Shown piece after piece: positions 1-64,000 of a DNA stretch of 64,000 bases. The DNA is from Patescibacteria group bacterium (GTDB taxonomy: Bacteria > Patescibacteriota > Microgenomatia > UBA1400 > PJMF01): positions 766,528 to 830,527 of the forward strand of contig BOKX01000001.1 of NCBI GenBank assembly GCA_016861205.1, read 5' to 3'. The translations under genes and the position numbers were made by a program. The notes below the pieces were generated by a model. That model worked only from the letters and a program-made list of their open reading frames with translations. It did no database searches and was not told the origin of the DNA. The first letter of the stretch is position 1. Each line of letters starts with the position of its first letter.

Positions 1-745
1 GGTTAACTTTGCTAAGACTGACTTGGTCAAAACTGATGATGCCGGGTGCTCTGGACTCGATTTGGCCACAGCCTCATACACTCCACTCAAGGTATCAAAC
101 TCTTGTAGTAACTTAACCGCGGTTTTCTCACCAATACCGGGCACCCCAGGAATGTTATCGGAGGCATCACCCATCAAGGCTTTTAGGTCCACAATTTGAT
201 CTGGTCTCACACCCATTTTCAGCTCAACCGCTTTGGGATCGAACTCTTGATCGAGTTGTTGCTTGGATCGGGCTGGCAACCAGACGTGAATCACATCATC
301 ATTCACCAGTTGAAAGGCATCTCGATCTCCCGTCACAATCAAGCCGGTCACTTCTGGATAGCGATCGCGTTGTTCGGCGAGCTGCCGACACAAAGTGCCG
401 ATCACATCATCCGCCTCATACCCCGCCACTTCGAACAGCGGGATGTTCAGCGCGCGTACCACTTGTTTCACCAGCTCGATCTGCGGTTTGAGGTCATCGG
501 GCATCTCAGCCCGGTTAGCTTTGTAATCGGTGAAGGCAGTGTGACGAAAGGTCGGCTGCGGCAAGTCGAAGGCCACGGCAATGTAGCGCGGTTCAAAGTC
601 TCGGATTGCAGTCAGCACGATCCGTGAAAAGCCATACACTGCATTCACGAGTGTACCGTCTTTGGTACTAAGACCTGGAAAAGCATGATAAGCCCGATAA
701 ATTAAAGCGTGGCCATCAATCAAAAGCAGGAGGGGCTTGGACATA
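1..745 (-). CDS. 5'-3' exonuclease (DNA polymerase I N-terminal/FEN-type), 3'-truncated by window start
   Basis: Reverse-strand translation from ATG at 745 gives MSKPLLLLIDGHALIYRAYHAFP..., the classic 5'-3' exonuclease N-terminus. The frame stays open to position 2. Not in the ORF track because it is truncated. Confidence 0.75.
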
Positions 746-778
746 GGCTCTAGTGTATCACGCCAGACACAAAGTAGG

Positions 779-1231
779 TTAAGACTCGGATTTGGGATCG
801 GTTTTGGAAGGAACGGTGTCTTTTAACAAAAATCCCGTTTCTTTACGCAAACTCTTCAGATCATTTTCTAGTCTGTCTAAACGTTCAAAAAGTCTCGTCC
901 AGTAAAACTCTTCCTGAGAACGACTCATACTCGTGCTGATCATGGCAATGATAACCCCGAACATCACCGCCCCCAACACGACCATGATGATGCCAATCGC
1001 CCGCCCGGCCAACGTCACCGGCACCACGTCGCCATAACCAACAGTGGTGAGGGTTTGCACTGCCCACCACAAACCATCGTTGGTGTTTCTGATTGAAGAA
1101 CCTGGCTGACCTTGTTCAATAGGGACAATCAGCCAGCCCAAAATCAGAGCCAGCAAAATCGATCCTACCAAGGCTTGGCGGAAACGCCGCTGTTTTAACA
1201 AACGTTTATGAATGGCAGCTATTAGTTTCAT
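779..1231 (-). CDS. two-TM potassium channel (KcsA-like), selectivity filter TTVGYGD
   Basis: ORF 779..1297 contains TTVGYGDVVP between two hydrophobic helices. The internal Met start (MKLIAAIHKRLL, 1231) avoids a 58-nt overlap with ftsH. The alternative start is at 1297. Confidence 0.7.
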   Translation of the reverse strand: MKLIAAIHKRLLKQRRFRQALVGSILLALILGWLIVPIEQGQPGSSIRNTNDGLWWAVQTLTTVGYGDVVPVTLAGRAIGIIMVVLGAVMFGVIIAMISTSMSRSQEEFYWTRLFERLDRLENDLKSLRKETGFLLKDTVPSKTDPKSES

Positions 1232-1238
1232 AACCAAC

Positions 1239-3176
1239 TCAATCGAGCGTTGGTTTGGCTTTGGGAGTGCCCATGACTTTGGTGAAGTCGTCAGCATCCA
1301 ATGTCTCGACTTCTAACAGTTTAACAGACACAGCATCCAGTTGAGAACGGTGTTTCTTCAGCAACTCCATGGCACGCTTCTCACCTTGGCGAATGAAGGC
1401 AGCCACTTCGGCATCTACCTGCTCTTGTAAACGGTCAGAGATCTTGCTGGGTTCACCCCAAGCTCGGCCGTAGTTCATGGTTTCATACTGAGGGTTAAAG
1501 TTCATCGGACCCAGTTTGCTCATCCCGTAATCCATGACCATGGCTCGAGCAACTCGAGTAGCTCGATCAATATCTGAGCTGGCACCGCCGGTCAACTCGT
1601 TGAAAATCAACTTTTCAGCGGCTCGACCACCCAACAAAACAGCAATTTCATCTACCAACTCGGATTGAGTCGTTTGCACTTTGTCTTTTTCAGGTGGGGT
1701 CAACGTAAAACCTAAAGCCTGGCCGCGTGACACAATTGAGATGCGATGCACTGGATCAGCATATGGTGACATATGGGCCACCACTGCGTGACCTGCCTCG
1801 TGATACGCAGTCATTTTGCGTTCTTGCTCATCTTGCAAACGTTTCTTACTTGGACCCAACTTAACTTTGAGTGAAGCTTCTTCCAAATCTGACATGGTGA
1901 TGGCTTCACGATTATCGCGAGCGACTGCGATGGCCGCCTCATTGAGCATGTTTTCGAGATCTGCACCTGAGAAACCCACAGTCCGGCGTGCGACTCGTTC
2001 CCAGTCCACATCCTTGCCAAATGGTTTTGATCGAGCATGAATACTAAGAATAAACTTGCGCTCTTCGAGATCTGGCAGGTTGACAGTGACTCGTCGATCA
2101 AACCGACCAGGACGAACCAACGCCGGGTCAAGCATGTCACCACGATTAGTGGCCGCCATCACAATCACGTTATCATTTTGAGTAAAACCGTCCATCTCCA
2201 CCAAAATTTGGTTCAACGTTTGCTCACGCTCGTCATGACCACCAAAGCTGCCGTGGCCACGGACTCGACCAATTGCGTCAATTTCATCGATAAAAATAAT
2301 TGATGGGGCAACCTTTTTAGCAGTTGCGAACAGGTCTCGCACCCGAGAAGCACCCACCCCCACCAACATTTCCATAAACTCAGAACCGGCAATCGATAAG
2401 AACTGGACATTAGCTTCGCCAGCTACCGCTCGAGCCAACAGAGTCTTACCAGTACCTGAGGGGCCAACGAGCAACACACCCTTGGGAGTTCGGGCACCAA
2501 GCTTGGTGTACTTCTTGGGATGTTTCAAGAAATCGACAATTTCCTCGAGTTCTTTCTTGGCTTCGTTCATGCCGCCAACGTCCTTAAACTTGACGTCTTG
2601 CTTACCTTTGACAAACACTTTGGCTTTACTGCGGCCAATCCCCATGATGCCATCCTGTGAACCTCTGGCCTGACGGAAAATCAGGAAAAAGAACACCAGC
2701 ATCAGACCAATTGGCAAGACGTTAATCACGATTTGCCAAAAAATTTCCCCCGCTGATAAGTTTTCAACTTCAATTTCAACGGCAGTCACGTCGATGTTGG
2801 CATTCCGCAAAATGGTAGCCAACTCCTGACCCTCCTCTTTGCGAGCCACTCGCACACTGTCATCGCCGTACCGGACTCGCAGTTGTGAGCCAGCCACTTC
2901 AATCTTTTTGACCTTTTGGTCACGCACATCTTGAACCATTTGGCTCACAGTAATTTGGTTGGAGTTACCGCCAGTCACCAGTGAAATGAGAAATGGCAGG
3001 AACAACACCCCCAACAAAATGTACAGCAAGCCCTTGTTCATCAGGCGCTGCGGATTAAGTCGGACTTCAAACTGTCGAGGTGTTGGGGTCGGTTGACCAC
3101 CATTTTGACCAGCACCTGAAGGTGGTGTTGGAGTGTTTACTTGAGAATTAGAGGTGGTTACGGGTTTTTTAGGCAT
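1239..3176 (-). CDS. ftsH: ATP-dependent zinc metalloprotease FtsH
   Basis: 645 aa with Walker [15 protein letters not shown] region and the zinc motif HEAGHAVV. The N-terminal low-complexity tail is followed by a TM segment. Confidence 0.95.
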
Positions 3177-3223
3177 AGAAACTGTCGGTTATTCTAGCAT
3201 GTAGTTTTGGACCTGATGGCAGA

Positions 3224-3565
3224 TTAATGAATAATCCAACCAGGTTCGCACTCAGCAGGTAATGGCGTTAGAAATGGGCGCTCGTCACTGTCAGCCATGA
3301 TCATCATGCCCTGACTGACACTCTCGCCCATCTTGCGCTCCGCTAAGTTGACTACAAATGCATACTTATTACCAATGATTTCGGCTGGTTGATACCATGC
3401 CTTGATCCCAGACAAAATAGTTTTGATCCCAATCTCCGGTCCAAAATCAACTTCGAGCTCTAACAGCTTCTCACTCCAGTCGGGTGCACTAGCGGCAACC
3501 ACCAGGCCAACTCGGAGGTCTAGTTTATCAAAATCTGGGTACACAATAGTTGGTTTCATAGGCAT
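3224..3565 (-). CDS. tRNA-binding domain protein (CsaA/Trbp111/MetRS C-terminal-like)
   Basis: 113 aa. The DLRVGLVV...MIMA pattern is typical of the OB-fold tRNA-binding domain. Confidence 0.65.
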   Translation of the reverse strand: MPMKPTIVYPDFDKLDLRVGLVVAASAPDWSEKLLELEVDFGPEIGIKTILSGIKAWYQPAEIIGNKYAFVVNLAERKMGESVSQGMMIMADSDERPFLTPLPAECEPGWIIH

Positions 3566-3682
3566 AGCGCGGTGACATATGACACCGCTGGAACGTGATT
3601 ATAGCGTAGTGCCTTGACCAAAACCATATCAAACGGGAGGTGACTGCATGGTCACATGACATCAGGCTTTGACGGCGCGAGA

Positions 3683-4549
3683 TTACAGTTCTTCGATTTG
3701 AACGCTCGGATTCATGTCTGGAGCTTCAATCAACTTGAGGTACTTCTCGGTAGTGGTAATGCGTTTGTGCCCAACCAGTTGTGAGACATACACCAGAGGT
3801 GTGCCTGCCTTGAGCTGCTCCACGATGAAGGTGTGACGCAAGTCGTTGACTTTGGCATCTTTGATACCAGCCAACCGGAAGTAACGATCAATAGCAGTCC
3901 GAATGTTACGAACTAAAAATGGCCGGCAGGTTTTGGTCAAAAAAACCGTTTTTTCTCTGGCTCGTGGTCGAATTTGCAGATACTCTTGAAGAGCATTTTT
4001 GGCTGCGGCGTTAATAGGCACTTTGCGTGCTCCGCGAGCGTTCTGTGGCTGGATGTACATGATGTTTCGATCTAAATCCAGATCTGCCAACTGCAAAGCC
4101 GCCAGCTCACTGATCCGCATACCGGTTTGCAACAACACCTCAACGATGGCCGACATCCGAGCATCACCGCGACAGGCATCGCGCAACGCTCGATACTCAA
4201 TCTTAGATAAGATCCGAGGCGGACTGGCGTCAAATTTAGGGTGGATAATGACTTCAGCCGGGTTTTCAAACACCACACCCTCAGCCACTAAATAGCGGAA
4301 AAACGCCTTGATTGAGTTAATTTTTCGAGAGATAGATTTACTGGTGTATCGCTGCTTTTTCAGTAGTTCTTTGAATTCATCAATGTCGGTCGAGCTCACT
4401 AACTGAGCTTCCAGTTTGCTCTGCTTGGTCAAAAACTCAACTAACTGCTCCACGTCTTTACCATAGGCCAAAACGGTGGCAGGTGACTTTCCAGCTTGGC
4501 GTAAACTATCCACAAAGTGCTGGTGTCCATCAAGTAAACTCATCGACAT
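3683..4549 (-). CDS. tyrosine site-specific recombinase, XerC/XerD family
   Basis: 288 aa. N-terminal SAM-like core-binding domain and C-terminal catalytic domain with R...HxxR...Y (LRHTFIVEQL...GHKRITTTEKY). Confidence 0.8.
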   Translation of the reverse strand: MSMSLLDGHQHFVDSLRQAGKSPATVLAYGKDVEQLVEFLTKQSKLEAQLVSSTDIDEFKELLKKQRYTSKSISRKINSIKAFFRYLVAEGVVFENPAEVIIHPKFDASPPRILSKIEYRALRDACRGDARMSAIVEVLLQTGMRISELAALQLADLDLDRNIMYIQPQNARGARKVPINAAAKNALQEYLQIRPRAREKTVFLTKTCRPFLVRNIRTAIDRYFRLAGIKDAKVNDLRHTFIVEQLKAGTPLVYVSQLVGHKRITTTEKYLKLIEAPDMNPSVQIEEL

Positions 4550-4671
4550 CGTGTGCTTTCAACAGGTATAGTACAGTGTGTTATCTGATTAGTACTAGAC
4601 CAAAACGACCGCCGCAATAGCTTTTGGCAGGTCGCAAAGTCTTATAATATCACAGACAGGGATTCTCTGCA

Positions 4672-5028
4672 ATGCTAAAACTGCTCCGTTCCCCTCTAGT
4701 GATGCTGCTCAGTCTCGTAGCAACTTGCATCCTTCTGTGGTCACTGTGGGGCACCGTCAAACGGTCGCGATCTTCAGCAGAACAGGTCGGCCTATTAGAA
4801 CAAGAACTTCACCAAATGGCAAGTGAGGTTTCACGCCTAGAACAAAAAGTCTCTGTCGCTAGCTCAGCGGCAGCCCAAGAAAAAATTATTCGCAATGAGC
4901 TGCTGATGCAAAAACCAGGCGAGTACGTAGTACAGTTGCCACCCCTGGAAACAACAACCCCCACTCCCACGCCCGCACCCAGTTTGTCACCATGGCAAGG
5001 GTGGCAGCAGGTCCTTGGTTTACGGTAG
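4672..5028 (+). CDS. septum formation initiator family protein (FtsB/DivIC-like)
   Basis: N-terminal TM, coiled coil, then IIRNELLMQKPGEYVVQLP resembling the FtsB/DivIC C-terminal motif. The tail is P/T-rich. Confidence 0.5.
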   Translation: MLKLLRSPLVMLLSLVATCILLWSLWGTVKRSRSSAEQVGLLEQELHQMASEVSRLEQKVSVASSAAAQEKIIRNELLMQKPGEYVVQLPPLETTTPTPTPAPSLSPWQGWQQVLGLR

Positions 5029-5658
5029 TAACGGTAACGGTGAGTTGTTAAACGGTCGACCATCCGCCGGCGCCGCTGCCTCAATGACTTGATCACCATT
5101 CAAACGAAAGTACTTGAGTTTAGCTACAGGACCAGATGAGGTGGATGTTTTGGTAGCTGGTGACGTGTCAACTTCGAAGTAGCGAACTTCGACAACTTGA
5201 TCCTGAATCATAACCGCATTAACTTGGACCTGACCATTGAACTTAGTGGCGGCAAGTTGCGTGGGCTGATCGGGGTTACTTAAAATGACTAAATATGACG
5301 TCACCTCTAGATCAGCACCTTGTTTGAAAACTAATGTCACCACTTCCGGCGTCGAGTCACCAGTTAGATCGCCGACGGTGGCTACATTGGTCTGGAGGGC
5401 AAACTTTTCTATGCCACTAGCTGGACTGGCTACTGGGCGCATCAGGTAGCCGCCTTTGAGCGGAACTGGCCCTCCATCGAGCGTATAACTGACATCTTTG
5501 AGCGCGGTCAAAACTGGGTCAGCAGCTGCCTCCAATGAAGCTGGACTCGGAGCAACAGTGGCTTTGCTCCGGTACCAGTAGGCTGCTCCAACCATCACGA
5601 AACCTATCACCAACAGACCAACTTTGGACATCCAGACGGGCAATCGCAATATTTTCAC
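5020..5658 (-). CDS. hypothetical membrane-anchored protein
   Basis: 212 aa ORF with an N-terminal TM helix. No recognisable motifs. Confidence 0.5.
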   Translation of the reverse strand: MKILRLPVWMSKVGLLVIGFVMVGAAYWYRSKATVAPSPASLEAAADPVLTALKDVSYTLDGGPVPLKGGYLMRPVASPASGIEKFALQTNVATVGDLTGDSTPEVVTLVFKQGADLEVTSYLVILSNPDQPTQLAATKFNGQVQVNAVMIQDQVVEVRYFEVDTSPATKTSTSSGPVAKLKYFRLNGDQVIEAAAPADGRPFNNSPLPLLP

Positions 5659-5722
5659 TGCCTCTATTCAAAAGAAAAATTGGTTACCTGGCAATCGGCA
5701 ATTTCAGAAGCAAACACCTTGA

Positions 5723-6409
5723 TTACTGTGGCAAAGCCGACCATGGGCCTGGTTCGGCCGGCGGAAAAATGGGTAATGTCTTAGCCGACCAACCTGAAGT
5801 AATGGTGGGGTTTAGCGTAAAAAAGCGATACTCCAACTCAGAGTCAAACACCGCCACAATGTACCGGCTTGGCCTGATGATCAACGTGTAACGCAGCGGG
5901 TTTTCACTGACTATGTACGCAACTTTGGCGTTGGCTACCATCTGTCGGTAGCTGCGATTCATCCGGTCAGTTCCCTGACCCAACTCCTCTAGTGTTCGAG
6001 GTAGTGGTCGGCCATCGATCAGGGTTTGTTTTAAGTCATTATGCAAGTTTGCAGCAGCCGACACGGCTGGCCACAGTTGCCCACCGGCTGAACAACTGAA
6101 CACTCCAACTATGATGATGACTCCAATCCAAACAGGTATAGCTAAGGCAGTCAGACTGGTAATGATCCCACCGATAGCTAGTTTGTCGATCAATCGGACT
6201 TTTTGCTTCAAGATATCCCAGTACAGGGCCAACAACACTAAACCGCTGACCAAGCTCAGTAGCACAGCCAAGTGGATACCATATCGGGAACCTTCTTGGC
6301 ATCGGTCAAAAAACCACTGATCAGAAAACCATCGGTCGTACATATCTAGTTGTCTGCTTAAGTCATTGTAACTGAAGAAAACATCGTGTGGTGATGTGTT
6401 ACCCACCAA
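5723..6409 (-). CDS. hypothetical membrane protein
   Basis: 228 aa ORF with two central TM helices. The start is uncertain and overlaps the SET gene end. Confidence 0.45.
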   Translation of the reverse strand: MVGNTSPHDVFFSYNDLSRQLDMYDRWFSDQWFFDRCQEGSRYGIHLAVLLSLVSGLVLLALYWDILKQKVRLIDKLAIGGIITSLTALAIPVWIGVIIIVGVFSCSAGGQLWPAVSAAANLHNDLKQTLIDGRPLPRTLEELGQGTDRMNRSYRQMVANAKVAYIVSENPLRYTLIIRPSRYIVAVFDSELEYRFFTLNPTITSGWSAKTLPIFPPAEPGPWSALPQ

Positions 6410-7145
6410 ACAACCGCCGCCGAATCGCAGGCGGCAACATGGCTTTTAAGCCAAGACGAGCCGGTTCATTCAGCACCATTTTGCCGGGCAGATGGTGGAG
6501 TCCTAAGCTCAACAAGTAAGGTGACAAGTCTGGAGCTAGTAATGCTCGCTCAGTGTCAGACAAGTGTAAGTATCCCCACACCCATCGCACAAACGTACCT
6601 TCATCATCCAATTCAGCAAACTCACCACCCTGAGCTTTCAGGTCAGCTTCCGTAGTGTCGTAGTTGAAATACAACACCTCACCCCTCTTGATCGGGCGCT
6701 TGGCTGTCAGCACAATCCGATAGGTGCCGGGAACTTCACCAGGCAGATAGCGAAAGAAACAATTGGGGGTTGAGCTGTGCAGCAGGTAGTTATCAAAGTC
6801 TGTTGAAACCAAAAATGCATTCTCGCCGACTTGCAGCGCATGAACCAAGTGCTTCGGCGATAATAACTCACCAGCTACCACTTGGCCTTGCATCCCAAAA
6901 ATAACCTCGCCCGCCACGAAACCTCGAGTGGCCACTAGCCCATGACCACCGTGCATTTCTTTGATCTTGATACCCAAGTGATGTGGTTCCTGGACATGAT
7001 CTGCCCAGTCCTTGGTGTCAGCATAAAGTTGCAACAATCGACCGACATCAGCTTCGCTGACCAGTGTGGAGTCACCAAACACCTGAGTCGGAATCTCTGA
7101 GTAAGGGGTTATCTCCGTAGCTGGATGCTCTTTGTAACCTGACAT
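6399..7145 (-). CDS. SET domain-containing protein (putative protein-lysine methyltransferase)
   Basis: GHGLVATRGFVAGEVIF (N-SET), LHSSTPNCFF (the NHSCxPN-like pseudoknot motif), GEVLYFNYD (the ELxFDY-like motif). Confidence 0.65.
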   Translation of the reverse strand: MSGYKEHPATEITPYSEIPTQVFGDSTLVSEADVGRLLQLYADTKDWADHVQEPHHLGIKIKEMHGGHGLVATRGFVAGEVIFGMQGQVVAGELLSPKHLVHALQVGENAFLVSTDFDNYLLHSSTPNCFFRYLPGEVPGTYRIVLTAKRPIKRGEVLYFNYDTTEADLKAQGGEFAELDDEGTFVRWVWGYLHLSDTERALLAPDLSPYLLSLGLHHLPGKMVLNEPARLGLKAMLPPAIRRRLFGG

Positions 7146-7161
7146 GTGCTAGGGTCTACGT

Positions 7162-8487
7162 TTAATACCGATAGTGGTCGCTCTTAAATGGACCGGCTTC
7201 GGCAACATTTAAATACTCGGCCTGTGACTCAGTTAGCTTGGTCAGCTTGACTCCGATGTGCTCGAGGTGCAAAGCCGCCACTTTCTCATCTAAGTGCTTT
7301 GGCAAACGGTAGACGTCAACTTTATGTGGTTTGGTGAACAACTCAATTTGAGCCAAAACTTGGTTACTGAAGGAGTTTGACATCACAAATGAGGGATGGC
7401 CCATGGCGCAACCTAAGTTCACTAATCGACCTTCAGCCAACAAAATCAGACTGTGACTGGACTGACCCTTTTTGGCTGGAAAAGTGTACTGATCAACCTG
7501 GGGCTTAATGGTATTTTTGACAATTCCCGGGTACTCGTTGAGTTCTTTGACTTGGATCTCGACGTCGAAGTGACCAATGTTACAGACAATCGCGCCATCT
7601 TTCATGGCGGCCATGTGCTCGATGCGAACCACGTCCTTACAACCAGTGGCAGTCACAAAAATATCGACTTCGTGGATGACATCTTCGATGGTCTTAACTT
7701 CATAGCCTTCCATGGCTGCTTGCAGCGCACAAATTGGATCAACTTCGGTGACAATGACTCGGGCGCCACTGTTGCGCAACGACTGAGCACTGCCCTTGCC
7801 GACATCACCATAGCCTGCCACTAAAGCAACTTTGCCAGACAACATGACGTCAGTGGCTCGGCGGATAGCGTCAACCAGCGACTCTCGGCAACCATACAAG
7901 TTGTCAAACTTAGACTTGGTCACTGAGTCGTTGACGTTGATGGCGGGAATCTTCAACTTGCCATCGCTCATCAGTTTGTAGAGATGATGCACGCCAGTTG
8001 TGGTCTCTTCGGAGACACCTTTAATGTTGGGTAACATTTCTGGGTGTTTGTCGTGAACCCAAGCTGTTAAGTCACCGCCGTCGTCCAGGATCATGTTCGG
8101 ACCGACCAGCTTACCGGCTTTGTCCTTGAACATGAGTGTCTGTTCAGTGCACCACCAGTACTCGTCTTCAGTTTCACCTTTCCAAGCAAACACAGGTGTG
8201 CCTTCGGCAGCGATGGCCGCGGCGGCGTGGTCTTGCGTGGAGAAAATATTGCATGAAGCCCAGCGGACTTCGGCGCCGAGTTCTTGCAGCGTTTCAATCA
8301 GCACTGCGGTCTGAATGGTCATGTGCAAAGAACCGGCGATTCGGGCACCTTTAAGGGGTTTTTGTTTAGCGTACTCGCGGCGAATGCTCATCAGACCAGG
8401 CATCTCTTTTTCAGCCAGTTCGATCTCTTTGCGGCCCCACTCAGCGAGGGAAATGTCTTTAATTTTGTAGTCGGCGACTTTGGCCAT
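7162..8487 (-). CDS. ahcY: adenosylhomocysteinase (S-adenosyl-L-homocysteine hydrolase)
   Basis: 441 aa. Canonical N-terminus [28 protein letters not shown] and an NAD-binding GYGDVGKG. Confidence 0.95.
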
Positions 8488-8489
8488 AA

Positions 8490-8545
8490 TGTCATTTTTA
8501 ATTTTTGTTTCTCACTGTCCAGAGAAAAGTCCAGTTCAAAACAAA
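8490..8545 (-). promoter_or_regulatory. conserved leader element (copy 1) in the ahcY 5' UTR; a -10-like TATAAC lies upstream at about 8563-8568 (minus strand)
   Basis: Minus-strand sequence GTTTTGAACTGGACTTTTCTCTGGACAGTGAGAAACAAAAATTAAAA is ~90% identical to the element upstream of groEL at 19601-19650. Confidence 0.5.
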
Positions 8546-8597
8546 AATTAAAATTCCTTAATTGTTATAATGTGTGACTTTAAAAACCAAGGCTATT

Positions 8598-9551
8598 TTA
8601 CCAGAGGTCTGACTGAAAAGTAGCGGTGAATCGATCCGCCACTGCGTCGCGAGTGAACGTGTGATTCTGCGTGCCCATTTTTTCGACCGCATAGGCGGCC
8701 GTGGTCGCACCGAGTTGAGCGGCTTTGATAGGTGACCAGTCTCGCAGGTATCCGTACAAGAAACCCGCACGAAATGCGTCACCAGCCCCAGTTGGGTCGA
8801 CCACTTTAGCGACAGGTACCACTGGAATAGCAGTGGGTTGTGTTTGACCAGCTAGATATACTTCGCTGCCGTTCTCACCCAGGGTGATGATACAAACTTT
8901 CAAACGACCGATAATGTCAGTCTTTGATAGTCCGGTCCGCTGAACAAGCACTCCCATCTCGTAGTCATTCACAATCAGCACCTCAGCAGCGGCGAGACCT
9001 GCTTTCAAATCCTCTACTGAGACATTACTGACTTGTTGACCGATGTCATATACCATGCGCATGCCCAGTTTTTGAGCTTCAGCTACTTGGCGTGCCATCT
9101 GCGCTGGATCGTGCGGTGAAATTACCACCAACGGATGCTGATCTTTAAAGTGAGTCAGACAGAGTTGCTCACCATCACTCATAGCACCCGGGTAAAAACC
9201 ACCGACCTGACAGTCGGCTTGGTCAGTCATCACAGTAAAGGTAGCTGTGGCCAATTTTGAGTAGTACACATGTTGAGTCTGCACACCCAGTTCAGCTAAC
9301 GCCGCCATATAGGCGCGAGCGTTGTCACCAACTGCCCCATACAAAATTGGCTTTTCACCGAGCAAAGCCAAGGTGTACGCGATGTTGGCTGACACACCAC
9401 CGCGGGACTCTTGCAAATCGCTGAGCAGCACACTGACTGACAACACATGTAGCTTGTCAGGCTGAATGATCTCGGCAAACTTGCCAGGATAAACCATGAT
9501 GCGATCAAAAGCGATGGAACCAGCGAGGATGAGTGATGAAGTATCCGACAT
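8598..9551 (-). CDS. PfkB-family carbohydrate/nucleoside kinase, probable adenosine kinase
   Basis: 317 aa with the PfkB signature DPTGAGDAFRAGFLYG. It lies next to ahcY, consistent with adenosine salvage. Confidence 0.75.
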   Translation of the reverse strand: MSDTSSLILAGSIAFDRIMVYPGKFAEIIQPDKLHVLSVSVLLSDLQESRGGVSANIAYTLALLGEKPILYGAVGDNARAYMAALAELGVQTQHVYYSKLATATFTVMTDQADCQVGGFYPGAMSDGEQLCLTHFKDQHPLVVISPHDPAQMARQVAEAQKLGMRMVYDIGQQVSNVSVEDLKAGLAAAEVLIVNDYEMGVLVQRTGLSKTDIIGRLKVCIITLGENGSEVYLAGQTQPTAIPVVPVAKVVDPTGAGDAFRAGFLYGYLRDWSPIKAAQLGATTAAYAVEKMGTQNHTFTRDAVADRFTATFQSDLW

Positions 9552-9570
9552 GGTTTTGCATTGTAACAGG

Positions 9571-10179
9571 TTAGCGAATCGTTGGGGTAAGATGCTCTGT
9601 GTAGTGACACTCTACCCAGGAAAAACCCTTGTCGTCTCTAATGATGGTAGTCACCGAACATTCCTGAATAGCAATGTCAGCTCCTGACACAATGTGGGTC
9701 GGCACTCGACTGACAACATCATCAAAATCAAAAATGAGCTTCAAAAAATCCGCAATTGCTCCCCCATGAGTAATCAAAGCCACGTGGCCTGCTGATTGGG
9801 GTACGAGTTCATCGATGACTTGTTTGATACGCTGACTGGTCTCTAGCGACGAGTCACCAAAAAGTGGTTGATAGGTTGGGTCTTGGCTGGCTTTGTGCCA
9901 ATCATCGATAAACTCTGCATGCGACTGTTGGAGATAGTTCTCATAATCCATCCGCTCTTTCAGCCGATGATCGAGTTCCACCGGCAGTCCTAAAGCCTTG
10001 GCAATATGACCAGCAGTTTGCTGTGTCCGAGTCATCGGACTGGCAATGATTCTTTCAATCGGTTTTGACTTCAAAAACTGCCCGGTCAATTGAGCCTGTT
10101 GATGGCCAACTTCGGTAAGGTGCGGGTCAGGTCTGGTGGCCATTTTTTGGCCGTGACGGACTAAGTGAACGGTCACCAT
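9571..10179 (-). CDS. histidine phosphatase family protein (phosphoglycerate mutase-like)
   Basis: LVRHGQ catalytic RHG motif and a downstream ITHGG. Confidence 0.8.
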   Translation of the reverse strand: MVTVHLVRHGQKMATRPDPHLTEVGHQQAQLTGQFLKSKPIERIIASPMTRTQQTAGHIAKALGLPVELDHRLKERMDYENYLQQSHAEFIDDWHKASQDPTYQPLFGDSSLETSQRIKQVIDELVPQSAGHVALITHGGAIADFLKLIFDFDDVVSRVPTHIVSGADIAIQECSVTTIIRDDKGFSWVECHYTEHLTPTIR

Positions 10180-10180
10180 A

Positions 10181-11500
10181 TTATTTTGCCGCCGCTAGAT
10201 ACTTTCGCAGCAACTCCACTAACAATTTCGGCACCAGTTTCATTTTGGCCGGTGGTTCAACGTAGGCAATGCGCATCTGCGTTAAACCTGGGTTAGGCTG
10301 GTCAGCTGGCACTGAGTAAAACCCGGCCATTGGGGCGACGAGCAGCGTCACTCGCTCACCATCGATTTCAACTGAACCTTGGGTAGCACAGAACATCACG
10401 AACTCCATCATGTCGAAACCAGCCGGCGCCAACTCTCTGACATCCACCACTGAATACAGGGCTGCGTCAGGCTTGGACACGATCAGTTTAGGTTGAAGCG
10501 ACTTCAGCTCATTGGTCAAACTGGTCGCTAACTCTTGGTAGTATGTTCGCTGCTCTGCATACCAGGCTTGCAAATCAGCTGTCGACTCGTGAGCTAAAGC
10601 TCCAAAAATGTACTGACCAATCGCGTTGGCACACAAGTTGGCAGTGTTTTCAGCTACTGCTTGCTCGTGAAACTTTTGATTGTCGGTCACAATTGCACCG
10701 ATCCGTAACCCACAAGCATTCCACACTTTGGAACTCGACTCGATGCTCATGCGCCGCCCGGTGATGCCGGGCACAGCCGCTTCGGTAATGCCCCAGACAC
10801 TGCTGGTCGTACCGCCAGTGTAAAACAGCTCACGGTAGGCTTCATCGCTGATGAGCCATAGGTTGTGTTTGACGCACAGCTCACCAAGTTTGTTCAAAGT
10901 TTCCTGAGGGAAAAACTGCCCCGTGGGATTGTCATAAGGAATAACCACCAAGGCAGATGGCCGCTCGCGCTCAATGACTGCTTCAATCTCAGATAAATCG
11001 GGTAAAGCAAAGGTGCCGTCCGGTTGCAACTGGCGAGTCACCGACACAGTTCGGCGACCGGTTCGGCCAGCCATGGCTAAGTAGTTTGAGTAAGCGGCAT
11101 CGATCAACAGAACGGGTTGCTCGGTAGAACCGGCTGGGCCACCCACACCCAAGATCACCAACTCCATGGCTTGGCTGCCACCATCAGTGATCTGCGAGTA
11201 CAAACCAGCGGTATCAAATCCGCTGCTGGCAATCACTCGCAAAAAAGCTTCGTTCGCTTCAGACTCACCAATGGTTGGGGTGTACTTAACAACGCCATCC
11301 TTGAATGGCGACTCAGCTGCACCCAAGTTTTTTAGGCGTTGCTGCATGGCTGGGTGCATCGGCAGTGACACATTACCAATAGCGGTGTTAATGGCTTTGA
11401 CGCCATCGGTTCGCTTCATGAACTCAATTTGAGCGAGCCGAATTGGTGAAGGGCGACGGGCCGCGTAGTAAGCTGATAGCACTGGTTGGTCGGCTGACAT
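10181..11500 (-). CDS. PLP-dependent aminotransferase, class I/II
   Basis: 439 aa. The SSSKVWNACGLRIGAIV lysine (SxxK) region and overall fold I aminotransferase pattern. Confidence 0.8.
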   Translation of the reverse strand: MSADQPVLSAYYAARRPSPIRLAQIEFMKRTDGVKAINTAIGNVSLPMHPAMQQRLKNLGAAESPFKDGVVKYTPTIGESEANEAFLRVIASSGFDTAGLYSQITDGGSQAMELVILGVGGPAGSTEQPVLLIDAAYSNYLAMAGRTGRRTVSVTRQLQPDGTFALPDLSEIEAVIERERPSALVVIPYDNPTGQFFPQETLNKLGELCVKHNLWLISDEAYRELFYTGGTTSSVWGITEAAVPGITGRRMSIESSSKVWNACGLRIGAIVTDNQKFHEQAVAENTANLCANAIGQYIFGALAHESTADLQAWYAEQRTYYQELATSLTNELKSLQPKLIVSKPDAALYSVVDVRELAPAGFDMMEFVMFCATQGSVEIDGERVTLLVAPMAGFYSVPADQPNPGLTQMRIAYVEPPAKMKLVPKLLVELLRKYLAAAK

Positions 11501-11546
11501 AAAACACCTCGTTTCGTGATCGCATTATAGCAACCGGCCAGCGATT

Positions 11547-13040
11547 TTAGAGCAGGTGCGCAGCTGCGGCTGGCAAGTCGAGATTGAAGAAATGGGTGAA
11601 GAACTCAAAATCACCAGTGGTATCTGCCAACATGAGACGAACGTACGGCGCTAAGATAGCCTTAATCTGTTCTTGATCTGTCATGTAAGGCGTTGCAATA
11701 AGTTGATCCATAGTGGCAAACTCTTCGTGGTCACGAATATTCAAGTGATAGCTGGAGTACAAACTCCAAACAATAGTGGCCACTAACTTGAAAAGTTGGG
11801 CTGACTCAACAAATGACAGAATCTCGACAGGAAACTGTTGCTGCACATCTCTCGGCAGAACATGTAACTTCGTCAAGTGGTGGATAGCCAAACTGGCAAT
11901 GCCACATCCATAAAAACCAGTTTCTTCGATGTACTCTTTGAGATCATCTGCCAGATGGCCTGAAGGATAAACTTTTCGCTGCCAACGTCTATCCATGGTA
12001 CTCACCATGTCGATGTAAACCCTGACGCTTGCCTGAAACATTTCAATAAAATCTACGCCGCTGACTGTGTCAGCAGGAATCGATTTGAGGTACTCTCGGA
12101 CCAGCACCTCAACCTCTGCCACTGAGGCTGGCTCATGACTTTCAGCCAGCACTCTCAGCCGATCAAAAATTGCAAAGCAGTCCGCATATGGCTGTAGCTC
12201 AGCTTTAGAAATAGTCCGACTCCAGACCCGATCCGCATTGGTGTCATCCAACACCGTCCTGACTTGCATTAGTTGATTATCACTTCGGACAAATGACTTC
12301 AGATCAAAGTCAGAAAATCTCAGCAACCGGTCAACGCTTTCCTGGTTCCCTTCGCCTTCTAAGTATTGTCGTGGGTGGTAATGGGTCCAGAACAAATCAG
12401 TCTCAGCTTCATTAAGACCTGCACTTTCAATGTTTGCCGCAATCGCCCGTTCGAACTCATGGGTCAGAAGCGCCCACTTCGTCGTTGCCCATGCAAAGTA
12501 GTTGTTCGGAACTTCTTTGACGACAACCCGCTCACCACTGTTTATTTTTTGGTCAACCAATTGACTAATGACATCTTCCAACAGACTTGTCGACTCTTCA
12601 AAAAAATACTTGGCAATATCTTGCACTAGTTTGTCGAAATGCTCTTGGCACCAACGAATCGTTCGATCCTCATTCAAGTACGCTAACGTGACTTGGCCTT
12701 CGGTGCCACCCTTCGGACTATCGGTCTCCAACGACACAAACCACTCATCAAAACTGTTAACCCGCAGAGCTAAGCGAATGTTGATCCCTTCTGCCAAAAA
12801 ACCTGCTACTTCCAACGGAAAATCATCGGGCAACCGGAGGCGCCTGTTCAAAGTGCTAACTAAGCTAACCACCACTGGTTCCGACTCACTCAGCCACTCA
12901 ACCAACCCGTAGGCTAACAACGACTCGTCGGGTTCCAGATCGTGAGCAATGTCTAGTTCCAGTAAGCGTTCAGCTACTTCTGGTGTGTACTGCACTGGTA
13001 AACCAATTTGTTGTTCAGGTGATAGATTACTGGCCGGCAT
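11547..13040 (-). CDS. hypothetical protein (497 aa), divergent from the PP-loop-like gene
   Basis: Long ORF with good coding periodicity. No recognisable motifs. Confidence 0.55.
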   Translation of the reverse strand: MPASNLSPEQQIGLPVQYTPEVAERLLELDIAHDLEPDESLLAYGLVEWLSESEPVVVSLVSTLNRRLRLPDDFPLEVAGFLAEGINIRLALRVNSFDEWFVSLETDSPKGGTEGQVTLAYLNEDRTIRWCQEHFDKLVQDIAKYFFEESTSLLEDVISQLVDQKINSGERVVVKEVPNNYFAWATTKWALLTHEFERAIAANIESAGLNEAETDLFWTHYHPRQYLEGEGNQESVDRLLRFSDFDLKSFVRSDNQLMQVRTVLDDTNADRVWSRTISKAELQPYADCFAIFDRLRVLAESHEPASVAEVEVLVREYLKSIPADTVSGVDFIEMFQASVRVYIDMVSTMDRRWQRKVYPSGHLADDLKEYIEETGFYGCGIASLAIHHLTKLHVLPRDVQQQFPVEILSFVESAQLFKLVATIVWSLYSSYHLNIRDHEEFATMDQLIATPYMTDQEQIKAILAPYVRLMLADTTGDFEFFTHFFNLDLPAAAAHLL

Positions 13041-13093
13041 ATTTTTTGAGTAGGCGCGAATTATAGCAAACCCAGATCTGGTATACTAACCAC

Positions 13094-14398
13094 TTGGAGA
13101 CACCCCACATGATTCGAGCCAATCACCTGTCATTTGACCAATTTTCGATTGATAACAGTACGTTTACTTTCTCGTTTCAACTCGACGGGGAACCAGTTGA
13201 GATAACCCTCGCACACTCGCTGCCCATTGATCTGTCAACCGAAGCTCAACAAACCGTCGCCTTCAACTTAGGCATGTGCTACTTCCATGACTTGGCCGAG
13301 CTGACCTTACCGCATCACCTGTACATCAATTTTGGTCTGAGTGAGTTGCAGCTGGAGTTCTGGCGACGCACCTACCAAGAAGTATCCAAAGAAAAACTGC
13401 TCGTCGATGGTTTAGATATTGAAGTGTTAGATGGCGACTGGAGCAGCAAATCCGATCAGTCAGAGTTCGCTCCCTTCTCACTGCCTGCAGACCGGACGCG
13501 CACGGCGTTGTGTTTGACGGGCGGCAAAGAGTCACTGGTGTTACTTAAAAAACTTCGTCATCAAACAGACTTGCTCTTGTTCTTCCTCAATCCGGAAACT
13601 AGTGTGCATCGGCAACGCGTGTTTGAACGAGTCAAAAACGACTTCCCGACCACCAAAACTATTTCCGATCGACCAAGCATTTTGAATGCCATCAAAGCCA
13701 AGTATCAAACTGATTTGGAAAGTGGCCTCGACATGGCACACTTAGTATTTAACACGTTGTTGTACGGCAACAGCTGCCAACACGTCGTGATCGGCAATGA
13801 GTACAGCTCAAACTATCCCAACACGGTTTATCAAGGGTATGTTGTTAATCATCAGTACGTGAAAACGATTTACTTTGCCCGGCGACTCAACGAGTACTTA
13901 GCTCAGTTTGTGACCCCAGACTTTCAGTACTACTCGCCGGTGTTTGGGATGTACGAGTATCGCATCGCCCAATACTTGTTTGAAGATGAAGAGTACTTAG
14001 AAGTTTGGACCAGCTGCAACCAAAGCACCAATGAGGTGAACTTTTGCTGCCACTGTGCCAAGTGTGCCTTCACCTACTTAACTGCACTGGTGTACACCAA
14101 CCCCGAGTACTTGGCCAAGTTCTTTTCGCGAGATTTGTTGACGGACGTCGAGCTCTACCGACCACTGATGGACTTCACTGGCGAGAAACCGCTGGACTGT
14201 GTGGGTGAAAAGAAGGAAGTCTGGGTGGCCTTGTGGCAGCTGTCGCAAACAGCTGAGTTTGCCGACAAGCCGGTCATCAAGTACTTCCTGGAACGCGTCT
14301 TCCCCTTCATCGAAGCTGAGCTAATGGACTTTAAAACCGAGATCAGCGCGGTGCAAAAAGTACCCCAGCAACTGCCAGCTGAGTTGGAAGTGGCGTAG
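13094..14398 (+). CDS. hypothetical protein with PP-loop-like (TGGKES) motif and QueC-like C-terminal Cys cluster
   Basis: ALCLTGGKESLVLL resembles the SGGxDS PP-loop. SCNQSTNEVNFCCHCAKCAF resembles the QueC zinc cluster SCx(n)CGxCxxC. It also has a ~130 aa N-terminal extension. Confidence 0.55.
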   Translation: METPHMIRANHLSFDQFSIDNSTFTFSFQLDGEPVEITLAHSLPIDLSTEAQQTVAFNLGMCYFHDLAELTLPHHLYINFGLSELQLEFWRRTYQEVSKEKLLVDGLDIEVLDGDWSSKSDQSEFAPFSLPADRTRTALCLTGGKESLVLLKKLRHQTDLLLFFLNPETSVHRQRVFERVKNDFPTTKTISDRPSILNAIKAKYQTDLESGLDMAHLVFNTLLYGNSCQHVVIGNEYSSNYPNTVYQGYVVNHQYVKTIYFARRLNEYLAQFVTPDFQYYSPVFGMYEYRIAQYLFEDEEYLEVWTSCNQSTNEVNFCCHCAKCAFTYLTALVYTNPEYLAKFFSRDLLTDVELYRPLMDFTGEKPLDCVGEKKEVWVALWQLSQTAEFADKPVIKYFLERVFPFIEAELMDFKTEISAVQKVPQQLPAELEVA

Positions 14399-14401
14399 CG
14401 G

Positions 14402-15316
14402 TTACTTTTTGGAAGCGATCGCGGCTCCAGCTACTGCCAATACACCACCAAGCATAAATGGTAAGGTCACTTGCTCATGCAAAACTACCGCAGCGAGTAA
14501 TATTCCTGAAATTGGTTGAAGATAAGTAAACAGCGAGGCTGTGACTTCGGTCCCATGCTTCAAAGCATATTGGTATGACAAGTAAAAAATACTGGTCCCA
14601 ACCAAGCCAACCCAAACCGCGCTGGCTACGTGCAACACGCTGACATTGGTTGGAACTCCGTAACGATACAGCTCGAATAGCATAAATGGAAAACTAACCA
14701 ACAGTGTCACCACCGCGAAGTAAAAAGTGAGTGCCAATGGAGTAATCTTCAGCTCAGTTTGTTTCTTTTTACTCACAAAGCCGTAAAGCAAAAATGCCAA
14801 TGCAGCCAAGAAAATCAGCATGTTACCAAACACCGAAAAGTTTAATAAACCTGTCTCAAAGTATGGAAGCAACACAATCACACCCACTCCCAACAAACCA
14901 ACTGCGATACCCATCAGCTTGTGATTTTCAATTTTATGTTTGAATAGCCACATGGAGTACAGTGCTGTTAGGGCTGGAATACACGCGTAGATAAGGGGTG
15001 AAAAAGAGGCCTTCGTAAACTGCAGCGCAATAAACAATAAAATTGGGTTCAACGCTCCAATCAAACCAACAGGGAACAACGTTTTTAAGTTTTGCCAACT
15101 AAAGCCTTTTTGCTTATAAACCAGCGGCAACAAAAAAAGCGAGGCTAATAGAAACCGTAAAAAAACCACGGTAAACGGGTGAAAAACCGCCAGGGCATAC
15201 TTGCCAGCCACAGGCACAGACCCACCAGTAAACGCTGCCAGCATCACAAAAAATAGCGATAGCTGAGCTTGCTCCGCAGTCTGTTTCTTCTCCAGCAGTT
15301 TAGCAAAGATGTTCAT
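14402..15316 (-). CDS. EamA/DMT-family transporter (10 TM)
   Basis: Hydrophobic 10-TM pattern with duplicated EamA halves. The start at MNIFAKLL (15316) is preferred over the upstream Met at 15367 because the tRNA terminator hairpin overlaps the longer form. Confidence 0.75.
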   Translation of the reverse strand: MNIFAKLLEKKQTAEQAQLSLFFVMLAAFTGGSVPVAGKYALAVFHPFTVVFLRFLLASLFLLPLVYKQKGFSWQNLKTLFPVGLIGALNPILLFIALQFTKASFSPLIYACIPALTALYSMWLFKHKIENHKLMGIAVGLLGVGVIVLLPYFETGLLNFSVFGNMLIFLAALAFLLYGFVSKKKQTELKITPLALTFYFAVVTLLVSFPFMLFELYRYGVPTNVSVLHVASAVWVGLVGTSIFYLSYQYALKHGTEVTASLFTYLQPISGILLAAVVLHEQVTLPFMLGGVLAVAGAAIASKK

Positions 15317-15349
15317 CGGCCAATTATATCTAGAAAATTGCGCCTGAAT

Positions 15350-15384
15350 AGGCAAAAGAAAAACCACCCGAAGGTGGTTTTTCT
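15350..15384 (-). terminator. rho-independent terminator downstream of tRNA (bidirectional hairpin)
   Basis: GAAAAACCACC-TTCG-GGTGGTTTTTC followed by a T-run on the minus strand. Confidence 0.7.
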
Positions 15385-15390
15385 ATAGTG

Positions 15391-15459
15391 TTGCGGGACT
15401 AGGAGTCGAACCTAGCCTGTGAGATTATGAGCCTCACGTGCACCGTACACTATCCCGCG
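15391..15459 (-). tRNA. tRNA(CAU anticodon): Met or fMet, with an unpaired C1·A72 (initiator-like)
   Basis: Minus-strand CGCGGGA-TA-GTGT-ACGGT-GCAC-G-TGAGG-CTCATAA-TCTCA-CAGG-CTAGG-TTCGACT-CCTAG-TCCCGCA-A. The T-arm GGTTCGACTCC is canonical. The D-loop is short and total length is 69 nt. Confidence 0.65.
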
Positions 15460-15520
15460 CCAAGGTTAGTAGTATACCAAAAACTTCTCCAGATAGCTAG
15501 CTGCCGAGGTTAACCGCTGA

Positions 15521-16150
15521 TTACTCCGCGTCAGGCTGGGTCACATGTGGCGTCTCCACCACCCACGCTTGGCCTTGGTCAAACCGTTCCACGGTGAATC
15601 GCTGCTGGGCAAACTGGTACGCCAAGTCGTAGACAGCTGGCAAACCGAGTTCCTTAGCCAAAATCAGAGCGGCTGGCTCTTGGTACATTTTCTCCGGACC
15701 TCTAGTGAAAATCTGGGCCGGCCGCACCGCAAACTCTGTCCCCAAATGTTCAACAACCTCTGTTAGTGCGTGCTGATGGTTTTCACTGCCGTACCCTTCC
15801 ACCAACCCCAGTAACACCCGCGCTGTGACACCAGTACTCGCCAGCTGCTCAGTCTCGACCTGAGCCATTACCCCAGTGTCATACCGGGACAGCAGATCAC
15901 CCAACCGGCCCAAAGCCCGCCGGCAGGCCTCAACAGTCGCTAAACCGTATTTGCGCCGTGGATAGTGGGTAAAGTGATACTCGCTGCCAGCATCTGAGGC
16001 TGCTTTGGCCACCAAAAAGCCAAAGAAAGTAAAGCGTTGTTCTTGAGAAACCCGATGCAAAACTTGAGCAAATAATGGGGCATCAACTGTGGTCTGAATG
16101 CACCCTGACCATAACTCGACTGGGGCTAGTTCTCGAAATTGATTAGACAT
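15521..16150 (-). CDS. hypothetical protein (209 aa)
   Basis: ORF with coding-like composition. No confident motif. Confidence 0.5.
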   Translation of the reverse strand: MSNQFRELAPVELWSGCIQTTVDAPLFAQVLHRVSQEQRFTFFGFLVAKAASDAGSEYHFTHYPRRKYGLATVEACRRALGRLGDLLSRYDTGVMAQVETEQLASTGVTARVLLGLVEGYGSENHQHALTEVVEHLGTEFAVRPAQIFTRGPEKMYQEPAALILAKELGLPAVYDLAYQFAQQRFTVERFDQGQAWVVETPHVTQPDAE

Positions 16151-16231
16151 GGGCTAACTATATCACGCGTCTCTGGTATAATTACTCGGTCAGTTTGCGT
16201 AGGCCATCAGCCCATCACACCCTGATACCAT

Positions 16232-16305
16232 GGCAAGGTAGCTCAGTTGGTTAGAGCAGCGGATTCATAAACCGCAGGTCGTGAGTTCGAATCTCACCCT
16301 TGCTA
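16232..16305 (+). tRNA. tRNA(CAU anticodon): Met, or Ile2 if lysidinylated
   Basis: GGCAAGG-TA-GCTC-AGTTGGTTA-GAGC-A-GCGGA-TTCATAA-ACCGC-AGGTC-GTGAG-TTCGAAT-CTCAC-CCTTGCT-A, 74 nt. Confidence 0.8.
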
Positions 16306-16312
16306 CGTTAAT

Positions 16313-16373
16313 ACTTGGTTAGAGCACCCCGCCATAGGCGGGGAGGTCGTGAGTTCGAATCTCACCCTTGCTA
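16313..16373 (+). pseudogene. tRNA 3'-fragment (D-loop to acceptor 3' strand) duplicated 8 nt downstream of the tRNA(CAU)
   Basis: ACTTGGTTAGAGCA + CCCCGCCATAGGCGGGG + AGGTCGTGAGTTCGAATCTCACCCTTGCTAC. The last 31 nt are identical to 16276-16306. It lacks the 5' acceptor and D-stem strand, and the anticodon arm is replaced by a 7-bp/3-nt hairpin. Confidence 0.55.
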
Positions 16374-16384
16374 CACTACTCTTC

Positions 16385-17008
16385 ATGCCACGAACGGTTC
16401 GCCCCTTTTCTAACCCAGCAGTCAAAATCGACGTTTGGGACCGACTCTCGCCACCCCCACAACCTTGGCCACAGCCAACGGTAGTCATGCAACAAGTGCA
16501 TGGTCATCAGGTAGCTCTCGTCACTGAAGCAACTGACGAGCGGTTACCAGGAATCGATGGGGTTTTAACCAGGCAAGCTGGCCTGTCGCTGGTGGTTCGT
16601 CATGCTGACTGTTTGCCAATCGTCTTGTATCACCCCAGTGGCATCATTGGCGCAGTTCACGCCGGTCGGCGTGGTACACAACAGCAGATTCTCATTGAAG
16701 CTTTAAAATTGGCGCAAACTCAAACCCAGACAGCAGGGCTATGGGAAATCTGGTTTGGGCCGGCAATTTGTAAAGAGTGTTACGAAGTAAATCGCACTAC
16801 TGGCGAGCACTTTGACTTGCTGGCAGAAAACCAACAACAGCTAGTTGACTACCTTGGCCCTGAAAACTACACCCTCACCCTAGACACTCGTTGTACCTGT
16901 CATCAAACGGCCGAGTACTACTCGTATCGCCGAGAAGGTCAAGGTGTGCCTATGAACTGGACGGTGGTTACACTTGAGCCACCGGAGGGTGCCAAAAGCC
17001 CTGCATGA
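16385..17008 (+). CDS. YfiH/PgeF-family (DUF152, laccase-domain) protein
   Basis: GAVHAGRRG (the HAGWRG motif), conserved H...C...H pattern. The start is moved to ATG 16385, downstream of the tRNA fragment. Confidence 0.7.
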   Translation: MPRTVRPFSNPAVKIDVWDRLSPPPQPWPQPTVVMQQVHGHQVALVTEATDERLPGIDGVLTRQAGLSLVVRHADCLPIVLYHPSGIIGAVHAGRRGTQQQILIEALKLAQTQTQTAGLWEIWFGPAICKECYEVNRTTGEHFDLLAENQQQLVDYLGPENYTLTLDTRCTCHQTAEYYSYRREGQGVPMNWTVVTLEPPEGAKSPA

Positions 17009-17813
17009 TTAAGTAAGCCAGCTCATCACACACTCTCTCCATGGTAAATGCTTGAAGTTCCTCAGGTTTCTGAGCACCTGTTGCCACGTAGGCAAGCACC
17101 GCATCGGATTTCCAAAACTTGGCTAGCAACTCTTGTTGTCCGGCCTCACTAGAAACCAATTCCAGGATTGGTTGCAGTTCACTCACTTTGTCGGAAATTT
17201 CCAGTAGGTTCTCAGCGGTGTAGCCAACTTCTTGCTCCACTAACAAAAAATGAGTCAATAAGTTTAGATATGGCTGGGCTAACTTGACTGCTTCAGCCCC
17301 ATGGAGCTTGATGGCCACATCCAGCTGTGACTTCAAAAATTCGTCGATGACGATGGTCTTTGGTGCCACACCTGTTTCATCTTGCAGTCTGACAGACAAG
17401 TACTCTGTCAATTGGTCAATCCACATTTGGTACGAAGTGACGACAATCCGAATCCTCCGGGCGACTATTTCCCAATCGATCGCTGCCACGGCAGCTTCGA
17501 TAGCTTGTAACCTAACCCCGACTTGCTGCGCATCAATCCCAACTCTAGTCCCGACCCGCACTCCTTGTATATCACCAGCAAACATTTCATAGGGATTCTT
17601 ATCTGCCTCAGCCTGTGCTTGCTGCCAAGCGGCCAACTGTGCTTCAAAATTTGTCTCATTTCCTTGGCTATTGAGCACAGCACTTGTTCGACTGTTAATC
17701 TGATTCATGGCGAGTGGCACCATTTGAAACTCTGATGCCTCCCACACTCTCCGAGCCTTTTCTAGCTGCTGGGCTGTCACAAATGCTTCAATACGAGCTG
17801 TTTCGTACACCAT
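16968..17813 (-). CDS. hypothetical protein (281 aa)
   Basis: ORF convergent with pgeF, overlapping it by 41 nt. No motifs. Confidence 0.5.
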   Translation of the reverse strand: MVYETARIEAFVTAQQLEKARRVWEASEFQMVPLAMNQINSRTSAVLNSQGNETNFEAQLAAWQQAQAEADKNPYEMFAGDIQGVRVGTRVGIDAQQVGVRLQAIEAAVAAIDWEIVARRIRIVVTSYQMWIDQLTEYLSVRLQDETGVAPKTIVIDEFLKSQLDVAIKLHGAEAVKLAQPYLNLLTHFLLVEQEVGYTAENLLEISDKVSELQPILELVSSEAGQQELLAKFWKSDAVLAYVATGAQKPEELQAFTMERVCDELAYLIMQGFWHPPVAQV

Positions 17814-17889
17814 AGGATCCTTGCTTACTTACTTGATGCGTATTTCGCGCGGTTATACTGCACTCGCCAAACCACGTCAAGCAGGAAGG

Positions 17890-17929
17890 TAACGACAGAA
17901 ACCAAACCCCCGCGCCGAGGCGCGGGGGT
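17890..17929 (-). terminator. rho-independent terminator of groEL
   Basis: GAACCCCCGCGCC-TCG-GCGCGGGGGTT followed by TTTGGTTTCTG on the minus strand. Confidence 0.75.
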
Positions 17930-17962
17930 TCATTATCACGTACCAATTGTTCACTGACTGGA

Positions 17963-19654
<1,692 letters not shown>

Positions 19655-19685
19655 TTATGTTTATAAATAATGTATTACTAAAAAA

Positions 19686-19988
19686 TTACTTAGTGCTCAC
19701 AGTGGCGACTAAGTCTTCAAACTTTAAAACTTGATACTCAACGTCATCAATCTTGATCTCGTTGCCACCCCATTTTTTGTAAATGACCACGTCGTTGACT
19801 TTAACGGGTGCTTTGACTTCCTGACCGTGATCGTAAATCGAGTCACCAACTGCTAGTACAGTCCCTTGTTGGGGCTTTTCATCGTGTGAGTCTGGCAAGT
19901 AAATGCCCGAGGCAGTTTGTTTTTGAGCTTCGGTGGGTTTAATCACCACAAACCCAGGTAGTGGTTTGATTTGAGCGACTGTGGCCAT
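19686..19988 (-). CDS. groES: co-chaperonin GroES (10 kDa)
   Basis: 100 aa with a typical GroES sequence (IKPLPGFVVIKP...GTVLAVG). Confidence 0.95.
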   Translation of the reverse strand: MATVAQIKPLPGFVVIKPTEAQKQTASGIYLPDSHDEKPQQGTVLAVGDSIYDHGQEVKAPVKVNDVVIYKKWGGNEIKIDDVEYQVLKFEDLVATVSTK

Positions 19989-20054
19989 AGCTTCCTTTCG
20001 CTGACGGTGTAGATATTGATACTAGAGATAAAAGTGGCGCGATTGACGGCCGCG

Positions 20055-20082
20055 CTAGCAGATATAGTAATCGACTGCTAAT
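20055..20082. promoter_or_regulatory. degenerate CIRCE-like inverted repeat (candidate HrcA operator) upstream of groES
   Basis: CTAGCAGAT-N9-GACTGCTAA against consensus TTAGCACTC-N9-GAGTGCTAA. The right half matches 8/9 and the arms are complementary at 6/9. Confidence 0.4.
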
Positions 20083-20132
20083 TTATCGTCAAGTGGTGAG
20101 TTTTAAAGCAGGTGCCGAATGAAAACTACCAG

Positions 20133-20768
20133 CTAGCCTACTTGTGAGGGCAACTCTGTATGAGGAGCGGAGGCATCTGCCTCGAGCACCACTTGCTCTT
20201 CTCCCCGCCGGTTGCGCATTTCAACGCGGGCGAGCAAAAAGCCTTCGCACTCTAAGCCGCGGTTTTGGAAGTGATGACTTAAATCTTCTTTAACGATCGC
20301 CTCAACTTGGCTGCGATTGTGTTTAATTTGATCCAGGGTCAACTCAGCAAAGACTGAAGAGATGCGGCTGCGCGAAAAAGGTCGGACCACTTTGGAAACT
20401 ACGTTCTCACCAATGTTTTCCCAGAGTTCCGGGGCATTGTTACGATCGATGCGGAACAGTACGGACCCTTCAATCATAATGTCATGACCATCTTTGGTGC
20501 TAGTACTGATCGGCTGATCACCCAGCGATTCTTTGTTCTTTGAAAAATCGAATCCCTCACGAATCGAGTACTCAAGAACTTGGGCGTTAAACATCTTAGC
20601 GACTTGCCAAAACGGAATCTTTAAATGCAAACCAGGTCCCCATACTCGAGGTAAAACACCGCGACCACGATCGTACACACATGCAATGTGCCCGGGCGGC
20701 ACCGAGATAAAAAATCCCCCAACTACTTCATCAACCAAAAAGGAAACTACCAAGCGATCAAATTCCAT
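20133..20768 (-). CDS. SPFH/band-7 domain protein
   Basis: 211 aa with a prohibitin/stomatin-like core (IACVYDRGRGVLPRVWGPGLHLKIPFWQ). Confidence 0.65.
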   Translation of the reverse strand: MEFDRLVVSFLVDEVVGGFFISVPPGHIACVYDRGRGVLPRVWGPGLHLKIPFWQVAKMFNAQVLEYSIREGFDFSKNKESLGDQPISTSTKDGHDIMIEGSVLFRIDRNNAPELWENIGENVVSKVVRPFSRSRISSVFAELTLDQIKHNRSQVEAIVKEDLSHHFQNRGLECEGFLLARVEMRNRRGEEQVVLEADASAPHTELPSQVG

Positions 20769-20787
20769 AGGAGTTATTGTAGCGCAG

Positions 20788-21573
20788 CTATTTGACTTCC
20801 ACTACTACCTGCTCGTCAGGTGGCGTTGCCTCGCGCTCTTCAACCAACGTTTTGTAATCTTGGAAACGTCGTCTAATGTACTTGTACAAAGTAATTAAAA
20901 TACTGATAGATAGCGTTGTAATGACAAATAACTTTTTTCCGGCTGGTAAAAACATAAAAACCAAGAATGACACCACTGGCAAGACAAGCTGGAGCCGAAC
21001 AACTTCACTGCGGCTAGATGGGTATGGTGAAGTGTAAATCGACAAGGTTTCCAACACAAAAATCAATAAAGACTGAATCAGATTCAAGATAAAACTGGTG
21101 TGAGCCAAGTCAAAAGTTCCCAAGAAAACTAAGTTGTATGGCGTGGGCACATCTGGCATAAACGAGTACAGTAGATGCAAATCACGCCCTTCCAAACCCG
21201 TGCTAAAAATTCGCCACAACATCAATGAAATCATGACTTGAATCGTCAACGAGAACAGCTCACCAGCAATCACCCTTGGGCTGGCATGAAACAACTTCCG
21301 CTTTTCGGCGCGGAGTTTAATTGGCTCATCAGCCAGCTCGTCTTCCAAAATCTTAATGCGACTTGCCAAGTTGCGCTTGTCTTCTTCAGATTGATCTTGC
21401 ATCAGTGAAATCGGTAACAAGATGATGCGGATCAGGATGGTTAGCAAAATTACCGCCACACCCATATCTGGTTGGCCGTTCGACACTAAGCCGAGCATCC
21501 AGTAGAAAAAAACTAAAACGTTAAAAAAAGGCTGGTAAATAATGATTGTAAAAAGGTGGGCTAGCATACGCAA
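20788..21573 (-). CDS. yidC: membrane protein insertase YidC (short Gram-positive type)
   Basis: MGVAVILLTILIRIILLPIS is the signature YidC/Oxa1 TM2 region. About 5 TM. Confidence 0.85.
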   Translation of the reverse strand: MRMLAHLFTIIIYQPFFNVLVFFYWMLGLVSNGQPDMGVAVILLTILIRIILLPISLMQDQSEEDKRNLASRIKILEDELADEPIKLRAEKRKLFHASPRVIAGELFSLTIQVMISLMLWRIFSTGLEGRDLHLLYSFMPDVPTPYNLVFLGTFDLAHTSFILNLIQSLLIFVLETLSIYTSPYPSSRSEVVRLQLVLPVVSFLVFMFLPAGKKLFVITTLSISILITLYKYIRRRFQDYKTLVEEREATPPDEQVVVEVK

Positions 21574-21579
21574 CTTTGA

Positions 21580-21960
21580 CTAGATGTCGAATGGGCTGTC
21601 TTCACCAGGTTCAGAGCTTTGATCAAGCGATCCACCCTGACTACCAATCATACCTTGCAGCGAGGCCATCACTTCACGGATGTTGGTTACAAACTGCATC
21701 GACAAATCCATGGCTTCGCGGTCCAACGTCAACCCGTCAAACACACCAGATGCCTCATCCATGAAACTATCAAGCAAATCGCTGACTGTTGATTCGTGTT
21801 CAGCCAACCAGCGTTGCTGCTGGGTCAGGGGTTGCGTTTGAATGGTCTGCAGGGCATCAGCCACTTGTTGAATCTGCCGTGTCTTAACGTACAGATCAAA
21901 CTTCAGTGCGTCATTTGAACCAGTAACTTTGGGACGAGTCGTAAATGAAAACTTAGCCAT
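21580..21960 (-). CDS. hypothetical protein (126 aa) upstream of yidC
   Basis: Start moved to MAKFSF (21960). The longer Met at 22155 would overlap the divergent tsaC-tsaE gene. Acidic C-terminus, no motif. Confidence 0.45.
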   Translation of the reverse strand: MAKFSFTTRPKVTGSNDALKFDLYVKTRQIQQVADALQTIQTQPLTQQQRWLAEHESTVSDLLDSFMDEASGVFDGLTLDREAMDLSMQFVTNIREVMASLQGMIGSQGGSLDQSSEPGEDSPFDI

Positions 21961-22045
21961 TGTCTGATTATAGCAAACCAGGCTTGCCCCGCCAGCGGCG
22001 GGGCTAGAGCAAATAGCCAGATACCGGTATAATTGGCGCCTTGAT

Positions 22046-23155
22046 ATGTCAACCAAAATGGTGAGTACCAGCCAACTATCGGAGTCACAAGTTGTAACTG
22101 AAGCTGTCGCATGTCTGCAAGCTGGCGGACTAGTTATCTTCCCGACTGAAACCACCTACGGTGCTGGAGTAGATGCGACCAATCCAGAAGCAGTCGCCAA
22201 ACTCTTGGCCTATAAGGCGCGGCGCGAGGGTAAACCGCTATCTATCGCTGTGACCTCGGAAGCCATGGCTGCCGAGTATGTAGAGTTGAACGACTCAGCC
22301 CGTCGGTTGTATGCACGATTCCTGCCGGGACCAGTCACCGTGGTTTCCAAAAGCAAAGAAAAAGTTGCCCCTGGAGTTGCTTCGGAGTTTGGAACAGTTG
22401 GCGTTCGTATCCCGGCCTATGACCTCGTGCTCAAGATGGTAGCAGCTCTGGGACGACCGATCACTGCCACTTCTGCCAACGCTTCCGATGCCAAAAGACC
22501 TTACTCAATAACTGATATTTTCGACCATTTATCAGCTAAACAAAAATCGCTCATTGATCTGGTTATCGATGCTGGTCAGCTGCCACCGAACCCACCTTCG
22601 ACAGTGATTGACACTACCCATGACACCCCGGTGACTTTTCGCCAAGGCGAAGTCCGTGCGGCCGAAGCTACTGCCGTCAGTGGCAGCTGGGAGCTGTCTT
22701 CAGGGTCCGAATCCGAAACCAAAGCCATCGCCGGTAAGCTCCTGCTCAAACACTGGAACCAAGTCCGTGAGCGCGGATTAGTGATTGGACTCAGTGGCTC
22801 CTTGGGCGTAGGCAAAACCATTTTCAGCAAAGGGGTGGCCGAGTTCTTGCAGATAACCGATGAGATTACCTCACCAACCTACACGTACATTGAGGAGTAC
22901 TCGTACCAACGCCACCAGACTGCAGGTACGTTCTACCATCTTGATGTCTGGAAAGTTGAGTCAGCCGAAGTTGCTGACCGCCTAGGAATCCCGTCATTGA
23001 CCAGGGCTGGGTCGGTTGTGGTTATCGAGTGGTGGGACCAAGTTAAAAACTGGCTCACCCTCCCCAACCAGACGACCCTCATTGAAGTAACTATCACCGA
23101 TACCCCAGACAAGAACGACCAACGCAAATTGCAGATCGTTGAAAACGTCTTATAA
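22046..23155 (+). CDS. fused TsaC/Sua5/YrdC (threonylcarbamoyl-AMP synthase) + TsaE (P-loop ATPase) protein
   Basis: N-terminus: LVIFPTETTYGAGVDA and a YrdC fold. C-terminus: GLSGSLGVGKTIFSKG P-loop followed by SPTYTYIEEY (the TsaE SPTF motif). Confidence 0.8.
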   Translation: MSTKMVSTSQLSESQVVTEAVACLQAGGLVIFPTETTYGAGVDATNPEAVAKLLAYKARREGKPLSIAVTSEAMAAEYVELNDSARRLYARFLPGPVTVVSKSKEKVAPGVASEFGTVGVRIPAYDLVLKMVAALGRPITATSANASDAKRPYSITDIFDHLSAKQKSLIDLVIDAGQLPPNPPSTVIDTTHDTPVTFRQGEVRAAEATAVSGSWELSSGSESETKAIAGKLLLKHWNQVRERGLVIGLSGSLGVGKTIFSKGVAEFLQITDEITSPTYTYIEEYSYQRHQTAGTFYHLDVWKVESAEVADRLGIPSLTRAGSVVVIEWWDQVKNWLTLPNQTTLIEVTITDTPDKNDQRKLQIVENVL

Positions 23156-23191
23156 TTCGAGTCACTACCACTTACATTCGGGGAAGTACCT

Positions 23192-23686
23192 ATGGCAGAA
23201 AAAAAGCGCAGAATACTACTGGTCGAGCGACATGCCGAACGTGCCAAACGATACGCTAGCCTCCTAGAGTCAGCCGCCGATGTGCAAATTGTCCCCAGCC
23301 TCCTGGATACTGAACCAGGCTCACATGTCGATGATGACCTGATCACCGTAGTCAACGCTATTCTGCAAACCCACCCTGACGCGTGCGACATTGGCTTAGT
23401 CCTCCTCACCTCACCACTGTACAACATGGCGAAACTTGAAGCCATACAACGTGCTGCCGGACAAGTGTCGCCAACTCCTCGGCTCATCGCGATTCCTCTC
23501 TTCGAACACGATCGCCATGTCATTGCTAGCCTGAATCAATCTGGTAGCACTGTAGCTATTCGTGAAATACGAGACGTTGATTTTGAAAGTTATGTTGGGC
23601 CTGAGGTATTTTATAGCACCATCATGAACCTCCTCTATTCTAATCCTGAACTGCCGAGCTTGGACCAAAACAAGAACCACCAATAA
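23192..23686 (+). CDS. hypothetical protein (possible degenerate receiver-like domain) within the t6A operon
   Basis: RILLVERHAERAKRYASLLE...DIGLVLL gives a CheY-like beta-alpha pattern without clear phospho-acceptor residues. Confidence 0.45.
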   Translation: MAEKKRRILLVERHAERAKRYASLLESAADVQIVPSLLDTEPGSHVDDDLITVVNAILQTHPDACDIGLVLLTSPLYNMAKLEAIQRAAGQVSPTPRLIAIPLFEHDRHVIASLNQSGSTVAIREIRDVDFESYVGPEVFYSTIMNLLYSNPELPSLDQNKNHQ

Positions 23687-23692
23687 GCAGCT

Positions 23693-24778
23693 ATGCACCC
23701 GCCCATTCTAGCCATCGATACCTCTTGTGACGAAACTGCTGTCGCAGTCACCCAAGGCAACTTAATTCTGAGCAATGTGGTGGCTTCGCAAGTGGAGTTA
23801 CATAAACCCTACGGCGGCGTGTTCCCGACGGTGGCCAAGCTGGCTCATCGGGAAAACTTGCCAGCGGCTAGTAAACTAGCCCTCAAACGCGCCGGCATCA
23901 CGCCCTCTGAACTAGCCGCCGTGGCTGTTACCCAAGGCCCTGGTCTTGCTCCAGCCCTGGAGGTAGGAATTGAGTTTGCCAAACAACTCGCGAAGGAGTG
24001 GGACAAACCGCTGATCGCGGTCAACCACGTTGAGGGCCACTTGCTGTCGGTGCTGGCTCGGCCCCGACCAAAAACCAGTCTGCCGGCTACACCTGAGATG
24101 GAGGCGGAGTTGCCTTTTCCGATTTTGGGAGTCATCGTTTCGGGCAAACACAATGACTTTGTCCGCATCAATGGCCTTGGGCAGTACCAGCTGCTCGGCA
24201 GCACCATCGATGATGCCGCTGGTGAGGCATTGGATAAAGTTGGTCGAATGCTCGATCTTGGGTATCCGGCCGGGCCGGTCATTGAAGAGTTTGCCAAACG
24301 TGGCAATGCCCGAGCCATTGAGTTTCCACTGCCTATGACCACCAGTGGTGACTTCAATGTCAGCTTCTCAGGCATGAAAACTTTTGCCCGAAACAAAATC
24401 GAAGCACTTTCGGGTGAAGCTTCGCTCTCATCGCAAACTATCTATGATTTTTGTGCGTCATTTCAAAGAGCGGTAATCAGGGCAATTTTATATAAATTGA
24501 ACAAAATTTTACAAACAGAGTCATTTGGTGAAGTCTGGCTGGGTGGCGGCGTAGCGGCCAACACGGCTTTGCGTTCTGAGCTTCGGGCCATGCTCAAACC
24601 GTACGGTCTGAAACTAAAAGTCCCCTACACCAAAAAACTCTGCGGCGACAACGCAGCCATGATCGGGATAGTAGCCGGCTACAAATTGCACCGCGGCGAA
24701 GTGGCGAACCCATCCGACTTAGACCGCCGACCTAGGTGGAACTTGAACGAGCTAAGCGCTGTTGCCGGAACTGAGTGA
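23693..24778 (+). CDS. tsaD: tRNA N6-adenosine threonylcarbamoyltransferase TsaD (Kae1/Gcp family)
   Basis: ILAIDTSCDETAVAV N-terminus and HxxGH metal site (NHVEGHLL). Confidence 0.9.
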   Translation: MHPPILAIDTSCDETAVAVTQGNLILSNVVASQVELHKPYGGVFPTVAKLAHRENLPAASKLALKRAGITPSELAAVAVTQGPGLAPALEVGIEFAKQLAKEWDKPLIAVNHVEGHLLSVLARPRPKTSLPATPEMEAELPFPILGVIVSGKHNDFVRINGLGQYQLLGSTIDDAAGEALDKVGRMLDLGYPAGPVIEEFAKRGNARAIEFPLPMTTSGDFNVSFSGMKTFARNKIEALSGEASLSSQTIYDFCASFQRAVIRAILYKLNKILQTESFGEVWLGGGVAANTALRSELRAMLKPYGLKLKVPYTKKLCGDNAAMIGIVAGYKLHRGEVANPSDLDRRPRWNLNELSAVAGTE

Positions 24779-25655
24779 GCGCGGCCCGGAAGTTGTCACG
24801 CAGCAGCTGGCCATTACGGAACTGCAGGTCGGGTAGGTTATTCACAACTCCGGACAACCGTTCATTGAAATTAGCATCATCCATTTTGGCTAAGGCCGGG
24901 GCACTCTGTAAAGTGACAGCGATCCGATTAATTACATCGTCAGATTGATACTCACTTTGACTGCGCCGCGATCGCAAGACACCTTCACTCTTCCAGTCAT
25001 GCTTTTGGAGGCGTGACCGCTGTTCATCAATCGTCAGCGACATCAGCTGTTGGAACGTCTCACTGCTAAAATCAAGTTGGTTTGCCTTAGCTCGTTCAGC
25101 GGCCTGACGACCAATTTCTGTTGATAAAACTACCCAAAAAGGTTCTGAGCCACCTTTCAAATCAATGTTGGGAGCTAGATTTACCGAACCAGCTAAACCG
25201 TGATCACTATCGAAGTGGCTTTTGAAGCTAACCATCCGATCCACAAACTCGTTAAAACTATACTGTCTTACTTCTGACCCTTTGCGGCGAGCTAGCTGAT
25301 GTTTATCAAAACCGAGCTGACGAAAAAAAGCCTCTTGGGCATCTTTGCCGGCCGGCACACTCAGCCAAGCTACCGCGTCTTGGTGCGAAAACTCGGGCGG
25401 CTGACTGGCCTGTAGCGCTTCCAGCTGCTGTTGTTCTTCAGGAACGGTCAAGGCAACACGATCAACTGCCTTAGGATTATTGGGTGTTTCGGCTAAGGCT
25501 TGAGCGGTCTGAAGATGGACATTGCCAGAACCAGTCTCAACCCGAGGGTGTTGCAACAAGGTTTTGGCTTGCTTGAGCATTTTTAAGATGCGATCACGCT
25601 GATCATTTTTTTGCTTATCAAAAATCGCGGATGCACTGTGTTCAGATTGATTCAT
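24732..25655 (-). CDS. hypothetical protein
   Basis: ORF convergent with tsaD, overlapping it by 47 nt. The start is probably MNQSEH. No motifs. Confidence 0.45.
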   Translation of the reverse strand: MNQSEHSASAIFDKQKNDQRDRILKMLKQAKTLLQHPRVETGSGNVHLQTAQALAETPNNPKAVDRVALTVPEEQQQLEALQASQPPEFSHQDAVAWLSVPAGKDAQEAFFRQLGFDKHQLARRKGSEVRQYSFNEFVDRMVSFKSHFDSDHGLAGSVNLAPNIDLKGGSEPFWVVLSTEIGRQAAERAKANQLDFSSETFQQLMSLTIDEQRSRLQKHDWKSEGVLRSRRSQSEYQSDDVINRIAVTLQSAPALAKMDDANFNERLSGVVNNLPDLQFRNGQLLRDNFRAALTQFRQQRLARSSST

Positions 25656-25659
25656 AGTC

Positions 25660-25695
25660 TTCAGTATAACAAAGAGCCCCACCTAGTGGGGCTCC
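25660..25695 (-). terminator. rho-independent terminator downstream of nrdJ
   Basis: GGAGCCCCAC-TAG-GTGGGGCTC followed by TTTGTT on the minus strand. Confidence 0.65.
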
Positions 25696-25723
25696 TTGGC
25701 ACTTGTTTTGGGTGACGGCGATG

Positions 25724-27931
25724 TTAGATCGGACAAGCTCCGCTCTCGCACTTGAGATGCTCGTAATCGATGTCTTCCAACAGTGTTTCGTCCTGCTCGA
25801 TTTCGTTGAGCACCCGCATGAACTCGGAAATAGTCACCGGCTGTTCGGGTTGGTACTCATAGGCGGTGCTATCCTGCTGCGGCATAACGCTGCAGCACTT
25901 GATCAAACCTTGGTACTTACCAACCATTTCGCTGTACTCTTTGTAGCTGACTTTCTTGGGATCATACTTGAGTGTGTACGAAACCTGGTTGCCCGTATCT
26001 TCGAGGGGATTGCCCTGTTCATCGATGCCGACGATCCAGTACTTCTCGAGTAACATCAGCCACTTGTACTGCTCCTCGGGTGTGGCCTCAGCAGCGGTTA
26101 CCAACTCACCGTTCATGCCAATCCGGCAGATCAGCGGCTGGGTTGGGAAACCAACGGCGGTGGAACCCTGGTAGCTTTTCAGCTCTTTGATCGGATACCC
26201 TTTTTCGGCATACTTTTTGACCGCGGGATCGTCACTGCGATACTGCACCCAGCGGATGTACTCACGCATACTTGGTAGGTGAGCCCCTTCAGTCAGGGCA
26301 AACAGTTTGGAAATAGTCCCCGATGGCTTGATGGTCGTGTTGGTATGTGGCACGGTCACACCCAGCAGTTTGGAGTACTTTTCTGCCTCATCAACGACTG
26401 CCCGCTTGAACCGAGCGATGGTCAGCCAGAAATCTCGACTCTTTTCCTCATCGATCACATCGCGGAATGAGTAGCCAAACTGGTTCCAAGCAAACTCGTG
26501 AATACCAGTCATGCCTACCCCAATCCGATTGGTGCGTTTGACCTCACGGTTGTAGAGCGAGTCCATGGTGTTGACGCGAATCAAAGCTCGAGTAGCAACT
26601 CGGAAAGCCTCCTCGGCATCATCAACGGTGGGTGCGTAGTAGGGCACCACATCGGCGATCACACAGTAGCCACCCAACATGTTGAGGGAAATTTCACCAC
26701 AAGGGTTAGGAATCTGAGTGTAGATTTTGGCGTTAGCGTGACGGGCAATTTGGCCGAGCATTTTCTCGGTTCGCTTCATCGGTTTGTACTTCGAACTTTC
26801 CGCGTACTTGCCATCCTGGTAGCCCTCAAAACCGGCGTCGTTCTGGACCAAGCGGTGTTGGTTCACAAACCCTGGTTCGCCAGTGCCGTCTTCATAGGAA
26901 GCTTTCATGATCGCCTGCAACACTTTACGGGCGTGGTTACTGCGCTGCTTCCAGAACTTGTCGTCGACGGCCACAGAGTTATTGGCACTCCATAAAAAGC
27001 CGCCCCGCTTGATCGAGATGAAGTCAAAAATTTCGGCATCGGTCCAAGCTTTAGTAGCGATCCGAGCACTGCGACGTGCCCCACCGACCAAGACACACTC
27101 AGCTAAATAGTGGTCGGCAAACAAAGCTTGCTTCCAAAGAGACATACCAGCCCCTTTGATGGTGGTCACTTTTTGAATGGCGTTCATCAATGGTTTCGGT
27201 CCGGAAGAAGGTCGGTTCTGCATGCCTTTGATGGCAGCCCCTTTGGGTCGCACATCTGAAAAGTCGAGAATCAAGATGTCATCTTTGTACTTTTTTTCAA
27301 AAGCCATGACTTCCATCATCTCAATGGCTTGCGCCCAACCCTCACGGCTGTCGGGTACTTTGAACCAGTGGATACCATCACTCTCTTCCCCGTACTTATG
27401 TTTGGCATCTCGGACACTTTCGTCAAAACCCCACACAAAGTCTGGATGGTCATCACTAATCACACAGCGAACATTGGGTAAGTTGTCCCAGTTCACCAAA
27501 CACAGATCGTCGTCATATGGCCGTCCAACTCCCGAGCCATTCATCAACAGGTAGAACAAAACATAGGAGGAAGTCGCGGTGGAACAGTTGGTAAACACCT
27601 CCATGTTGCGCTCAGGCTGGGTTTTGTCACCGTGCTGGAGGTGACGACCAGACATCAAGAGCGAACCGTTGCTGATGTGTTTTTGCATCAGGTGATAGTC
27701 TGCCAATCGATCTTTATCAAATTTTTTGCCAAACTTCTTGAGTAGCAAAGTGTTGCCCAAAGCTACCCGCTCGGCCACTTCTGACCAAGTTTCCCAACGC
27801 TCATGTTCCGTTTTTTTATCAATCACTCGGCGAAGATAGGTCCGTTTTGCCACCGCCATACCCATTCCACCGTCCAGTTTGCGGTCGATGAACTTCATCC
27901 GCTTCTTCGGCAACGTTGCTGCTGGAGACAT
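25724..27931 (-). CDS. nrdJ: ribonucleotide reductase, class II (adenosylcobalamin-dependent), NrdJ
   Basis: 735 aa, monomeric class II-like. Active-site NPCGEISL and a C-terminal redox Cys pair (CESGACPI). Confidence 0.88.
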   Translation of the reverse strand: MSPAATLPKKRMKFIDRKLDGGMGMAVAKRTYLRRVIDKKTEHERWETWSEVAERVALGNTLLLKKFGKKFDKDRLADYHLMQKHISNGSLLMSGRHLQHGDKTQPERNMEVFTNCSTATSSYVLFYLLMNGSGVGRPYDDDLCLVNWDNLPNVRCVISDDHPDFVWGFDESVRDAKHKYGEESDGIHWFKVPDSREGWAQAIEMMEVMAFEKKYKDDILILDFSDVRPKGAAIKGMQNRPSSGPKPLMNAIQKVTTIKGAGMSLWKQALFADHYLAECVLVGGARRSARIATKAWTDAEIFDFISIKRGGFLWSANNSVAVDDKFWKQRSNHARKVLQAIMKASYEDGTGEPGFVNQHRLVQNDAGFEGYQDGKYAESSKYKPMKRTEKMLGQIARHANAKIYTQIPNPCGEISLNMLGGYCVIADVVPYYAPTVDDAEEAFRVATRALIRVNTMDSLYNREVKRTNRIGVGMTGIHEFAWNQFGYSFRDVIDEEKSRDFWLTIARFKRAVVDEAEKYSKLLGVTVPHTNTTIKPSGTISKLFALTEGAHLPSMREYIRWVQYRSDDPAVKKYAEKGYPIKELKSYQGSTAVGFPTQPLICRIGMNGELVTAAEATPEEQYKWLMLLEKYWIVGIDEQGNPLEDTGNQVSYTLKYDPKKVSYKEYSEMVGKYQGLIKCCSVMPQQDSTAYEYQPEQPVTISEFMRVLNEIEQDETLLEDIDYEHLKCESGACPI

Positions 27932-27975
27932 ATCCTTCCCGTTTCTAGAATGGCGTAAGGGTTACACCTTGCCAA

Positions 27976-27990
27976 ACATACATATTGTGT
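27976..27990. promoter_or_regulatory. NrdR box 1 upstream of nrdJ
   Basis: ACACAATATGTATGT (minus strand) matches the palindromic NrdR-box consensus acaCwAtATaTwGtgt. Confidence 0.6.
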
Positions 27991-28006
27991 TTTTAAAAAT
28001 AATTAA

Positions 28007-28023
28007 CCACTACATGTAGTAGT
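28007..28023. promoter_or_regulatory. NrdR box 2 upstream of nrdJ
   Basis: CCACTACATGTAGTAGT is a near-perfect palindrome. Its centre is ~32 bp from box 1, i.e. three helical turns, the typical tandem NrdR-box spacing. Confidence 0.6.
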
Positions 28024-28093
28024 TAATTATTGGGCGGATTAATAGAATCCCACATGGAACGGAAAGGGGTCAACTAGCACAAAGTGTCACAGC

Positions 28094-28570
28094 TCACTCG
28101 TCACTTGGCAGTTGGTCGGTTGGGGCAACCAATTTCTCAATTTCGCTTTGAAAATCTTCCAAACTGTCAAAGTCACGGTAAACACTGGCAAACAACAAAT
28201 AAGATAGCTTATCCATTTTTTTGAGCCGATTGATGACCAGGTTGCCAATCTCCCAGCTTTTGACTTCACTGCCGCTTTTGAGCCGTAAGCGTCGCTCTAC
28301 CTCATCAATTAGCTCATCAATGTCGGCCATAGCCACCGGTCGCTTCCAAGTCGCTTTCACCAAACCACGTTTCAACTTTTCCCGATCAAAATCTTCTTTA
28401 CTGCCATCCTTCTTAACAACTTTCAGATCAATGCCTTCCACTCGCTCGTACGTGGTAAATCGCTTATCACACTGGGTACAACTACGCCGACGACGAATCG
28501 TGGTCTGGTCATCAGTCTCGCGAGAATCAATGACTGCGGTATCTGGTTTGTTGCAGTACGGACACTTCAT
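28094..28570 (-). CDS. nrdR: transcriptional repressor NrdR (Zn-ribbon + ATP-cone)
   Basis: MKCPYCNKPDTAVIDSRE...CTQCDKRFTTYE zinc ribbon, then an ATP-cone domain. Confidence 0.9.
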   Translation of the reverse strand: MKCPYCNKPDTAVIDSRETDDQTTIRRRRSCTQCDKRFTTYERVEGIDLKVVKKDGSKEDFDREKLKRGLVKATWKRPVAMADIDELIDEVERRLRLKSGSEVKSWEIGNLVINRLKKMDKLSYLLFASVYRDFDSLEDFQSEIEKLVAPTDQLPSDE

Positions 28571-28582
28571 AAAAATCCTTGG

Positions 28583-29173
28583 TTAGCGAGCGTTGAGTAA
28601 CGTTTGGGCGGGTTGATCGGTGGGCAGAACTGACTGCAAGCGGCTGGACATGACTTGACCTTCTGTAAGCAACTGATCAAGTACCGCTCGGTCAGCGTCT
28701 GCTGAGAAACGATCTTTGAGACTGTGTAGCTCTTTGGTGTGATACTCCAAGGCTAGCCAAACAGCTCGTTTTACACTTGGATCAAGATCCTGGTCCAACG
28801 CTTCTTGGCCTGCATGGAGCAGGTACTTTTCACCTTTGGTAGCGGTTGTTAAAGCCAAGGATTGATTCCCCTTATCCAACAACAGCTTGGCATACTCTAA
28901 GCGGCGGGACGCGTAGTCAAGTTGGGTGTACACTCGTTCGACCGGCCGTTGCGACTCTAGTTTTACTCGATCAATCGTCATCAGCAATGGGTACGCAACG
29001 TGATCAGGTAAAATCTCTTGTCCCAGATACAACTGTCGTTGACTAGCTTGATACTGACCGTCAGCTGACAACACAGAAGTCGGGTCCTGAGCTAGTGAGA
29101 TTAGGAGTACTAACCCACCAAAGAACAGTGCCACAGTAGATAAAATAAGCCGCAAATGATGCTGCCAAAACAT
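28583..29173 (-). CDS. hypothetical membrane-anchored protein
   Basis: N-terminal TM helix. No motifs. Confidence 0.5.
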   Translation of the reverse strand: MFWQHHLRLILSTVALFFGGLVLLISLAQDPTSVLSADGQYQASQRQLYLGQEILPDHVAYPLLMTIDRVKLESQRPVERVYTQLDYASRRLEYAKLLLDKGNQSLALTTATKGEKYLLHAGQEALDQDLDPSVKRAVWLALEYHTKELHSLKDRFSADADRAVLDQLLTEGQVMSSRLQSVLPTDQPAQTLLNAR

Positions 29174-29273
29174 AGTGCAGGTGGCAGTATAGTTGATTCC
29201 ACCTCAAGAGTCAAATAAACTAAAGGCTTGATACAAAGCTTTTTATGTCTGGAGAAACTCAACTAAAAAGATC

Positions 29274-30011
29274 TCAACCCAAGTGCACCAGTAGCACCAT
29301 GCCCCAAATCGCGTGGCTGAGTGCCAAGGCATAGCCGTTGCGCCGGCCTGTAAACAACAGCGCTTGGCCAACAGCGAACAAACTTAACAAACCAATCTGC
29401 ACAAACACTTGCGCACCACTGAACCTGAGTAAAGTATTGGGCAAATGAAACACTACGAACACCACCATCACCACCAGTACCTGCTTGAGCAGTGACCACT
29501 CTCGGTATTTCTCCTGAATCACCACCATCACCCAACTGAAGAAAAACACTGTTTCCCAAAACCCAGTCATTAAGGCCAAAAAGAACTCCCACCAAAACTG
29601 TGAGCTGGTAAACAACAAGGCTGCCTGCGGCTCAACTCGGTTGAGCAAAAAAGCCAAGATGGAAGTCACAAAACCGTAGACCCCACCCAAAGCTATCCCT
29701 TGCATGAGCCCACTGTAAAGTTTCGGTGGCGCAAACGTGTCACCAATCGCTCGACTCTGCGTCAAACTCACGTACAGCCACACTGGGAACCCAAAGAAAA
29801 TTGCCTTACCAACAACTTCGTCAAACCAAACTTCAAAATGAAAGACAGACCGGTACACCACCCACACAATCAGACACAACACGATCAGAGGCCAAAAAGC
29901 AATGTGATCCGAAGCAGCGGCTGACTGAGGAATTGAAGTCTGAAGACGACCACTTTGCCTCGTGCGAGACGAGGACCGAGTGGCAGTGGTTCTAGACTTT
30001 TTTGATGGCAT
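29274..30011 (-). CDS. putative CPBP-family intramembrane protease (CAAX protease/Abi-like)
   Basis: Multi-TM protein with E-E-like (WWEFF/WETVFF), FxxxH (FVVFHLPN) and H-containing (SHAIWG) motifs in the TM helices. Motif 1 lacks the Arg. Confidence 0.4.
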   Translation of the reverse strand: MPSKKSRTTATRSSSRTRQSGRLQTSIPQSAAASDHIAFWPLIVLCLIVWVVYRSVFHFEVWFDEVVGKAIFFGFPVWLYVSLTQSRAIGDTFAPPKLYSGLMQGIALGGVYGFVTSILAFLLNRVEPQAALLFTSSQFWWEFFLALMTGFWETVFFFSWVMVVIQEKYREWSLLKQVLVVMVVFVVFHLPNTLLRFSGAQVFVQIGLLSLFAVGQALLFTGRRNGYALALSHAIWGMVLLVHLG

Positions 30012-30624
30012 CCAACACTGTCTGCAACGCTTGTTGCTGGTTTGTTGAGTAAGTATCGATGACTATATCGTAGAGATTTGGTTGCCAGAAATCAATCGGT
30101 TGGTCAGCGTTTGCCTGCCCTGCCCCAACGACCCACTCTTGCCATTGGTCAGCATACATGCGCGTCCACTTGGCGACATTTTTTTCTTTTCGCTCATGTA
30201 GATGTGCTTTAGCGGCCTGAACATCGACCCCGTCTCGATTGACAATTCGATCTACACGAACGGCGTCGTCACTGCAGGTCATCAAAACTTTTAACGTTCC
30301 CTTCACACCTTGCGCTAAAAAGCCGGACAACCAGGACTCGAGAATCCAGTGGCGTTCAGTCTGCAACTTGTGGCGCATTCCCATGTCTACTTCCCGGTCG
30401 AAATCATCACTATAGACTGTAGCGTCGTGATGCATGGAGTTTTTGTCGTCAAACAAACCCTTTTCAGCTGCGTAGGCACGCATGAACTCGCCCCCGCTAA
30501 AACCCTTCCAACCATCAAACTTGAGCTCTTCCCGCAACAGATTGAGCAAGGTTGTTGAACCACAACCTGGCAAACCGGAAATCGTGATGTTTTGGTAATC
30601 AATGGTAGAACTGCTATCGGTCAT
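29992..30624 (-). CDS. P-loop nucleoside/nucleotide kinase-like protein (cytidylate kinase-like family)
   Basis: ITISGLPGCGSTTLLNLL Walker A. Start moved to MTD (30624), which abuts the upstream gene's end. Confidence 0.55.
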   Translation of the reverse strand: MTDSSSTIDYQNITISGLPGCGSTTLLNLLREELKFDGWKGFSGGEFMRAYAAEKGLFDDKNSMHHDATVYSDDFDREVDMGMRHKLQTERHWILESWLSGFLAQGVKGTLKVLMTCSDDAVRVDRIVNRDGVDVQAAKAHLHERKEKNVAKWTRMYADQWQEWVVGAGQANADQPIDFWQPNLYDIVIDTYSTNQQQALQTVLDAIKKV

Positions 30625-30626
30625 AC

Positions 30627-31109
30627 TCACTTTCTTGATTGGTGCTGGCAGGCGCTGACAGCTTGGATAGTAGTGGTCAGTATCGTAAGACACTTATGGG
30701 CTTGCTGCAAGCTAAGATTTGCATTTTTCTCGGGAAAGTAGTGAAAAATATGGTTTCGGCATGTCAACCATGCGTCCCAAATCTGACGAGCCAACGTTTC
30801 ACCACACTCGCGGGACACATCATCATACAGCCAGTGGTCAGTTTGCTGGTCTGGATGTAGATCTGGGTTGAGCGCCCGACCAATGCGAAACCGCCGACTC
30901 TCAAAAGTAGCTCGATCAATCAGCTTCATGGCCAACAAGTACTCTTTCAGCATCCCTTCATAAGCCTTGGCTAACGGGAACACCACAAAACTGTAATCAG
31001 GTAAATCTGAGTTGGAGTCTTGCTCCCGCTGCCAAAGCGTCCATGACAGCTTGGCCAAAGTTTGCAATTCTGGTGATAATTCAACAAAATCATGAGCTAT
31101 TGGTTGCAT
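30627..31109 (-). CDS. hypothetical protein with a HEPN-like Rx4H motif
   Basis: CRNHIFHY (R-x4-H) near the C-terminus. Start at MQPIAHD, preceded by a GAGAGGA RBS. Confidence 0.4.
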   Translation of the reverse strand: MQPIAHDFVELSPELQTLAKLSWTLWQREQDSNSDLPDYSFVVFPLAKAYEGMLKEYLLAMKLIDRATFESRRFRIGRALNPDLHPDQQTDHWLYDDVSRECGETLARQIWDAWLTCRNHIFHYFPEKNANLSLQQAHKCLTILTTTIQAVSACQHQSRK

Positions 31110-31174
31110 AGTTGTCCTCTCAACGAGATAATGTGATCTTACCATTAACTTTTAGGTTGCTGGTGTTTTGAGTT

Positions 31175-33781
31175 ATGAAACCTGCCAAACGCCGATCAGT
31201 TCGCTCCCGGTCGAAAACCACCAGCCCACTTCGCCCCACGTCATCAACCCACGTTGATCCCGCTCACGTTCGAGCGGCACTCAAAGGTGGCCAAAGTGAT
31301 CTTGGCCACAAAACTACGCTAGCGTCAACCGACACCCATCAACCCGTCGCCGAACCAAGTCCAGCAAGTCACGCACCTACTATGCCCGGTAAAACCAGAA
31401 CGGCTTCCAGCCGGCCTTGGTACCGTATCTGGCAACGCAAGTCCAACACTCGTCAACAAGCACAAGCTGCTGCAACCAAAGCAAAACGTCCTCGCTTGCC
31501 CCGATTGATTCGGTGGCTGCTGTTGCCACTCACCAATCGCTATCTACGCTACCTTATCTTGTTTGCTGGCCTGGCTGGGCTGGCCTTTCTCGTCTATATT
31601 CTTCGAGACCTACCATCGCCACGCCGTTTGACGTCAAAAGATAACTACGCTGTCAGCACTCAGATTTTTGATCGTAATGGGGTTCTTCTCTACGAAATTT
31701 TTGCCGACGAACATCGTATTCCCATCGAACTCAAAGATCTGCCACCCCATGTCTATCAAGCAAGTATCGCAATTGAAGACCAACATTTTTACTCTCACTT
31801 TGGTTTTGACATTGCTGGCATCATCCGGGCAGCCATCGGTAATCTCCAAGGCAATCGGTTGGAAGGTGGCTCGACCATCACTCAGCAACTGGTCAAGAAT
31901 GCCCTGTTAACTCGCGAGCGTACTTGGCAACGCAAGGCCAAAGAAGGCGTACTGGCCGTGTTGACCGAGATCATTTATTCAAAAGAACAAATTCTTGAAA
32001 TGTACCTCAACTACATTCCGTACGGGGGCACGTCAGTGGGTATTGAAGCTGCTGCGCAACGCTACTTTGATAAGTCAGCCAAAGATTTGACCCTTGCCGA
32101 GGCAGCTTTGTTGGCTGGTTTACCTCAAGCACCCTCACGCTACTCACCATTTGGTTCTAATCCTGCTGAGGCCAAAGCACGTCAAGCGGAAGTCCTTCGT
32201 CGCATGGTGGAAGATAAGTACATTACTCCTCTGGAAGCCGAAAATGCTAAGGCTGAAGTGCTCAAGTTTGCCTTATCAAAAACTGACATCGAAGCCCCTC
32301 ATTTTGTGTTTTATGTCCGAGATCTACTGTATGAAAAGTATGGCGTGGAGACTGTTGAAAAAGGTGGCTTGCGGGTCAAAACAACTTTAGATATATCACT
32401 CCAACAAGCCGCCCAAGCATCACTTTCGGCTGAGGTTAGTAGTCTAGAACGCTATAACATTAGTAATGGCTCCGCCTTGATTGTAAAACCACCGACAGGT
32501 GAAATCTTGGCAATGATCGGCTCTCGGGACTACTTCGACGCCGAGCATGATGGCCAGGTCAACGTCACCCTTGCCGAACGCCAACCTGGTTCATCAATCA
32601 AACCACTCATGTACGCGACGGCCTTTCAAGAGAAACTACTCAATCCAGGGAGTGTCTTGTTGGACATTCCGACCTGTTTTAGTGTGGCCGGCCAAAAACC
32701 ATACTGTCCCAAAAACTACGATGGCTCTTTCCGAGGACCGGTTTCGATTCGCTTCTCACTCGGCAACTCACTCAACATTCCCGCGGTAAAAGGTTTGCGA
32801 ATCATTGGCCTGGAAACATTTATCAATCAGGCTCGTAAACTGGGCATTACTTCATGGGTTGATCCGAGTCGATACGGTTTGTCGTTAACCCTGGGCGGTG
32901 GCGAAGTCAAGATGATCGACATGGCTCAAGCATTCAGCGTCCTAGCCAACCAAGGTGTAAAAGTTCCCCTGACACCAATCCTGGAAATCGATGACTACCA
33001 AGGAAACGTTTTAGAAAAGGTTGATATCGAGCAGCGCCGCCGTGATCTAGCAGATCTGACTACATATGATGGTGAGACAAACAGTGGTGATGCCACACGT
33101 GTTATGGATCGTGCCCCCGCCTACTTAACTGCGCACATCATGCAAGATAACAAAGCCCGCGAGGCCGCTTTCGGTCCGCGCTCCAAATTAGTCATCCCAA
33201 ATCAAGTAGTCAGTGCTAAAACTGGTACCACCAATGACCTCAAAGATAACTGGACGGTTGGTTTTACACCTGAAGTATTAGTCATCACTTGGGTCGGCAA
33301 CAACGATGGCACCCCCATGAACCCCTACCTTGTGTCGGGTATTACTGGTGCGGCCCCCATCTTTAATGACATCATGTCGTACGTACTGAAAGATCAGGAA
33401 CCTGTCCTACCAGAAAAGCCCGGGGACGTGCTATCCGGCATGGTCTGCGCACACGGAATGCCACCTAGAGCTGGAGAAAGTTGCCAAGCCAATGGTCCCG
33501 AGCTGTACTGGAAAGCTAGTCAACCCTCCCGCTCCAATCAAGTCACCAAAGAAGTTTGGATCAAACCAGACACTGGCTTACCCCCAGCCGTCGGCGAGTC
33601 TGCAGAAGGTTTAGTGTTACAAACTAAAACGTTGTACCAAGATCCTGTGACTGAACAGTACTGTGTCGACTGTGCCCGCCCTGTTGATGAGCAAGGCAAA
33701 ATTCAGTATGAGCGCAACGTTGTGGAGTCGAGTTATCGGACCGAGAGTGCAGACTCTGCCCAAGACTCCGCTAATCAATAA
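31175..33781 (+). CDS. class A penicillin-binding protein (PBP1A: GT51 transglycosylase + transpeptidase)
   Basis: GT51: IEDQHFYSHFG...GGSTITQQL. Transpeptidase: RQPGSSIKP (SxxK) and KTGTTN (KTG). A ~130 aa basic S/T-rich cytoplasmic tail precedes the TM. Confidence 0.9.
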   Translation: MKPAKRRSVRSRSKTTSPLRPTSSTHVDPAHVRAALKGGQSDLGHKTTLASTDTHQPVAEPSPASHAPTMPGKTRTASSRPWYRIWQRKSNTRQQAQAAATKAKRPRLPRLIRWLLLPLTNRYLRYLILFAGLAGLAFLVYILRDLPSPRRLTSKDNYAVSTQIFDRNGVLLYEIFADEHRIPIELKDLPPHVYQASIAIEDQHFYSHFGFDIAGIIRAAIGNLQGNRLEGGSTITQQLVKNALLTRERTWQRKAKEGVLAVLTEIIYSKEQILEMYLNYIPYGGTSVGIEAAAQRYFDKSAKDLTLAEAALLAGLPQAPSRYSPFGSNPAEAKARQAEVLRRMVEDKYITPLEAENAKAEVLKFALSKTDIEAPHFVFYVRDLLYEKYGVETVEKGGLRVKTTLDISLQQAAQASLSAEVSSLERYNISNGSALIVKPPTGEILAMIGSRDYFDAEHDGQVNVTLAERQPGSSIKPLMYATAFQEKLLNPGSVLLDIPTCFSVAGQKPYCPKNYDGSFRGPVSIRFSLGNSLNIPAVKGLRIIGLETFINQARKLGITSWVDPSRYGLSLTLGGGEVKMIDMAQAFSVLANQGVKVPLTPILEIDDYQGNVLEKVDIEQRRRDLADLTTYDGETNSGDATRVMDRAPAYLTAHIMQDNKAREAAFGPRSKLVIPNQVVSAKTGTTNDLKDNWTVGFTPEVLVITWVGNNDGTPMNPYLVSGITGAAPIFNDIMSYVLKDQEPVLPEKPGDVLSGMVCAHGMPPRAGESCQANGPELYWKASQPSRSNQVTKEVWIKPDTGLPPAVGESAEGLVLQTKTLYQDPVTEQYCVDCARPVDEQGKIQYERNVVESSYRTESADSAQDSANQ

Positions 33782-33812
33782 GCGTACGCGTTGGTAGCTT
33801 GAACCACAGATT

Positions 33813-34493
33813 TTAATCTGCGTTTTCAATCAAGGTAAATGGATCAGCAATGGCCGTCAGTCGCCCAAGATCGGGAATGACAAAGAGCGTCCCAAGCTTG
33901 GTGATCAAACTTTGCTTCTCTAGTTCTTTGAGGTGAATAGTCACGTTTTCTCGACTCAGACCCAGCCACTCGGCAATCGTTTGGTGAGTAATACGCAAAG
34001 TAATGAGCAGCCGACCATCATCTTGAGCTTCGCTGAAGTGGCGCGCAAAGTAGACAAACAAGCCGGCAATTTGGTCATATGCTTTACCAAGCGCTGCTTG
34101 CTCTAAACGGCGCGTCACGCCATACAAACCGCGCAAAGTTCGTAGCTCCAACTCAAATAACGCTTTACGATCTGTCTCAAAAAACTCAACCACTTTGGCC
34201 TTTGGCACGCGTCTCAATCGGGACGAAGCCAGTGTGGTAAACTCAAATCGACTAATGTCTTGATCCAACAAGGCAAAAAGGGGGAAAATAGATCCCGACT
34301 CATACACATGGACGACGACAGTCTGGCCTTGAGCCGAAGTGGAGGTCATCTTGACCAAACCGCTGTCGAGATACCATAAACAATCTTGGGCATCTGTTGC
34401 TGACTGCTCTAAGGTTTGGTTGGGACGGTAAAATTGAGCTGGATACTGTCCAACGAGTTCGATTAATCCCGGAATACTCTCTTGTGCCTGCAT
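33813..34493 (-). CDS. Crp/Fnr-family transcriptional regulator
   Basis: cNMP-binding-like beta-roll and C-terminal HTH (RENVTIHLKELEKQSLI). Confidence 0.8.
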   Translation of the reverse strand: MQAQESIPGLIELVGQYPAQFYRPNQTLEQSATDAQDCLWYLDSGLVKMTSTSAQGQTVVVHVYESGSIFPLFALLDQDISRFEFTTLASSRLRRVPKAKVVEFFETDRKALFELELRTLRGLYGVTRRLEQAALGKAYDQIAGLFVYFARHFSEAQDDGRLLITLRITHQTIAEWLGLSRENVTIHLKELEKQSLITKLGTLFVIPDLGRLTAIADPFTLIENAD

Positions 34494-34553
34494 AGCGCGT
34501 ATTGTAATCTAGATTACTGATTTATTCAGGGCTAAAATGCATACTGCCAGACT

Positions 34554-35015
34554 ATGAAAACCTTGCTCAAAATCGCTTTGGTCATGTTCACCATTTTTGG
34601 CATCGCTGATGCCGGCTATCTGACGTACATGAGAGTAAATGGTTTAGTGCCACCGTGCAACCCCAACTTCCAGTGTGAAGATGTCTTAGCCAGCCCCTGG
34701 TCAAGTATTGGCCCCTTCCCACTCTCTGCCCTAGGACTGTTATTTTACTCAACTTTCTTCATTCTAGCCGTGCTCAACTTCGTTGATGTCCAGTCGCTCA
34801 AGCTCGGCTCGTACAATGTCAGAATGACCACTGCGGTAGCGGCAATTGGAACGTTTGGTATGTTGTTTTCAGGATATCTTCTTCTACTCATGGGGGTCAT
34901 TTTGCAAGCCTGGTGTCTCTACTGTCTCATTTCGGCGGCTATTTGCTTCACACTCGGGGGGTTGAGTCTCACCCAATACTTTTTAGCCAAGAAAGTAACG
35001 CCTGATGCAATGTAG
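34554..35015 (+). CDS. vitamin K epoxide reductase (VKOR)-family thiol-disulfide oxidoreductase
   Basis: 4-TM protein with a loop Cys pair (CNPNFQC) and a TM CxxC active site (CLYC). Confidence 0.65.
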   Translation: MKTLLKIALVMFTIFGIADAGYLTYMRVNGLVPPCNPNFQCEDVLASPWSSIGPFPLSALGLLFYSTFFILAVLNFVDVQSLKLGSYNVRMTTAVAAIGTFGMLFSGYLLLLMGVILQAWCLYCLISAAICFTLGGLSLTQYFLAKKVTPDAM

Positions 35016-35940
35016 CTTCAAAGTCTCAATTATTGGGGTAGGCAACGTGGGAGCAACCGCCGCGTATGCGATGTGTCTAGACGGCACTTTGACCGACCTG
35101 GTTCTCGTTGCTCACCATAAAGACAAAGCAGAAGCTGAAAAACTCGATATTGAACACGCCCTGCCATTCTTGAGTTCGGTTAACATTGTGGCCACTGATG
35201 ACTATGCCCAAGTGGCTGGCTCAGACCTGGTGGTGGTAACTGCCGGTGCCGCCCAAAAACCCGGCGAGACACGCCTTGATTTGCTCAAGACAAACCTGGC
35301 AATTTTTAATGACATCATTCCCAAAATATATCAAGCTAGCCCAGAGAGCTTGGTTTTGATCGTCACCAATCCCGTTGACATTTTGACCTATCATTCAAGC
35401 AAACTAGCAGCCTTTAAACCCGGTCAAATTTTTGGCTCGGGCACTATCCTAGATACAGCCCGGTTTCGATTCCACCTATCAGAAAGTTTGCAAGTGAGTC
35501 CCCGCAGCATCCACAGTTACGTCCTCGGTGAGCACGGTGACCATTCATTCCCTGTGGTATCATCTGCCACGATCGGCGGTCAAAAATTGAGTGAGTTTCC
35601 AGGCTACTCGGCTGATCAGATGAAAGATGCTTTTGTGAAAACTCAGCAAGCAGCCTACCAAATCATTCAAGCCAAAGGCGCGACCTACTACGCTATCGCC
35701 ACCGCCATCACCAAAATCATGAGCACCATCTACTCCGACTCCCACTCAATTCTGCCCCTGAGTGTGCCCTTAACAGGTCAATTTGGCCAAAGTGAGATGG
35801 CTCTCAGCTTGCCTTGTGTCGTGGGTCGACAAGGTATTCACCAAAGTATTAATGTGCCTCTTTCAGCCGAGGAACAAGCCCAGTTTGCTGAGGCGGCTAC
35901 CGTTCTGAAACAGGCGTATCAGGAAGCAAACCAAGTATGA
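35005..35940 (+). CDS. ldh: L-lactate dehydrogenase (LDH/MDH family)
   Basis: GVGNVG Rossmann motif, ILDTARFRF, GEHGDHSFPV. Confidence 0.85.
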   Translation: MQCSFKVSIIGVGNVGATAAYAMCLDGTLTDLVLVAHHKDKAEAEKLDIEHALPFLSSVNIVATDDYAQVAGSDLVVVTAGAAQKPGETRLDLLKTNLAIFNDIIPKIYQASPESLVLIVTNPVDILTYHSSKLAAFKPGQIFGSGTILDTARFRFHLSESLQVSPRSIHSYVLGEHGDHSFPVVSSATIGGQKLSEFPGYSADQMKDAFVKTQQAAYQIIQAKGATYYAIATAITKIMSTIYSDSHSILPLSVPLTGQFGQSEMALSLPCVVGRQGIHQSINVPLSAEEQAQFAEAATVLKQAYQEANQV

Positions 35941-36365
35941 ACATCATCATCCTCTACGACACCTTGACTGGCACTACCCATGAAACAGCTGAAGTCATTG
36001 CAAAGGAGCTCGAGACCTTGGGTCACCGAGTTACCCTACACCGACCCAGTATTCATGGTCGGCAACCGCAGCTCGATGGTCGTGACTTGATAATTTTAGG
36101 TTCACCCACTTACGGTGATGGTCAACTTGAGGCTAACATGGCCATGTTTACCAACAGCTTTTCTTGCGATTTCAGCCATCAAAAAGTGGCGGTGTTTGGC
36201 CTTGGCGATAGAAGCTACCCACAGTTTTGCCAAGCAACTGAGCTGCTAGAAGCCTGGGTCGCCAAAAACCATGGGACGCTGATTGCGCCCATTCTCAAAG
36301 TGGACTGTTTCGCCAAAGATGTCACCCCAGTTACCACCTGGGTTCGCGAGTTAGTAACCAAATGA
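35937..36365 (+). CDS. flavodoxin (short-chain)
   Basis: IIILYDTLTGTTHETAEVIA flavodoxin signature. Start overlaps the ldh stop (ATGA). Confidence 0.75.
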   Translation: MNIIILYDTLTGTTHETAEVIAKELETLGHRVTLHRPSIHGRQPQLDGRDLIILGSPTYGDGQLEANMAMFTNSFSCDFSHQKVAVFGLGDRSYPQFCQATELLEAWVAKNHGTLIAPILKVDCFAKDVTPVTTWVRELVTK

Positions 36366-37474
36366 ATCACACTGTTTCCAGAAGTTCTGGCTTCCTCTAC
36401 ACCACAATTTTAAAACCAGTTTTTTTTGCTTTTGATCCAGAGTCGGTTCATAACTTGATGGTTCGCTTTGGCACGCAGTTGGGGCGAGTGCGGCTGACTC
36501 GCTGGCTGTTGAAGTCACTGTGGGCGTACGAGCATCCCTCCTTGGTGACTCAGTTGAACGGGGTCACCTTTCCCAACCCAATCGGGTTGTCGGCTGGTTT
36601 TGATTACAATGGAGAACTCACTGATGTTTTGCCCGCCCTGGGATTTGGGTTTCACACCATTGGTACGATCACGCTGCATCCGTACGCGGGTAACCCCCGC
36701 CCACGGTTGGTTCGTCTACCGAGATCTCAAGCTCTACTTGTTAACAAAGGTTTAAAAAACAGAGGTGCCCGCGCCATTATTGCCAACTTAAAGAAACGCC
36801 CCTTCACCATCCCTGTCGGCATCAGCATCGCTAGCACTAATCAACATTTTGCCAACGAAAAAGCGCAGATTAATGACATTACGACGTGTTTCAAACTTTT
36901 TGAAAAATCCCCACTCAACCACGCCTATTACGAACTCAACATCAGTTGTCCAAATACGTTTGGCGGCGAACCATTTACAACTCCAAGTAAACTGGCTCGA
37001 CTCATGGTCCAGATGGATAAACTCAAACTGCAGCGACCGCTGTTTGTCAAAATGCCGATTGATCAGGGTCGTGCCGAGACATTGGCCTTGCTCAAAACTC
37101 TTGCCCGCCACAAGGTTCAAGGCGTGATTTTTGGCAACCTCACCAAAGACAAGGCTAATCCAGCTGTGCACCCAGATGATCGCAAAACTTGGCTTCGCCA
37201 TAAAGGCAACGTCAGCGGTCAACCAACCCGAGCCAGGTCAACCCAGCTCATTCGACTAACTCGACGACAGTTTGGCCATCGCTTCACCATCATTGGGACC
37301 GGTGGAATTTTCACAGCTGAAGACGCTCGAGAAAAACTTGCTGCTGGTGCTGATCTCCTCCAATTGATTACTGGCTTGATTTACAAAGGGCCGCAAGTTA
37401 TTGGAGCTATTAATGCTGAGCTCGCCGAGCATCGCCCGCGTCGTCGTGTGACTGTCTCGAGAGTTAAAAACTAA
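36362..37474 (+). CDS. pyrD: dihydroorotate dehydrogenase
   Basis: GLSAGFDYNGE and NISCPNT motifs. Start overlaps the flavodoxin stop. Confidence 0.85.
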   Translation: MNHTVSRSSGFLYTTILKPVFFAFDPESVHNLMVRFGTQLGRVRLTRWLLKSLWAYEHPSLVTQLNGVTFPNPIGLSAGFDYNGELTDVLPALGFGFHTIGTITLHPYAGNPRPRLVRLPRSQALLVNKGLKNRGARAIIANLKKRPFTIPVGISIASTNQHFANEKAQINDITTCFKLFEKSPLNHAYYELNISCPNTFGGEPFTTPSKLARLMVQMDKLKLQRPLFVKMPIDQGRAETLALLKTLARHKVQGVIFGNLTKDKANPAVHPDDRKTWLRHKGNVSGQPTRARSTQLIRLTRRQFGHRFTIIGTGGIFTAEDAREKLAAGADLLQLITGLIYKGPQVIGAINAELAEHRPRRRVTVSRVKN

Positions 37475-37485
37475 TTCCCAGTAGC

Positions 37486-38703
37486 ATGCAGTACAATGCA
37501 GCTATGTGGCCAGTCTTTCCTCGAAAACTCAAAGTTGTCCTGATCATGATCAGTTTGGGTTTGGCGAGTTTGGGTATCGTGATCTGGGTCTATGGCTCAA
37601 TCCCGCTCACGTCACCACTGACCGAAAACCCTCGTTTTGAGTTTTTGCATGAGATGTTGCCCTCACACCCCACTGACAAAGTCGTGTATGGTTACGTCCC
37701 CTACTGGAACCTCGACAAAATGACGCTCCAACCTGAGTTAACACACTTAGCCTACTTTGGGCTAACCCTTGGGGCGGATGGCAGTTTCCTAACACAAACA
37801 GAAGAAGGTGGAGAGCCAGGTTTTGCTAAGCTTAAGTCTGAGACCTGGCTCGATCTGACCCAACAGGCCAAAGCCAACTCTACCTCGACCGAGATCGTGC
37901 TAGCCCAATTCAACAACGATGACATCGTGGCGTTATTAAGTTCACCAGCCGCGCATCAACGCTTACTTCAGTCACTTGATGCGTTGTTGCTTGCCTATCC
38001 AGTCAACGGCATCAACATCGATATTGAGTATAGTGGCGAAATCACCCCGGCTTTACGACAGCGAATGACTGAACTCGTGACGACCATCCGCCAGCACCTC
38101 ACCACTCGCTACTCGGGGGTCAAGTTGTCCATGGCCATGTACGCCAGTGCTGCCGACTCATCACATCTATGGGATGTACCAGCCCTTCAAACTCAACTCG
38201 ATTACATCGTAATTATGGCGTATGACTTCCATCGACGATCATCACCATTGGCAGGTCCAGTTGCACCTCTCTTTGGTGGCAAGGAACTCTGGGATAGCGA
38301 TATTAGTCAGCATTTGCAAGAGTTCTTAGCCGTCGTACCCCCAGAAAAGCTGCTTTTGGGCGTCCCATTTTATGGCTATGAATGGCAAGCTACCGACCGC
38401 GATCCTCAGGCACACACTTTTCCTGGCACAGGCGCAACAGCTAGCTTCAAACGTGTTCAAGAACTATTGGCCAAAAAGGATGAGTTACAAGTGGCTGAAG
38501 GTTGGAATGAGACAGCCCTCTCGCCCTATATATCCTATGAAGAAGATGGTGAAATCTACGTCGTCTACTATGAAAACTCTCGTTCGTTATCATACAAACT
38601 TGACTATGTTAACCAACTTGATTTAGCTGGCATAGCCATTTGGGCACTTGGCTATGAGGGTAACAATCGTGAGTTGTGGGACGTGATCGAACGAAAGTTA
38701 TAG
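37486..38703 (+). CDS. glycoside hydrolase family 18-like protein, membrane-anchored
   Basis: GH18 (beta/alpha)8 pattern with NGINIDIEY in place of DGxDxDWE. The catalytic D-x-E is retained. Confidence 0.65.
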   Translation: MQYNAAMWPVFPRKLKVVLIMISLGLASLGIVIWVYGSIPLTSPLTENPRFEFLHEMLPSHPTDKVVYGYVPYWNLDKMTLQPELTHLAYFGLTLGADGSFLTQTEEGGEPGFAKLKSETWLDLTQQAKANSTSTEIVLAQFNNDDIVALLSSPAAHQRLLQSLDALLLAYPVNGINIDIEYSGEITPALRQRMTELVTTIRQHLTTRYSGVKLSMAMYASAADSSHLWDVPALQTQLDYIVIMAYDFHRRSSPLAGPVAPLFGGKELWDSDISQHLQEFLAVVPPEKLLLGVPFYGYEWQATDRDPQAHTFPGTGATASFKRVQELLAKKDELQVAEGWNETALSPYISYEEDGEIYVVYYENSRSLSYKLDYVNQLDLAGIAIWALGYEGNNRELWDVIERKL

Positions 38704-38802
38704 CCCGACTTTATCACTGACCGCTCAAACTCTCGTTTTTGTGTCTGAGACTATCCAAACATCGGTCTGGTTTGAGCTATTTGGCTATGTTATTATCCAG
38801 TC

Positions 38803-41163
38803 ATGGTTCGGGCCTCCTCCCGGTCTCCAGTTGTATCACGAGCACGTCGCTCCACCTCCCAGACCACCGCACGCCGCGGTCGGCCGGTTCGCCGTCGCGG
38901 CCGTCCACCTAAGACAGCGCAGGTTGCCAAAAAAATAAAAACTCCTGAAACTGTGGCGACGCTCCAGCCGCCTCGTCGCCGAGGCAGGCCACCTGGTTCA
39001 AAAAATCGCCAACCTACTAAAACGCAAAACAAAACTAAGACCAAAACAATTAAAGTCCGTCGCTCTGGGGCCACCATCTATCGGCGTCGTAGTCGCTGGC
39101 AACAATTCCTGGACGGAGTCGGTCGAGCTGGGCGAGGATTTTGGAGTGGTTGGATCGCCCCCTATACTTGGCAATTGTTGTTCTCATTTGTCCTGACCGG
39201 GCTTATTTTGGGCGGGAGCTATGCCGCGTATATCTACATATTTAAAGACTTACCATCTCCTCAGCAACTGGTGACTGAGCGAGCACCAGCCACTACCAAA
39301 ATTCTTGATCGACAGGGTCGATTGCTCTTTCAAATTTACAACGAAGAAAACCGCTCGCCGATTTCGCTTAGCCAAGTTCCACCACATTTGATTCAAGCCA
39401 CCTTGGCTATTGAGGATCAGAGTTTCTATCAGCACCATGGTTTTTCTGTCCGCGGCATTACGCGGGCAGCCGTCGCTAACATACAAGGCAAGTCAGTCCA
39501 AGGTGGGTCGACGATCACGCAGCAACTAGTCAAAAATCGTTTGTTAAACCGAGAAAAAACCCTGCAACGCAAACTCCGAGAAATAGTCCTCAGTGTCTTA
39601 GTCGATGGAACGTATACTAAGGATCACATCTTGGAGATGTACTTAAATGACGTTTCCTATGGTGGCTCTACGTATGGCATCGAAGCTGCAGCTGAGCGAT
39701 ACTTTCGCAAGTCGGCTCGCGACTTGACGCTGGCTGAGGCCGCCTTGTTAGCGGGCCTACCGCAAGCCCCGTCTACCTACAGTCCCTTCGGTCCCACCCC
39801 AGAATTGGCTAAAGCCCGTCAATTTGAAGTGCTGCGTCGGATGGTGGAAGATGGTTACTTAACTCCAGATGCAGCTACTCAAGCGTACCAAGAACCACTC
39901 AACTTTCAGCCCGAACAAATTGAAATCAATGCGCCTCACTTCGTAATGTATGTCAAACAACTCCTTGCCAAACAATATGGCGAAGAGTTTGTGCATGAGG
40001 GTGGCTTGACTGTCACGACTACGCTCGATCTGGATCTGCAGCAGCAAGTCCAATCAGTAATCACTACTGAGCTTGATAAGCTCGCCAAGCTGCGAATCAA
40101 CAATGGGGCAGCTCTAGTTACCAACCCACAAACGGGCGAGATTCTGAGTATGGTTGGAAGCAAAAATTACTTTGACTTCGCCCACGATGGTCAAGTCAAC
40201 GTCACCATCCGCCCCCGCCAACCAGGCTCAGCCATTAAACCCATCACCTACGCTTTGGCTTTCGAGAACGGTCGTCGACCCAGTACGTATGAGGAAGACA
40301 GCCCGATTACCTATCAAGTTGCCGGCAGCAAACCGTACTCTCCCAAAAACTATGATGGTCGCTATCATGGGCGAGTCACCCTTAGAGAGGCGCTTGCTTC
40401 TTCGTACAACATTCCAGCCGTGAAACTGCTGGCCGCAGTTGGTATCAATAACATGATCGACCAAGGACAGGCCATGGGGATAACCACTTGGAACGACCGG
40501 CTCCGGTTTGGCCTGTCACTGACTCTTGGTGGCGGCGAGGTATTGATGGTCGATTTGGCAAAAGTATATGGCACCTTTGCCACCATGGGTTACACGGTAG
40601 AACTCAATCCACTGCTGCAAGTTACAACCTACGAGGGTGAAGTGCTTTACCGCAACACTTGCGCTCTTGAGAGCGTCGGCTGCCCACGGCAGCGGACCTT
40701 GTCCACTTTAGCTGCGTATATGATCACTGATGTGCTCACTGACAATGTGGCGCGCACGCCTGCCTTTGGGCCACGGTCTGTCCTCTACATCCCCAACCAA
40801 CAGGTTGCTGTCAAAACCGGCACCACCAATAACCTACGGGATAACTGGAGCATCGGCTACACCACAGATCGGTTAGTTGCAGTCTGGGTAGGCAACAATG
40901 ACAACACCCCAATGAGCTATGTTGCATCTGGGATTACCGGAGCATCGCCAGTCTGGAACAAGATTATGACTCTGCTGCTTGATGAGCAACACCCTCATCG
41001 CTTCGCTACGCCGTCTGGCTTGCTCAAAATACCGGTCTGCGTCACGACTGGGACCTTACCCTGCCGTGGCTGTCCAGTTGTTCGAGAAGAGCTGTTTCAA
41101 GAAGGCACTCAGCCATTCCAGGCCTGCAACCCCACCAGCTTTTCACCTTCTCCACATCCATAA
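38803..41163 (+). CDS. class A penicillin-binding protein (second PBP1A paralog) with an Arg-rich AT-hook-like N-terminal tail
   Basis: IEDQSFYQHHG (GT51), RQPGSAIKP (SxxK), KTGTTN. The N-terminal tail contains RRGRPPK and RRRGRPPG. Confidence 0.9.
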   Translation: MVRASSRSPVVSRARRSTSQTTARRGRPVRRRGRPPKTAQVAKKIKTPETVATLQPPRRRGRPPGSKNRQPTKTQNKTKTKTIKVRRSGATIYRRRSRWQQFLDGVGRAGRGFWSGWIAPYTWQLLFSFVLTGLILGGSYAAYIYIFKDLPSPQQLVTERAPATTKILDRQGRLLFQIYNEENRSPISLSQVPPHLIQATLAIEDQSFYQHHGFSVRGITRAAVANIQGKSVQGGSTITQQLVKNRLLNREKTLQRKLREIVLSVLVDGTYTKDHILEMYLNDVSYGGSTYGIEAAAERYFRKSARDLTLAEAALLAGLPQAPSTYSPFGPTPELAKARQFEVLRRMVEDGYLTPDAATQAYQEPLNFQPEQIEINAPHFVMYVKQLLAKQYGEEFVHEGGLTVTTTLDLDLQQQVQSVITTELDKLAKLRINNGAALVTNPQTGEILSMVGSKNYFDFAHDGQVNVTIRPRQPGSAIKPITYALAFENGRRPSTYEEDSPITYQVAGSKPYSPKNYDGRYHGRVTLREALASSYNIPAVKLLAAVGINNMIDQGQAMGITTWNDRLRFGLSLTLGGGEVLMVDLAKVYGTFATMGYTVELNPLLQVTTYEGEVLYRNTCALESVGCPRQRTLSTLAAYMITDVLTDNVARTPAFGPRSVLYIPNQQVAVKTGTTNNLRDNWSIGYTTDRLVAVWVGNNDNTPMSYVASGITGASPVWNKIMTLLLDEQHPHRFATPSGLLKIPVCVTTGTLPCRGCPVVREELFQEGTQPFQACNPTSFSPSPHP

Positions 41164-41211
41164 TCATCGGTCAAAACGCACCTATGATCAAAAACCTCTG
41201 ATTGGAAATAC

Positions 41212-41421
41212 CTACTGCAGTTGCCACAGCAACCAAGAAATGAGGATGGTTAATCCAAGCAAAATCGGGGCTACCCATTTTTCGCGTGATTGATTGCGGG
41301 CTTGGCGTTCTTTGGCCAGTCGCTTTTCTTCTCGGGCAACTCTTTTAGCCTCGTGGTCGGCTTCTGTGGAAGCGATTGAGGCTTCAATGTCAGCTAGTTC
41401 ATGACTGCTGAGTTTGGGCAT
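41212..41421 (-). CDS. small hypothetical membrane protein (69 aa)
   Basis: ORF with a C-terminal TM. Weak. Confidence 0.3.
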   Translation of the reverse strand: MPKLSSHELADIEASIASTEADHEAKRVAREEKRLAKERQARNQSREKWVAPILLGLTILISWLLWQLQ

Positions 41422-42109
41422 AGTCCATTAAAATTTTAGCTTTGGCAACGATCATTTCAACTGCCTGCTCGATGCTGAGATCACTGGTATCAACTACCCA
41501 GGCTTCAGGCACCTGTTTAAGCGGATCAGCCGGTCGAGTCATGTCTTGATGATCGCGCTGCAATAAGTCCCGGTAGACCTCCTCAAAACCGATGTCTTGG
41601 CCTTTGGCTTGCAGTTGCAGGTGACGGCGCTTAGCCCGCACAATGTCGGAGGCAGTCAGATAAATCTTCAACTGCGCAGTGGGCAATACGCGATAGGTAA
41701 TGTCTCGCCCTTCCATGACAACATCCTGCTGGGCCGCAATTCGTTGCTGCTTACTAACGAGCACTTGTCGCACAAGTGGATACTGAGCCACTTGCGAAGA
41801 CCCTCGACTCATTTCCTCGGTCCGGATTTTCCATGATACGTCTTCACCATTAAGTAACACGGTAGTCAATCGGCCATCTTTCTCTTCATCGTTGGGGTTG
41901 CGCATATCCATCTGAGCCTCTTCGACCAAATCAGCCAAAGCCACTTCATCCGCCATGGAGGCGCCTTCTTGCTGCGCCAAGTACGCAGTCATCCGGTACA
42001 TGGCGCCAGTGTCGACGTACAAAAAACCTAGCCGCTCAGCCACTAATCTGGCCACAGTACCCTTGCCGGCCGCAACCGGACCATCAATAGCTATTTGAAA
42101 TGGTGTCAT
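41399..42109 (-). CDS. cmk: cytidylate kinase
   Basis: IAIDGPVAAGKGTVARLVA and YVDTGAMYR. Confidence 0.9.
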   Translation of the reverse strand: MTPFQIAIDGPVAAGKGTVARLVAERLGFLYVDTGAMYRMTAYLAQQEGASMADEVALADLVEEAQMDMRNPNDEEKDGRLTTVLLNGEDVSWKIRTEEMSRGSSQVAQYPLVRQVLVSKQQRIAAQQDVVMEGRDITYRVLPTAQLKIYLTASDIVRAKRRHLQLQAKGQDIGFEEVYRDLLQRDHQDMTRPADPLKQVPEAWVVDTSDLSIEQAVEMIVAKAKILMDYAQTQQS

Positions 42110-42117
42110 ACCCGAAA

Positions 42118-42393
42118 TTACTTGCGTCGCTTGGCTTTAGCTTTGGCTTTTGGCTTAGCACTTCTCACAGCTGGGGCAGCAGCTTTAGGACGTGAAGTTG
42201 ATGAACTCATCCACTCTTCACGATCGGAAGTAACCAGTCCGCCCAAACCGACCACAATTAAGATGAGTGGCCAGAGGTTCCAAAACGACGACGGCAGTAA
42301 TTGTAAATTGGAGGCTAAGAAAATCAACCCCATAATGATCAGGGTGAGGGGCCAAAAAACACGTTTGGGCATGGTTACATCCTTTCGTAGCAA
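42118..42393 (-). CDS. small membrane protein with Lys/Ala-rich tail
   Basis: Two TM helices then AKPKAKAKAKRRK. Weak. Confidence 0.4.
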   Translation of the reverse strand: MLRKDVTMPKRVFWPLTLIIMGLIFLASNLQLLPSSFWNLWPLILIVVGLGGLVTSDREEWMSSSTSRPKAAAPAVRSAKPKAKAKAKRRK

Positions 42394-42592
42394 ATCTCAG
42401 TCTTCATCGTAGCAAATAGATGGCTGGTATGTCTAGAGTTTGCTATGTATGCATGTTTTACAAGACATCTGGCGCCCTCTCCAGACTCCGCTGATTGCCT
42501 CTATAAACACTATGGTCACCAAAGGGGATACGTGGTCGGCAATCAGAGGCTTGTAAAACATGCCTACACCAGCCAGATAAGGAAATGAAACA

Positions 42593-43048
42593 TTAACCGT
42601 GGTAGCGAACTCGGTCTTTGAGCTCTCGGGCCACATCGCGTTGTTGGGCACGTTTTTTAAGTTCAGCGCGATGGTCATGGAGCTTTTTACCTCGAGCCAA
42701 CCCAACCATTAACTTCACTCGCCGCCCCATCACGTTCCAACTCAACGGAACCAGCGTCAAACCTTTTTCCTGTGACTCAACTTTGAGGGACTCGATTTCA
42801 GACCGCTTAAGCAGTAACTTGCGGGTCCGCTTGGGATCATACTCGCGGTTGTCAGCGTAGGCATACGGATTGATTTGTGCCCCGAGAATAAACGCTTCAT
42901 TGCCGATGACTTTTACAAAACTCCCCACTAAACTACCGTGACCGAGACGCAAACTTTTCACCTCACCACCACTCAAAACTACCCCTGCTGCCAGGGTTTT
43001 TAGGATTGTGTAATCGTGCAAAGCTTTCTTGTTTGTGACCAGTTGCAT
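42593..43048 (-). CDS. smpB: SsrA-binding protein SmpB
   Basis: 151 aa. KKALHDY...GGEVKSLR...GRRVKLMVGLARGKKLHD. Confidence 0.9.
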   Translation of the reverse strand: MQLVTNKKALHDYTILKTLAAGVVLSGGEVKSLRLGHGSLVGSFVKVIGNEAFILGAQINPYAYADNREYDPKRTRKLLLKRSEIESLKVESQEKGLTLVPLSWNVMGRRVKLMVGLARGKKLHDHRAELKKRAQQRDVARELKDRVRYHG

Positions 43049-43057
43049 GCTGGCCCA

Positions 43058-45004
43058 TTATAACTCGAGTTCGAACAACAGCGAGCCACTAACTGCTAAA
43101 GCTTTGTTAAGTGACTCACTAACTAATAAATGCGTACTCGCCCCCAACATGGGACTGCGCAGTTCCTTGAGGAAAGTGCCGTCTTTACTCAGCACCACCA
43201 CTCGTTCTTTATCGGCGTCGAGCACGTACAAGTTTTTGGTATCTGGATCTGTGACTACCTCAAGATCCCCAGCTAAAGCATCTTGCAGTCCTTGCGGATT
43301 AAACTCCGCTGGCTTGCCAGAGGTAAGCTTGGCGATTCGACCAGTCTGAAGCCCGAGCCAGACATCACCATCAATGCTAATTGAGGTGGCTTCACTTAAA
43401 CTAAAACCCTGACTCGATTGGAGCCAACCGATCGGGTCCGAGTACTCGGTGTCAGAAACTTTGGCATAACGATAAATATTGCGCTTTTCTGGATTAACAA
43501 CATACACATATGAGTTGTAGGCGGCTAGATGCGTTCCCGCTTGGTTTGACTCACCAGCTGGTTTTACTTGAGTCAATTCTGATGGATCTGTCAACTTTGT
43601 TCTCCAGAGACCATCGCCGAGTAACCAAACAGTGTCTCCATCTATCGCGACATCAACTACGCTGGACATCTTGCTCAAATCAAAAAGCCGGGCCTGTTTC
43701 CGTTCCAAATCCAAAATCAATGCTTGCCGTTTGCCAGTGTCAACCAACCAAGCTGTTGTTCCTTTGCTGAGGGCAAGTGTCGCGACGAAATCTGACTGCA
43801 ACAACCGACTGTCGTAAAAGATCGGTAACTCGTTAGCCTCTTTTTGGCCTGAGAGATTTTGGGTCGTTGCTTGAGCCTGGGCTAGCGCCGCTGCCACCAC
43901 TTTTTTGGCCGCCGGCTGCTTTTCAAACTGGCCTTGAGCAGCAGTCAGTTCTGTCAAAACTTCGTTAGCTAACTGGCGGGCAGTTAATGGATCGTTCTCG
44001 GATTGCTGCTCGGCAACCTGGAGTTTGTCGAGAAGTGGTTGAACAACTGCATCGGCGGCTTGCCGCTGCTTGGCTTGGGCAGTTTGCCACCACCATATGC
44101 CACCCCCGAGGCTCGAGCTAGCTATCACTGCCAACAGCCCAAGAATGATCACCCGTCGGCGCAAACCGTCATCGTGTCGGAAGCGCAGTGAAAATCGCCA
44201 CCAAGCTAGTGGCAAACCTACCATCCGCCGCAAAAGACGTTTCACAATTGAAAATCCAATTACTGGCCATGGCAATTTTTTGACTCGGAGTGAGGTCTCT
44301 TGATTGGCGTGAACCAATCTAGATGGCGCAGCGTGTGTAGATGGAGTTGGCATTCGGGAAGCCGAAGGTTCGTCATCCGGCGGATCTGGTTCAAACTTCA
44401 TCTCAATGAAAGGTCCATGTACCCGTTCACTGCTAGGTTCTGCCTGTGGCTGAGCTGGAGCCAAAAAGGCACAAGCAGTGAGTGATGAGTCTGGTTGACT
44501 ATGAATACTAGGCACCAAGTTCGTCACCACCGTATCGACGTCAAAACCCGCTCCAAGTTTTTGTTGAATTTCTCCCAAGTAATTACTGGCTTGAGCCGTC
44601 ATCAGCACCACCACGTCGTCAGCTTGAAGTCGGCCTTCGACGAGTTGCACATCACCACTGGAGTGTAAAACCACGCCAACTTTCGTTGGTCGTTTGAGAA
44701 TGACTGCCCCCTTGATCGCCCCAAAAACCACCTGTGTCTCGTTTTGCCAAGCCAAGGCGACTTGGAGATCACAGGCTTTATCACGTGCCAAACTGAGCAG
44801 TTGAGTAAGCAACGTGTGGACGCTGGGGGTGGAGCTTGGCTGTTGGGTTTGGAGCCAGCTGAGTAAATCCCGGCCGACATTGCCGGCATTTTGACCAGCT
44901 ACGGCAAACGCCACCCACAAATGGTGGTCAGCGACCACCGCCACTTGAGACCAGCCAGTCAATTGGGGCAATCCAATTAATGGAGTGCTTTGCAAGGCTG
45001 ACAT
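43058..45004 (-). CDS. large hypothetical membrane protein (648 aa): cytoplasmic N-domain, P-rich linker, TM, extracytoplasmic beta-rich domain
   Basis: Long ORF. N-domain VAVVADHH...GDVQLVEGRLQADDVVVLMT is weakly PP2C-like. The C-terminus has repeated W/D/G beta-strand patterns. Confidence 0.55.
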   Translation of the reverse strand: MSALQSTPLIGLPQLTGWSQVAVVADHHLWVAFAVAGQNAGNVGRDLLSWLQTQQPSSTPSVHTLLTQLLSLARDKACDLQVALAWQNETQVVFGAIKGAVILKRPTKVGVVLHSSGDVQLVEGRLQADDVVVLMTAQASNYLGEIQQKLGAGFDVDTVVTNLVPSIHSQPDSSLTACAFLAPAQPQAEPSSERVHGPFIEMKFEPDPPDDEPSASRMPTPSTHAAPSRLVHANQETSLRVKKLPWPVIGFSIVKRLLRRMVGLPLAWWRFSLRFRHDDGLRRRVIILGLLAVIASSSLGGGIWWWQTAQAKQRQAADAVVQPLLDKLQVAEQQSENDPLTARQLANEVLTELTAAQGQFEKQPAAKKVVAAALAQAQATTQNLSGQKEANELPIFYDSRLLQSDFVATLALSKGTTAWLVDTGKRQALILDLERKQARLFDLSKMSSVVDVAIDGDTVWLLGDGLWRTKLTDPSELTQVKPAGESNQAGTHLAAYNSYVYVVNPEKRNIYRYAKVSDTEYSDPIGWLQSSQGFSLSEATSISIDGDVWLGLQTGRIAKLTSGKPAEFNPQGLQDALAGDLEVVTDPDTKNLYVLDADKERVVVLSKDGTFLKELRSPMLGASTHLLVSESLNKALAVSGSLLFELEL

Positions 45005-45093
45005 TTGGAGCTATTGTAGCACCAGTTTGAGAAATGCCAAATGAAGTCCGAAACCACGCGGCTGTGGACTTCCGTTGACTCGATTTAAAATCA

Positions 45094-45357
45094 TTATAAG
45101 AACAAAAAGAAGACGAAGATACCAAGAGCAACAAACAAATGCAGCAAGCCGAGAAGTTGAATGGCTGGTTCAATAGGTGTGATCAGGGTCTTTTTCATGA
45201 CTGCAGTTTGACGAGTCACGATCACCCCAAAACAGACGTACAAAAAGCCGGCCACTATCAGCAAGATTTTGATCAAGAACAAAGCTGCTCCTTCAGTTGA
45301 CGCTGCTAAGTTCGTACTGTCGCCCAGAATCAGACCGAGTTGAGATGTTGAACTCAT
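45094..45357 (-). CDS. small hypothetical membrane protein (87 aa)
   Basis: Two TM helices. Weak. Confidence 0.4.
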   Translation of the reverse strand: MSSTSQLGLILGDSTNLAASTEGAALFLIKILLIVAGFLYVCFGVIVTRQTAVMKKTLITPIEPAIQLLGLLHLFVALGIFVFFLFL

Positions 45358-45398
45358 TGCTTAACTCCATTTTGTAATGAAACTGAGATACTTTGAGT

Positions 45399-45462
45399 AA
45401 AACAGTTTGTTTCTTGACGATGGACTAGCCGAGCTAATTCGAGACAAGAAACAAACTGTTTT
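45399..45462. repeat. perfect 18-bp inverted repeat (AAAACAGTTTGTTTCTTG / CAAGAAACAAACTGTTTT) with a 28-nt loop
   Basis: Read directly from the sequence in the intergenic region between two minus-strand genes. Confidence 0.8.
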
Positions 45463-45517
45463 GCCGAAGTAGCTCTAGTTGGAATCGAAATGAAGTTAAG
45501 CAATGAGTTCAGTGGCA

Positions 45518-46258
45518 TTAGTTCACTCTCCCCTCTAGTTTCTCTCGCTCTTCCTCCAGCAATAACTCGTTCAAGACCGAAGTTACTTTGGCTGGATGCG
45601 GCACATCTTCAAACTCCAGCTCAGCATTCGCCGCCGCTGTTTGAATCTTAATGGTCCCAAAATCAAATATGGATCGGATGGCACCACCGGTGGTTGAGGT
45701 AATGTCCTCAATGTTATCGAGCTTGGCAGTCGAGATGTTTTTGTAAATCAAAGAATTAAAATCGACGTCAATAATTCGCTCGTCTGTAATGATATAGACG
45801 TTAAAGAACCACATCAGAAATGATTCGAACCCAAAACTAAACACCAGTGCGTACCAACCAATTAGAGCCGCCATGATGTAGCGAACTGGCAAAAACTGAA
45901 TGACCGGGAAAACCGCCGCCACTAAGAAAGGCAGCAAAGCCAAACCAATGGCGCTCAAAATCCAAGGTACTTGGGTAATAGGATGGCGACGCAAGAGCAG
46001 CAACACGTGCTCGTCAGACATTTGGGTATCAAAAAAGACTTTGTGAGGTTTTGGCAACCAGGCTTGGAACGAGTTGCCCGAGGTGGCTGTTTCTTGTCGC
46101 AGAACCTCAGAGTACTCGTCAACATGTCGACGGGGACGGCGCGCTACTTCAGCAGAGGTTTCAGGTTCAGTGGCCGTGTCAACAGCTGTGGTCCCAGTTG
46201 TGTCAGACACCGAACCCTGACTCGGGTGTTTCTGAGAGGCATCAAAGATGTCAGGCAT
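45518..46258 (-). CDS. bacterial PH-domain (bPH_2/DUF304, YdbS/YdbT-like) membrane protein
   Basis: Two TM helices then ITDERIIDVDF...GTIKIQTA. Start moved to MPDIFD. Confidence 0.6.
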   Translation of the reverse strand: MPDIFDASQKHPSQGSVSDTTGTTAVDTATEPETSAEVARRPRRHVDEYSEVLRQETATSGNSFQAWLPKPHKVFFDTQMSDEHVLLLLRRHPITQVPWILSAIGLALLPFLVAAVFPVIQFLPVRYIMAALIGWYALVFSFGFESFLMWFFNVYIITDERIIDVDFNSLIYKNISTAKLDNIEDITSTTGGAIRSIFDFGTIKIQTAAANAELEFEDVPHPAKVTSVLNELLLEEEREKLEGRVN

Positions 46259-46337
46259 GCGGGAATTATAGCACTTAGGCTGGCTGGCAACCAGAGAATA
46301 CTCAGCTTTGTGCCAGCTGATTCCGAACAAACTGAAG

Positions 46338-48128
46338 TTACTTCGTCAACACTGCCAAGAACGCCTCTTGGTTCAGCTCAACTTTACCAATTTGTTTCAG
46401 CTTCTTCTTACCCTTAGCCTGCTTTTTGAGCAGTTTCTGACGACGAGTCACGTCACCACCATAGAGTTTCGCAGTCACATCTTTGCGGAAAGCTTTCAAA
46501 GTTTCTCGAGCAATCACAGTACTACCGATGGCTGCTTGGATCGGAACTTCAAACATTTGACGCGGAATCACTTCTTTGAGTCGGGCCACCAAGGCTCGAC
46601 CTTGCGCTTCAGCTTGAGACTTCACCGCCACAAAACTTAATGCCTCCACCGGCTCATGGTTCAACAAAATACTGACTTTCACGGCCTCGACTGTGGAGTA
46701 ACCTGCCAGTTCGTACTCGAGAGATGCGAAACCTGAGGTGACTGACTTGAGCGTATCGTGAAAATCAGTGATCAGCTCTGCCAAAGGCATGGAAAACAAC
46801 ACTTTGGCGCGGTTGCCAATGTAATGCGTGACGACAAACTCACCTCGCCGATCGCGGCAGAGTTTCATAACCACCGGCACATAACTTTCTGGCGTGAAAA
46901 TGGTTAAGTCAGCAATTGGTTCCTGAATCAACTTAATTTGGCTGGGATCTGGCATATCCGCAGGGGTGTTCACCGTCACCTCTTCATTAGCAGTCGTGGT
47001 GATCAAGTACGGGACTGACGGGGCGGTGGCAATCAAATCGAGGTCAAATTCCTGTCGCAACCGCTCGAGCACAATCTCGGCGTGCAAAATCCCTAAGAAC
47101 CCCACGCGCAAACCGTTTCCCAAAGCCGGTGAGTGCGTACCGCTCGACTTCAGGGCTGCGTCATGCAGCGACAGTTTGGCCACTGCATCCTGCAACAGCG
47201 TGAAGTCATCACCATCAACTGGGTAGAGCTCCATGTACACCATAGGTAATGGCTCGCGATATCCAGGTAATGGTTGAATTTTACTTTTATCAAGCGCGCT
47301 CGTGAGCGTGTCACCCACCTTGAGGTCGTGGATATCTTTCAAGCCAGTGGCAACATAGCCCACTTCGCCAGTTTTGAGCAGGTCTGTGCGCACCATTTGG
47401 GGCGAGAACACGCCAATTTCCACTGGGTTGAACTCCGCATGGGCCGAAATCAATGACAACTTCTGGCGGCTCAGTTCACCGTCCACCACTCGCACCAAAG
47501 CAACTGCCCCGCGGTGCTGATCAAAATGTGAGGTCACCACCAAGGCCCGGAGTGGAGCGTCAGCTTGGCCATGAGGCGCTGGAATTTTCTGAACAATCGT
47601 TGCCAACAAAGTATCAATGTTCAGCCCTGTTTTGGCCGAGACTTCGATAATATCTGACTCTTCAATGTTGAATGTTTCCATGCACTCCAGTTTGACTTGT
47701 TCGCGATCGGCTGAGGGCAGATCGATTTTGTTGAGAACCGGAATAATAGTCAGTCCAAGATCGAGGGCTTTTTGGTAGTTGGATAAGGTTTGGGCTTGAA
47801 TACCTTGCGTCGCGTCGATCAGCAGCAATACTCCTTCACAAGCTGCCAGGGACCGGCTGACTTCGTAACCAAAGTCAACATGACCTGGAGTATCAATTAA
47901 ATTCAGGGTATATGTCTGACCATCAGCTGGATGGGTGTACAGCATTCGGACTGGCGCTAGCTTGATGGTGATACCCCGCTGGCGCTCAATAGGATTACTG
48001 TCCATCATCCGTTCTTGAAAATCGAGATCACTCACCGTGTGAGTGGCTTTCAAAAAACAGTCGGTCAAGGTAGTTTTACCGTGATCGATATGAGCAATGA
48101 TGGAAAAGTTACGAATCAGGGCTGACAT
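46338..48128 (-). CDS. lepA: elongation factor 4 (LepA)
   Basis: NFSIIAHIDHGKTTLTD G-domain and LepA-specific C-terminus. Confidence 0.95.
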   Translation of the reverse strand: MSALIRNFSIIAHIDHGKTTLTDCFLKATHTVSDLDFQERMMDSNPIERQRGITIKLAPVRMLYTHPADGQTYTLNLIDTPGHVDFGYEVSRSLAACEGVLLLIDATQGIQAQTLSNYQKALDLGLTIIPVLNKIDLPSADREQVKLECMETFNIEESDIIEVSAKTGLNIDTLLATIVQKIPAPHGQADAPLRALVVTSHFDQHRGAVALVRVVDGELSRQKLSLISAHAEFNPVEIGVFSPQMVRTDLLKTGEVGYVATGLKDIHDLKVGDTLTSALDKSKIQPLPGYREPLPMVYMELYPVDGDDFTLLQDAVAKLSLHDAALKSSGTHSPALGNGLRVGFLGILHAEIVLERLRQEFDLDLIATAPSVPYLITTTANEEVTVNTPADMPDPSQIKLIQEPIADLTIFTPESYVPVVMKLCRDRRGEFVVTHYIGNRAKVLFSMPLAELITDFHDTLKSVTSGFASLEYELAGYSTVEAVKVSILLNHEPVEALSFVAVKSQAEAQGRALVARLKEVIPRQMFEVPIQAAIGSTVIARETLKAFRKDVTAKLYGGDVTRRQKLLKKQAKGKKKLKQIGKVELNQEAFLAVLTK

Positions 48129-48182
48129 GAGTTCAGTGCATCGCCTGGGCTAGAGGGCTAGATACCATCAGCCTGACTATAC

Positions 48183-48419
48183 TTAGGCTGCGAGTGATTT
48201 GGCCAATTGGCTCTTGAGACGAGCAGCTTTATTGCGATGCAAAAGGTGGTTTTTGACGCTTTTATCAATGCGTGAGAAAGCGGCAGATAAGGCCTCAGCA
48301 CTTGGCTTGGCTTTGGCTTGATCCAAAGCAGTTTTCAACTGAGCTTTAACTCGGCGGTTAGCCAGGGTTTTGCGTTGGCTGACACGAAGAGCTTTTTTGG
48401 CGTTAGATAGAATTGGCAT
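48183..48419 (-). CDS. rpsT: 30S ribosomal protein S20
   Basis: MPILSNAKKALRVSQRKTLANRRVKAQLKTAL. The ORF-track upstream extension (alternative start at 48572) is probably spurious. Confidence 0.8.
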   Translation of the reverse strand: MPILSNAKKALRVSQRKTLANRRVKAQLKTALDQAKAKPSAEALSAAFSRIDKSVKNHLLHRNKAARLKSQLAKSLAA

Positions 48420-48512
48420 ATATACTTGTGTTAAGGATCGGATTATAACCAATCTTGGACCCAGATTCAACCAGCGAAACCAAACGCACATCTGGCTACC
48501 ATACCAATACGT

Positions 48513-50204
48513 ATGATATTCACTTTGCCTAAAATTTTGAGCGCCAACGCCAAGTGGCTTGAGCAGCAGCAAAACACGATTTTGTCGGCGGCGACCATCA
48601 TCACGGTTTTTAACATCGTTTCTGCCTTGTCCGGTATCATTCGCAATCGTGTTTTTATCACGGTTTTCTACGATACAGCAATCGCTTCAAAAGAAGCTTT
48701 AGACGCCTTGTATGTAGCCTTTCAGGTACCGGACATGTTGTTCCAGTTGGTAGTGTTCGGCGCGATGTCGGCTGCTTTTGTACCTGTATTTATCAGCCAT
48801 CGCCGTCAGGATGAAAAAGTCGCCTTCCACATGACATCCATTGTTATGACCCTGTTATTGGGAGTGTTTGCTCTATTTTCAGCTGTCATCTTTTTCTTAG
48901 CTGAACCAATTACTCACTGGCGAACAGGCCAGCAGTTCACCGCCACCCAAATTGAAATTGTGACGAACTTGACTCGAGTTATGTTGGCTGGCCAGTTTTT
49001 CTTAGCTATCTCTAGTTTCTTTGGCAGCATTTTAAATTCATACCAACGATTTGTGATTCCAGCTCTCGCTCCAGTCCTGTATAATGTCGGCATTTTGGCT
49101 GGCGTGTACTTCTTTGCCCCTACACTGGGTATTTACTCAGCTGGTTTGGGCGTGGTGATTGGGGCAGCCATGCACATGCTGATCCAGCTCCCGTTGGTCC
49201 TTAAGCTCGGTTTCCGCTATCAACCATCATTCGATATTAAGTACCCTGGAGTTAAATCAATTTTGGCTCTGACACCGCCACGCATTTTAGCGGTCAGTGT
49301 TGGAGAAATTCGCGACCTTTTACTCGGTTTTTTCGCCACCTCGATCGGCAACTCCAGTATGTTGATCATGCAGTTAGCACTCAACATTATGACTGCGCCG
49401 ATTCGGTTTTTCGGGGTACCAATTAGTCAAGCTGCCTTGCCATTTTTGTCGGAGGAAGTGGCCAAAAATGATCAAACCAAATTCCGCGATCTGATTGTTC
49501 AATCTCTGCACCAGATTTCCTTTTTCATCTGGCCGGCATCTGTCTTGGTCTTGATTTTGCGCGTCCCAATTGTTCGTTTGCTGTTCGGCGCTGGAAACTT
49601 ACCTTGGACGACCACGGTCACTACGAGTAAAGTAGTCGCACTGATCGCACTCTCGATCGCCGCACAAGGTTTAGTGCAGCTGATCATCCGGGCTTTCTAC
49701 GCGCTTAAAGATACTCGGACGCCTCTGTTGGTCGCTCTGGTTGACATTGTGCTCTATCTGGTAATAGCCGGTTGGACCGTGTTTGGGCTGAACTGGGGCG
49801 TCTATGGTCTAGCTCTGGCAACTAGCTTAACAGCCTGGTTTGAACTGATCGTGATCATGGCCTGCCTGGATCAGAAAGTTCGCTGCTTCAGCACCAAACC
49901 ATTCATAGTGCCGCAGTTGAAAATTCTCGCCGCTAGTTTCTTCATGGCTGTTTTTCTGTATCTGCCATTCCGGATTCTGGACGAACTGGTTTTTGATACT
50001 TCACGCACCATCGAACTGATTGCTCTGACCATTACCACCAGTACCGTCGGCATGCTGGTGTACGTCTACTTCGCAGCTCTATTCGAAATCCGGGAGCTAC
50101 GATTCTTCACTAAAGTTATTACTTCCTTTGGTCCATGGCGAAAATCACTCGAGAAAAGTCCTGAAGTTCTCACCGAAAGCAGTGTGGAAGGTGACACGCT
50201 CTGA
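48513..50204 (+). CDS. murJ: lipid II flippase MurJ (MviN family)
   Basis: 563 aa, 14-TM MOP-superfamily pattern with a conserved N-terminal region. Confidence 0.85.
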   Translation: MIFTLPKILSANAKWLEQQQNTILSAATIITVFNIVSALSGIIRNRVFITVFYDTAIASKEALDALYVAFQVPDMLFQLVVFGAMSAAFVPVFISHRRQDEKVAFHMTSIVMTLLLGVFALFSAVIFFLAEPITHWRTGQQFTATQIEIVTNLTRVMLAGQFFLAISSFFGSILNSYQRFVIPALAPVLYNVGILAGVYFFAPTLGIYSAGLGVVIGAAMHMLIQLPLVLKLGFRYQPSFDIKYPGVKSILALTPPRILAVSVGEIRDLLLGFFATSIGNSSMLIMQLALNIMTAPIRFFGVPISQAALPFLSEEVAKNDQTKFRDLIVQSLHQISFFIWPASVLVLILRVPIVRLLFGAGNLPWTTTVTTSKVVALIALSIAAQGLVQLIIRAFYALKDTRTPLLVALVDIVLYLVIAGWTVFGLNWGVYGLALATSLTAWFELIVIMACLDQKVRCFSTKPFIVPQLKILAASFFMAVFLYLPFRILDELVFDTSRTIELIALTITTSTVGMLVYVYFAALFEIRELRFFTKVITSFGPWRKSLEKSPEVLTESSVEGDTL

Positions 50205-50225
50205 GGAAGTTTGTACAATGGGTGA

Positions 50226-50852
50226 GTGAAGAAGAAGACTGCCCAAGTTAACATCAACCTGGCGCCTAAAGATCCGTTTTTTGACACGACTCTGGGGAAG
50301 GTGTTGCGGTGGTCACTGACGGTCGGCCGCTACATCGTGATTTTCACAGAGTTAGTCGTTATTTTTAGTTTTGCCACCCGTTTCACTCTCGATAGACGCG
50401 TCACTGATTTAAACGACTCCATCTTTCAAAAGGAAAGCGTAATCAAGTCGTATGGGGACTTGGAAGATAAAGTTCGACTCACCCAGTTTCAAATCGAGCA
50501 GTACCAACAAGTCGAGCAACTCTCCAATCTTGCTGACATTTTCCCAATCTTGAGCGCCATTACACCCCAAGACGTTCGGCTGGATAATTTAGTTATTAAA
50601 CCAGCCTCGGTTAGTTTGGAAGGCACCACCCTAACTCAAAGTTCTTTTAACACTTTGATCAATAACATTCAACTTTCGGGCAAGTTCTTCAATGTCACCG
50701 TGGATCGAATCGAAAGTGATCAAGAAAAAAATCCGGGAATTCACTTTGTGTTGCATGCTGCAACACAGCCTCCAGAAGTCAAAACCACTGTTCAAAAAAC
50801 CGAAGCCAAAACCAGCGTACTAGATCGAACCCAAGGACTGGAAGGCATTTAA
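50226..50852 (+). CDS. type IV pilus assembly protein PilN-like
   Basis: N-terminal VNINLAPK (INLLP-like motif), single TM, coiled coil. Confidence 0.6.
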   Translation: MKKKTAQVNINLAPKDPFFDTTLGKVLRWSLTVGRYIVIFTELVVIFSFATRFTLDRRVTDLNDSIFQKESVIKSYGDLEDKVRLTQFQIEQYQQVEQLSNLADIFPILSAITPQDVRLDNLVIKPASVSLEGTTLTQSSFNTLINNIQLSGKFFNVTVDRIESDQEKNPGIHFVLHAATQPPEVKTTVQKTEAKTSVLDRTQGLEGI

Positions 50853-50859
50853 CAGACCT

Positions 50860-51480
50860 ATGGCTAATATTCGCACGCAACTATCTACTACCCTCAACCA
50901 GTTTTACCATCAGCCAGTGGCGAGAGTGTCACTGGAGCTGTTCTTGTCACTTGGCGCTGTCATGTTCTTTGCTGTTTTTGCCATCCGCCCCACCTTGCTG
51001 ACCATGTCTGATTTGGTCAAAGAAATCGAGGATAAAGAAAAATTGGACGGGCAGCTCGGTCAAAAAATCGCTGCACTCTACTCAGCCCAAAGCGAGTACT
51101 TAACACTTGAGCCACGGTTGCCACTTTTGAACGAGGCTATTCCAACCGCCCCCCAGCTCATCAGCTCGTTGAAGATAATTGAGAAGTTGGCGAGTGACCG
51201 GCGGCTGGTCATCTCATCACTCAACATCAACTCGATTCCCAACGAAACCTCTATAACCAACCTAACCACCCAAACAAAGCGCCAGGTAGTTTCAGTGACA
51301 GTGACAGTCATTGGTGACTATCCTGTCATTCGCGCTTTTGTGGAAGATCTTCGGCAGTTACGCCGAGTGATGATCATTGAAAGTATTGCTTTTAGTAATA
51401 GCGACAACGTCCGAGGTCAAACTCGAGGCTTGCGTGCCCAGATTCAAATCGGGCTACCATACTATGGAGCCGCCCAATGA
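50860..51480 (+). CDS. type IV pilus assembly protein PilO-like
   Basis: N-terminal TM + coiled coil + alpha/beta domain. Adjacent to pilN. Confidence 0.5.
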   Translation: MANIRTQLSTTLNQFYHQPVARVSLELFLSLGAVMFFAVFAIRPTLLTMSDLVKEIEDKEKLDGQLGQKIAALYSAQSEYLTLEPRLPLLNEAIPTAPQLISSLKIIEKLASDRRLVISSLNINSIPNETSITNLTTQTKRQVVSVTVTVIGDYPVIRAFVEDLRQLRRVMIIESIAFSNSDNVRGQTRGLRAQIQIGLPYYGAAQ

Positions 51481-51914
51481 ACACGTTCCAACGCCAACTA
51501 GCTAGTATTCGCCAACAACAACAGTTGTTGTACATCTTGATCTTCTCGTTCGCGACAATTTTGATTTGGGTCGCCATTGGTTTGTTTAGCTCTCAAAAGA
51601 AAACCGGTATCTCAGCAGAACTCCAAGAACTAGCCAAGCCGCTCAATCCCACCATTAACCGCCAGGTTTTTGACCAGCTCGACCGTGAGCGAACCTTCAC
51701 CGCAAGCGACTTGAGTAACTTTCCTATTTACAAAATCCTGCTCAGTAAAGAAGGCGCTGAACAAGTGGTCACACTCGATGTGAACGAGGCTCCCAGCGCT
51801 CCCGTTATCGTACCTCCCAGCCCGTCACCCACTCCCGTCAGTGTAGCCAGTGAGTCAGCCACCCCGAGTGCATCACCCACTCCCACTGCCACTTCATCTG
51901 GAGCCCAGCCGTAA
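51477..51914 (+). CDS. small membrane-anchored protein with P/S/T-rich tail (PilP-like position)
   Basis: Start overlaps the pilO stop. TM then a P/T-rich C-terminus. Confidence 0.4.
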   Translation: MNTFQRQLASIRQQQQLLYILIFSFATILIWVAIGLFSSQKKTGISAELQELAKPLNPTINRQVFDQLDRERTFTASDLSNFPIYKILLSKEGAEQVVTLDVNEAPSAPVIVPPSPSPTPVSVASESATPSASPTPTATSSGAQP

Positions 51915-51986
51915 CCTTCGGTGCTTTTTCGTGTTGTCACTTGAGACTTAATTCACTAAAGTTGATAGTAAGCGAGTTGGTCGCTT

Positions 51987-53600
51987 TTGTTTGCTATGCA
52001 ACCGATACCTGGTAAAAAGAGTCTGCTACGTCGTCAAATCCCCACATTAATCGGTTTGGGTATTCTGGTAGTTGGTTTAGTGGCCGGAATGCTCTTTATC
52101 GGCCAGGGCGCGGGCGTTTTTGCCCCTCGCGCTACGCCGCAAACCACCCCCAAACTCATCAAGATTACAAATGTTAGTGACACTAGCTTTACTGCTTCAT
52201 TTTTAACCGACGAAGCCACCGTTGGCTTTGTGAAGTACGGTACCGAACCTACTCGGCTCAACGCACAAGCTAGCGACGATCGTGATCAACTATCAGGAAC
52301 GGTCGGCAAGTATAGTTTGCACCACATCACTGTTCGTGGTTTGGACCCTGCCACCACCTACTACTTCACACTTGGCACAGCTAGCACAGCCGATTTTGAT
52401 AACAACGGCTCTCCGTTTACTGTTACCACCGCCAAACGAGGTGGAACACCATCGGCAGCCAAAACTAGTTATGGTAGCGTCGTCACCAGTAGTGGTACAC
52501 CGGCTGAAGGTAGTGTTGTCTACGTCACTATTAACGGTGTAGGCGAGTTGTCATCTTTGGTCAAAAACTCTGGAAGTTGGGCTGTGCCACTTTCGAATGC
52601 ACGTACCAGCGACGGGGCTAACTACGCCAAAATCGAGGACACCGATAGTATGGGCTTGATGGTTCAAGGACCAAGCGCTGCTCAAACCAGCCAGTTAACG
52701 GTCACTGTTAAAGACTCACAACCTGTCGCTGCCATTACTCTAGGTCAAAATGGCGCGGCTATGGCAGCCAAAATGACCGACGATTCAGGAACTGGTGGTC
52801 AAAGTAGCGAAACCTCCGACAGTACGACTCAAGCTACTGACTCCGCAACTACCGGCTTGACAGCAACCTCAACCGCCACAGGTTCTGGTGCGACTGGCGG
52901 CTTGAACACATTGCTAAGTCAAAGCGATTTATCAGCTAGTGGCAGTGCCACTACTGCTACAAGTAGTGCTTCACCTTCTGCCGTGGTGAACTTGGAAAGC
53001 ACCAAACCACAGGTGGTTACAACAACCCAACCAGTGATTACTGGTAAAGCTGCTCCGAACGTTCGGGTCAGGATCGAAGTTCATTCAGACAACCAGATCA
53101 ACTACGAACTGGTGGCAGACGCCAACGGTGGCTTCACACTTGACGTAGCCAAACTCTCTGAGCAACTTGAACCAGGCGAGCATACAGTCACCTATGCCTA
53201 CACAGATCCAACCACAGGACAAGAAGTAGTCAAAACCCAAACGTTCACGGTACAAGCGCCCACGAATCAGCTCGCTCAAGCGACGACCACAAAAACGACA
53301 GGCAGTTCAAGCACCAAGAGTAGCTCACCATCGCCGACGCCATTTAGCTCATCAAATCCATTCCCAGTCGGTGGTGCCAGTGGCAGCGCCACACCCAAGC
53401 CATCTCCAAGCAGTAGTCCGGCCGCTAGCGGCTCGTCCCGCGTCGCCTATCCGTCGACAAGTAGCGGCATTCCAGTCTCTGGAACCCTCAGCACCACCAT
53501 CTTCTTAGTGGCCGGTGGCTTAGTCTTGATGCTCGCTGGTACCTGGAGTTTCTGGATGGCTAAACTTTGGACTACAGATGACGGTGATCCAGAAGATTAA
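51987..53600 (+). CDS. secreted fibronectin type III-domain protein with S/T-rich region and C-terminal TM anchor
   Basis: KITNVSDTSFTASF...HHITVRGLDPATTYYFTL is an FN3 signature. C-terminal IFLVAGGLVLMLAG TM followed by an acidic tail. Confidence 0.6.
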   Translation: MFAMQPIPGKKSLLRRQIPTLIGLGILVVGLVAGMLFIGQGAGVFAPRATPQTTPKLIKITNVSDTSFTASFLTDEATVGFVKYGTEPTRLNAQASDDRDQLSGTVGKYSLHHITVRGLDPATTYYFTLGTASTADFDNNGSPFTVTTAKRGGTPSAAKTSYGSVVTSSGTPAEGSVVYVTINGVGELSSLVKNSGSWAVPLSNARTSDGANYAKIEDTDSMGLMVQGPSAAQTSQLTVTVKDSQPVAAITLGQNGAAMAAKMTDDSGTGGQSSETSDSTTQATDSATTGLTATSTATGSGATGGLNTLLSQSDLSASGSATTATSSASPSAVVNLESTKPQVVTTTQPVITGKAAPNVRVRIEVHSDNQINYELVADANGGFTLDVAKLSEQLEPGEHTVTYAYTDPTTGQEVVKTQTFTVQAPTNQLAQATTTKTTGSSSTKSSSPSPTPFSSSNPFPVGGASGSATPKPSPSSSPAASGSSRVAYPSTSSGIPVSGTLSTTIFLVAGGLVLMLAGTWSFWMAKLWTTDDGDPED

Positions 53601-53633
53601 ATAGCCCACACGATAGTTGGATAAATCCACTGG

Positions 53634-53663
53634 TTGACAGTAGGGGTAGTTTTTTGAAATTAT
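53634..53663 (+). promoter_or_regulatory. candidate sigma70-like promoter for the Cys-rich gene array
   Basis: TTGACA, 18-nt spacer, then an extended -10 TGAAATTAT. Confidence 0.3.
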
Positions 53664-53698
53664 GAGTGAACACTAAGCTGAAATTGAGCTGAAACTGT

Positions 53699-55492
53699 AT
53701 GATTGCTTCATCCCCAAAGTTCCGTAAAAAAGCCTCACTCACCCAACTTCCGATCAGTATGGTGGTTGGACTAGTTGTGGTAGCCATCATGGTGGTGGGG
53801 GCCGTAGCCGCTATTTACTTGTCAAATCAATCAACAGAACTTCGCCAGCAAGCCGCTGGTGAGCGAGCCGTGGTTTGTGCTCCCGGGACTTGGTCTTCGT
53901 GTGGTTCAAATGCCACACCCACCTGTCCCACTGGCCAAGCTCGACGTTGTAGCACCAACAATACCTGGGGAAACTGTCAAACACCTCCCGCCGGCACGTG
54001 CGGCGGTAGTGTGCAACGCTGCGGTGTCTGTAACAACAGTGGCGACTGTGCGGCTGGTCTAACTTGCCGGGTTGTTGCTGCAGGATATCGTTGTGTGACC
54101 AGCACTGATACCAACTCAGCCTGTCCAAATGACGGCGGCACTGGCCAGCCTATCCCAAATTCATATGGTTCATGTAGCAATGGCTGTTGTACGGTGACAC
54201 CGGCCGGCTCAGCTGCAGGCTGCTACGTTGTTGGGTACCAATGTCCAGGTGGTGAATTACCTTGTGGTCAAAATGGCAGTACTTCCAATGGCACAATGTG
54301 TAATGCGGCTGGCTACTGTGGCAGTCAGCAAGTCGATCTACGTTGTCCGGGCTACTCAACAGCAGGCTCTTTCCAAACCTCTAGCAAACCCATGAACTGT
54401 GGTAGCACGCCAACGAACCCACCAACGACCCCTTCAACACCTCCAGGTACTGGTGGCGCGCCAACCCCAGTTCCGACCCAACCCCCAACACCAATTAGTT
54501 GTGCTGGCTTGGAGATTCTCGACCCTGTTACCTTACAAAAGTTACCCACCAAACCAACTACAGGTCAGTCTGTTCGATTCCGCTGTATTGGGGCGGCCGG
54601 ATCACAACCTGATTACTACTTCTTTGCCTACACGGATGTTCTCGGTCAGGCTATGAAGCTGATTTACCAAGGTCCCAGTGACCTGACATTCCCCATCACC
54701 GTCCAACCCTACATGGTTGTGCAGTGTAACCCTTGCCGTGGCAGCGAGTGTTCTTCTGGAGAAAGCGTCAATCAAAACTGTACCTTCATCAATCAGGCTC
54801 CACCAAGCCCTACACCTAGTCCCTCACCGACACCAGTTGCAGTTGCTTGCTACAGCTTGACACAGTCAACTGTTGCCACGAATCAGAATGGTACCGTTAC
54901 CTATCGATTTACTTGTGGCGGTGCCCCTGGAAGCAACTACTATTTCTTCGCCTACCAAAGCAGCCCAACGGGACCAATGCAACCATTCGCTCAGGGTCCA
55001 GCGAACACAGCAGATCTGACAGTGGCAACCAACTCATACTTAGTTGTGCAGTGTAACCCTTGCGTCGGTAGTACCTGTTCTAGCAGTGCCTCAGTCAATA
55101 ACAACTGTACCTATCGTCAGGCGGCTATAACCAGTCCAACCCCTGTAGCCTCTGCAGTGTTGCCATCACCAACTCCAGCCATTACCCCTGGACCGCAATG
55201 TTTAGGCATCACTTTGTCGAACACTAATGCACAGGTCGGTGATGTGGTTACTGCTACCTGTACCCAAGTTCCAGGTGCCGCCCGCTACATTAGCCGTGTT
55301 ATGTTACCAAGCGGTCAGATCCGGGATCTAAACATGACTGGTCGAGTATCAGAGCAAGTACAAATCACTAGTGCCGGTACATACGTTTTCCAGTGTCAGA
55401 TTTGTACCGACAACACGACTGCCAGTTGTTTCGCCTACGAACCAACTTCAGTCATATATGAAGACCCAATTGCACCACCAGGAACCAATTAG
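53699..55492 (+). CDS. cysteine-rich secreted mosaic protein (paralog 1)
   Basis: N-terminal leader/TM ...ELRQQAAG, a Cys-dense region, P/T linkers, and three copies of a ~85-aa domain (VRFRC.GAAGS..YYFFAY...VQCNPC.GS.CSS..SVN.NCT). Confidence 0.6.
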   Translation: MIASSPKFRKKASLTQLPISMVVGLVVVAIMVVGAVAAIYLSNQSTELRQQAAGERAVVCAPGTWSSCGSNATPTCPTGQARRCSTNNTWGNCQTPPAGTCGGSVQRCGVCNNSGDCAAGLTCRVVAAGYRCVTSTDTNSACPNDGGTGQPIPNSYGSCSNGCCTVTPAGSAAGCYVVGYQCPGGELPCGQNGSTSNGTMCNAAGYCGSQQVDLRCPGYSTAGSFQTSSKPMNCGSTPTNPPTTPSTPPGTGGAPTPVPTQPPTPISCAGLEILDPVTLQKLPTKPTTGQSVRFRCIGAAGSQPDYYFFAYTDVLGQAMKLIYQGPSDLTFPITVQPYMVVQCNPCRGSECSSGESVNQNCTFINQAPPSPTPSPSPTPVAVACYSLTQSTVATNQNGTVTYRFTCGGAPGSNYYFFAYQSSPTGPMQPFAQGPANTADLTVATNSYLVVQCNPCVGSTCSSSASVNNNCTYRQAAITSPTPVASAVLPSPTPAITPGPQCLGITLSNTNAQVGDVVTATCTQVPGAARYISRVMLPSGQIRDLNMTGRVSEQVQITSAGTYVFQCQICTDNTTASCFAYEPTSVIYEDPIAPPGTN

Positions 55493-55517
55493 CAGCCAGC
55501 ACTCAGCGGAATAACGT

Positions 55518-56468
55518 ATGACGACCACACCTATCAAACAACCAATCCGAGCCACAAAGCTGTTTGGCTTTGATCGCAAAGCAGTCTTAACTGTGTTGGC
55601 GTTGGTGGTGTTCGTAATTGCCGGCCTCAGTGGTGTCTTAATTGCCCAACGTCAGCGTCAGATCAGTGGCCCAGTTGCTCCCACGGCTCCAGGTTCACGC
55701 CCACAGGCAGCGTTTCAACAGTTACATACTTGCACTGTGGCACTCACCGTTCCCAACCCCATCCCGACGCCCACACCGTTTATTAGTCCGTCACCAAGCT
55801 TAGTTCCGACACCTACTCCATTTGTTAGCCCATCACCTAGCTTAGTCCCAACTCCCATCCCGACACCCACTCCCACCACCTACTCATGTAACAGTTCGTG
55901 TACCACGAACGCACAGTGTCAGACTGCGAACGCCGCTTACATTTGTTCCAGTGGTAAATGCCGCCTCAACGGCAATGTCGGCAGCACTACCTGTACCTAT
56001 AAATGTAACAGTAGTTGCGTCAGTGACGCGGAGTGTCAAACTGTCAATCCAGACTACATCTGTTCCAGTGGCAAATGTCGTATGAAGTACAATCCCAATG
56101 CCACCAACTGTAGTTATAGTTGCCCAGTCATCAATGCAAACCCCAAACCACCAGTTACCACCTGTGCGCCGGCCGCCACAGAAACGGGCACCATCACTTG
56201 GTACTGGACACCGATCAGTGGGCACAACAGCACCACCCAGTATCAAATCCAGGTGCTGAACAGCAACAATCAGGTCGTCGGCGAAGATAAGGGCTGCAAA
56301 CCCGGTGACGAGTACTACAACTGTTACCAAGGCCACTGTAGCTACACCAGCTATCACTTGCCTGGTACATATAAGGCCCGAATAAAAGCCTGTACCAGCA
56401 GCTGTCCGTCAACAACCACGCAGGGATTCAGAACCACAGTCAGCAAGACGATTGGTGTCTGCCAATAA
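55518..56468 (+). CDS. cysteine-rich secreted mosaic protein (paralog 2)
   Basis: Leader ...PQAAFQQ, PTPTP linkers, two repeats CNSSCx3AxCQTxNxxYICSSGKCR. Confidence 0.6.
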   Translation: MTTTPIKQPIRATKLFGFDRKAVLTVLALVVFVIAGLSGVLIAQRQRQISGPVAPTAPGSRPQAAFQQLHTCTVALTVPNPIPTPTPFISPSPSLVPTPTPFVSPSPSLVPTPIPTPTPTTYSCNSSCTTNAQCQTANAAYICSSGKCRLNGNVGSTTCTYKCNSSCVSDAECQTVNPDYICSSGKCRMKYNPNATNCSYSCPVINANPKPPVTTCAPAATETGTITWYWTPISGHNSTTQYQIQVLNSNNQVVGEDKGCKPGDEYYNCYQGHCSYTSYHLPGTYKARIKACTSSCPSTTTQGFRTTVSKTIGVCQ

Positions 56469-56493
56469 ATCCCAAAAATGAGCCAAAAGTTCC

Positions 56494-56526
56494 AGAGCCA
56501 GCGTCAGCTGGCTCTGTTAGTTCTAG
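56494..56526 (+). terminator. candidate intrinsic terminator/attenuator between array genes
   Basis: AGAGCCAGC-GTCA-GCTGGCTCT then GTTAGTTCTAG. Confidence 0.4.
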
Positions 56527-56687
56527 ACTGGCGATGAGCGCACTTGGCTTCGGCTGAGCCTCTCCCGATGCTTTACCGAATAAATCGACTATTGACGAGT
56601 GGTCAACAAAATCGCTATCCTGATGATTAGGCTTGTCACGAGTGGTTCTGTCGTTGGAACACCGCAGACAGCTCTACAAAACGAATC

Positions 56688-58760
56688 ATGATTAACGCTA
56701 CCCCTTCACTGCCAACTGCTTCATCACAACCTCCAAAAGACCCGACTTTTGGCGCTAAGCCGGCTCCAATGGCCATGAAACCAAAAGCCAAAACCAACTG
56801 GAGAATGATTCTGGGACTCGGTGTTTTGTTACTGGTGATCGTCGGTGGCGCCGCTGGGTTCTACTTGACCCAAATGGGTGGACTGGATGTGCGACAACAG
56901 GCAGCAGTAACCAATCCATGTAGTGATATTGCGGCAACGTGTTTAGTTGGTTCAGCTAGCTGTCCTGCCGGCCAGAATAAAGTAGGTACTTGTTCAGATC
57001 GAGGCGAACAGGGCTCTTGCTGTAAACAGCCGGGCGGCACTGTAGCCTGTGCTGACTCAGCTGCTACTTGCAATGTTGGCGCGACAAGTTGTCCAAGTGG
57101 TCAATTAAGAACCGGTTCATGTTCAGATCGTGGTGACCAGGGATCATGCTGCAAACCAGCTAATGTGTCACAGCCATGTTCAGATTCTACTGCCACTTGT
57201 ACTCTTGGTGCCTGTGGAAGCGGCCAAGTTAGTGTAGGATCATGTTCTGATCGAGGTGAACAAGGCTCTTGCTGCAAAACGGCACCATCATGTTATGACT
57301 TGAACCAAGGTTGTATCCGAATTACTTCTGCAGAGTGCAGCAATGGTGTTGGTGCAGGAAAGTACACAGACCTTGCTCAATGCCAAGCAGCACGTTGTAC
57401 TCCACAACAGTTGGTTGCAATCAATTGTCCAACCGGCGAGGAACCTTATTGTAATAATGGGACGCCTGCTTGCCGATTGAGCGCCTCAACCAATCCAAAT
57501 CCAGTTGCTCTACAAGGCTGTAACCAAGCGTGCAATAGTAGTGCATATTGTACCTGTCCCGCTGGTTGCGCAGTTCAAACTCAAATTTCTATTGGTCAAA
57601 ACTGTGGCGGCAATACTACACCTACTTTAACTGCCTGTAATCAAACCTGTAACAGTCAAGCGGGTTGCAACTGTCCTTCTGGCTGTGCTCAAAGCTTCGC
57701 TCAAAATGGAGGCACCTGTGGTGGTAACACCACTCCAACTCTGACTAGCTGTACCCAAACCTGTACTGCTCAGGCCGGTTGCAACTGTCCATCTGGCTGT
57801 TCACGAACCTTTGCTAACAATGGCCAAACTTGTGGCAGTGCTGGCACCGGCGGCACCATCACCTACTGTCCGAACTCGCCTACCACCCCAGCTCGCCGAT
57901 ATGTTAAGTTCACCTGTCCGAACGGCTGTCAGTTAACCACCGAACAGGGTGTAACTGCCTGGCGCTGCTATGAGAGACGCCAAGACTCCACCACTCCTCT
58001 GACCCTGAACGGTGAGTGTGGTCAGGTCGACGTTTTATCAGGCGATACTGATGCAACCTATTGTGGCTACACTGAGTACACCTGTGATCAGGCTCGCTGC
58101 CAGCCTCAGCAGACCCCGCCTCCAAGTACCCCTCCAGCTCAGGCCAGTTGTGTCCGCTTAGAGTTGCTAGATGAAACCGGTAGTACTGTCCTGAATCAAA
58201 CTCCAGCCAGTGGCAATGTTCGCTTCCGCTGTGTGGGTGCCCCAGGTAGCAACTACTACTTCTTTACCGCCCGTAGCAACCAGACTGGTCCACTTAACCT
58301 AATCTACCAGGGTGACAGTAGCATGACGTTCCCAATTGCTATTACCGATTACTTGCACGTTCAATGTAACCCATGTATCGGCACATCATGTGCGAGTGCC
58401 GAGAACGTTAACACCAGTTGTAACTTCGAGTACACCCGTCAGATTCCACCCGGACCACAATGTCTGGCTCTGTGGATGGCCAGTACCGAGAATCCAACTG
58501 TGTCTCTGACCAACCCACACGTCGGTGACAGTATCTTGCTCGGTTGTGGCCAAGTTCAGGGCGCAGCTCGCTACGTCTTCCGAGTGACCGAGCCAGATGG
58601 TAACGTCGTGAACCTGCAGCCGCTCGATGTGACTGCTGCGCCACGCACCTCACAGGCTTACACTATTACTAAGCAAGGCCGACACTATGCGCAATGTCAG
58701 ATCTGTACCGGCCAAGCAGACAGCACCTGTTTCGCGTACGAAACCTTACCTAGCAACTAA
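56688..58760 (+). CDS. cysteine-rich secreted mosaic protein (paralog 3)
   Basis: Leader ...DVRQQAAV. 3x ~42-aa repeat (C.D...TC.VG..SCP.GQ...GSCSDRGEQGSCCK), 3x ~38-aa repeat (CNQTCNSQAGCNCPSGC...CGGNTTPTLT), then YYFF/VQCNPC domain copies. Confidence 0.6.
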   Translation: MINATPSLPTASSQPPKDPTFGAKPAPMAMKPKAKTNWRMILGLGVLLLVIVGGAAGFYLTQMGGLDVRQQAAVTNPCSDIAATCLVGSASCPAGQNKVGTCSDRGEQGSCCKQPGGTVACADSAATCNVGATSCPSGQLRTGSCSDRGDQGSCCKPANVSQPCSDSTATCTLGACGSGQVSVGSCSDRGEQGSCCKTAPSCYDLNQGCIRITSAECSNGVGAGKYTDLAQCQAARCTPQQLVAINCPTGEEPYCNNGTPACRLSASTNPNPVALQGCNQACNSSAYCTCPAGCAVQTQISIGQNCGGNTTPTLTACNQTCNSQAGCNCPSGCAQSFAQNGGTCGGNTTPTLTSCTQTCTAQAGCNCPSGCSRTFANNGQTCGSAGTGGTITYCPNSPTTPARRYVKFTCPNGCQLTTEQGVTAWRCYERRQDSTTPLTLNGECGQVDVLSGDTDATYCGYTEYTCDQARCQPQQTPPPSTPPAQASCVRLELLDETGSTVLNQTPASGNVRFRCVGAPGSNYYFFTARSNQTGPLNLIYQGDSSMTFPIAITDYLHVQCNPCIGTSCASAENVNTSCNFEYTRQIPPGPQCLALWMASTENPTVSLTNPHVGDSILLGCGQVQGAARYVFRVTEPDGNVVNLQPLDVTAAPRTSQAYTITKQGRHYAQCQICTGQADSTCFAYETLPSN

Positions 58761-58774
58761 TATAAACACACTGT

Positions 58775-59941
58775 ATGACCGACAACTTTAAACCAACCAG
58801 CTTCATCAAACAGCCACCGGCGGGAGTACCAGCTCCCAATACTCCGGCTGTTGGTTTAAACCCGGCTCCAGATGCTGGTGTACCAATGAGCACAGGTCCA
58901 GCCCCTAAATCGCCTAAGAAAATCTTTGGTATGGAAGCCAAGAGTCTGGCAGCCGTACTTGGCTTGACCTTGTTCTTCGTAGTTGCCATGGGCGGGGTTG
59001 CAATTTCACTGCGCCAACGAGTAGCTCAGGGGCCAGCCGCCCCCACCGCTCCTCAATCCCGACCTCAGGCAGATGTCGGTCAGATCGGCAGCTGTTCATT
59101 GTTCTTCGACGCCGAGCCAGTCGCCTCACCATACTGTAGTAGTATCAGTATTGTCGGCAACGCTGATCCAAACACAGCGACTAGCTTAACGTTCAGTTGT
59201 GCCGGCGCTCCTGGCAGTGACTACTACTTCTTCTCGTATCGAACAAGCCCAACTGGAGCTCTGCAGCTGCTGAGTTCTGGAACTGAGGCCACTTCATCTG
59301 CCATTAGTATGGCAGGTGTGAACTACTTGCACGTTCAATGTAACCCACACATTGGAGCTAACGGCTCGAGTGCCAGCAGTGTTAACGAGAACTGTAACTA
59401 TGAATTCACCCGCGGTGCCACCCCGACACCAAGTCCAAGTGTCACGCCTACTCCTACACCCACACCAACGGTGAGTCCGAGTGTGACACCCACACCGACC
59501 CCAACCCCCAGCAGTACACCTGGTGTAACTCCGTCACCCACCTACAGTTGCAACAGTAGCTGTTCGACCAATGCTCAATGTGCCACAGCCAACAGCAACT
59601 TCATCTGTTCCAATGGCTCGTGCCGGCTGAGTTCGAACCCAAGCAGCACCACTTGTAGTACGGTCGGCTGTAACGAGGTCTGTTCGTCCAACTCAGACTG
59701 TTCGAACACGTCACACATCTGTAGTGGAGGCCGCTGCCGCTTAGACAGTAATCCAGACAGTAGTACGTGTACACCTCCATCTACTACCACGACTACCACT
59801 GTGGCTCAACAAACTGGCACCCCATCTCAGCCAACCTTGCCAGCCGAGCTGCCACAAACTGGGGCTGAGGACTTTGGAACTTGGCTCAAGGCTGGTGTCG
59901 TCATCCTCTTGGGAGGCGCGGCTCTGCTACTGTTCCTATAA
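58775..59941 (+). CDS. cysteine-rich surface protein with C-terminal LPXTG-like sorting signal (paralog 4)
   Basis: Leader ...PQSRPQA, a YYFF/VQCNPH domain, PTPTP linkers, 2x CNSSC...ICS.G.CRL repeats. C-terminal LPQTG + hydrophobic segment. Confidence 0.6.
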   Translation: MTDNFKPTSFIKQPPAGVPAPNTPAVGLNPAPDAGVPMSTGPAPKSPKKIFGMEAKSLAAVLGLTLFFVVAMGGVAISLRQRVAQGPAAPTAPQSRPQADVGQIGSCSLFFDAEPVASPYCSSISIVGNADPNTATSLTFSCAGAPGSDYYFFSYRTSPTGALQLLSSGTEATSSAISMAGVNYLHVQCNPHIGANGSSASSVNENCNYEFTRGATPTPSPSVTPTPTPTPTVSPSVTPTPTPTPSSTPGVTPSPTYSCNSSCSTNAQCATANSNFICSNGSCRLSSNPSSTTCSTVGCNEVCSSNSDCSNTSHICSGGRCRLDSNPDSSTCTPPSTTTTTTVAQQTGTPSQPTLPAELPQTGAEDFGTWLKAGVVILLGGAALLLFL

Positions 59942-59956
59942 ACTAAAGGACCTCAG

Positions 59957-60886
59957 ATGCCCAAATCAACCCCGCTGACAAATCGATACAGACGGCGACG
60001 TATCTCGGGCTTGTTAACTGGTGGCCTGATCACGCTGCTAGTGTTGGTCGGCGGTGCAATTGGCTATTCGCAGGTTTTCAGGAACCAAGACTTAGCTTCT
60101 CAAGCTAGTGTGGCTGACGGAAATAGTCGAGCTTGCACAGCAGGCACTGTCGGGACAGAGTATGAGGGCACTCAAGGCAGCAACGGCTGCCAAAGCAATG
60201 AAGTTCCCGTGTACCGTTGTGTCAGGGACACTCATCGATCGGGCAACACCACGACATATACATACCACTGGCAACGAATCCGCTGTTCATATCGATCTGG
60301 CGCCACTACCTGTAACGGAACAACTGGCCGAGCGCAGGGTTGCCCTTGTGCTGATGATAGTCAGTGCAGTACACATAACTGTGCAGTGACGAGCTCCAGT
60401 GGTCCCAAAACGTGTGCCCCCTTTGACCCAGGTCCATTAACTCGCCCTGGTCAGCCTGGGCCTGGTGGCCAACCAGCTCCTGCTCAACCGACTCCAACAA
60501 GTGTTTCACAGCCGAATCCTGGCACACCGGGGCAACCTACTAACCCAACACAACCTGTCGTTCCAACGTGTACCGTAGTACTCAGTAAAAAGGATGCTAA
60601 GGGCAAAATGCAGCCTGTGCCAACTGCGCAACTCAAAAAAGATGATGTTGTGTACCTGAGCTGCCCCACCACAGGTCAGCCCACAACTACCTTCTGGGGT
60701 TTCTATCGGATAAATGCTGCTGGGACCGGTTACGACTTTGTGGCAGGTGGCGATACCGTTGGCAACCCACCATCAACAGTTATTCCCATTGTTCTGAAAA
60801 CTGGTGATCACTTTGAGTGCGCCCCCATGACCTTAGTCAATAACATTTCGAGTTATCATGCCAAATGTACGGCAGATATTAGATAA
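59957..60886 (+). CDS. cysteine-rich secreted protein (paralog 5)
   Basis: Leader RRRRISGLLTGGLITLLVLVGGAIGYSQVFRNQDLASQAS, a P/G/Q linker, and a C-terminal ~110-aa domain ending GDHFECAP. Confidence 0.55.
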   Translation: MPKSTPLTNRYRRRRISGLLTGGLITLLVLVGGAIGYSQVFRNQDLASQASVADGNSRACTAGTVGTEYEGTQGSNGCQSNEVPVYRCVRDTHRSGNTTTYTYHWQRIRCSYRSGATTCNGTTGRAQGCPCADDSQCSTHNCAVTSSSGPKTCAPFDPGPLTRPGQPGPGGQPAPAQPTPTSVSQPNPGTPGQPTNPTQPVVPTCTVVLSKKDAKGKMQPVPTAQLKKDDVVYLSCPTTGQPTTTFWGFYRINAAGTGYDFVAGGDTVGNPPSTVIPIVLKTGDHFECAPMTLVNNISSYHAKCTADIR

Positions 60887-60895
60887 GGATGGACC

Positions 60896-61933
60896 ATGTT
60901 CAGCACCAAACCACTCCCTAATAAACGAGCCCAACGTCGTCGATTGTCAGCAGTCATCACTGGTGGACTGATCATGACGCTGATGGTGGTCGGTGGCGTG
61001 ATTGGTTTCTCAGGTTTATTCCAGTCTCAAGATCTTGCTTCACAGGCAGCAGGTAGTATGTCGTGTGGTGGCCGCAGTGCTGGCTCTACTTGGAGAGGGG
61101 CAACCGGAACTGAGAGCTGTTCAAGCAATCAGCAACCCGCTTTTACCTGTGTGGAAGTCACTATCACAGGCAGTAAAAATCAAAAGACTAAGGTCTTGCA
61201 AGCTTTTAAAACTGGCTGTGTCACAACTGCTCCGTTAGTGACCGGCGCTCAGACCCAACAGAAGTGTGCCGATGCGCAGTCAACCTGTAACATTGGCAGT
61301 ACCACTTGTGGGAGCGCTTTTACCAAAACGGGTTCCTGCAGTGATCGACAAGACCAAGGAGTCTGCTGCAAAAAAACCGTCACTGCTAACCCCTTGACCT
61401 CATTGGCTAATCTGACCAAACCAGCCCCAGCCGCCAACACTCAGCCAGCCCAAACCGCACCGGCAACCAATCCAAGCCAAGGGTCAGCACCACAGGCAAA
61501 TCAGGGTACTGGTGGTCAAGCTCCAGCTGCACCTCTAGCCCCACAGCCTGGTGTTGAGCCAACCTGTGAAGTGACGTTGAACACCAAGACTATGACCGAT
61601 CAGCAGATCGCTGCCCAGGGCAAGCCGTTGACTGATGATGTTTTGGCCAAGTACATCACGCCGATTACTAGTTACAGCTTCGGCAATCAAGTGGCCTTCC
61701 ACTGTAATGTCACCAGCGGTGGACCAGTGGTAAACGTCTGGTGGGCCCTGTATCGAGTTGAGAACAACACGTACGTCGCCAAACTGAGTGGCAGTAAAAA
61801 TGCCAACAGCAGTTTGCTCGATCAGAGCTTGGTAAACTTGCAACCAGGTGACCACTTCGAGTGTGTGCCGACCTACATTGGCCCAAATGGTGTGGAGACC
61901 GAGGGCAAGAAGTGCAAACAAGTTTACTGGTAA
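60896..61933 (+). CDS. cysteine-rich secreted protein (paralog 6)
   Basis: Leader paralogous to the 59957 gene, one SDRQDQGVCCK module, a P/A/Q linker, and a C-terminal domain with GDHFECVP. Confidence 0.55.
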   Translation: MFSTKPLPNKRAQRRRLSAVITGGLIMTLMVVGGVIGFSGLFQSQDLASQAAGSMSCGGRSAGSTWRGATGTESCSSNQQPAFTCVEVTITGSKNQKTKVLQAFKTGCVTTAPLVTGAQTQQKCADAQSTCNIGSTTCGSAFTKTGSCSDRQDQGVCCKKTVTANPLTSLANLTKPAPAANTQPAQTAPATNPSQGSAPQANQGTGGQAPAAPLAPQPGVEPTCEVTLNTKTMTDQQIAAQGKPLTDDVLAKYITPITSYSFGNQVAFHCNVTSGGPVVNVWWALYRVENNTYVAKLSGSKNANSSLLDQSLVNLQPGDHFECVPTYIGPNGVETEGKKCKQVYW

Positions 61934-61952
61934 CGGGCACACAACTGTTTCC

Positions 61953-61983
61953 TTGAGATTGAAAACAGGTGGCGCGGTATAAT
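61953..61983 (+). promoter_or_regulatory. candidate tRNA promoter with perfect -10 TATAAT
   Basis: TATAAT at 61978-61983, 9 nt upstream of the tRNA 5' end. The -35 (TTGAGA/GAGATT) is weak and at a non-ideal spacing. Confidence 0.4.
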
Positions 61984-61992
61984 GCACCAGTT

Positions 61993-62066
61993 GCGCCTAT
62001 AGCTCAATTGGTTAGAGCGTCAAGCTTATACCTTGATGGTTCTAGGTTCGAGTCCTAGTGGGCGCA
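61993..62066 (+). tRNA. tRNA-Ile with anticodon UAU (AUA-decoding)
   Basis: GCGCCTA-TA-GCTC-AATTGGTTA-GAGC-G-TCAAG-CTTATAC-CTTGA-TGGTT-CTAGG-TTCGAGT-CCTAG-TGGGCGC-A. The anticodon loop reads U33-UAU-A37. Confidence 0.75.
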
Positions 62067-62075
62067 CTTGGATTT

Positions 62076-63077
62076 TTAGTTATTTCCTGCGTTGAGGTTT
62101 TTAAAAATCCCAGCAAACATATTTCTAACCGAGATTGGCAACCGCTCGTCACTGGCAAACTGCGTGGTAATCCGCAACAACTCGACTGCCGGCAACTCCT
62201 GCAACCCGTTTGTCCAAGCCTCAACCGCGGTCAAGTCCTCGGCCAAACTGAGCACTTCCGCTAACTTCATCAAATATAAAGAATCATCAACCCAGTCAGT
62301 GACCACTTCCAAACTGTGTACCACGTTGGGAGTGGCTGTCACCAATGGAGCTGGGTGGCAGAACTCGCCGATCTTGGTAATTGCTTCTGCCATGGGACCG
62401 CGAAAAGCACCTTGATCACTCAGTTTTCCAAATGCATCGGCATCGAGATCGGTAAAGTTTCTCAAAAATTTCTCAATTTGTGCTAAGGTACCAGAGCCAA
62501 TTTGGGTACTGAGCGTATACCAATTGGTATCGGGATCAACGCCACACAGTCTGAGAATCACCTCGTGTACTGCCGGTGAACTAGTCAAGAGTGGCCAGTC
62601 ATATGCTTTATAAATCCGAATGTCGTCGGCAAAATGCATACCCTGCAACCTTCCCTGTAACTTGGTGCGAGCCGCCCGCCATCCATACTGCCTCAGCAAA
62701 CCATAATCGTAGGTACCAGCCAAAAATTGGGCCACCGCCCGAGTGTTCACCTGACCGCTAAAATCAAGTGGCTTCATCCCTCCTTGAACGGCTTCTCTGC
62801 GAAATCCAGCAGCCGCAAAGGCTTGCGTGAGTTGTTCGTAGGCCTGCGGCGTTGTAACCAGGATGTGTTTCAAGTTGCCGAACGTCCAGGCTTCGCCAGT
62901 TGTCGCCAGCGCCAACAAACATGCCTCCGCCGTGGGTGGCAGTTTTTTCGATAGTGATCGAACATACTCGGTCTCGCTTTTGAGCGTCCGTGATCGATCA
63001 TGATCAATGGTGAGTGTTTGGGCTTCGGGTGTCAACATAGCAGGCTCAACAACCTGTAATATACGCCTATTTGTCAA
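62076..63077 (-). CDS. hypothetical protein (333 aa)
   Basis: Long ORF with no recognisable motif. Confidence 0.5.
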   Translation of the reverse strand: MTNRRILQVVEPAMLTPEAQTLTIDHDRSRTLKSETEYVRSLSKKLPPTAEACLLALATTGEAWTFGNLKHILVTTPQAYEQLTQAFAAAGFRREAVQGGMKPLDFSGQVNTRAVAQFLAGTYDYGLLRQYGWRAARTKLQGRLQGMHFADDIRIYKAYDWPLLTSSPAVHEVILRLCGVDPDTNWYTLSTQIGSGTLAQIEKFLRNFTDLDADAFGKLSDQGAFRGPMAEAITKIGEFCHPAPLVTATPNVVHSLEVVTDWVDDSLYLMKLAEVLSLAEDLTAVEAWTNGLQELPAVELLRITTQFASDERLPISVRNMFAGIFKNLNAGNN

Positions 63078-63098
63078 GCTATCTAGAGGTGAACAAGT

Positions 63099-64000
63099 CT
63101 AGTCCCAAATATGCAAGTCGAGTAAATCAATAATGGGACCGAGAACGGCAATTGGCTGCTTGACTGTTCGGTCAGCCAATACTCGAGTAAAATGTTCGTT
63201 CAATCGTTGCTTGTACGACTGTTGATAGTAAGGACTCAGGTTTGGGAACAGGTACTCAATTTCAGCATCGGTGATCGGCACAAAGACGCCACAGTGTTTA
63301 CTCAAGTCGAAATCACTCCAACCTTCACCTGGTTGGAGCTGCGGGAATCTGCCAAACAATGACTCAAACAGCGAGACTCCTAAACTATAGGCATCTCCCC
63401 ACTTGCTATAGGTTTCGGCTCTTGGTGCCGTATTAAAGTACTTCTCAGGCAACAGGTAATACGCTGTACCAACCCAGTTATTACTATCAGGGACCGGAAA
63501 CAAGGCCTCATTCGGATTTTCGCCACCAAAAAGTGTGAAATTAAAATCATAAATCCGCACATGGCACGGGTTCATAGCTAAAAAGTTGTCTGGCTTTACA
63601 TCATTGTGACTATCAACGTAATGATAAAAGTGGATTAAGCTACGCACTGCATTTACCCAGATTTTTGCCCACTCACCAAGATTTTCCTGACGAAGTGGCT
63701 CACTGCCCATGACATACTCACCGGTTGAACTGGTCAATGTGTAACTTTCGAGCGACTGCCCTTCTAAATATGACAGGATAATAAAACCATCGTCACTGAC
63801 TCCATATAAGTTGGGTGTAAAAACTTCATTTTCAGGCAGGGCCAAATACACCATCAGTTCACGCAGTAAAAACATGTCGACCCAAGCTTTGTGCTGAGCA
63901 GCATTGATCTCTTTGATAAGGCTTGGGATCCATTGGTCAAGCTCGTTTCTGACATAGGCGGGGGTCAGCTTGGCCAAGCCGCCGAACAAAGCGTTTAGAT
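63099..64000 (-). CDS. eukaryotic-like protein kinase domain protein (5'-truncated by window end)
   Basis: HNDVKPDNFL (HxDxKPxN catalytic loop), DFNFT (DFG-like), GTAYYLLPE (APE-like). The frame stays open upstream to the window edge; the track's M at 63989 is a TTG. Confidence 0.6.
   Translation of the reverse strand, partial: LNALFGGLAKLTPAYVRNELDQWIPSLIKEINAAQHKAWVDMFLLRELMVYLALPENEVFTPNLYGVSDDGFIILSYLEGQSLESYTLTSSTGEYVMGSEPLRQENLGEWAKIWVNAVRSLIHFYHYVDSHNDVKPDNFLAMNPCHVRIYDFNFTLFGGENPNEALFPVPDSNNWVGTAYYLLPEKYFNTAPRAETYSKWGDAYSLGVSLFESLFGRFPQLQPGEGWSDFDLSKHCGVFVPITDAEIEYLFPNLSPYYQQSYKQRLNEHFTRVLADRTVKQPIAVLGPIIDLLDLHIWD

What the first reader, a model, noticed from the sequence alone, without database searches (positions are those of the whole stretch)
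54480..58740. Novel ~85-aa 'YYFF...VQCNPC' domain repeated in three array proteins
A recurring pattern (V/L)RFRC.GA.GS..YYF(F/S)..(Y/R)......L.YQG......FPI......(L/V)VQCNP(C/H).G..C.S...VN.NC.(F/Y) occurs three times in the 53699 protein (the third copy is divergent: ARYISRV...QCQICT...CFAYE). It occurs twice in 56688 (the second copy is divergent) and once in 58775. The spacing of aromatic and Cys residues is conserved. I do not recognise it as a known domain.
Basis: seen in the sequence. Interest (0 to 1): 0.6.

Follow-up and report, generated by a model that had tools for sequence, protein, structure and literature searches.

The report
Disulfide-stapled Ig-like surface-protein domain family
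The repeated 'YYFF...VQCNPC' stretch is a real module of about 95 residues with a cysteine-stapled immunoglobulin/fibronectin-III-like fold, found in cell-surface proteins of ultra-small Patescibacteria; Pfam and NCBIfam have no model for it, its fold is ordinary, and its ligand is unknown.

Summary
Four strong copies (A1, A2, C1, D1) share 41-48% identity (E 1e-17 to 1e-30). The two "divergent" copies (A3, C2) are true homologues (hhalign 96.8%; an independent profile finds every copy).

The family has about 200 representatives (clusters at 50% identity). Locus titles that name a plausible source say Patescibacteria.
It sits at the extreme C-terminus of cysteine-rich proteins anchored by an N-terminal helix.
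- The YYFF form (type 1) is a small subfamily with a longer FG loop closed by an extra disulfide.

The domain lies at the end of the protein far from the anchor. Its BC and FG loops are conserved. Type 2 is the most conserved part of each protein. Its gene almost always lies beside a gene for an LPXTG-type wall-anchored protein.

Best reading: an extracellular recognition or docking module, ligand unknown. Verdict: a new sequence family of a known fold, of moderate interest.

The parts
53699..55492 (+). Gene A (597 aa). N-terminal TM anchor, a cysteine-rich centre, then three domain copies (type 1, type 1, type 2).
   Evidence: ORF list. TM at residues 19-39. No Pfam or NCBIfam hit.
53837..53854 (+). 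Post-TM motif ELRQQA of protein A. The equivalent DVRQQA of protein C is at 56886-56903.
   Evidence: [DE][ILV]RQQA just after the TM helix occurs in 60 of 137 full-length family proteins.
54494..54796 (+). Copy A1, type 1 (YYFF...VQCNPC; 6 Cys).
54842..55123 (+). Copy A2, type 1.
55193..55447 (+). Copy A3, type 2 (GAARY.SRV...FQCQICT...C.AYE; 5 Cys), the C-terminal cap of protein A.
   Evidence: It scores 104.8 bits with the independent type-2 profile.
56688..58760 (+). Gene C (690 aa). N-terminal TM anchor, a large cysteine-rich centre, then a type 1 and a type 2 copy.
   Evidence: A mosaic allele, P0006, has a replaced centre and identical termini.
58143..58436 (+). Copy C1, type 1. This copy was modelled.
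58455..58748 (+). Copy C2, type 2, the C-terminal cap of protein C. This copy was modelled.
58775..59941 (+). Gene D (388 aa). TM or signal sequence, one type 1 copy near the N-terminus, a P/T linker, two 6-Cys 'CNSSC' modules, and an LPQTG sorting signal.
   Evidence: (TIGR01167 at 15.6 bits against a cut-off of 15.9).
59129..59410 (+). Copy D1, type 1, lacking cysteines 4 and 5 (NPH...ANG).
   Evidence: The joint loss implies that C4 and C5 pair with each other.
59849..59938 (+). LPQTG motif plus hydrophobic tail of D, a sortase-type C-terminal anchor.
60563..60883 (+). E1, the C-terminal domain of protein E. A possible distant copy with the same 4-Cys skeleton as D1.
   Evidence: BLASTP against A1 gives E 0.014. 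Not supported by hhalign or by the independent profile.
61559..61930 (+). F1, the C-terminal domain of protein F. A possible distant copy.
   Evidence: BLASTP against D1 gives E 1.7e-4 and against E1 gives 1.3e-6. Not supported by hhalign or the independent profile.

Best explanation
The repeat is an extracellular beta-sandwich module of about 95 residues with FN3/Ig-like topology (strands A, B, C, C', E, F, G), held together by disulfides. It belongs to a sequence family seen so far only in surface proteins of Patescibacteria (CPR).

Shown:
- The fold, at model level.
- Homology between the two variants.
- The family's distribution, protein architecture and gene context.

Inferred disulfide map for type 1 (residue numbers are those of copy C1):
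- Cys30 in strand B pairs with Cys75 in strand F, the classical Ig pair.
- Cys3 at the start of strand A pairs with Cys93 at the start of strand G.
- Cys78 pairs with Cys83 and closes the enlarged FG loop.

Type 2 is the ancestral form and is always the C-terminal cap of N-terminally anchored proteins. It has only five conserved cysteines, so one is probably unpaired.

Proposed function (inferred): a recognition or docking head displayed at the end of the protein far from its anchor. It would use the pole formed by the conserved BC and FG loops, together with the outer face of the C'CFG sheet.
- In type 1 this face is predicted to carry two exposed aromatic residues from the YYFF strand, plus His, Gln and Asn. 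That composition resembles a glycan-binding or hydrophobic contact surface.
- In type 2 the same face is basic and polar (R.I.R and Q.Q).

The ligand is unknown. Candidates are the wall-anchored LPXTG partner proteins encoded next door, or a conserved structure on a host cell surface. Type 1 copies are lineage-specific duplicates that add further binding or extension units.
For: Fold:
- AF2 models of C1 and C2 have pLDDT 83.7 and 84.0 and pTM 0.76 and 0.73.
- The family profile weakly matches the 'VGDRVTITC' B strand of antibody VL domains.

Family:
- 202 representatives at E <= 1e-3 among 1.84 billion proteins.
- Five of the ten genome loci are titled Patescibacteria or Paceibacterota. The other five carry implausible titles.

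Extracellular and oxidised:
- Every protein has an N-terminal TM helix or signal sequence, and D has an LPQTG anchor.
- The window encodes a VKOR disulfide-forming enzyme.

Position at the anchor-distal end:
- The domain lies a median of 2 residues from the C-terminus in N-anchored proteins, and within 15 residues in 125 of 149.
- It lies near the N-terminus in proteins with a C-terminal LPXTG-type signal or TM tail: D, P0017, P0131, P0144 and P0014.
- A minimal member, P0023, is only a TM helix, the DIRQQA motif and the domain. That argues for an autonomous function rather than a tag.

Functional loops:
- The BC loop (CG.V.GA in type 2, G..G in type 1) and the FG loop (ICTG, or CNPC.G..C.SA.SVN.NC) are as conserved as the core strands.

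Selection:
- Against the orthologous array in L003, type-2 copies are 78-87% identical, type-1 copies 55-72%, and central regions 49-56%.

Disulfide inference:
- D1 has lost C4 and C5 together.

Context:
- The domain gene is directly flanked by an LPX[TSA]G-type gene in 19 of 27 related loci. Of the other eight, all but L029 are cut by a contig end beside the domain gene.
Against: - No ligand or binding experiment exists.
- FN3/Ig modules are often inert spacers.
The disulfide map and the claim that two YYFF aromatics are exposed rest on strand alternation and Ig-fold logic, not on measured distances.
- In the mosaic allele P0006 the central cysteine-rich region has been swapped while C1 and C2 stay 100% identical. 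Strain-level specificity may therefore reside in the centre, not in this domain. This fits a constant docking role better than a variable adhesin tip.
- In an FN3 fold the BC/FG pole is on the N-terminal side, facing back toward the linker.
- Structural similarity to known FN3 domains is only generic. Foldseek gives no hit at E <= 1e-3, and the best TM-score is 0.50-0.58.
Confidence: 0.5

Rival explanations
1. C-terminal docking, anchoring or assembly module. The type-2 domain is a constant 'handle'. It would tether the free C-terminal end of the N-anchored protein to the co-encoded LPXTG wall protein or to the wall or S-layer. Its unpaired conserved cysteine might form an intermolecular disulfide. 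Type-1 copies would be derived duplicates.
For: - Type 2 is confined to the extreme C-terminus.
- It is the best-conserved part of the proteins and is unchanged in a mosaic allele whose centre is replaced.
- It has five conserved cysteines, an odd number.
- Its gene is adjacent to an LPX[TSA]G-type gene in 19 of 27 loci.
- Across the family, the ends (TM helix plus RQQA motif, and the C-terminal domain) are conserved while the middle varies.
Against: - Type 1 copies are internal or N-terminal, so the fold is not tied to the C-terminus.
- Minimal proteins made only of an anchor and the domain (P0023) would be a handle with no cargo.
- The numbers of type-2 and LPXTG genes per locus are not 1:1.
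- No interaction was tested.
- No match to known sorting domains. TIGR04183 matches 1 of 59 domain sequences at E 0.064.
Confidence: 0.25
2. Passive structural spacer. The domain would be a rigid, disulfide-hardened FN3-like unit that only extends or stabilises the stalk of surface proteins, like the FN3-like modules of glycoside hydrolases.
For: - The fold match is generic FN3. The best Foldseek hit is an Fn3-like protein of C. thermocellum.
- Copies occur in tandem, separated by P/T linkers.
Against: - Loop residues (BC and FG) are as conserved as the core.
- The position is terminal rather than repeated along a stalk. 136 of 149 proteins carry a single copy.
- It is more conserved than the rest of the protein.
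Confidence: 0.15
3. Pilus subunit. The array would encode Ig-like pilins, either sortase-polymerised Gram-positive-type pili or the CPR 'Pam' donor-strand-exchange pili, and the domain would be the pilin body.
For: - The fold is Ig-like.
- D carries an LPXTG signal.
- The array lies downstream of pilN and pilO in the window, L006 and L007.
- CPR-specific Ig-like Pam pilins exist (bioRxiv 10.64898/2026.03.03.709456).
Against: - Pam pilins are two-domain proteins with a donated linker strand and an ATP-synthase neighbourhood. None of that is seen here.
- A and C lack LPXTG and keep an N-terminal TM helix.
- No sortase-like TLxTC motif was found in the window (regex only).
- The pilNO linkage holds in only three genomes. 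Other lineages have different neighbours.
- NCBIfam pilin and isopeptide models do not match.
Confidence: 0.05
4. Not a real domain: a chance or compositional similarity in low-complexity, Cys/Pro/Thr-rich sequence.
For: The proteins are compositionally biased, with P/T linkers and 4-9% Cys.
Against: - Pairwise E-values reach 1e-30.
- An independent profile recovers every copy.
- The models are confident.
- About 200 relatives exist elsewhere.
Confidence: 0.01

Closest known systems
Fibronectin type III (FN3) modules, including bacterial Fn3-like modules (e.g. PDB 3mpc, C. thermocellum; CbhA 3pe9)
   Same: - Seven-strand A-B-E / C'-C-F-G beta-sandwich of about 90-100 residues.
- Extracellular, tandem, joined by linkers.
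   Different: - Sequence identity of only 6-16%.
- PF00041 does not match the window proteins.
- FN3 domains normally have no disulfides. This family has 2-3 conserved ones and a long conserved FG loop.
Immunoglobulin-superfamily domains (V-set, I-set, Ig_3)
   Same: - Cysteines in strands B and F at the positions of the canonical Ig disulfide.
- A B-strand motif G[DQ].V.F.C that resembles 'GDRVTITC'.
- Weak profile hits to VL domains, to Ig_3 in 8 of 59 family domain sequences and to multi-Ig proteins.
   Different: - All hits are below family thresholds.
- The Y-to-C spacing in strand F differs (Y...QC against Y.C).
- There are extra A-G and FG-loop cysteines.
- The topology scores best as FN3.
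T9SS C-terminal sorting domain (Por_Secre_tail, TIGR04183)
   Same: A beta-sandwich of about 80-100 residues at the extreme C-terminus of otherwise very diverse secreted proteins (type 2 only).
   Different: - No model match (1 of 59 domain sequences at E 0.064).
- The window organism appears to be a Patescibacterium, which from general knowledge lacks an outer membrane and T9SS.
- Type 1 copies are internal or N-terminal.
Ig-like modules of LPXTG-anchored Gram-positive adhesins and pilins (MSCRAMM DEv-IgG, CnaB)
   Same: - Ig-like modules on wall-anchored surface proteins.
- Protein D has the classic order: signal, N-terminal module, stalk, LPXTG.
   Different: - No sequence match.
- Stabilised by disulfides rather than isopeptide or ester bonds.
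- Most family members are N-terminally anchored and have no LPXTG.
Pam pilins of CPR bacteria (PamA/PamB, bioRxiv 10.64898/2026.03.03.709456)
   Same: CPR-specific, extracellular, Ig-like folds with paired cysteines.
   Different: - Pam pilins have a nine-strand N-terminal domain plus a truncated Ig-like C-terminal domain completed by donor-strand exchange.
- Their gene neighbourhood is different, with ATP synthase, CorB and MFS genes.

Membership tests
FN3 fold / Pfam fn3 (PF00041) | Seven-strand beta-sandwich with FN3 strand order. | tested here: met
FN3 fold / Pfam fn3 (PF00041) | Sequence match to the Pfam model at the gathering threshold. | tested here: not met
   No Pfam family at E <= 1 for proteins A-E. 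fn3 is not among the 25 families shown (of 41 found) for the 59 domain sequences.
Immunoglobulin superfamily (Ig_3, V-set, I-set) | B-F intersheet cysteine pair and Ig sequence signature scoring above the model threshold. | tested here: inconclusive
   Cys in strand B and Cys in strand F are invariant. Pairing is inferred, not measured. Ig_3 matches 8 of 59 domain sequences, best E 0.0036. VL chains match at per-domain i-E about 0.04.
PKD domain (PF00801) | Match to the Pfam PKD model. | tested here: not met
   Only 8 of 59 family domain sequences match, best E 6.9e-5. The window proteins give no hit at all.
T9SS C-terminal sorting domain (TIGR04183) | Match to the model, plus presence of T9SS machinery. 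| tested here: not met
   One of 59 domain sequences at E 0.064. T9SS genes were not searched for beyond the window.
LPXTG sortase substrates (TIGR01167 / PF00746). This applies to protein D, not to the domain. | [quoted passage not shown] | tested here: inconclusive
   LPQTG plus a hydrophobic tail is present, but the protein ends ...LLLFL with no basic tail. TIGR01167 scores 15.6 bits against a cut-off of 15.9. Partner proteins in other loci carry the same signal. No sortase gene was found in the window (motif search only).
Isopeptide or ester-bonded adhesin Ig-like domains (CnaB, strep_pil_rpt) | Model match and a Lys-Asn/Asp or Thr-Gln cross-link triad. | tested here: not met
   TIGR03786 matches 1 of 59 domain sequences at E 0.025. 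Cross-link residues could not be assessed without coordinates.
Pam pilins (CPR donor-strand-exchange pili) | Two-domain pilin with a donated linker strand, and a conserved pam operon beside ATP synthase genes. | tested here: not met
   Architecture and neighbourhood differ. Direct sequence comparison was not possible because the PamA and PamB sequences are not held.

The most novel reading that the evidence does not exclude
The domain may be the signature C-terminal head of an undescribed surface-protein system specific to Patescibacteria. The system would consist of:
- An N-terminal TM helix followed by a [DE][ILV]RQQA motif.
- A swappable cysteine-rich cassette.
- An Ig-like cap carrying one unpaired, conserved cysteine in or near the FG loop.
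- A gene position always beside LPX[TSA]G wall-anchored partners, and in some lineages directly downstream of pilN-pilO.

The unpaired cysteine would form a covalent (disulfide) link to the partner or to a host-surface target. The system would then be a covalent docking or attachment device for episymbiont-host contact. In the YYFF type-1 variant this cysteine is capped by an extra loop cysteine.
Probability: 0.12. Interest if true: 0.7.

Novelty: new member of a known kind. Interest (0 to 1): 0.35.

Why it matters
- Patescibacteria (CPR) are obligate epibionts, and how they attach to their hosts is largely unknown. Most of their surface proteins have no annotation.
- This work defines a family of about 200 representatives that Pfam and NCBIfam do not cover. 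It gives the family's fold, its cysteine framework and two variants.
- It also records a very consistent protein architecture and gene context: an N-terminal anchor motif, a variable cysteine-rich centre, a conserved C-terminal Ig-like cap, and an adjacent LPXTG-type partner.
- That makes a large set of 'dark' CPR proteins annotatable and points to concrete binding experiments.
- The domain itself has an ordinary fold, so the surprise is modest unless the covalent-docking reading proves true.

Tried and rejected
1. The word-indexed protein search with the four-copy alignment found nothing. The whole protein A and the exhaustive profile search were needed to find relatives.
2. The AFDB Foldseek library was unavailable. 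Only PDB comparisons were made.
3. E1 and F1 as further copies: they share the 4-Cys skeleton, but hhalign gives probability below 1% and the independent profile gives no hit. They are left as candidates.
4. Dockerin fusion in type-1 proteins P0018, P0034 and P0066: only sub-threshold matches to half a dockerin. This was not relied on.
5. Pam pili: rejected on architecture and gene context.
6. Phage origin or sharing: no relatives in IMG/VR for either variant.
7. Type 1 in JGI metagenomes: the pattern scan found none. Type 2 was found at 17 loci.
8. A universal link to type IV pili: the pilN-pilO synteny holds only for the window, L006 and L007/L017. Other lineages have different neighbours.
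9. Sortase in the window: no TLxTC motif. This is a weak test.
10. Literature searches for the RQQA motif and for CPR cysteine-rich or LPXTG surface proteins gave nothing relevant.
11. Model coordinates are not exposed by the tools, so Cys-Cys distances could not be measured.


Full report
**Setting**

The finding lies in a + strand run of genes with very short gaps:
- murJ (48513-50204)
- pilN (50226-50852)
- pilO (50860-51480)
- a 145-aa membrane protein
- a cysteine-free FN3-type protein (51987-53600; Pur_ac_phosph_N, E 4e-10)
- six cysteine-rich proteins, here called A to F:
  - A: 53699-55492
  - B: 55518-56468
  - C: 56688-58760
  - D: 58775-59941
  - E: 59957-60886
  - F: 60896-61933
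- a tRNA-Ile(TAT) at 61993-62067, which ends the run

Each of A-F has one N-terminal hydrophobic helix and 4-9% cysteine. None has a Pfam hit at E <= 1 apart from noise. D ends in LPQTG followed by a hydrophobic tail. The window comes from a 1.15-Mb NCBI contig, and the sources give these proteins no name.

Yes. Delimited copies:

| Copy | Coordinates |
|---|---|
| A1 | 54494-54796 |
| A2 | 54842-55123 |
| A3 | 55193-55447 |
| C1 | 58143-58436 |
| C2 | 58455-58748 |
| D1 | 59129-59410 |

- A1, A2, C1 and D1 are 41-48% identical pairwise (E 4.5e-17 to 1.7e-30). A3 and C2 are 42% identical (E 2e-22).
- A profile of the four strong copies, run over all 750 six-frame ORFs of the window, scores them at 138-147 bits. 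It aligns A3 and C2 in register but only weakly (i-E 0.18 and 0.08).
- Homology of the 'divergent' copies was settled in two ways. hhalign between a 15-sequence type-1 alignment and a 20-sequence type-2 alignment gives probability 96.8% and E 2.9e-10 over 90 columns. A type-2 profile built from 122 domains of other organisms, with no window-derived sequence, recovers A1, A2, C1 and D1 at i-E 1e-7 to 8e-7.
- DNA identity between copies is 44-58%, so the duplications are old.
- The unit is about 95-100 residues.
- The C-terminal domains of E and F share D1's four-cysteine skeleton and align in register. Neither hhalign (below 1%) nor the independent profile supports homology. They remain candidates only.

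**What is it structurally?**

AlphaFold2 models are confident for both variants.
- C1, from the 8-row alignment of window copies: pLDDT 83.7, pTM 0.76, seven beta strands.
- C2, from a 17-row alignment: pLDDT 84.0, pTM 0.73.

At sequence level nothing passes threshold.
- Pfam and NCBIfam give nothing for the window proteins.
- For 59 family domain sequences they give only scattered sub-threshold hits to Ig-like families: ChitinaseA_N in 12 members, PKD in 8, Ig_3 in 8, Y_Y_Y in 7. NCBIfam gives nothing better than E 0.017.
- The family profile weakly matches the 'VGDRVTITC' B strand of antibody light chains.

The fold is therefore the common FN3/Ig-like sandwich, while Pfam and NCBIfam hold no model for the sequence family.

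**The wider family**

An exhaustive profile search of 1.84 billion representative proteins found 202 with E <= 1e-3, of which 35 have E <= 1e-10. A few of these are genuine multi-Ig proteins picked up by the B-strand signature.

- Of 149 proteins with a clear domain, 136 have a single copy.
- The domain ends a median of 2 residues from the C-terminus, and within 15 residues in 125 of 149.
I call it type 2: GP.CL.I...GD.V.FTCG.V.GA..Y.FRV..PDG...L.ATG..S...TI...G.Y.AQC.ICTG...C...E.
- The YYFF...VQCNPC form (type 1) accounts for about 18 of 145 domain segments.
- Most family proteins have no Pfam domain at all.
- Of the ten loci fetched from genome assemblies, five are titled Patescibacteria or Paceibacterota MAGs. 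The other five are titled 'uncultured Pseudomonadales' or 'Vitreimonas', which looks like mislabelling.
- There are 17 further metagenome loci and none in viral contigs.

**Cysteine framework**

- Type 2 has five conserved cysteines. Type 1 has six.
- D1 and its cluster representative P0013 have lost the fourth and fifth together (NPC...SC becomes NPH...NG) while keeping the other four. So C4 and C5 very probably pair with each other and close the FG loop.
- Combining the DSSP strand assignments with Ig/FN3 geometry, I infer C30-C75 (strands B and F) and C3-C93 (start of A to start of G) in copy C1.
- Type 2 then has an odd, probably unpaired, conserved cysteine at the same pole.
- A VKOR disulfide-forming enzyme is encoded at 34554-35015 (E 3.8e-22). 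That is consistent with oxidative folding outside the cell.

**Where the conservation lies**

Besides the core strands (V.F.C; Y.F; QC), the BC loop and the FG loop are among the most conserved segments in both types. In FN3 folds these loops sit together at one pole.

In strand C, the second Y and the second F of YYFF align with the conserved Y and F of type 2, and I infer that these two are core residues. By strand alternation, the first Y and first F would then be solvent-exposed next to His, Gln and Asn of strand F (inference). The equivalent face of type 2 carries R, I and R, plus Q and Q.

**Architecture and context**

- In N-anchored proteins (A, C and most of the family) the domain is the C-terminal end. 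In proteins with a C-terminal LPXTG-type signal or TM tail (D, P0017, P0131, P0144, P0014) it is near the N-terminus. In both cases it is at the anchor-distal end.
- A minimal member, P0023, is just a TM helix, the DIRQQA motif and the domain.
- The array order A-B-C-D is conserved in L003. There, type-2 copies are 78-87% identical to the window, type-1 copies 55-72%, and central regions 49-56% with indels.
- P0006 is a mosaic allele of C. Residues 1-60 and the segment spanning C1 and C2 are identical, but the cysteine-rich centre is replaced.
- In 19 of 27 related loci the domain gene directly abuts a gene ending in ELP[QAEV][TS]G..., a hydrophobic tail and LLLL. Of the other eight loci, all but L029 are cut by a contig end beside the domain gene.
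- The pilN-pilO-p145-FN3 block upstream is shared only with L006 and L007/L017.

**Interpretation**

The best-supported reading is an extracellular, disulfide-stapled FN3/Ig-like recognition or docking module displayed at the distal end of Patescibacteria surface proteins. Type 1 is a lineage-specific duplicate with an enlarged, disulfide-closed FG loop.

The main rival is a refinement rather than a contradiction. Type 2 may be a constant handle that docks onto the adjacent LPXTG partner, possibly through its odd cysteine. The following favour that version:
- the strong conservation of type 2
- its strict C-terminal position
- the swapped centre in P0006
- the obligate gene pairing

The autonomous minimal proteins and the non-terminal type-1 copies argue against a mere sorting tag. 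A purely passive spacer is less likely because the loops are conserved. Pilin roles are unlikely on architecture and context.

**Verdict**

- It is a new member (a new sequence family) of a known kind.
- Interest is moderate. The value lies in annotating CPR surface proteins and in the testable docking and odd-cysteine hypothesis.

Noticed in passing
window 53837-53854 (A), 56886-56903 (C); also B, D, E, F N-termini: A conserved motif follows the N-terminal TM helix. [DE][ILV]RQQA occurs in A, C and 60 of 137 full-length family proteins. E and F have QDLASQA. B, D and LPXTG-type relatives have RQ...P.APTAP.S[RK]P.A. It is not a classical AxA signal-peptidase site and may be an undescribed CPR sorting or processing signal. 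No literature match was found.
   Followed up: partly
protein C (56688-58760) versus P0006: P0006 is a mosaic allele of C. Residues 1-60 and the C-terminal part (C1 plus C2) are 100% identical, while the roughly 300-residue cysteine-rich centre is replaced by unrelated cysteine-rich sequence. This suggests cassette-like variation of the central region between strains.
   Followed up: partly
window 59849-59938 and loci L004-L028: A gene for a protein ending in ELP[QAEVR][TSA]G(S/A)ED..W.KAG.G..G....LLLL lies directly beside the domain gene in 19 of 27 related loci. This is an LPXTG-type signal without a basic tail. No sortase-like TLxTC motif was found in the window.
   Followed up: partly
window 46338-53600; L006 579-7911; L007 2-6924: The block lepA / murJ-pilN-pilO-145-aa protein-FN3 protein is conserved immediately upstream of the array in two other genomes, at 50-82% identity. 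No pilM or pilQ was seen in this stretch.
   Followed up: partly
window 34554-35015 (+): A VKOR-family protein (E 3.8e-22, CLYC motif) is encoded here. It is a disulfide-bond-forming enzyme, which fits the many cysteine-rich secreted proteins.
   Followed up: yes
window 61993-62067 (+): A tRNA-Ile with anticodon TAT lies immediately after the last array gene. This is an uncommon tRNA species in bacteria.
   Followed up: no
window 57048-57278, 57519-57800 (C); 55887-56006 (B); 59549-59671 (D): Other internal cysteine-rich repeats occur in the array. C has at least two C..S.ATC...C...CSDRG[DE]QGSCCK units, with similar stretches seen by eye earlier in C and in F. C has three CNQ.CNS.A.C.CP.GC units. 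B and D each carry 6-Cys 'CNSSC.TNAQC...C...C[RK]L' modules, which are shared with the LPXTG partner proteins of other loci.
   Followed up: partly
L004 10471-13567; L009 12758-15791; L010 5939-9084; L011 13160-16218; L012 9500-12521: In several other lineages the domain/LPXTG gene pair is followed by a conserved trio and a 777-aa protein on the opposite strand. The trio resembles a MacA/HlyD-like protein, an ABC ATPase and an FtsX/MacB-type permease. That assignment was made by eye from the sequences and was not tested.
   Followed up: no
L003, L004, L007, L008, L010 record titles: MAG records carrying this CPR-type locus are titled 'uncultured Pseudomonadales bacterium' or 'Vitreimonas sp.' (1.41-Mb contig). 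Their genes are 55-82% identical to the window's housekeeping genes. This is probably taxonomic mislabelling in the source records.
   Followed up: no
window 31175-33781, 37486-38703, 38803-41163, 63099-63989: Two class-A penicillin-binding proteins, a GH18 glycosidase and a Ser/Thr protein kinase flank the locus. The neighbourhood is rich in cell-envelope genes.
   Followed up: no
P0018, P0034, P0066 (relatives, not in window): Some type-1-bearing proteins end in a single dockerin-like calcium loop (DLNKDGKVDINDY). Dockerin_1 matches are sub-threshold for P0018 and P0066 (E 0.024 and 0.0014), and P0034 gives no Dockerin_1 hit.
   Followed up: partly
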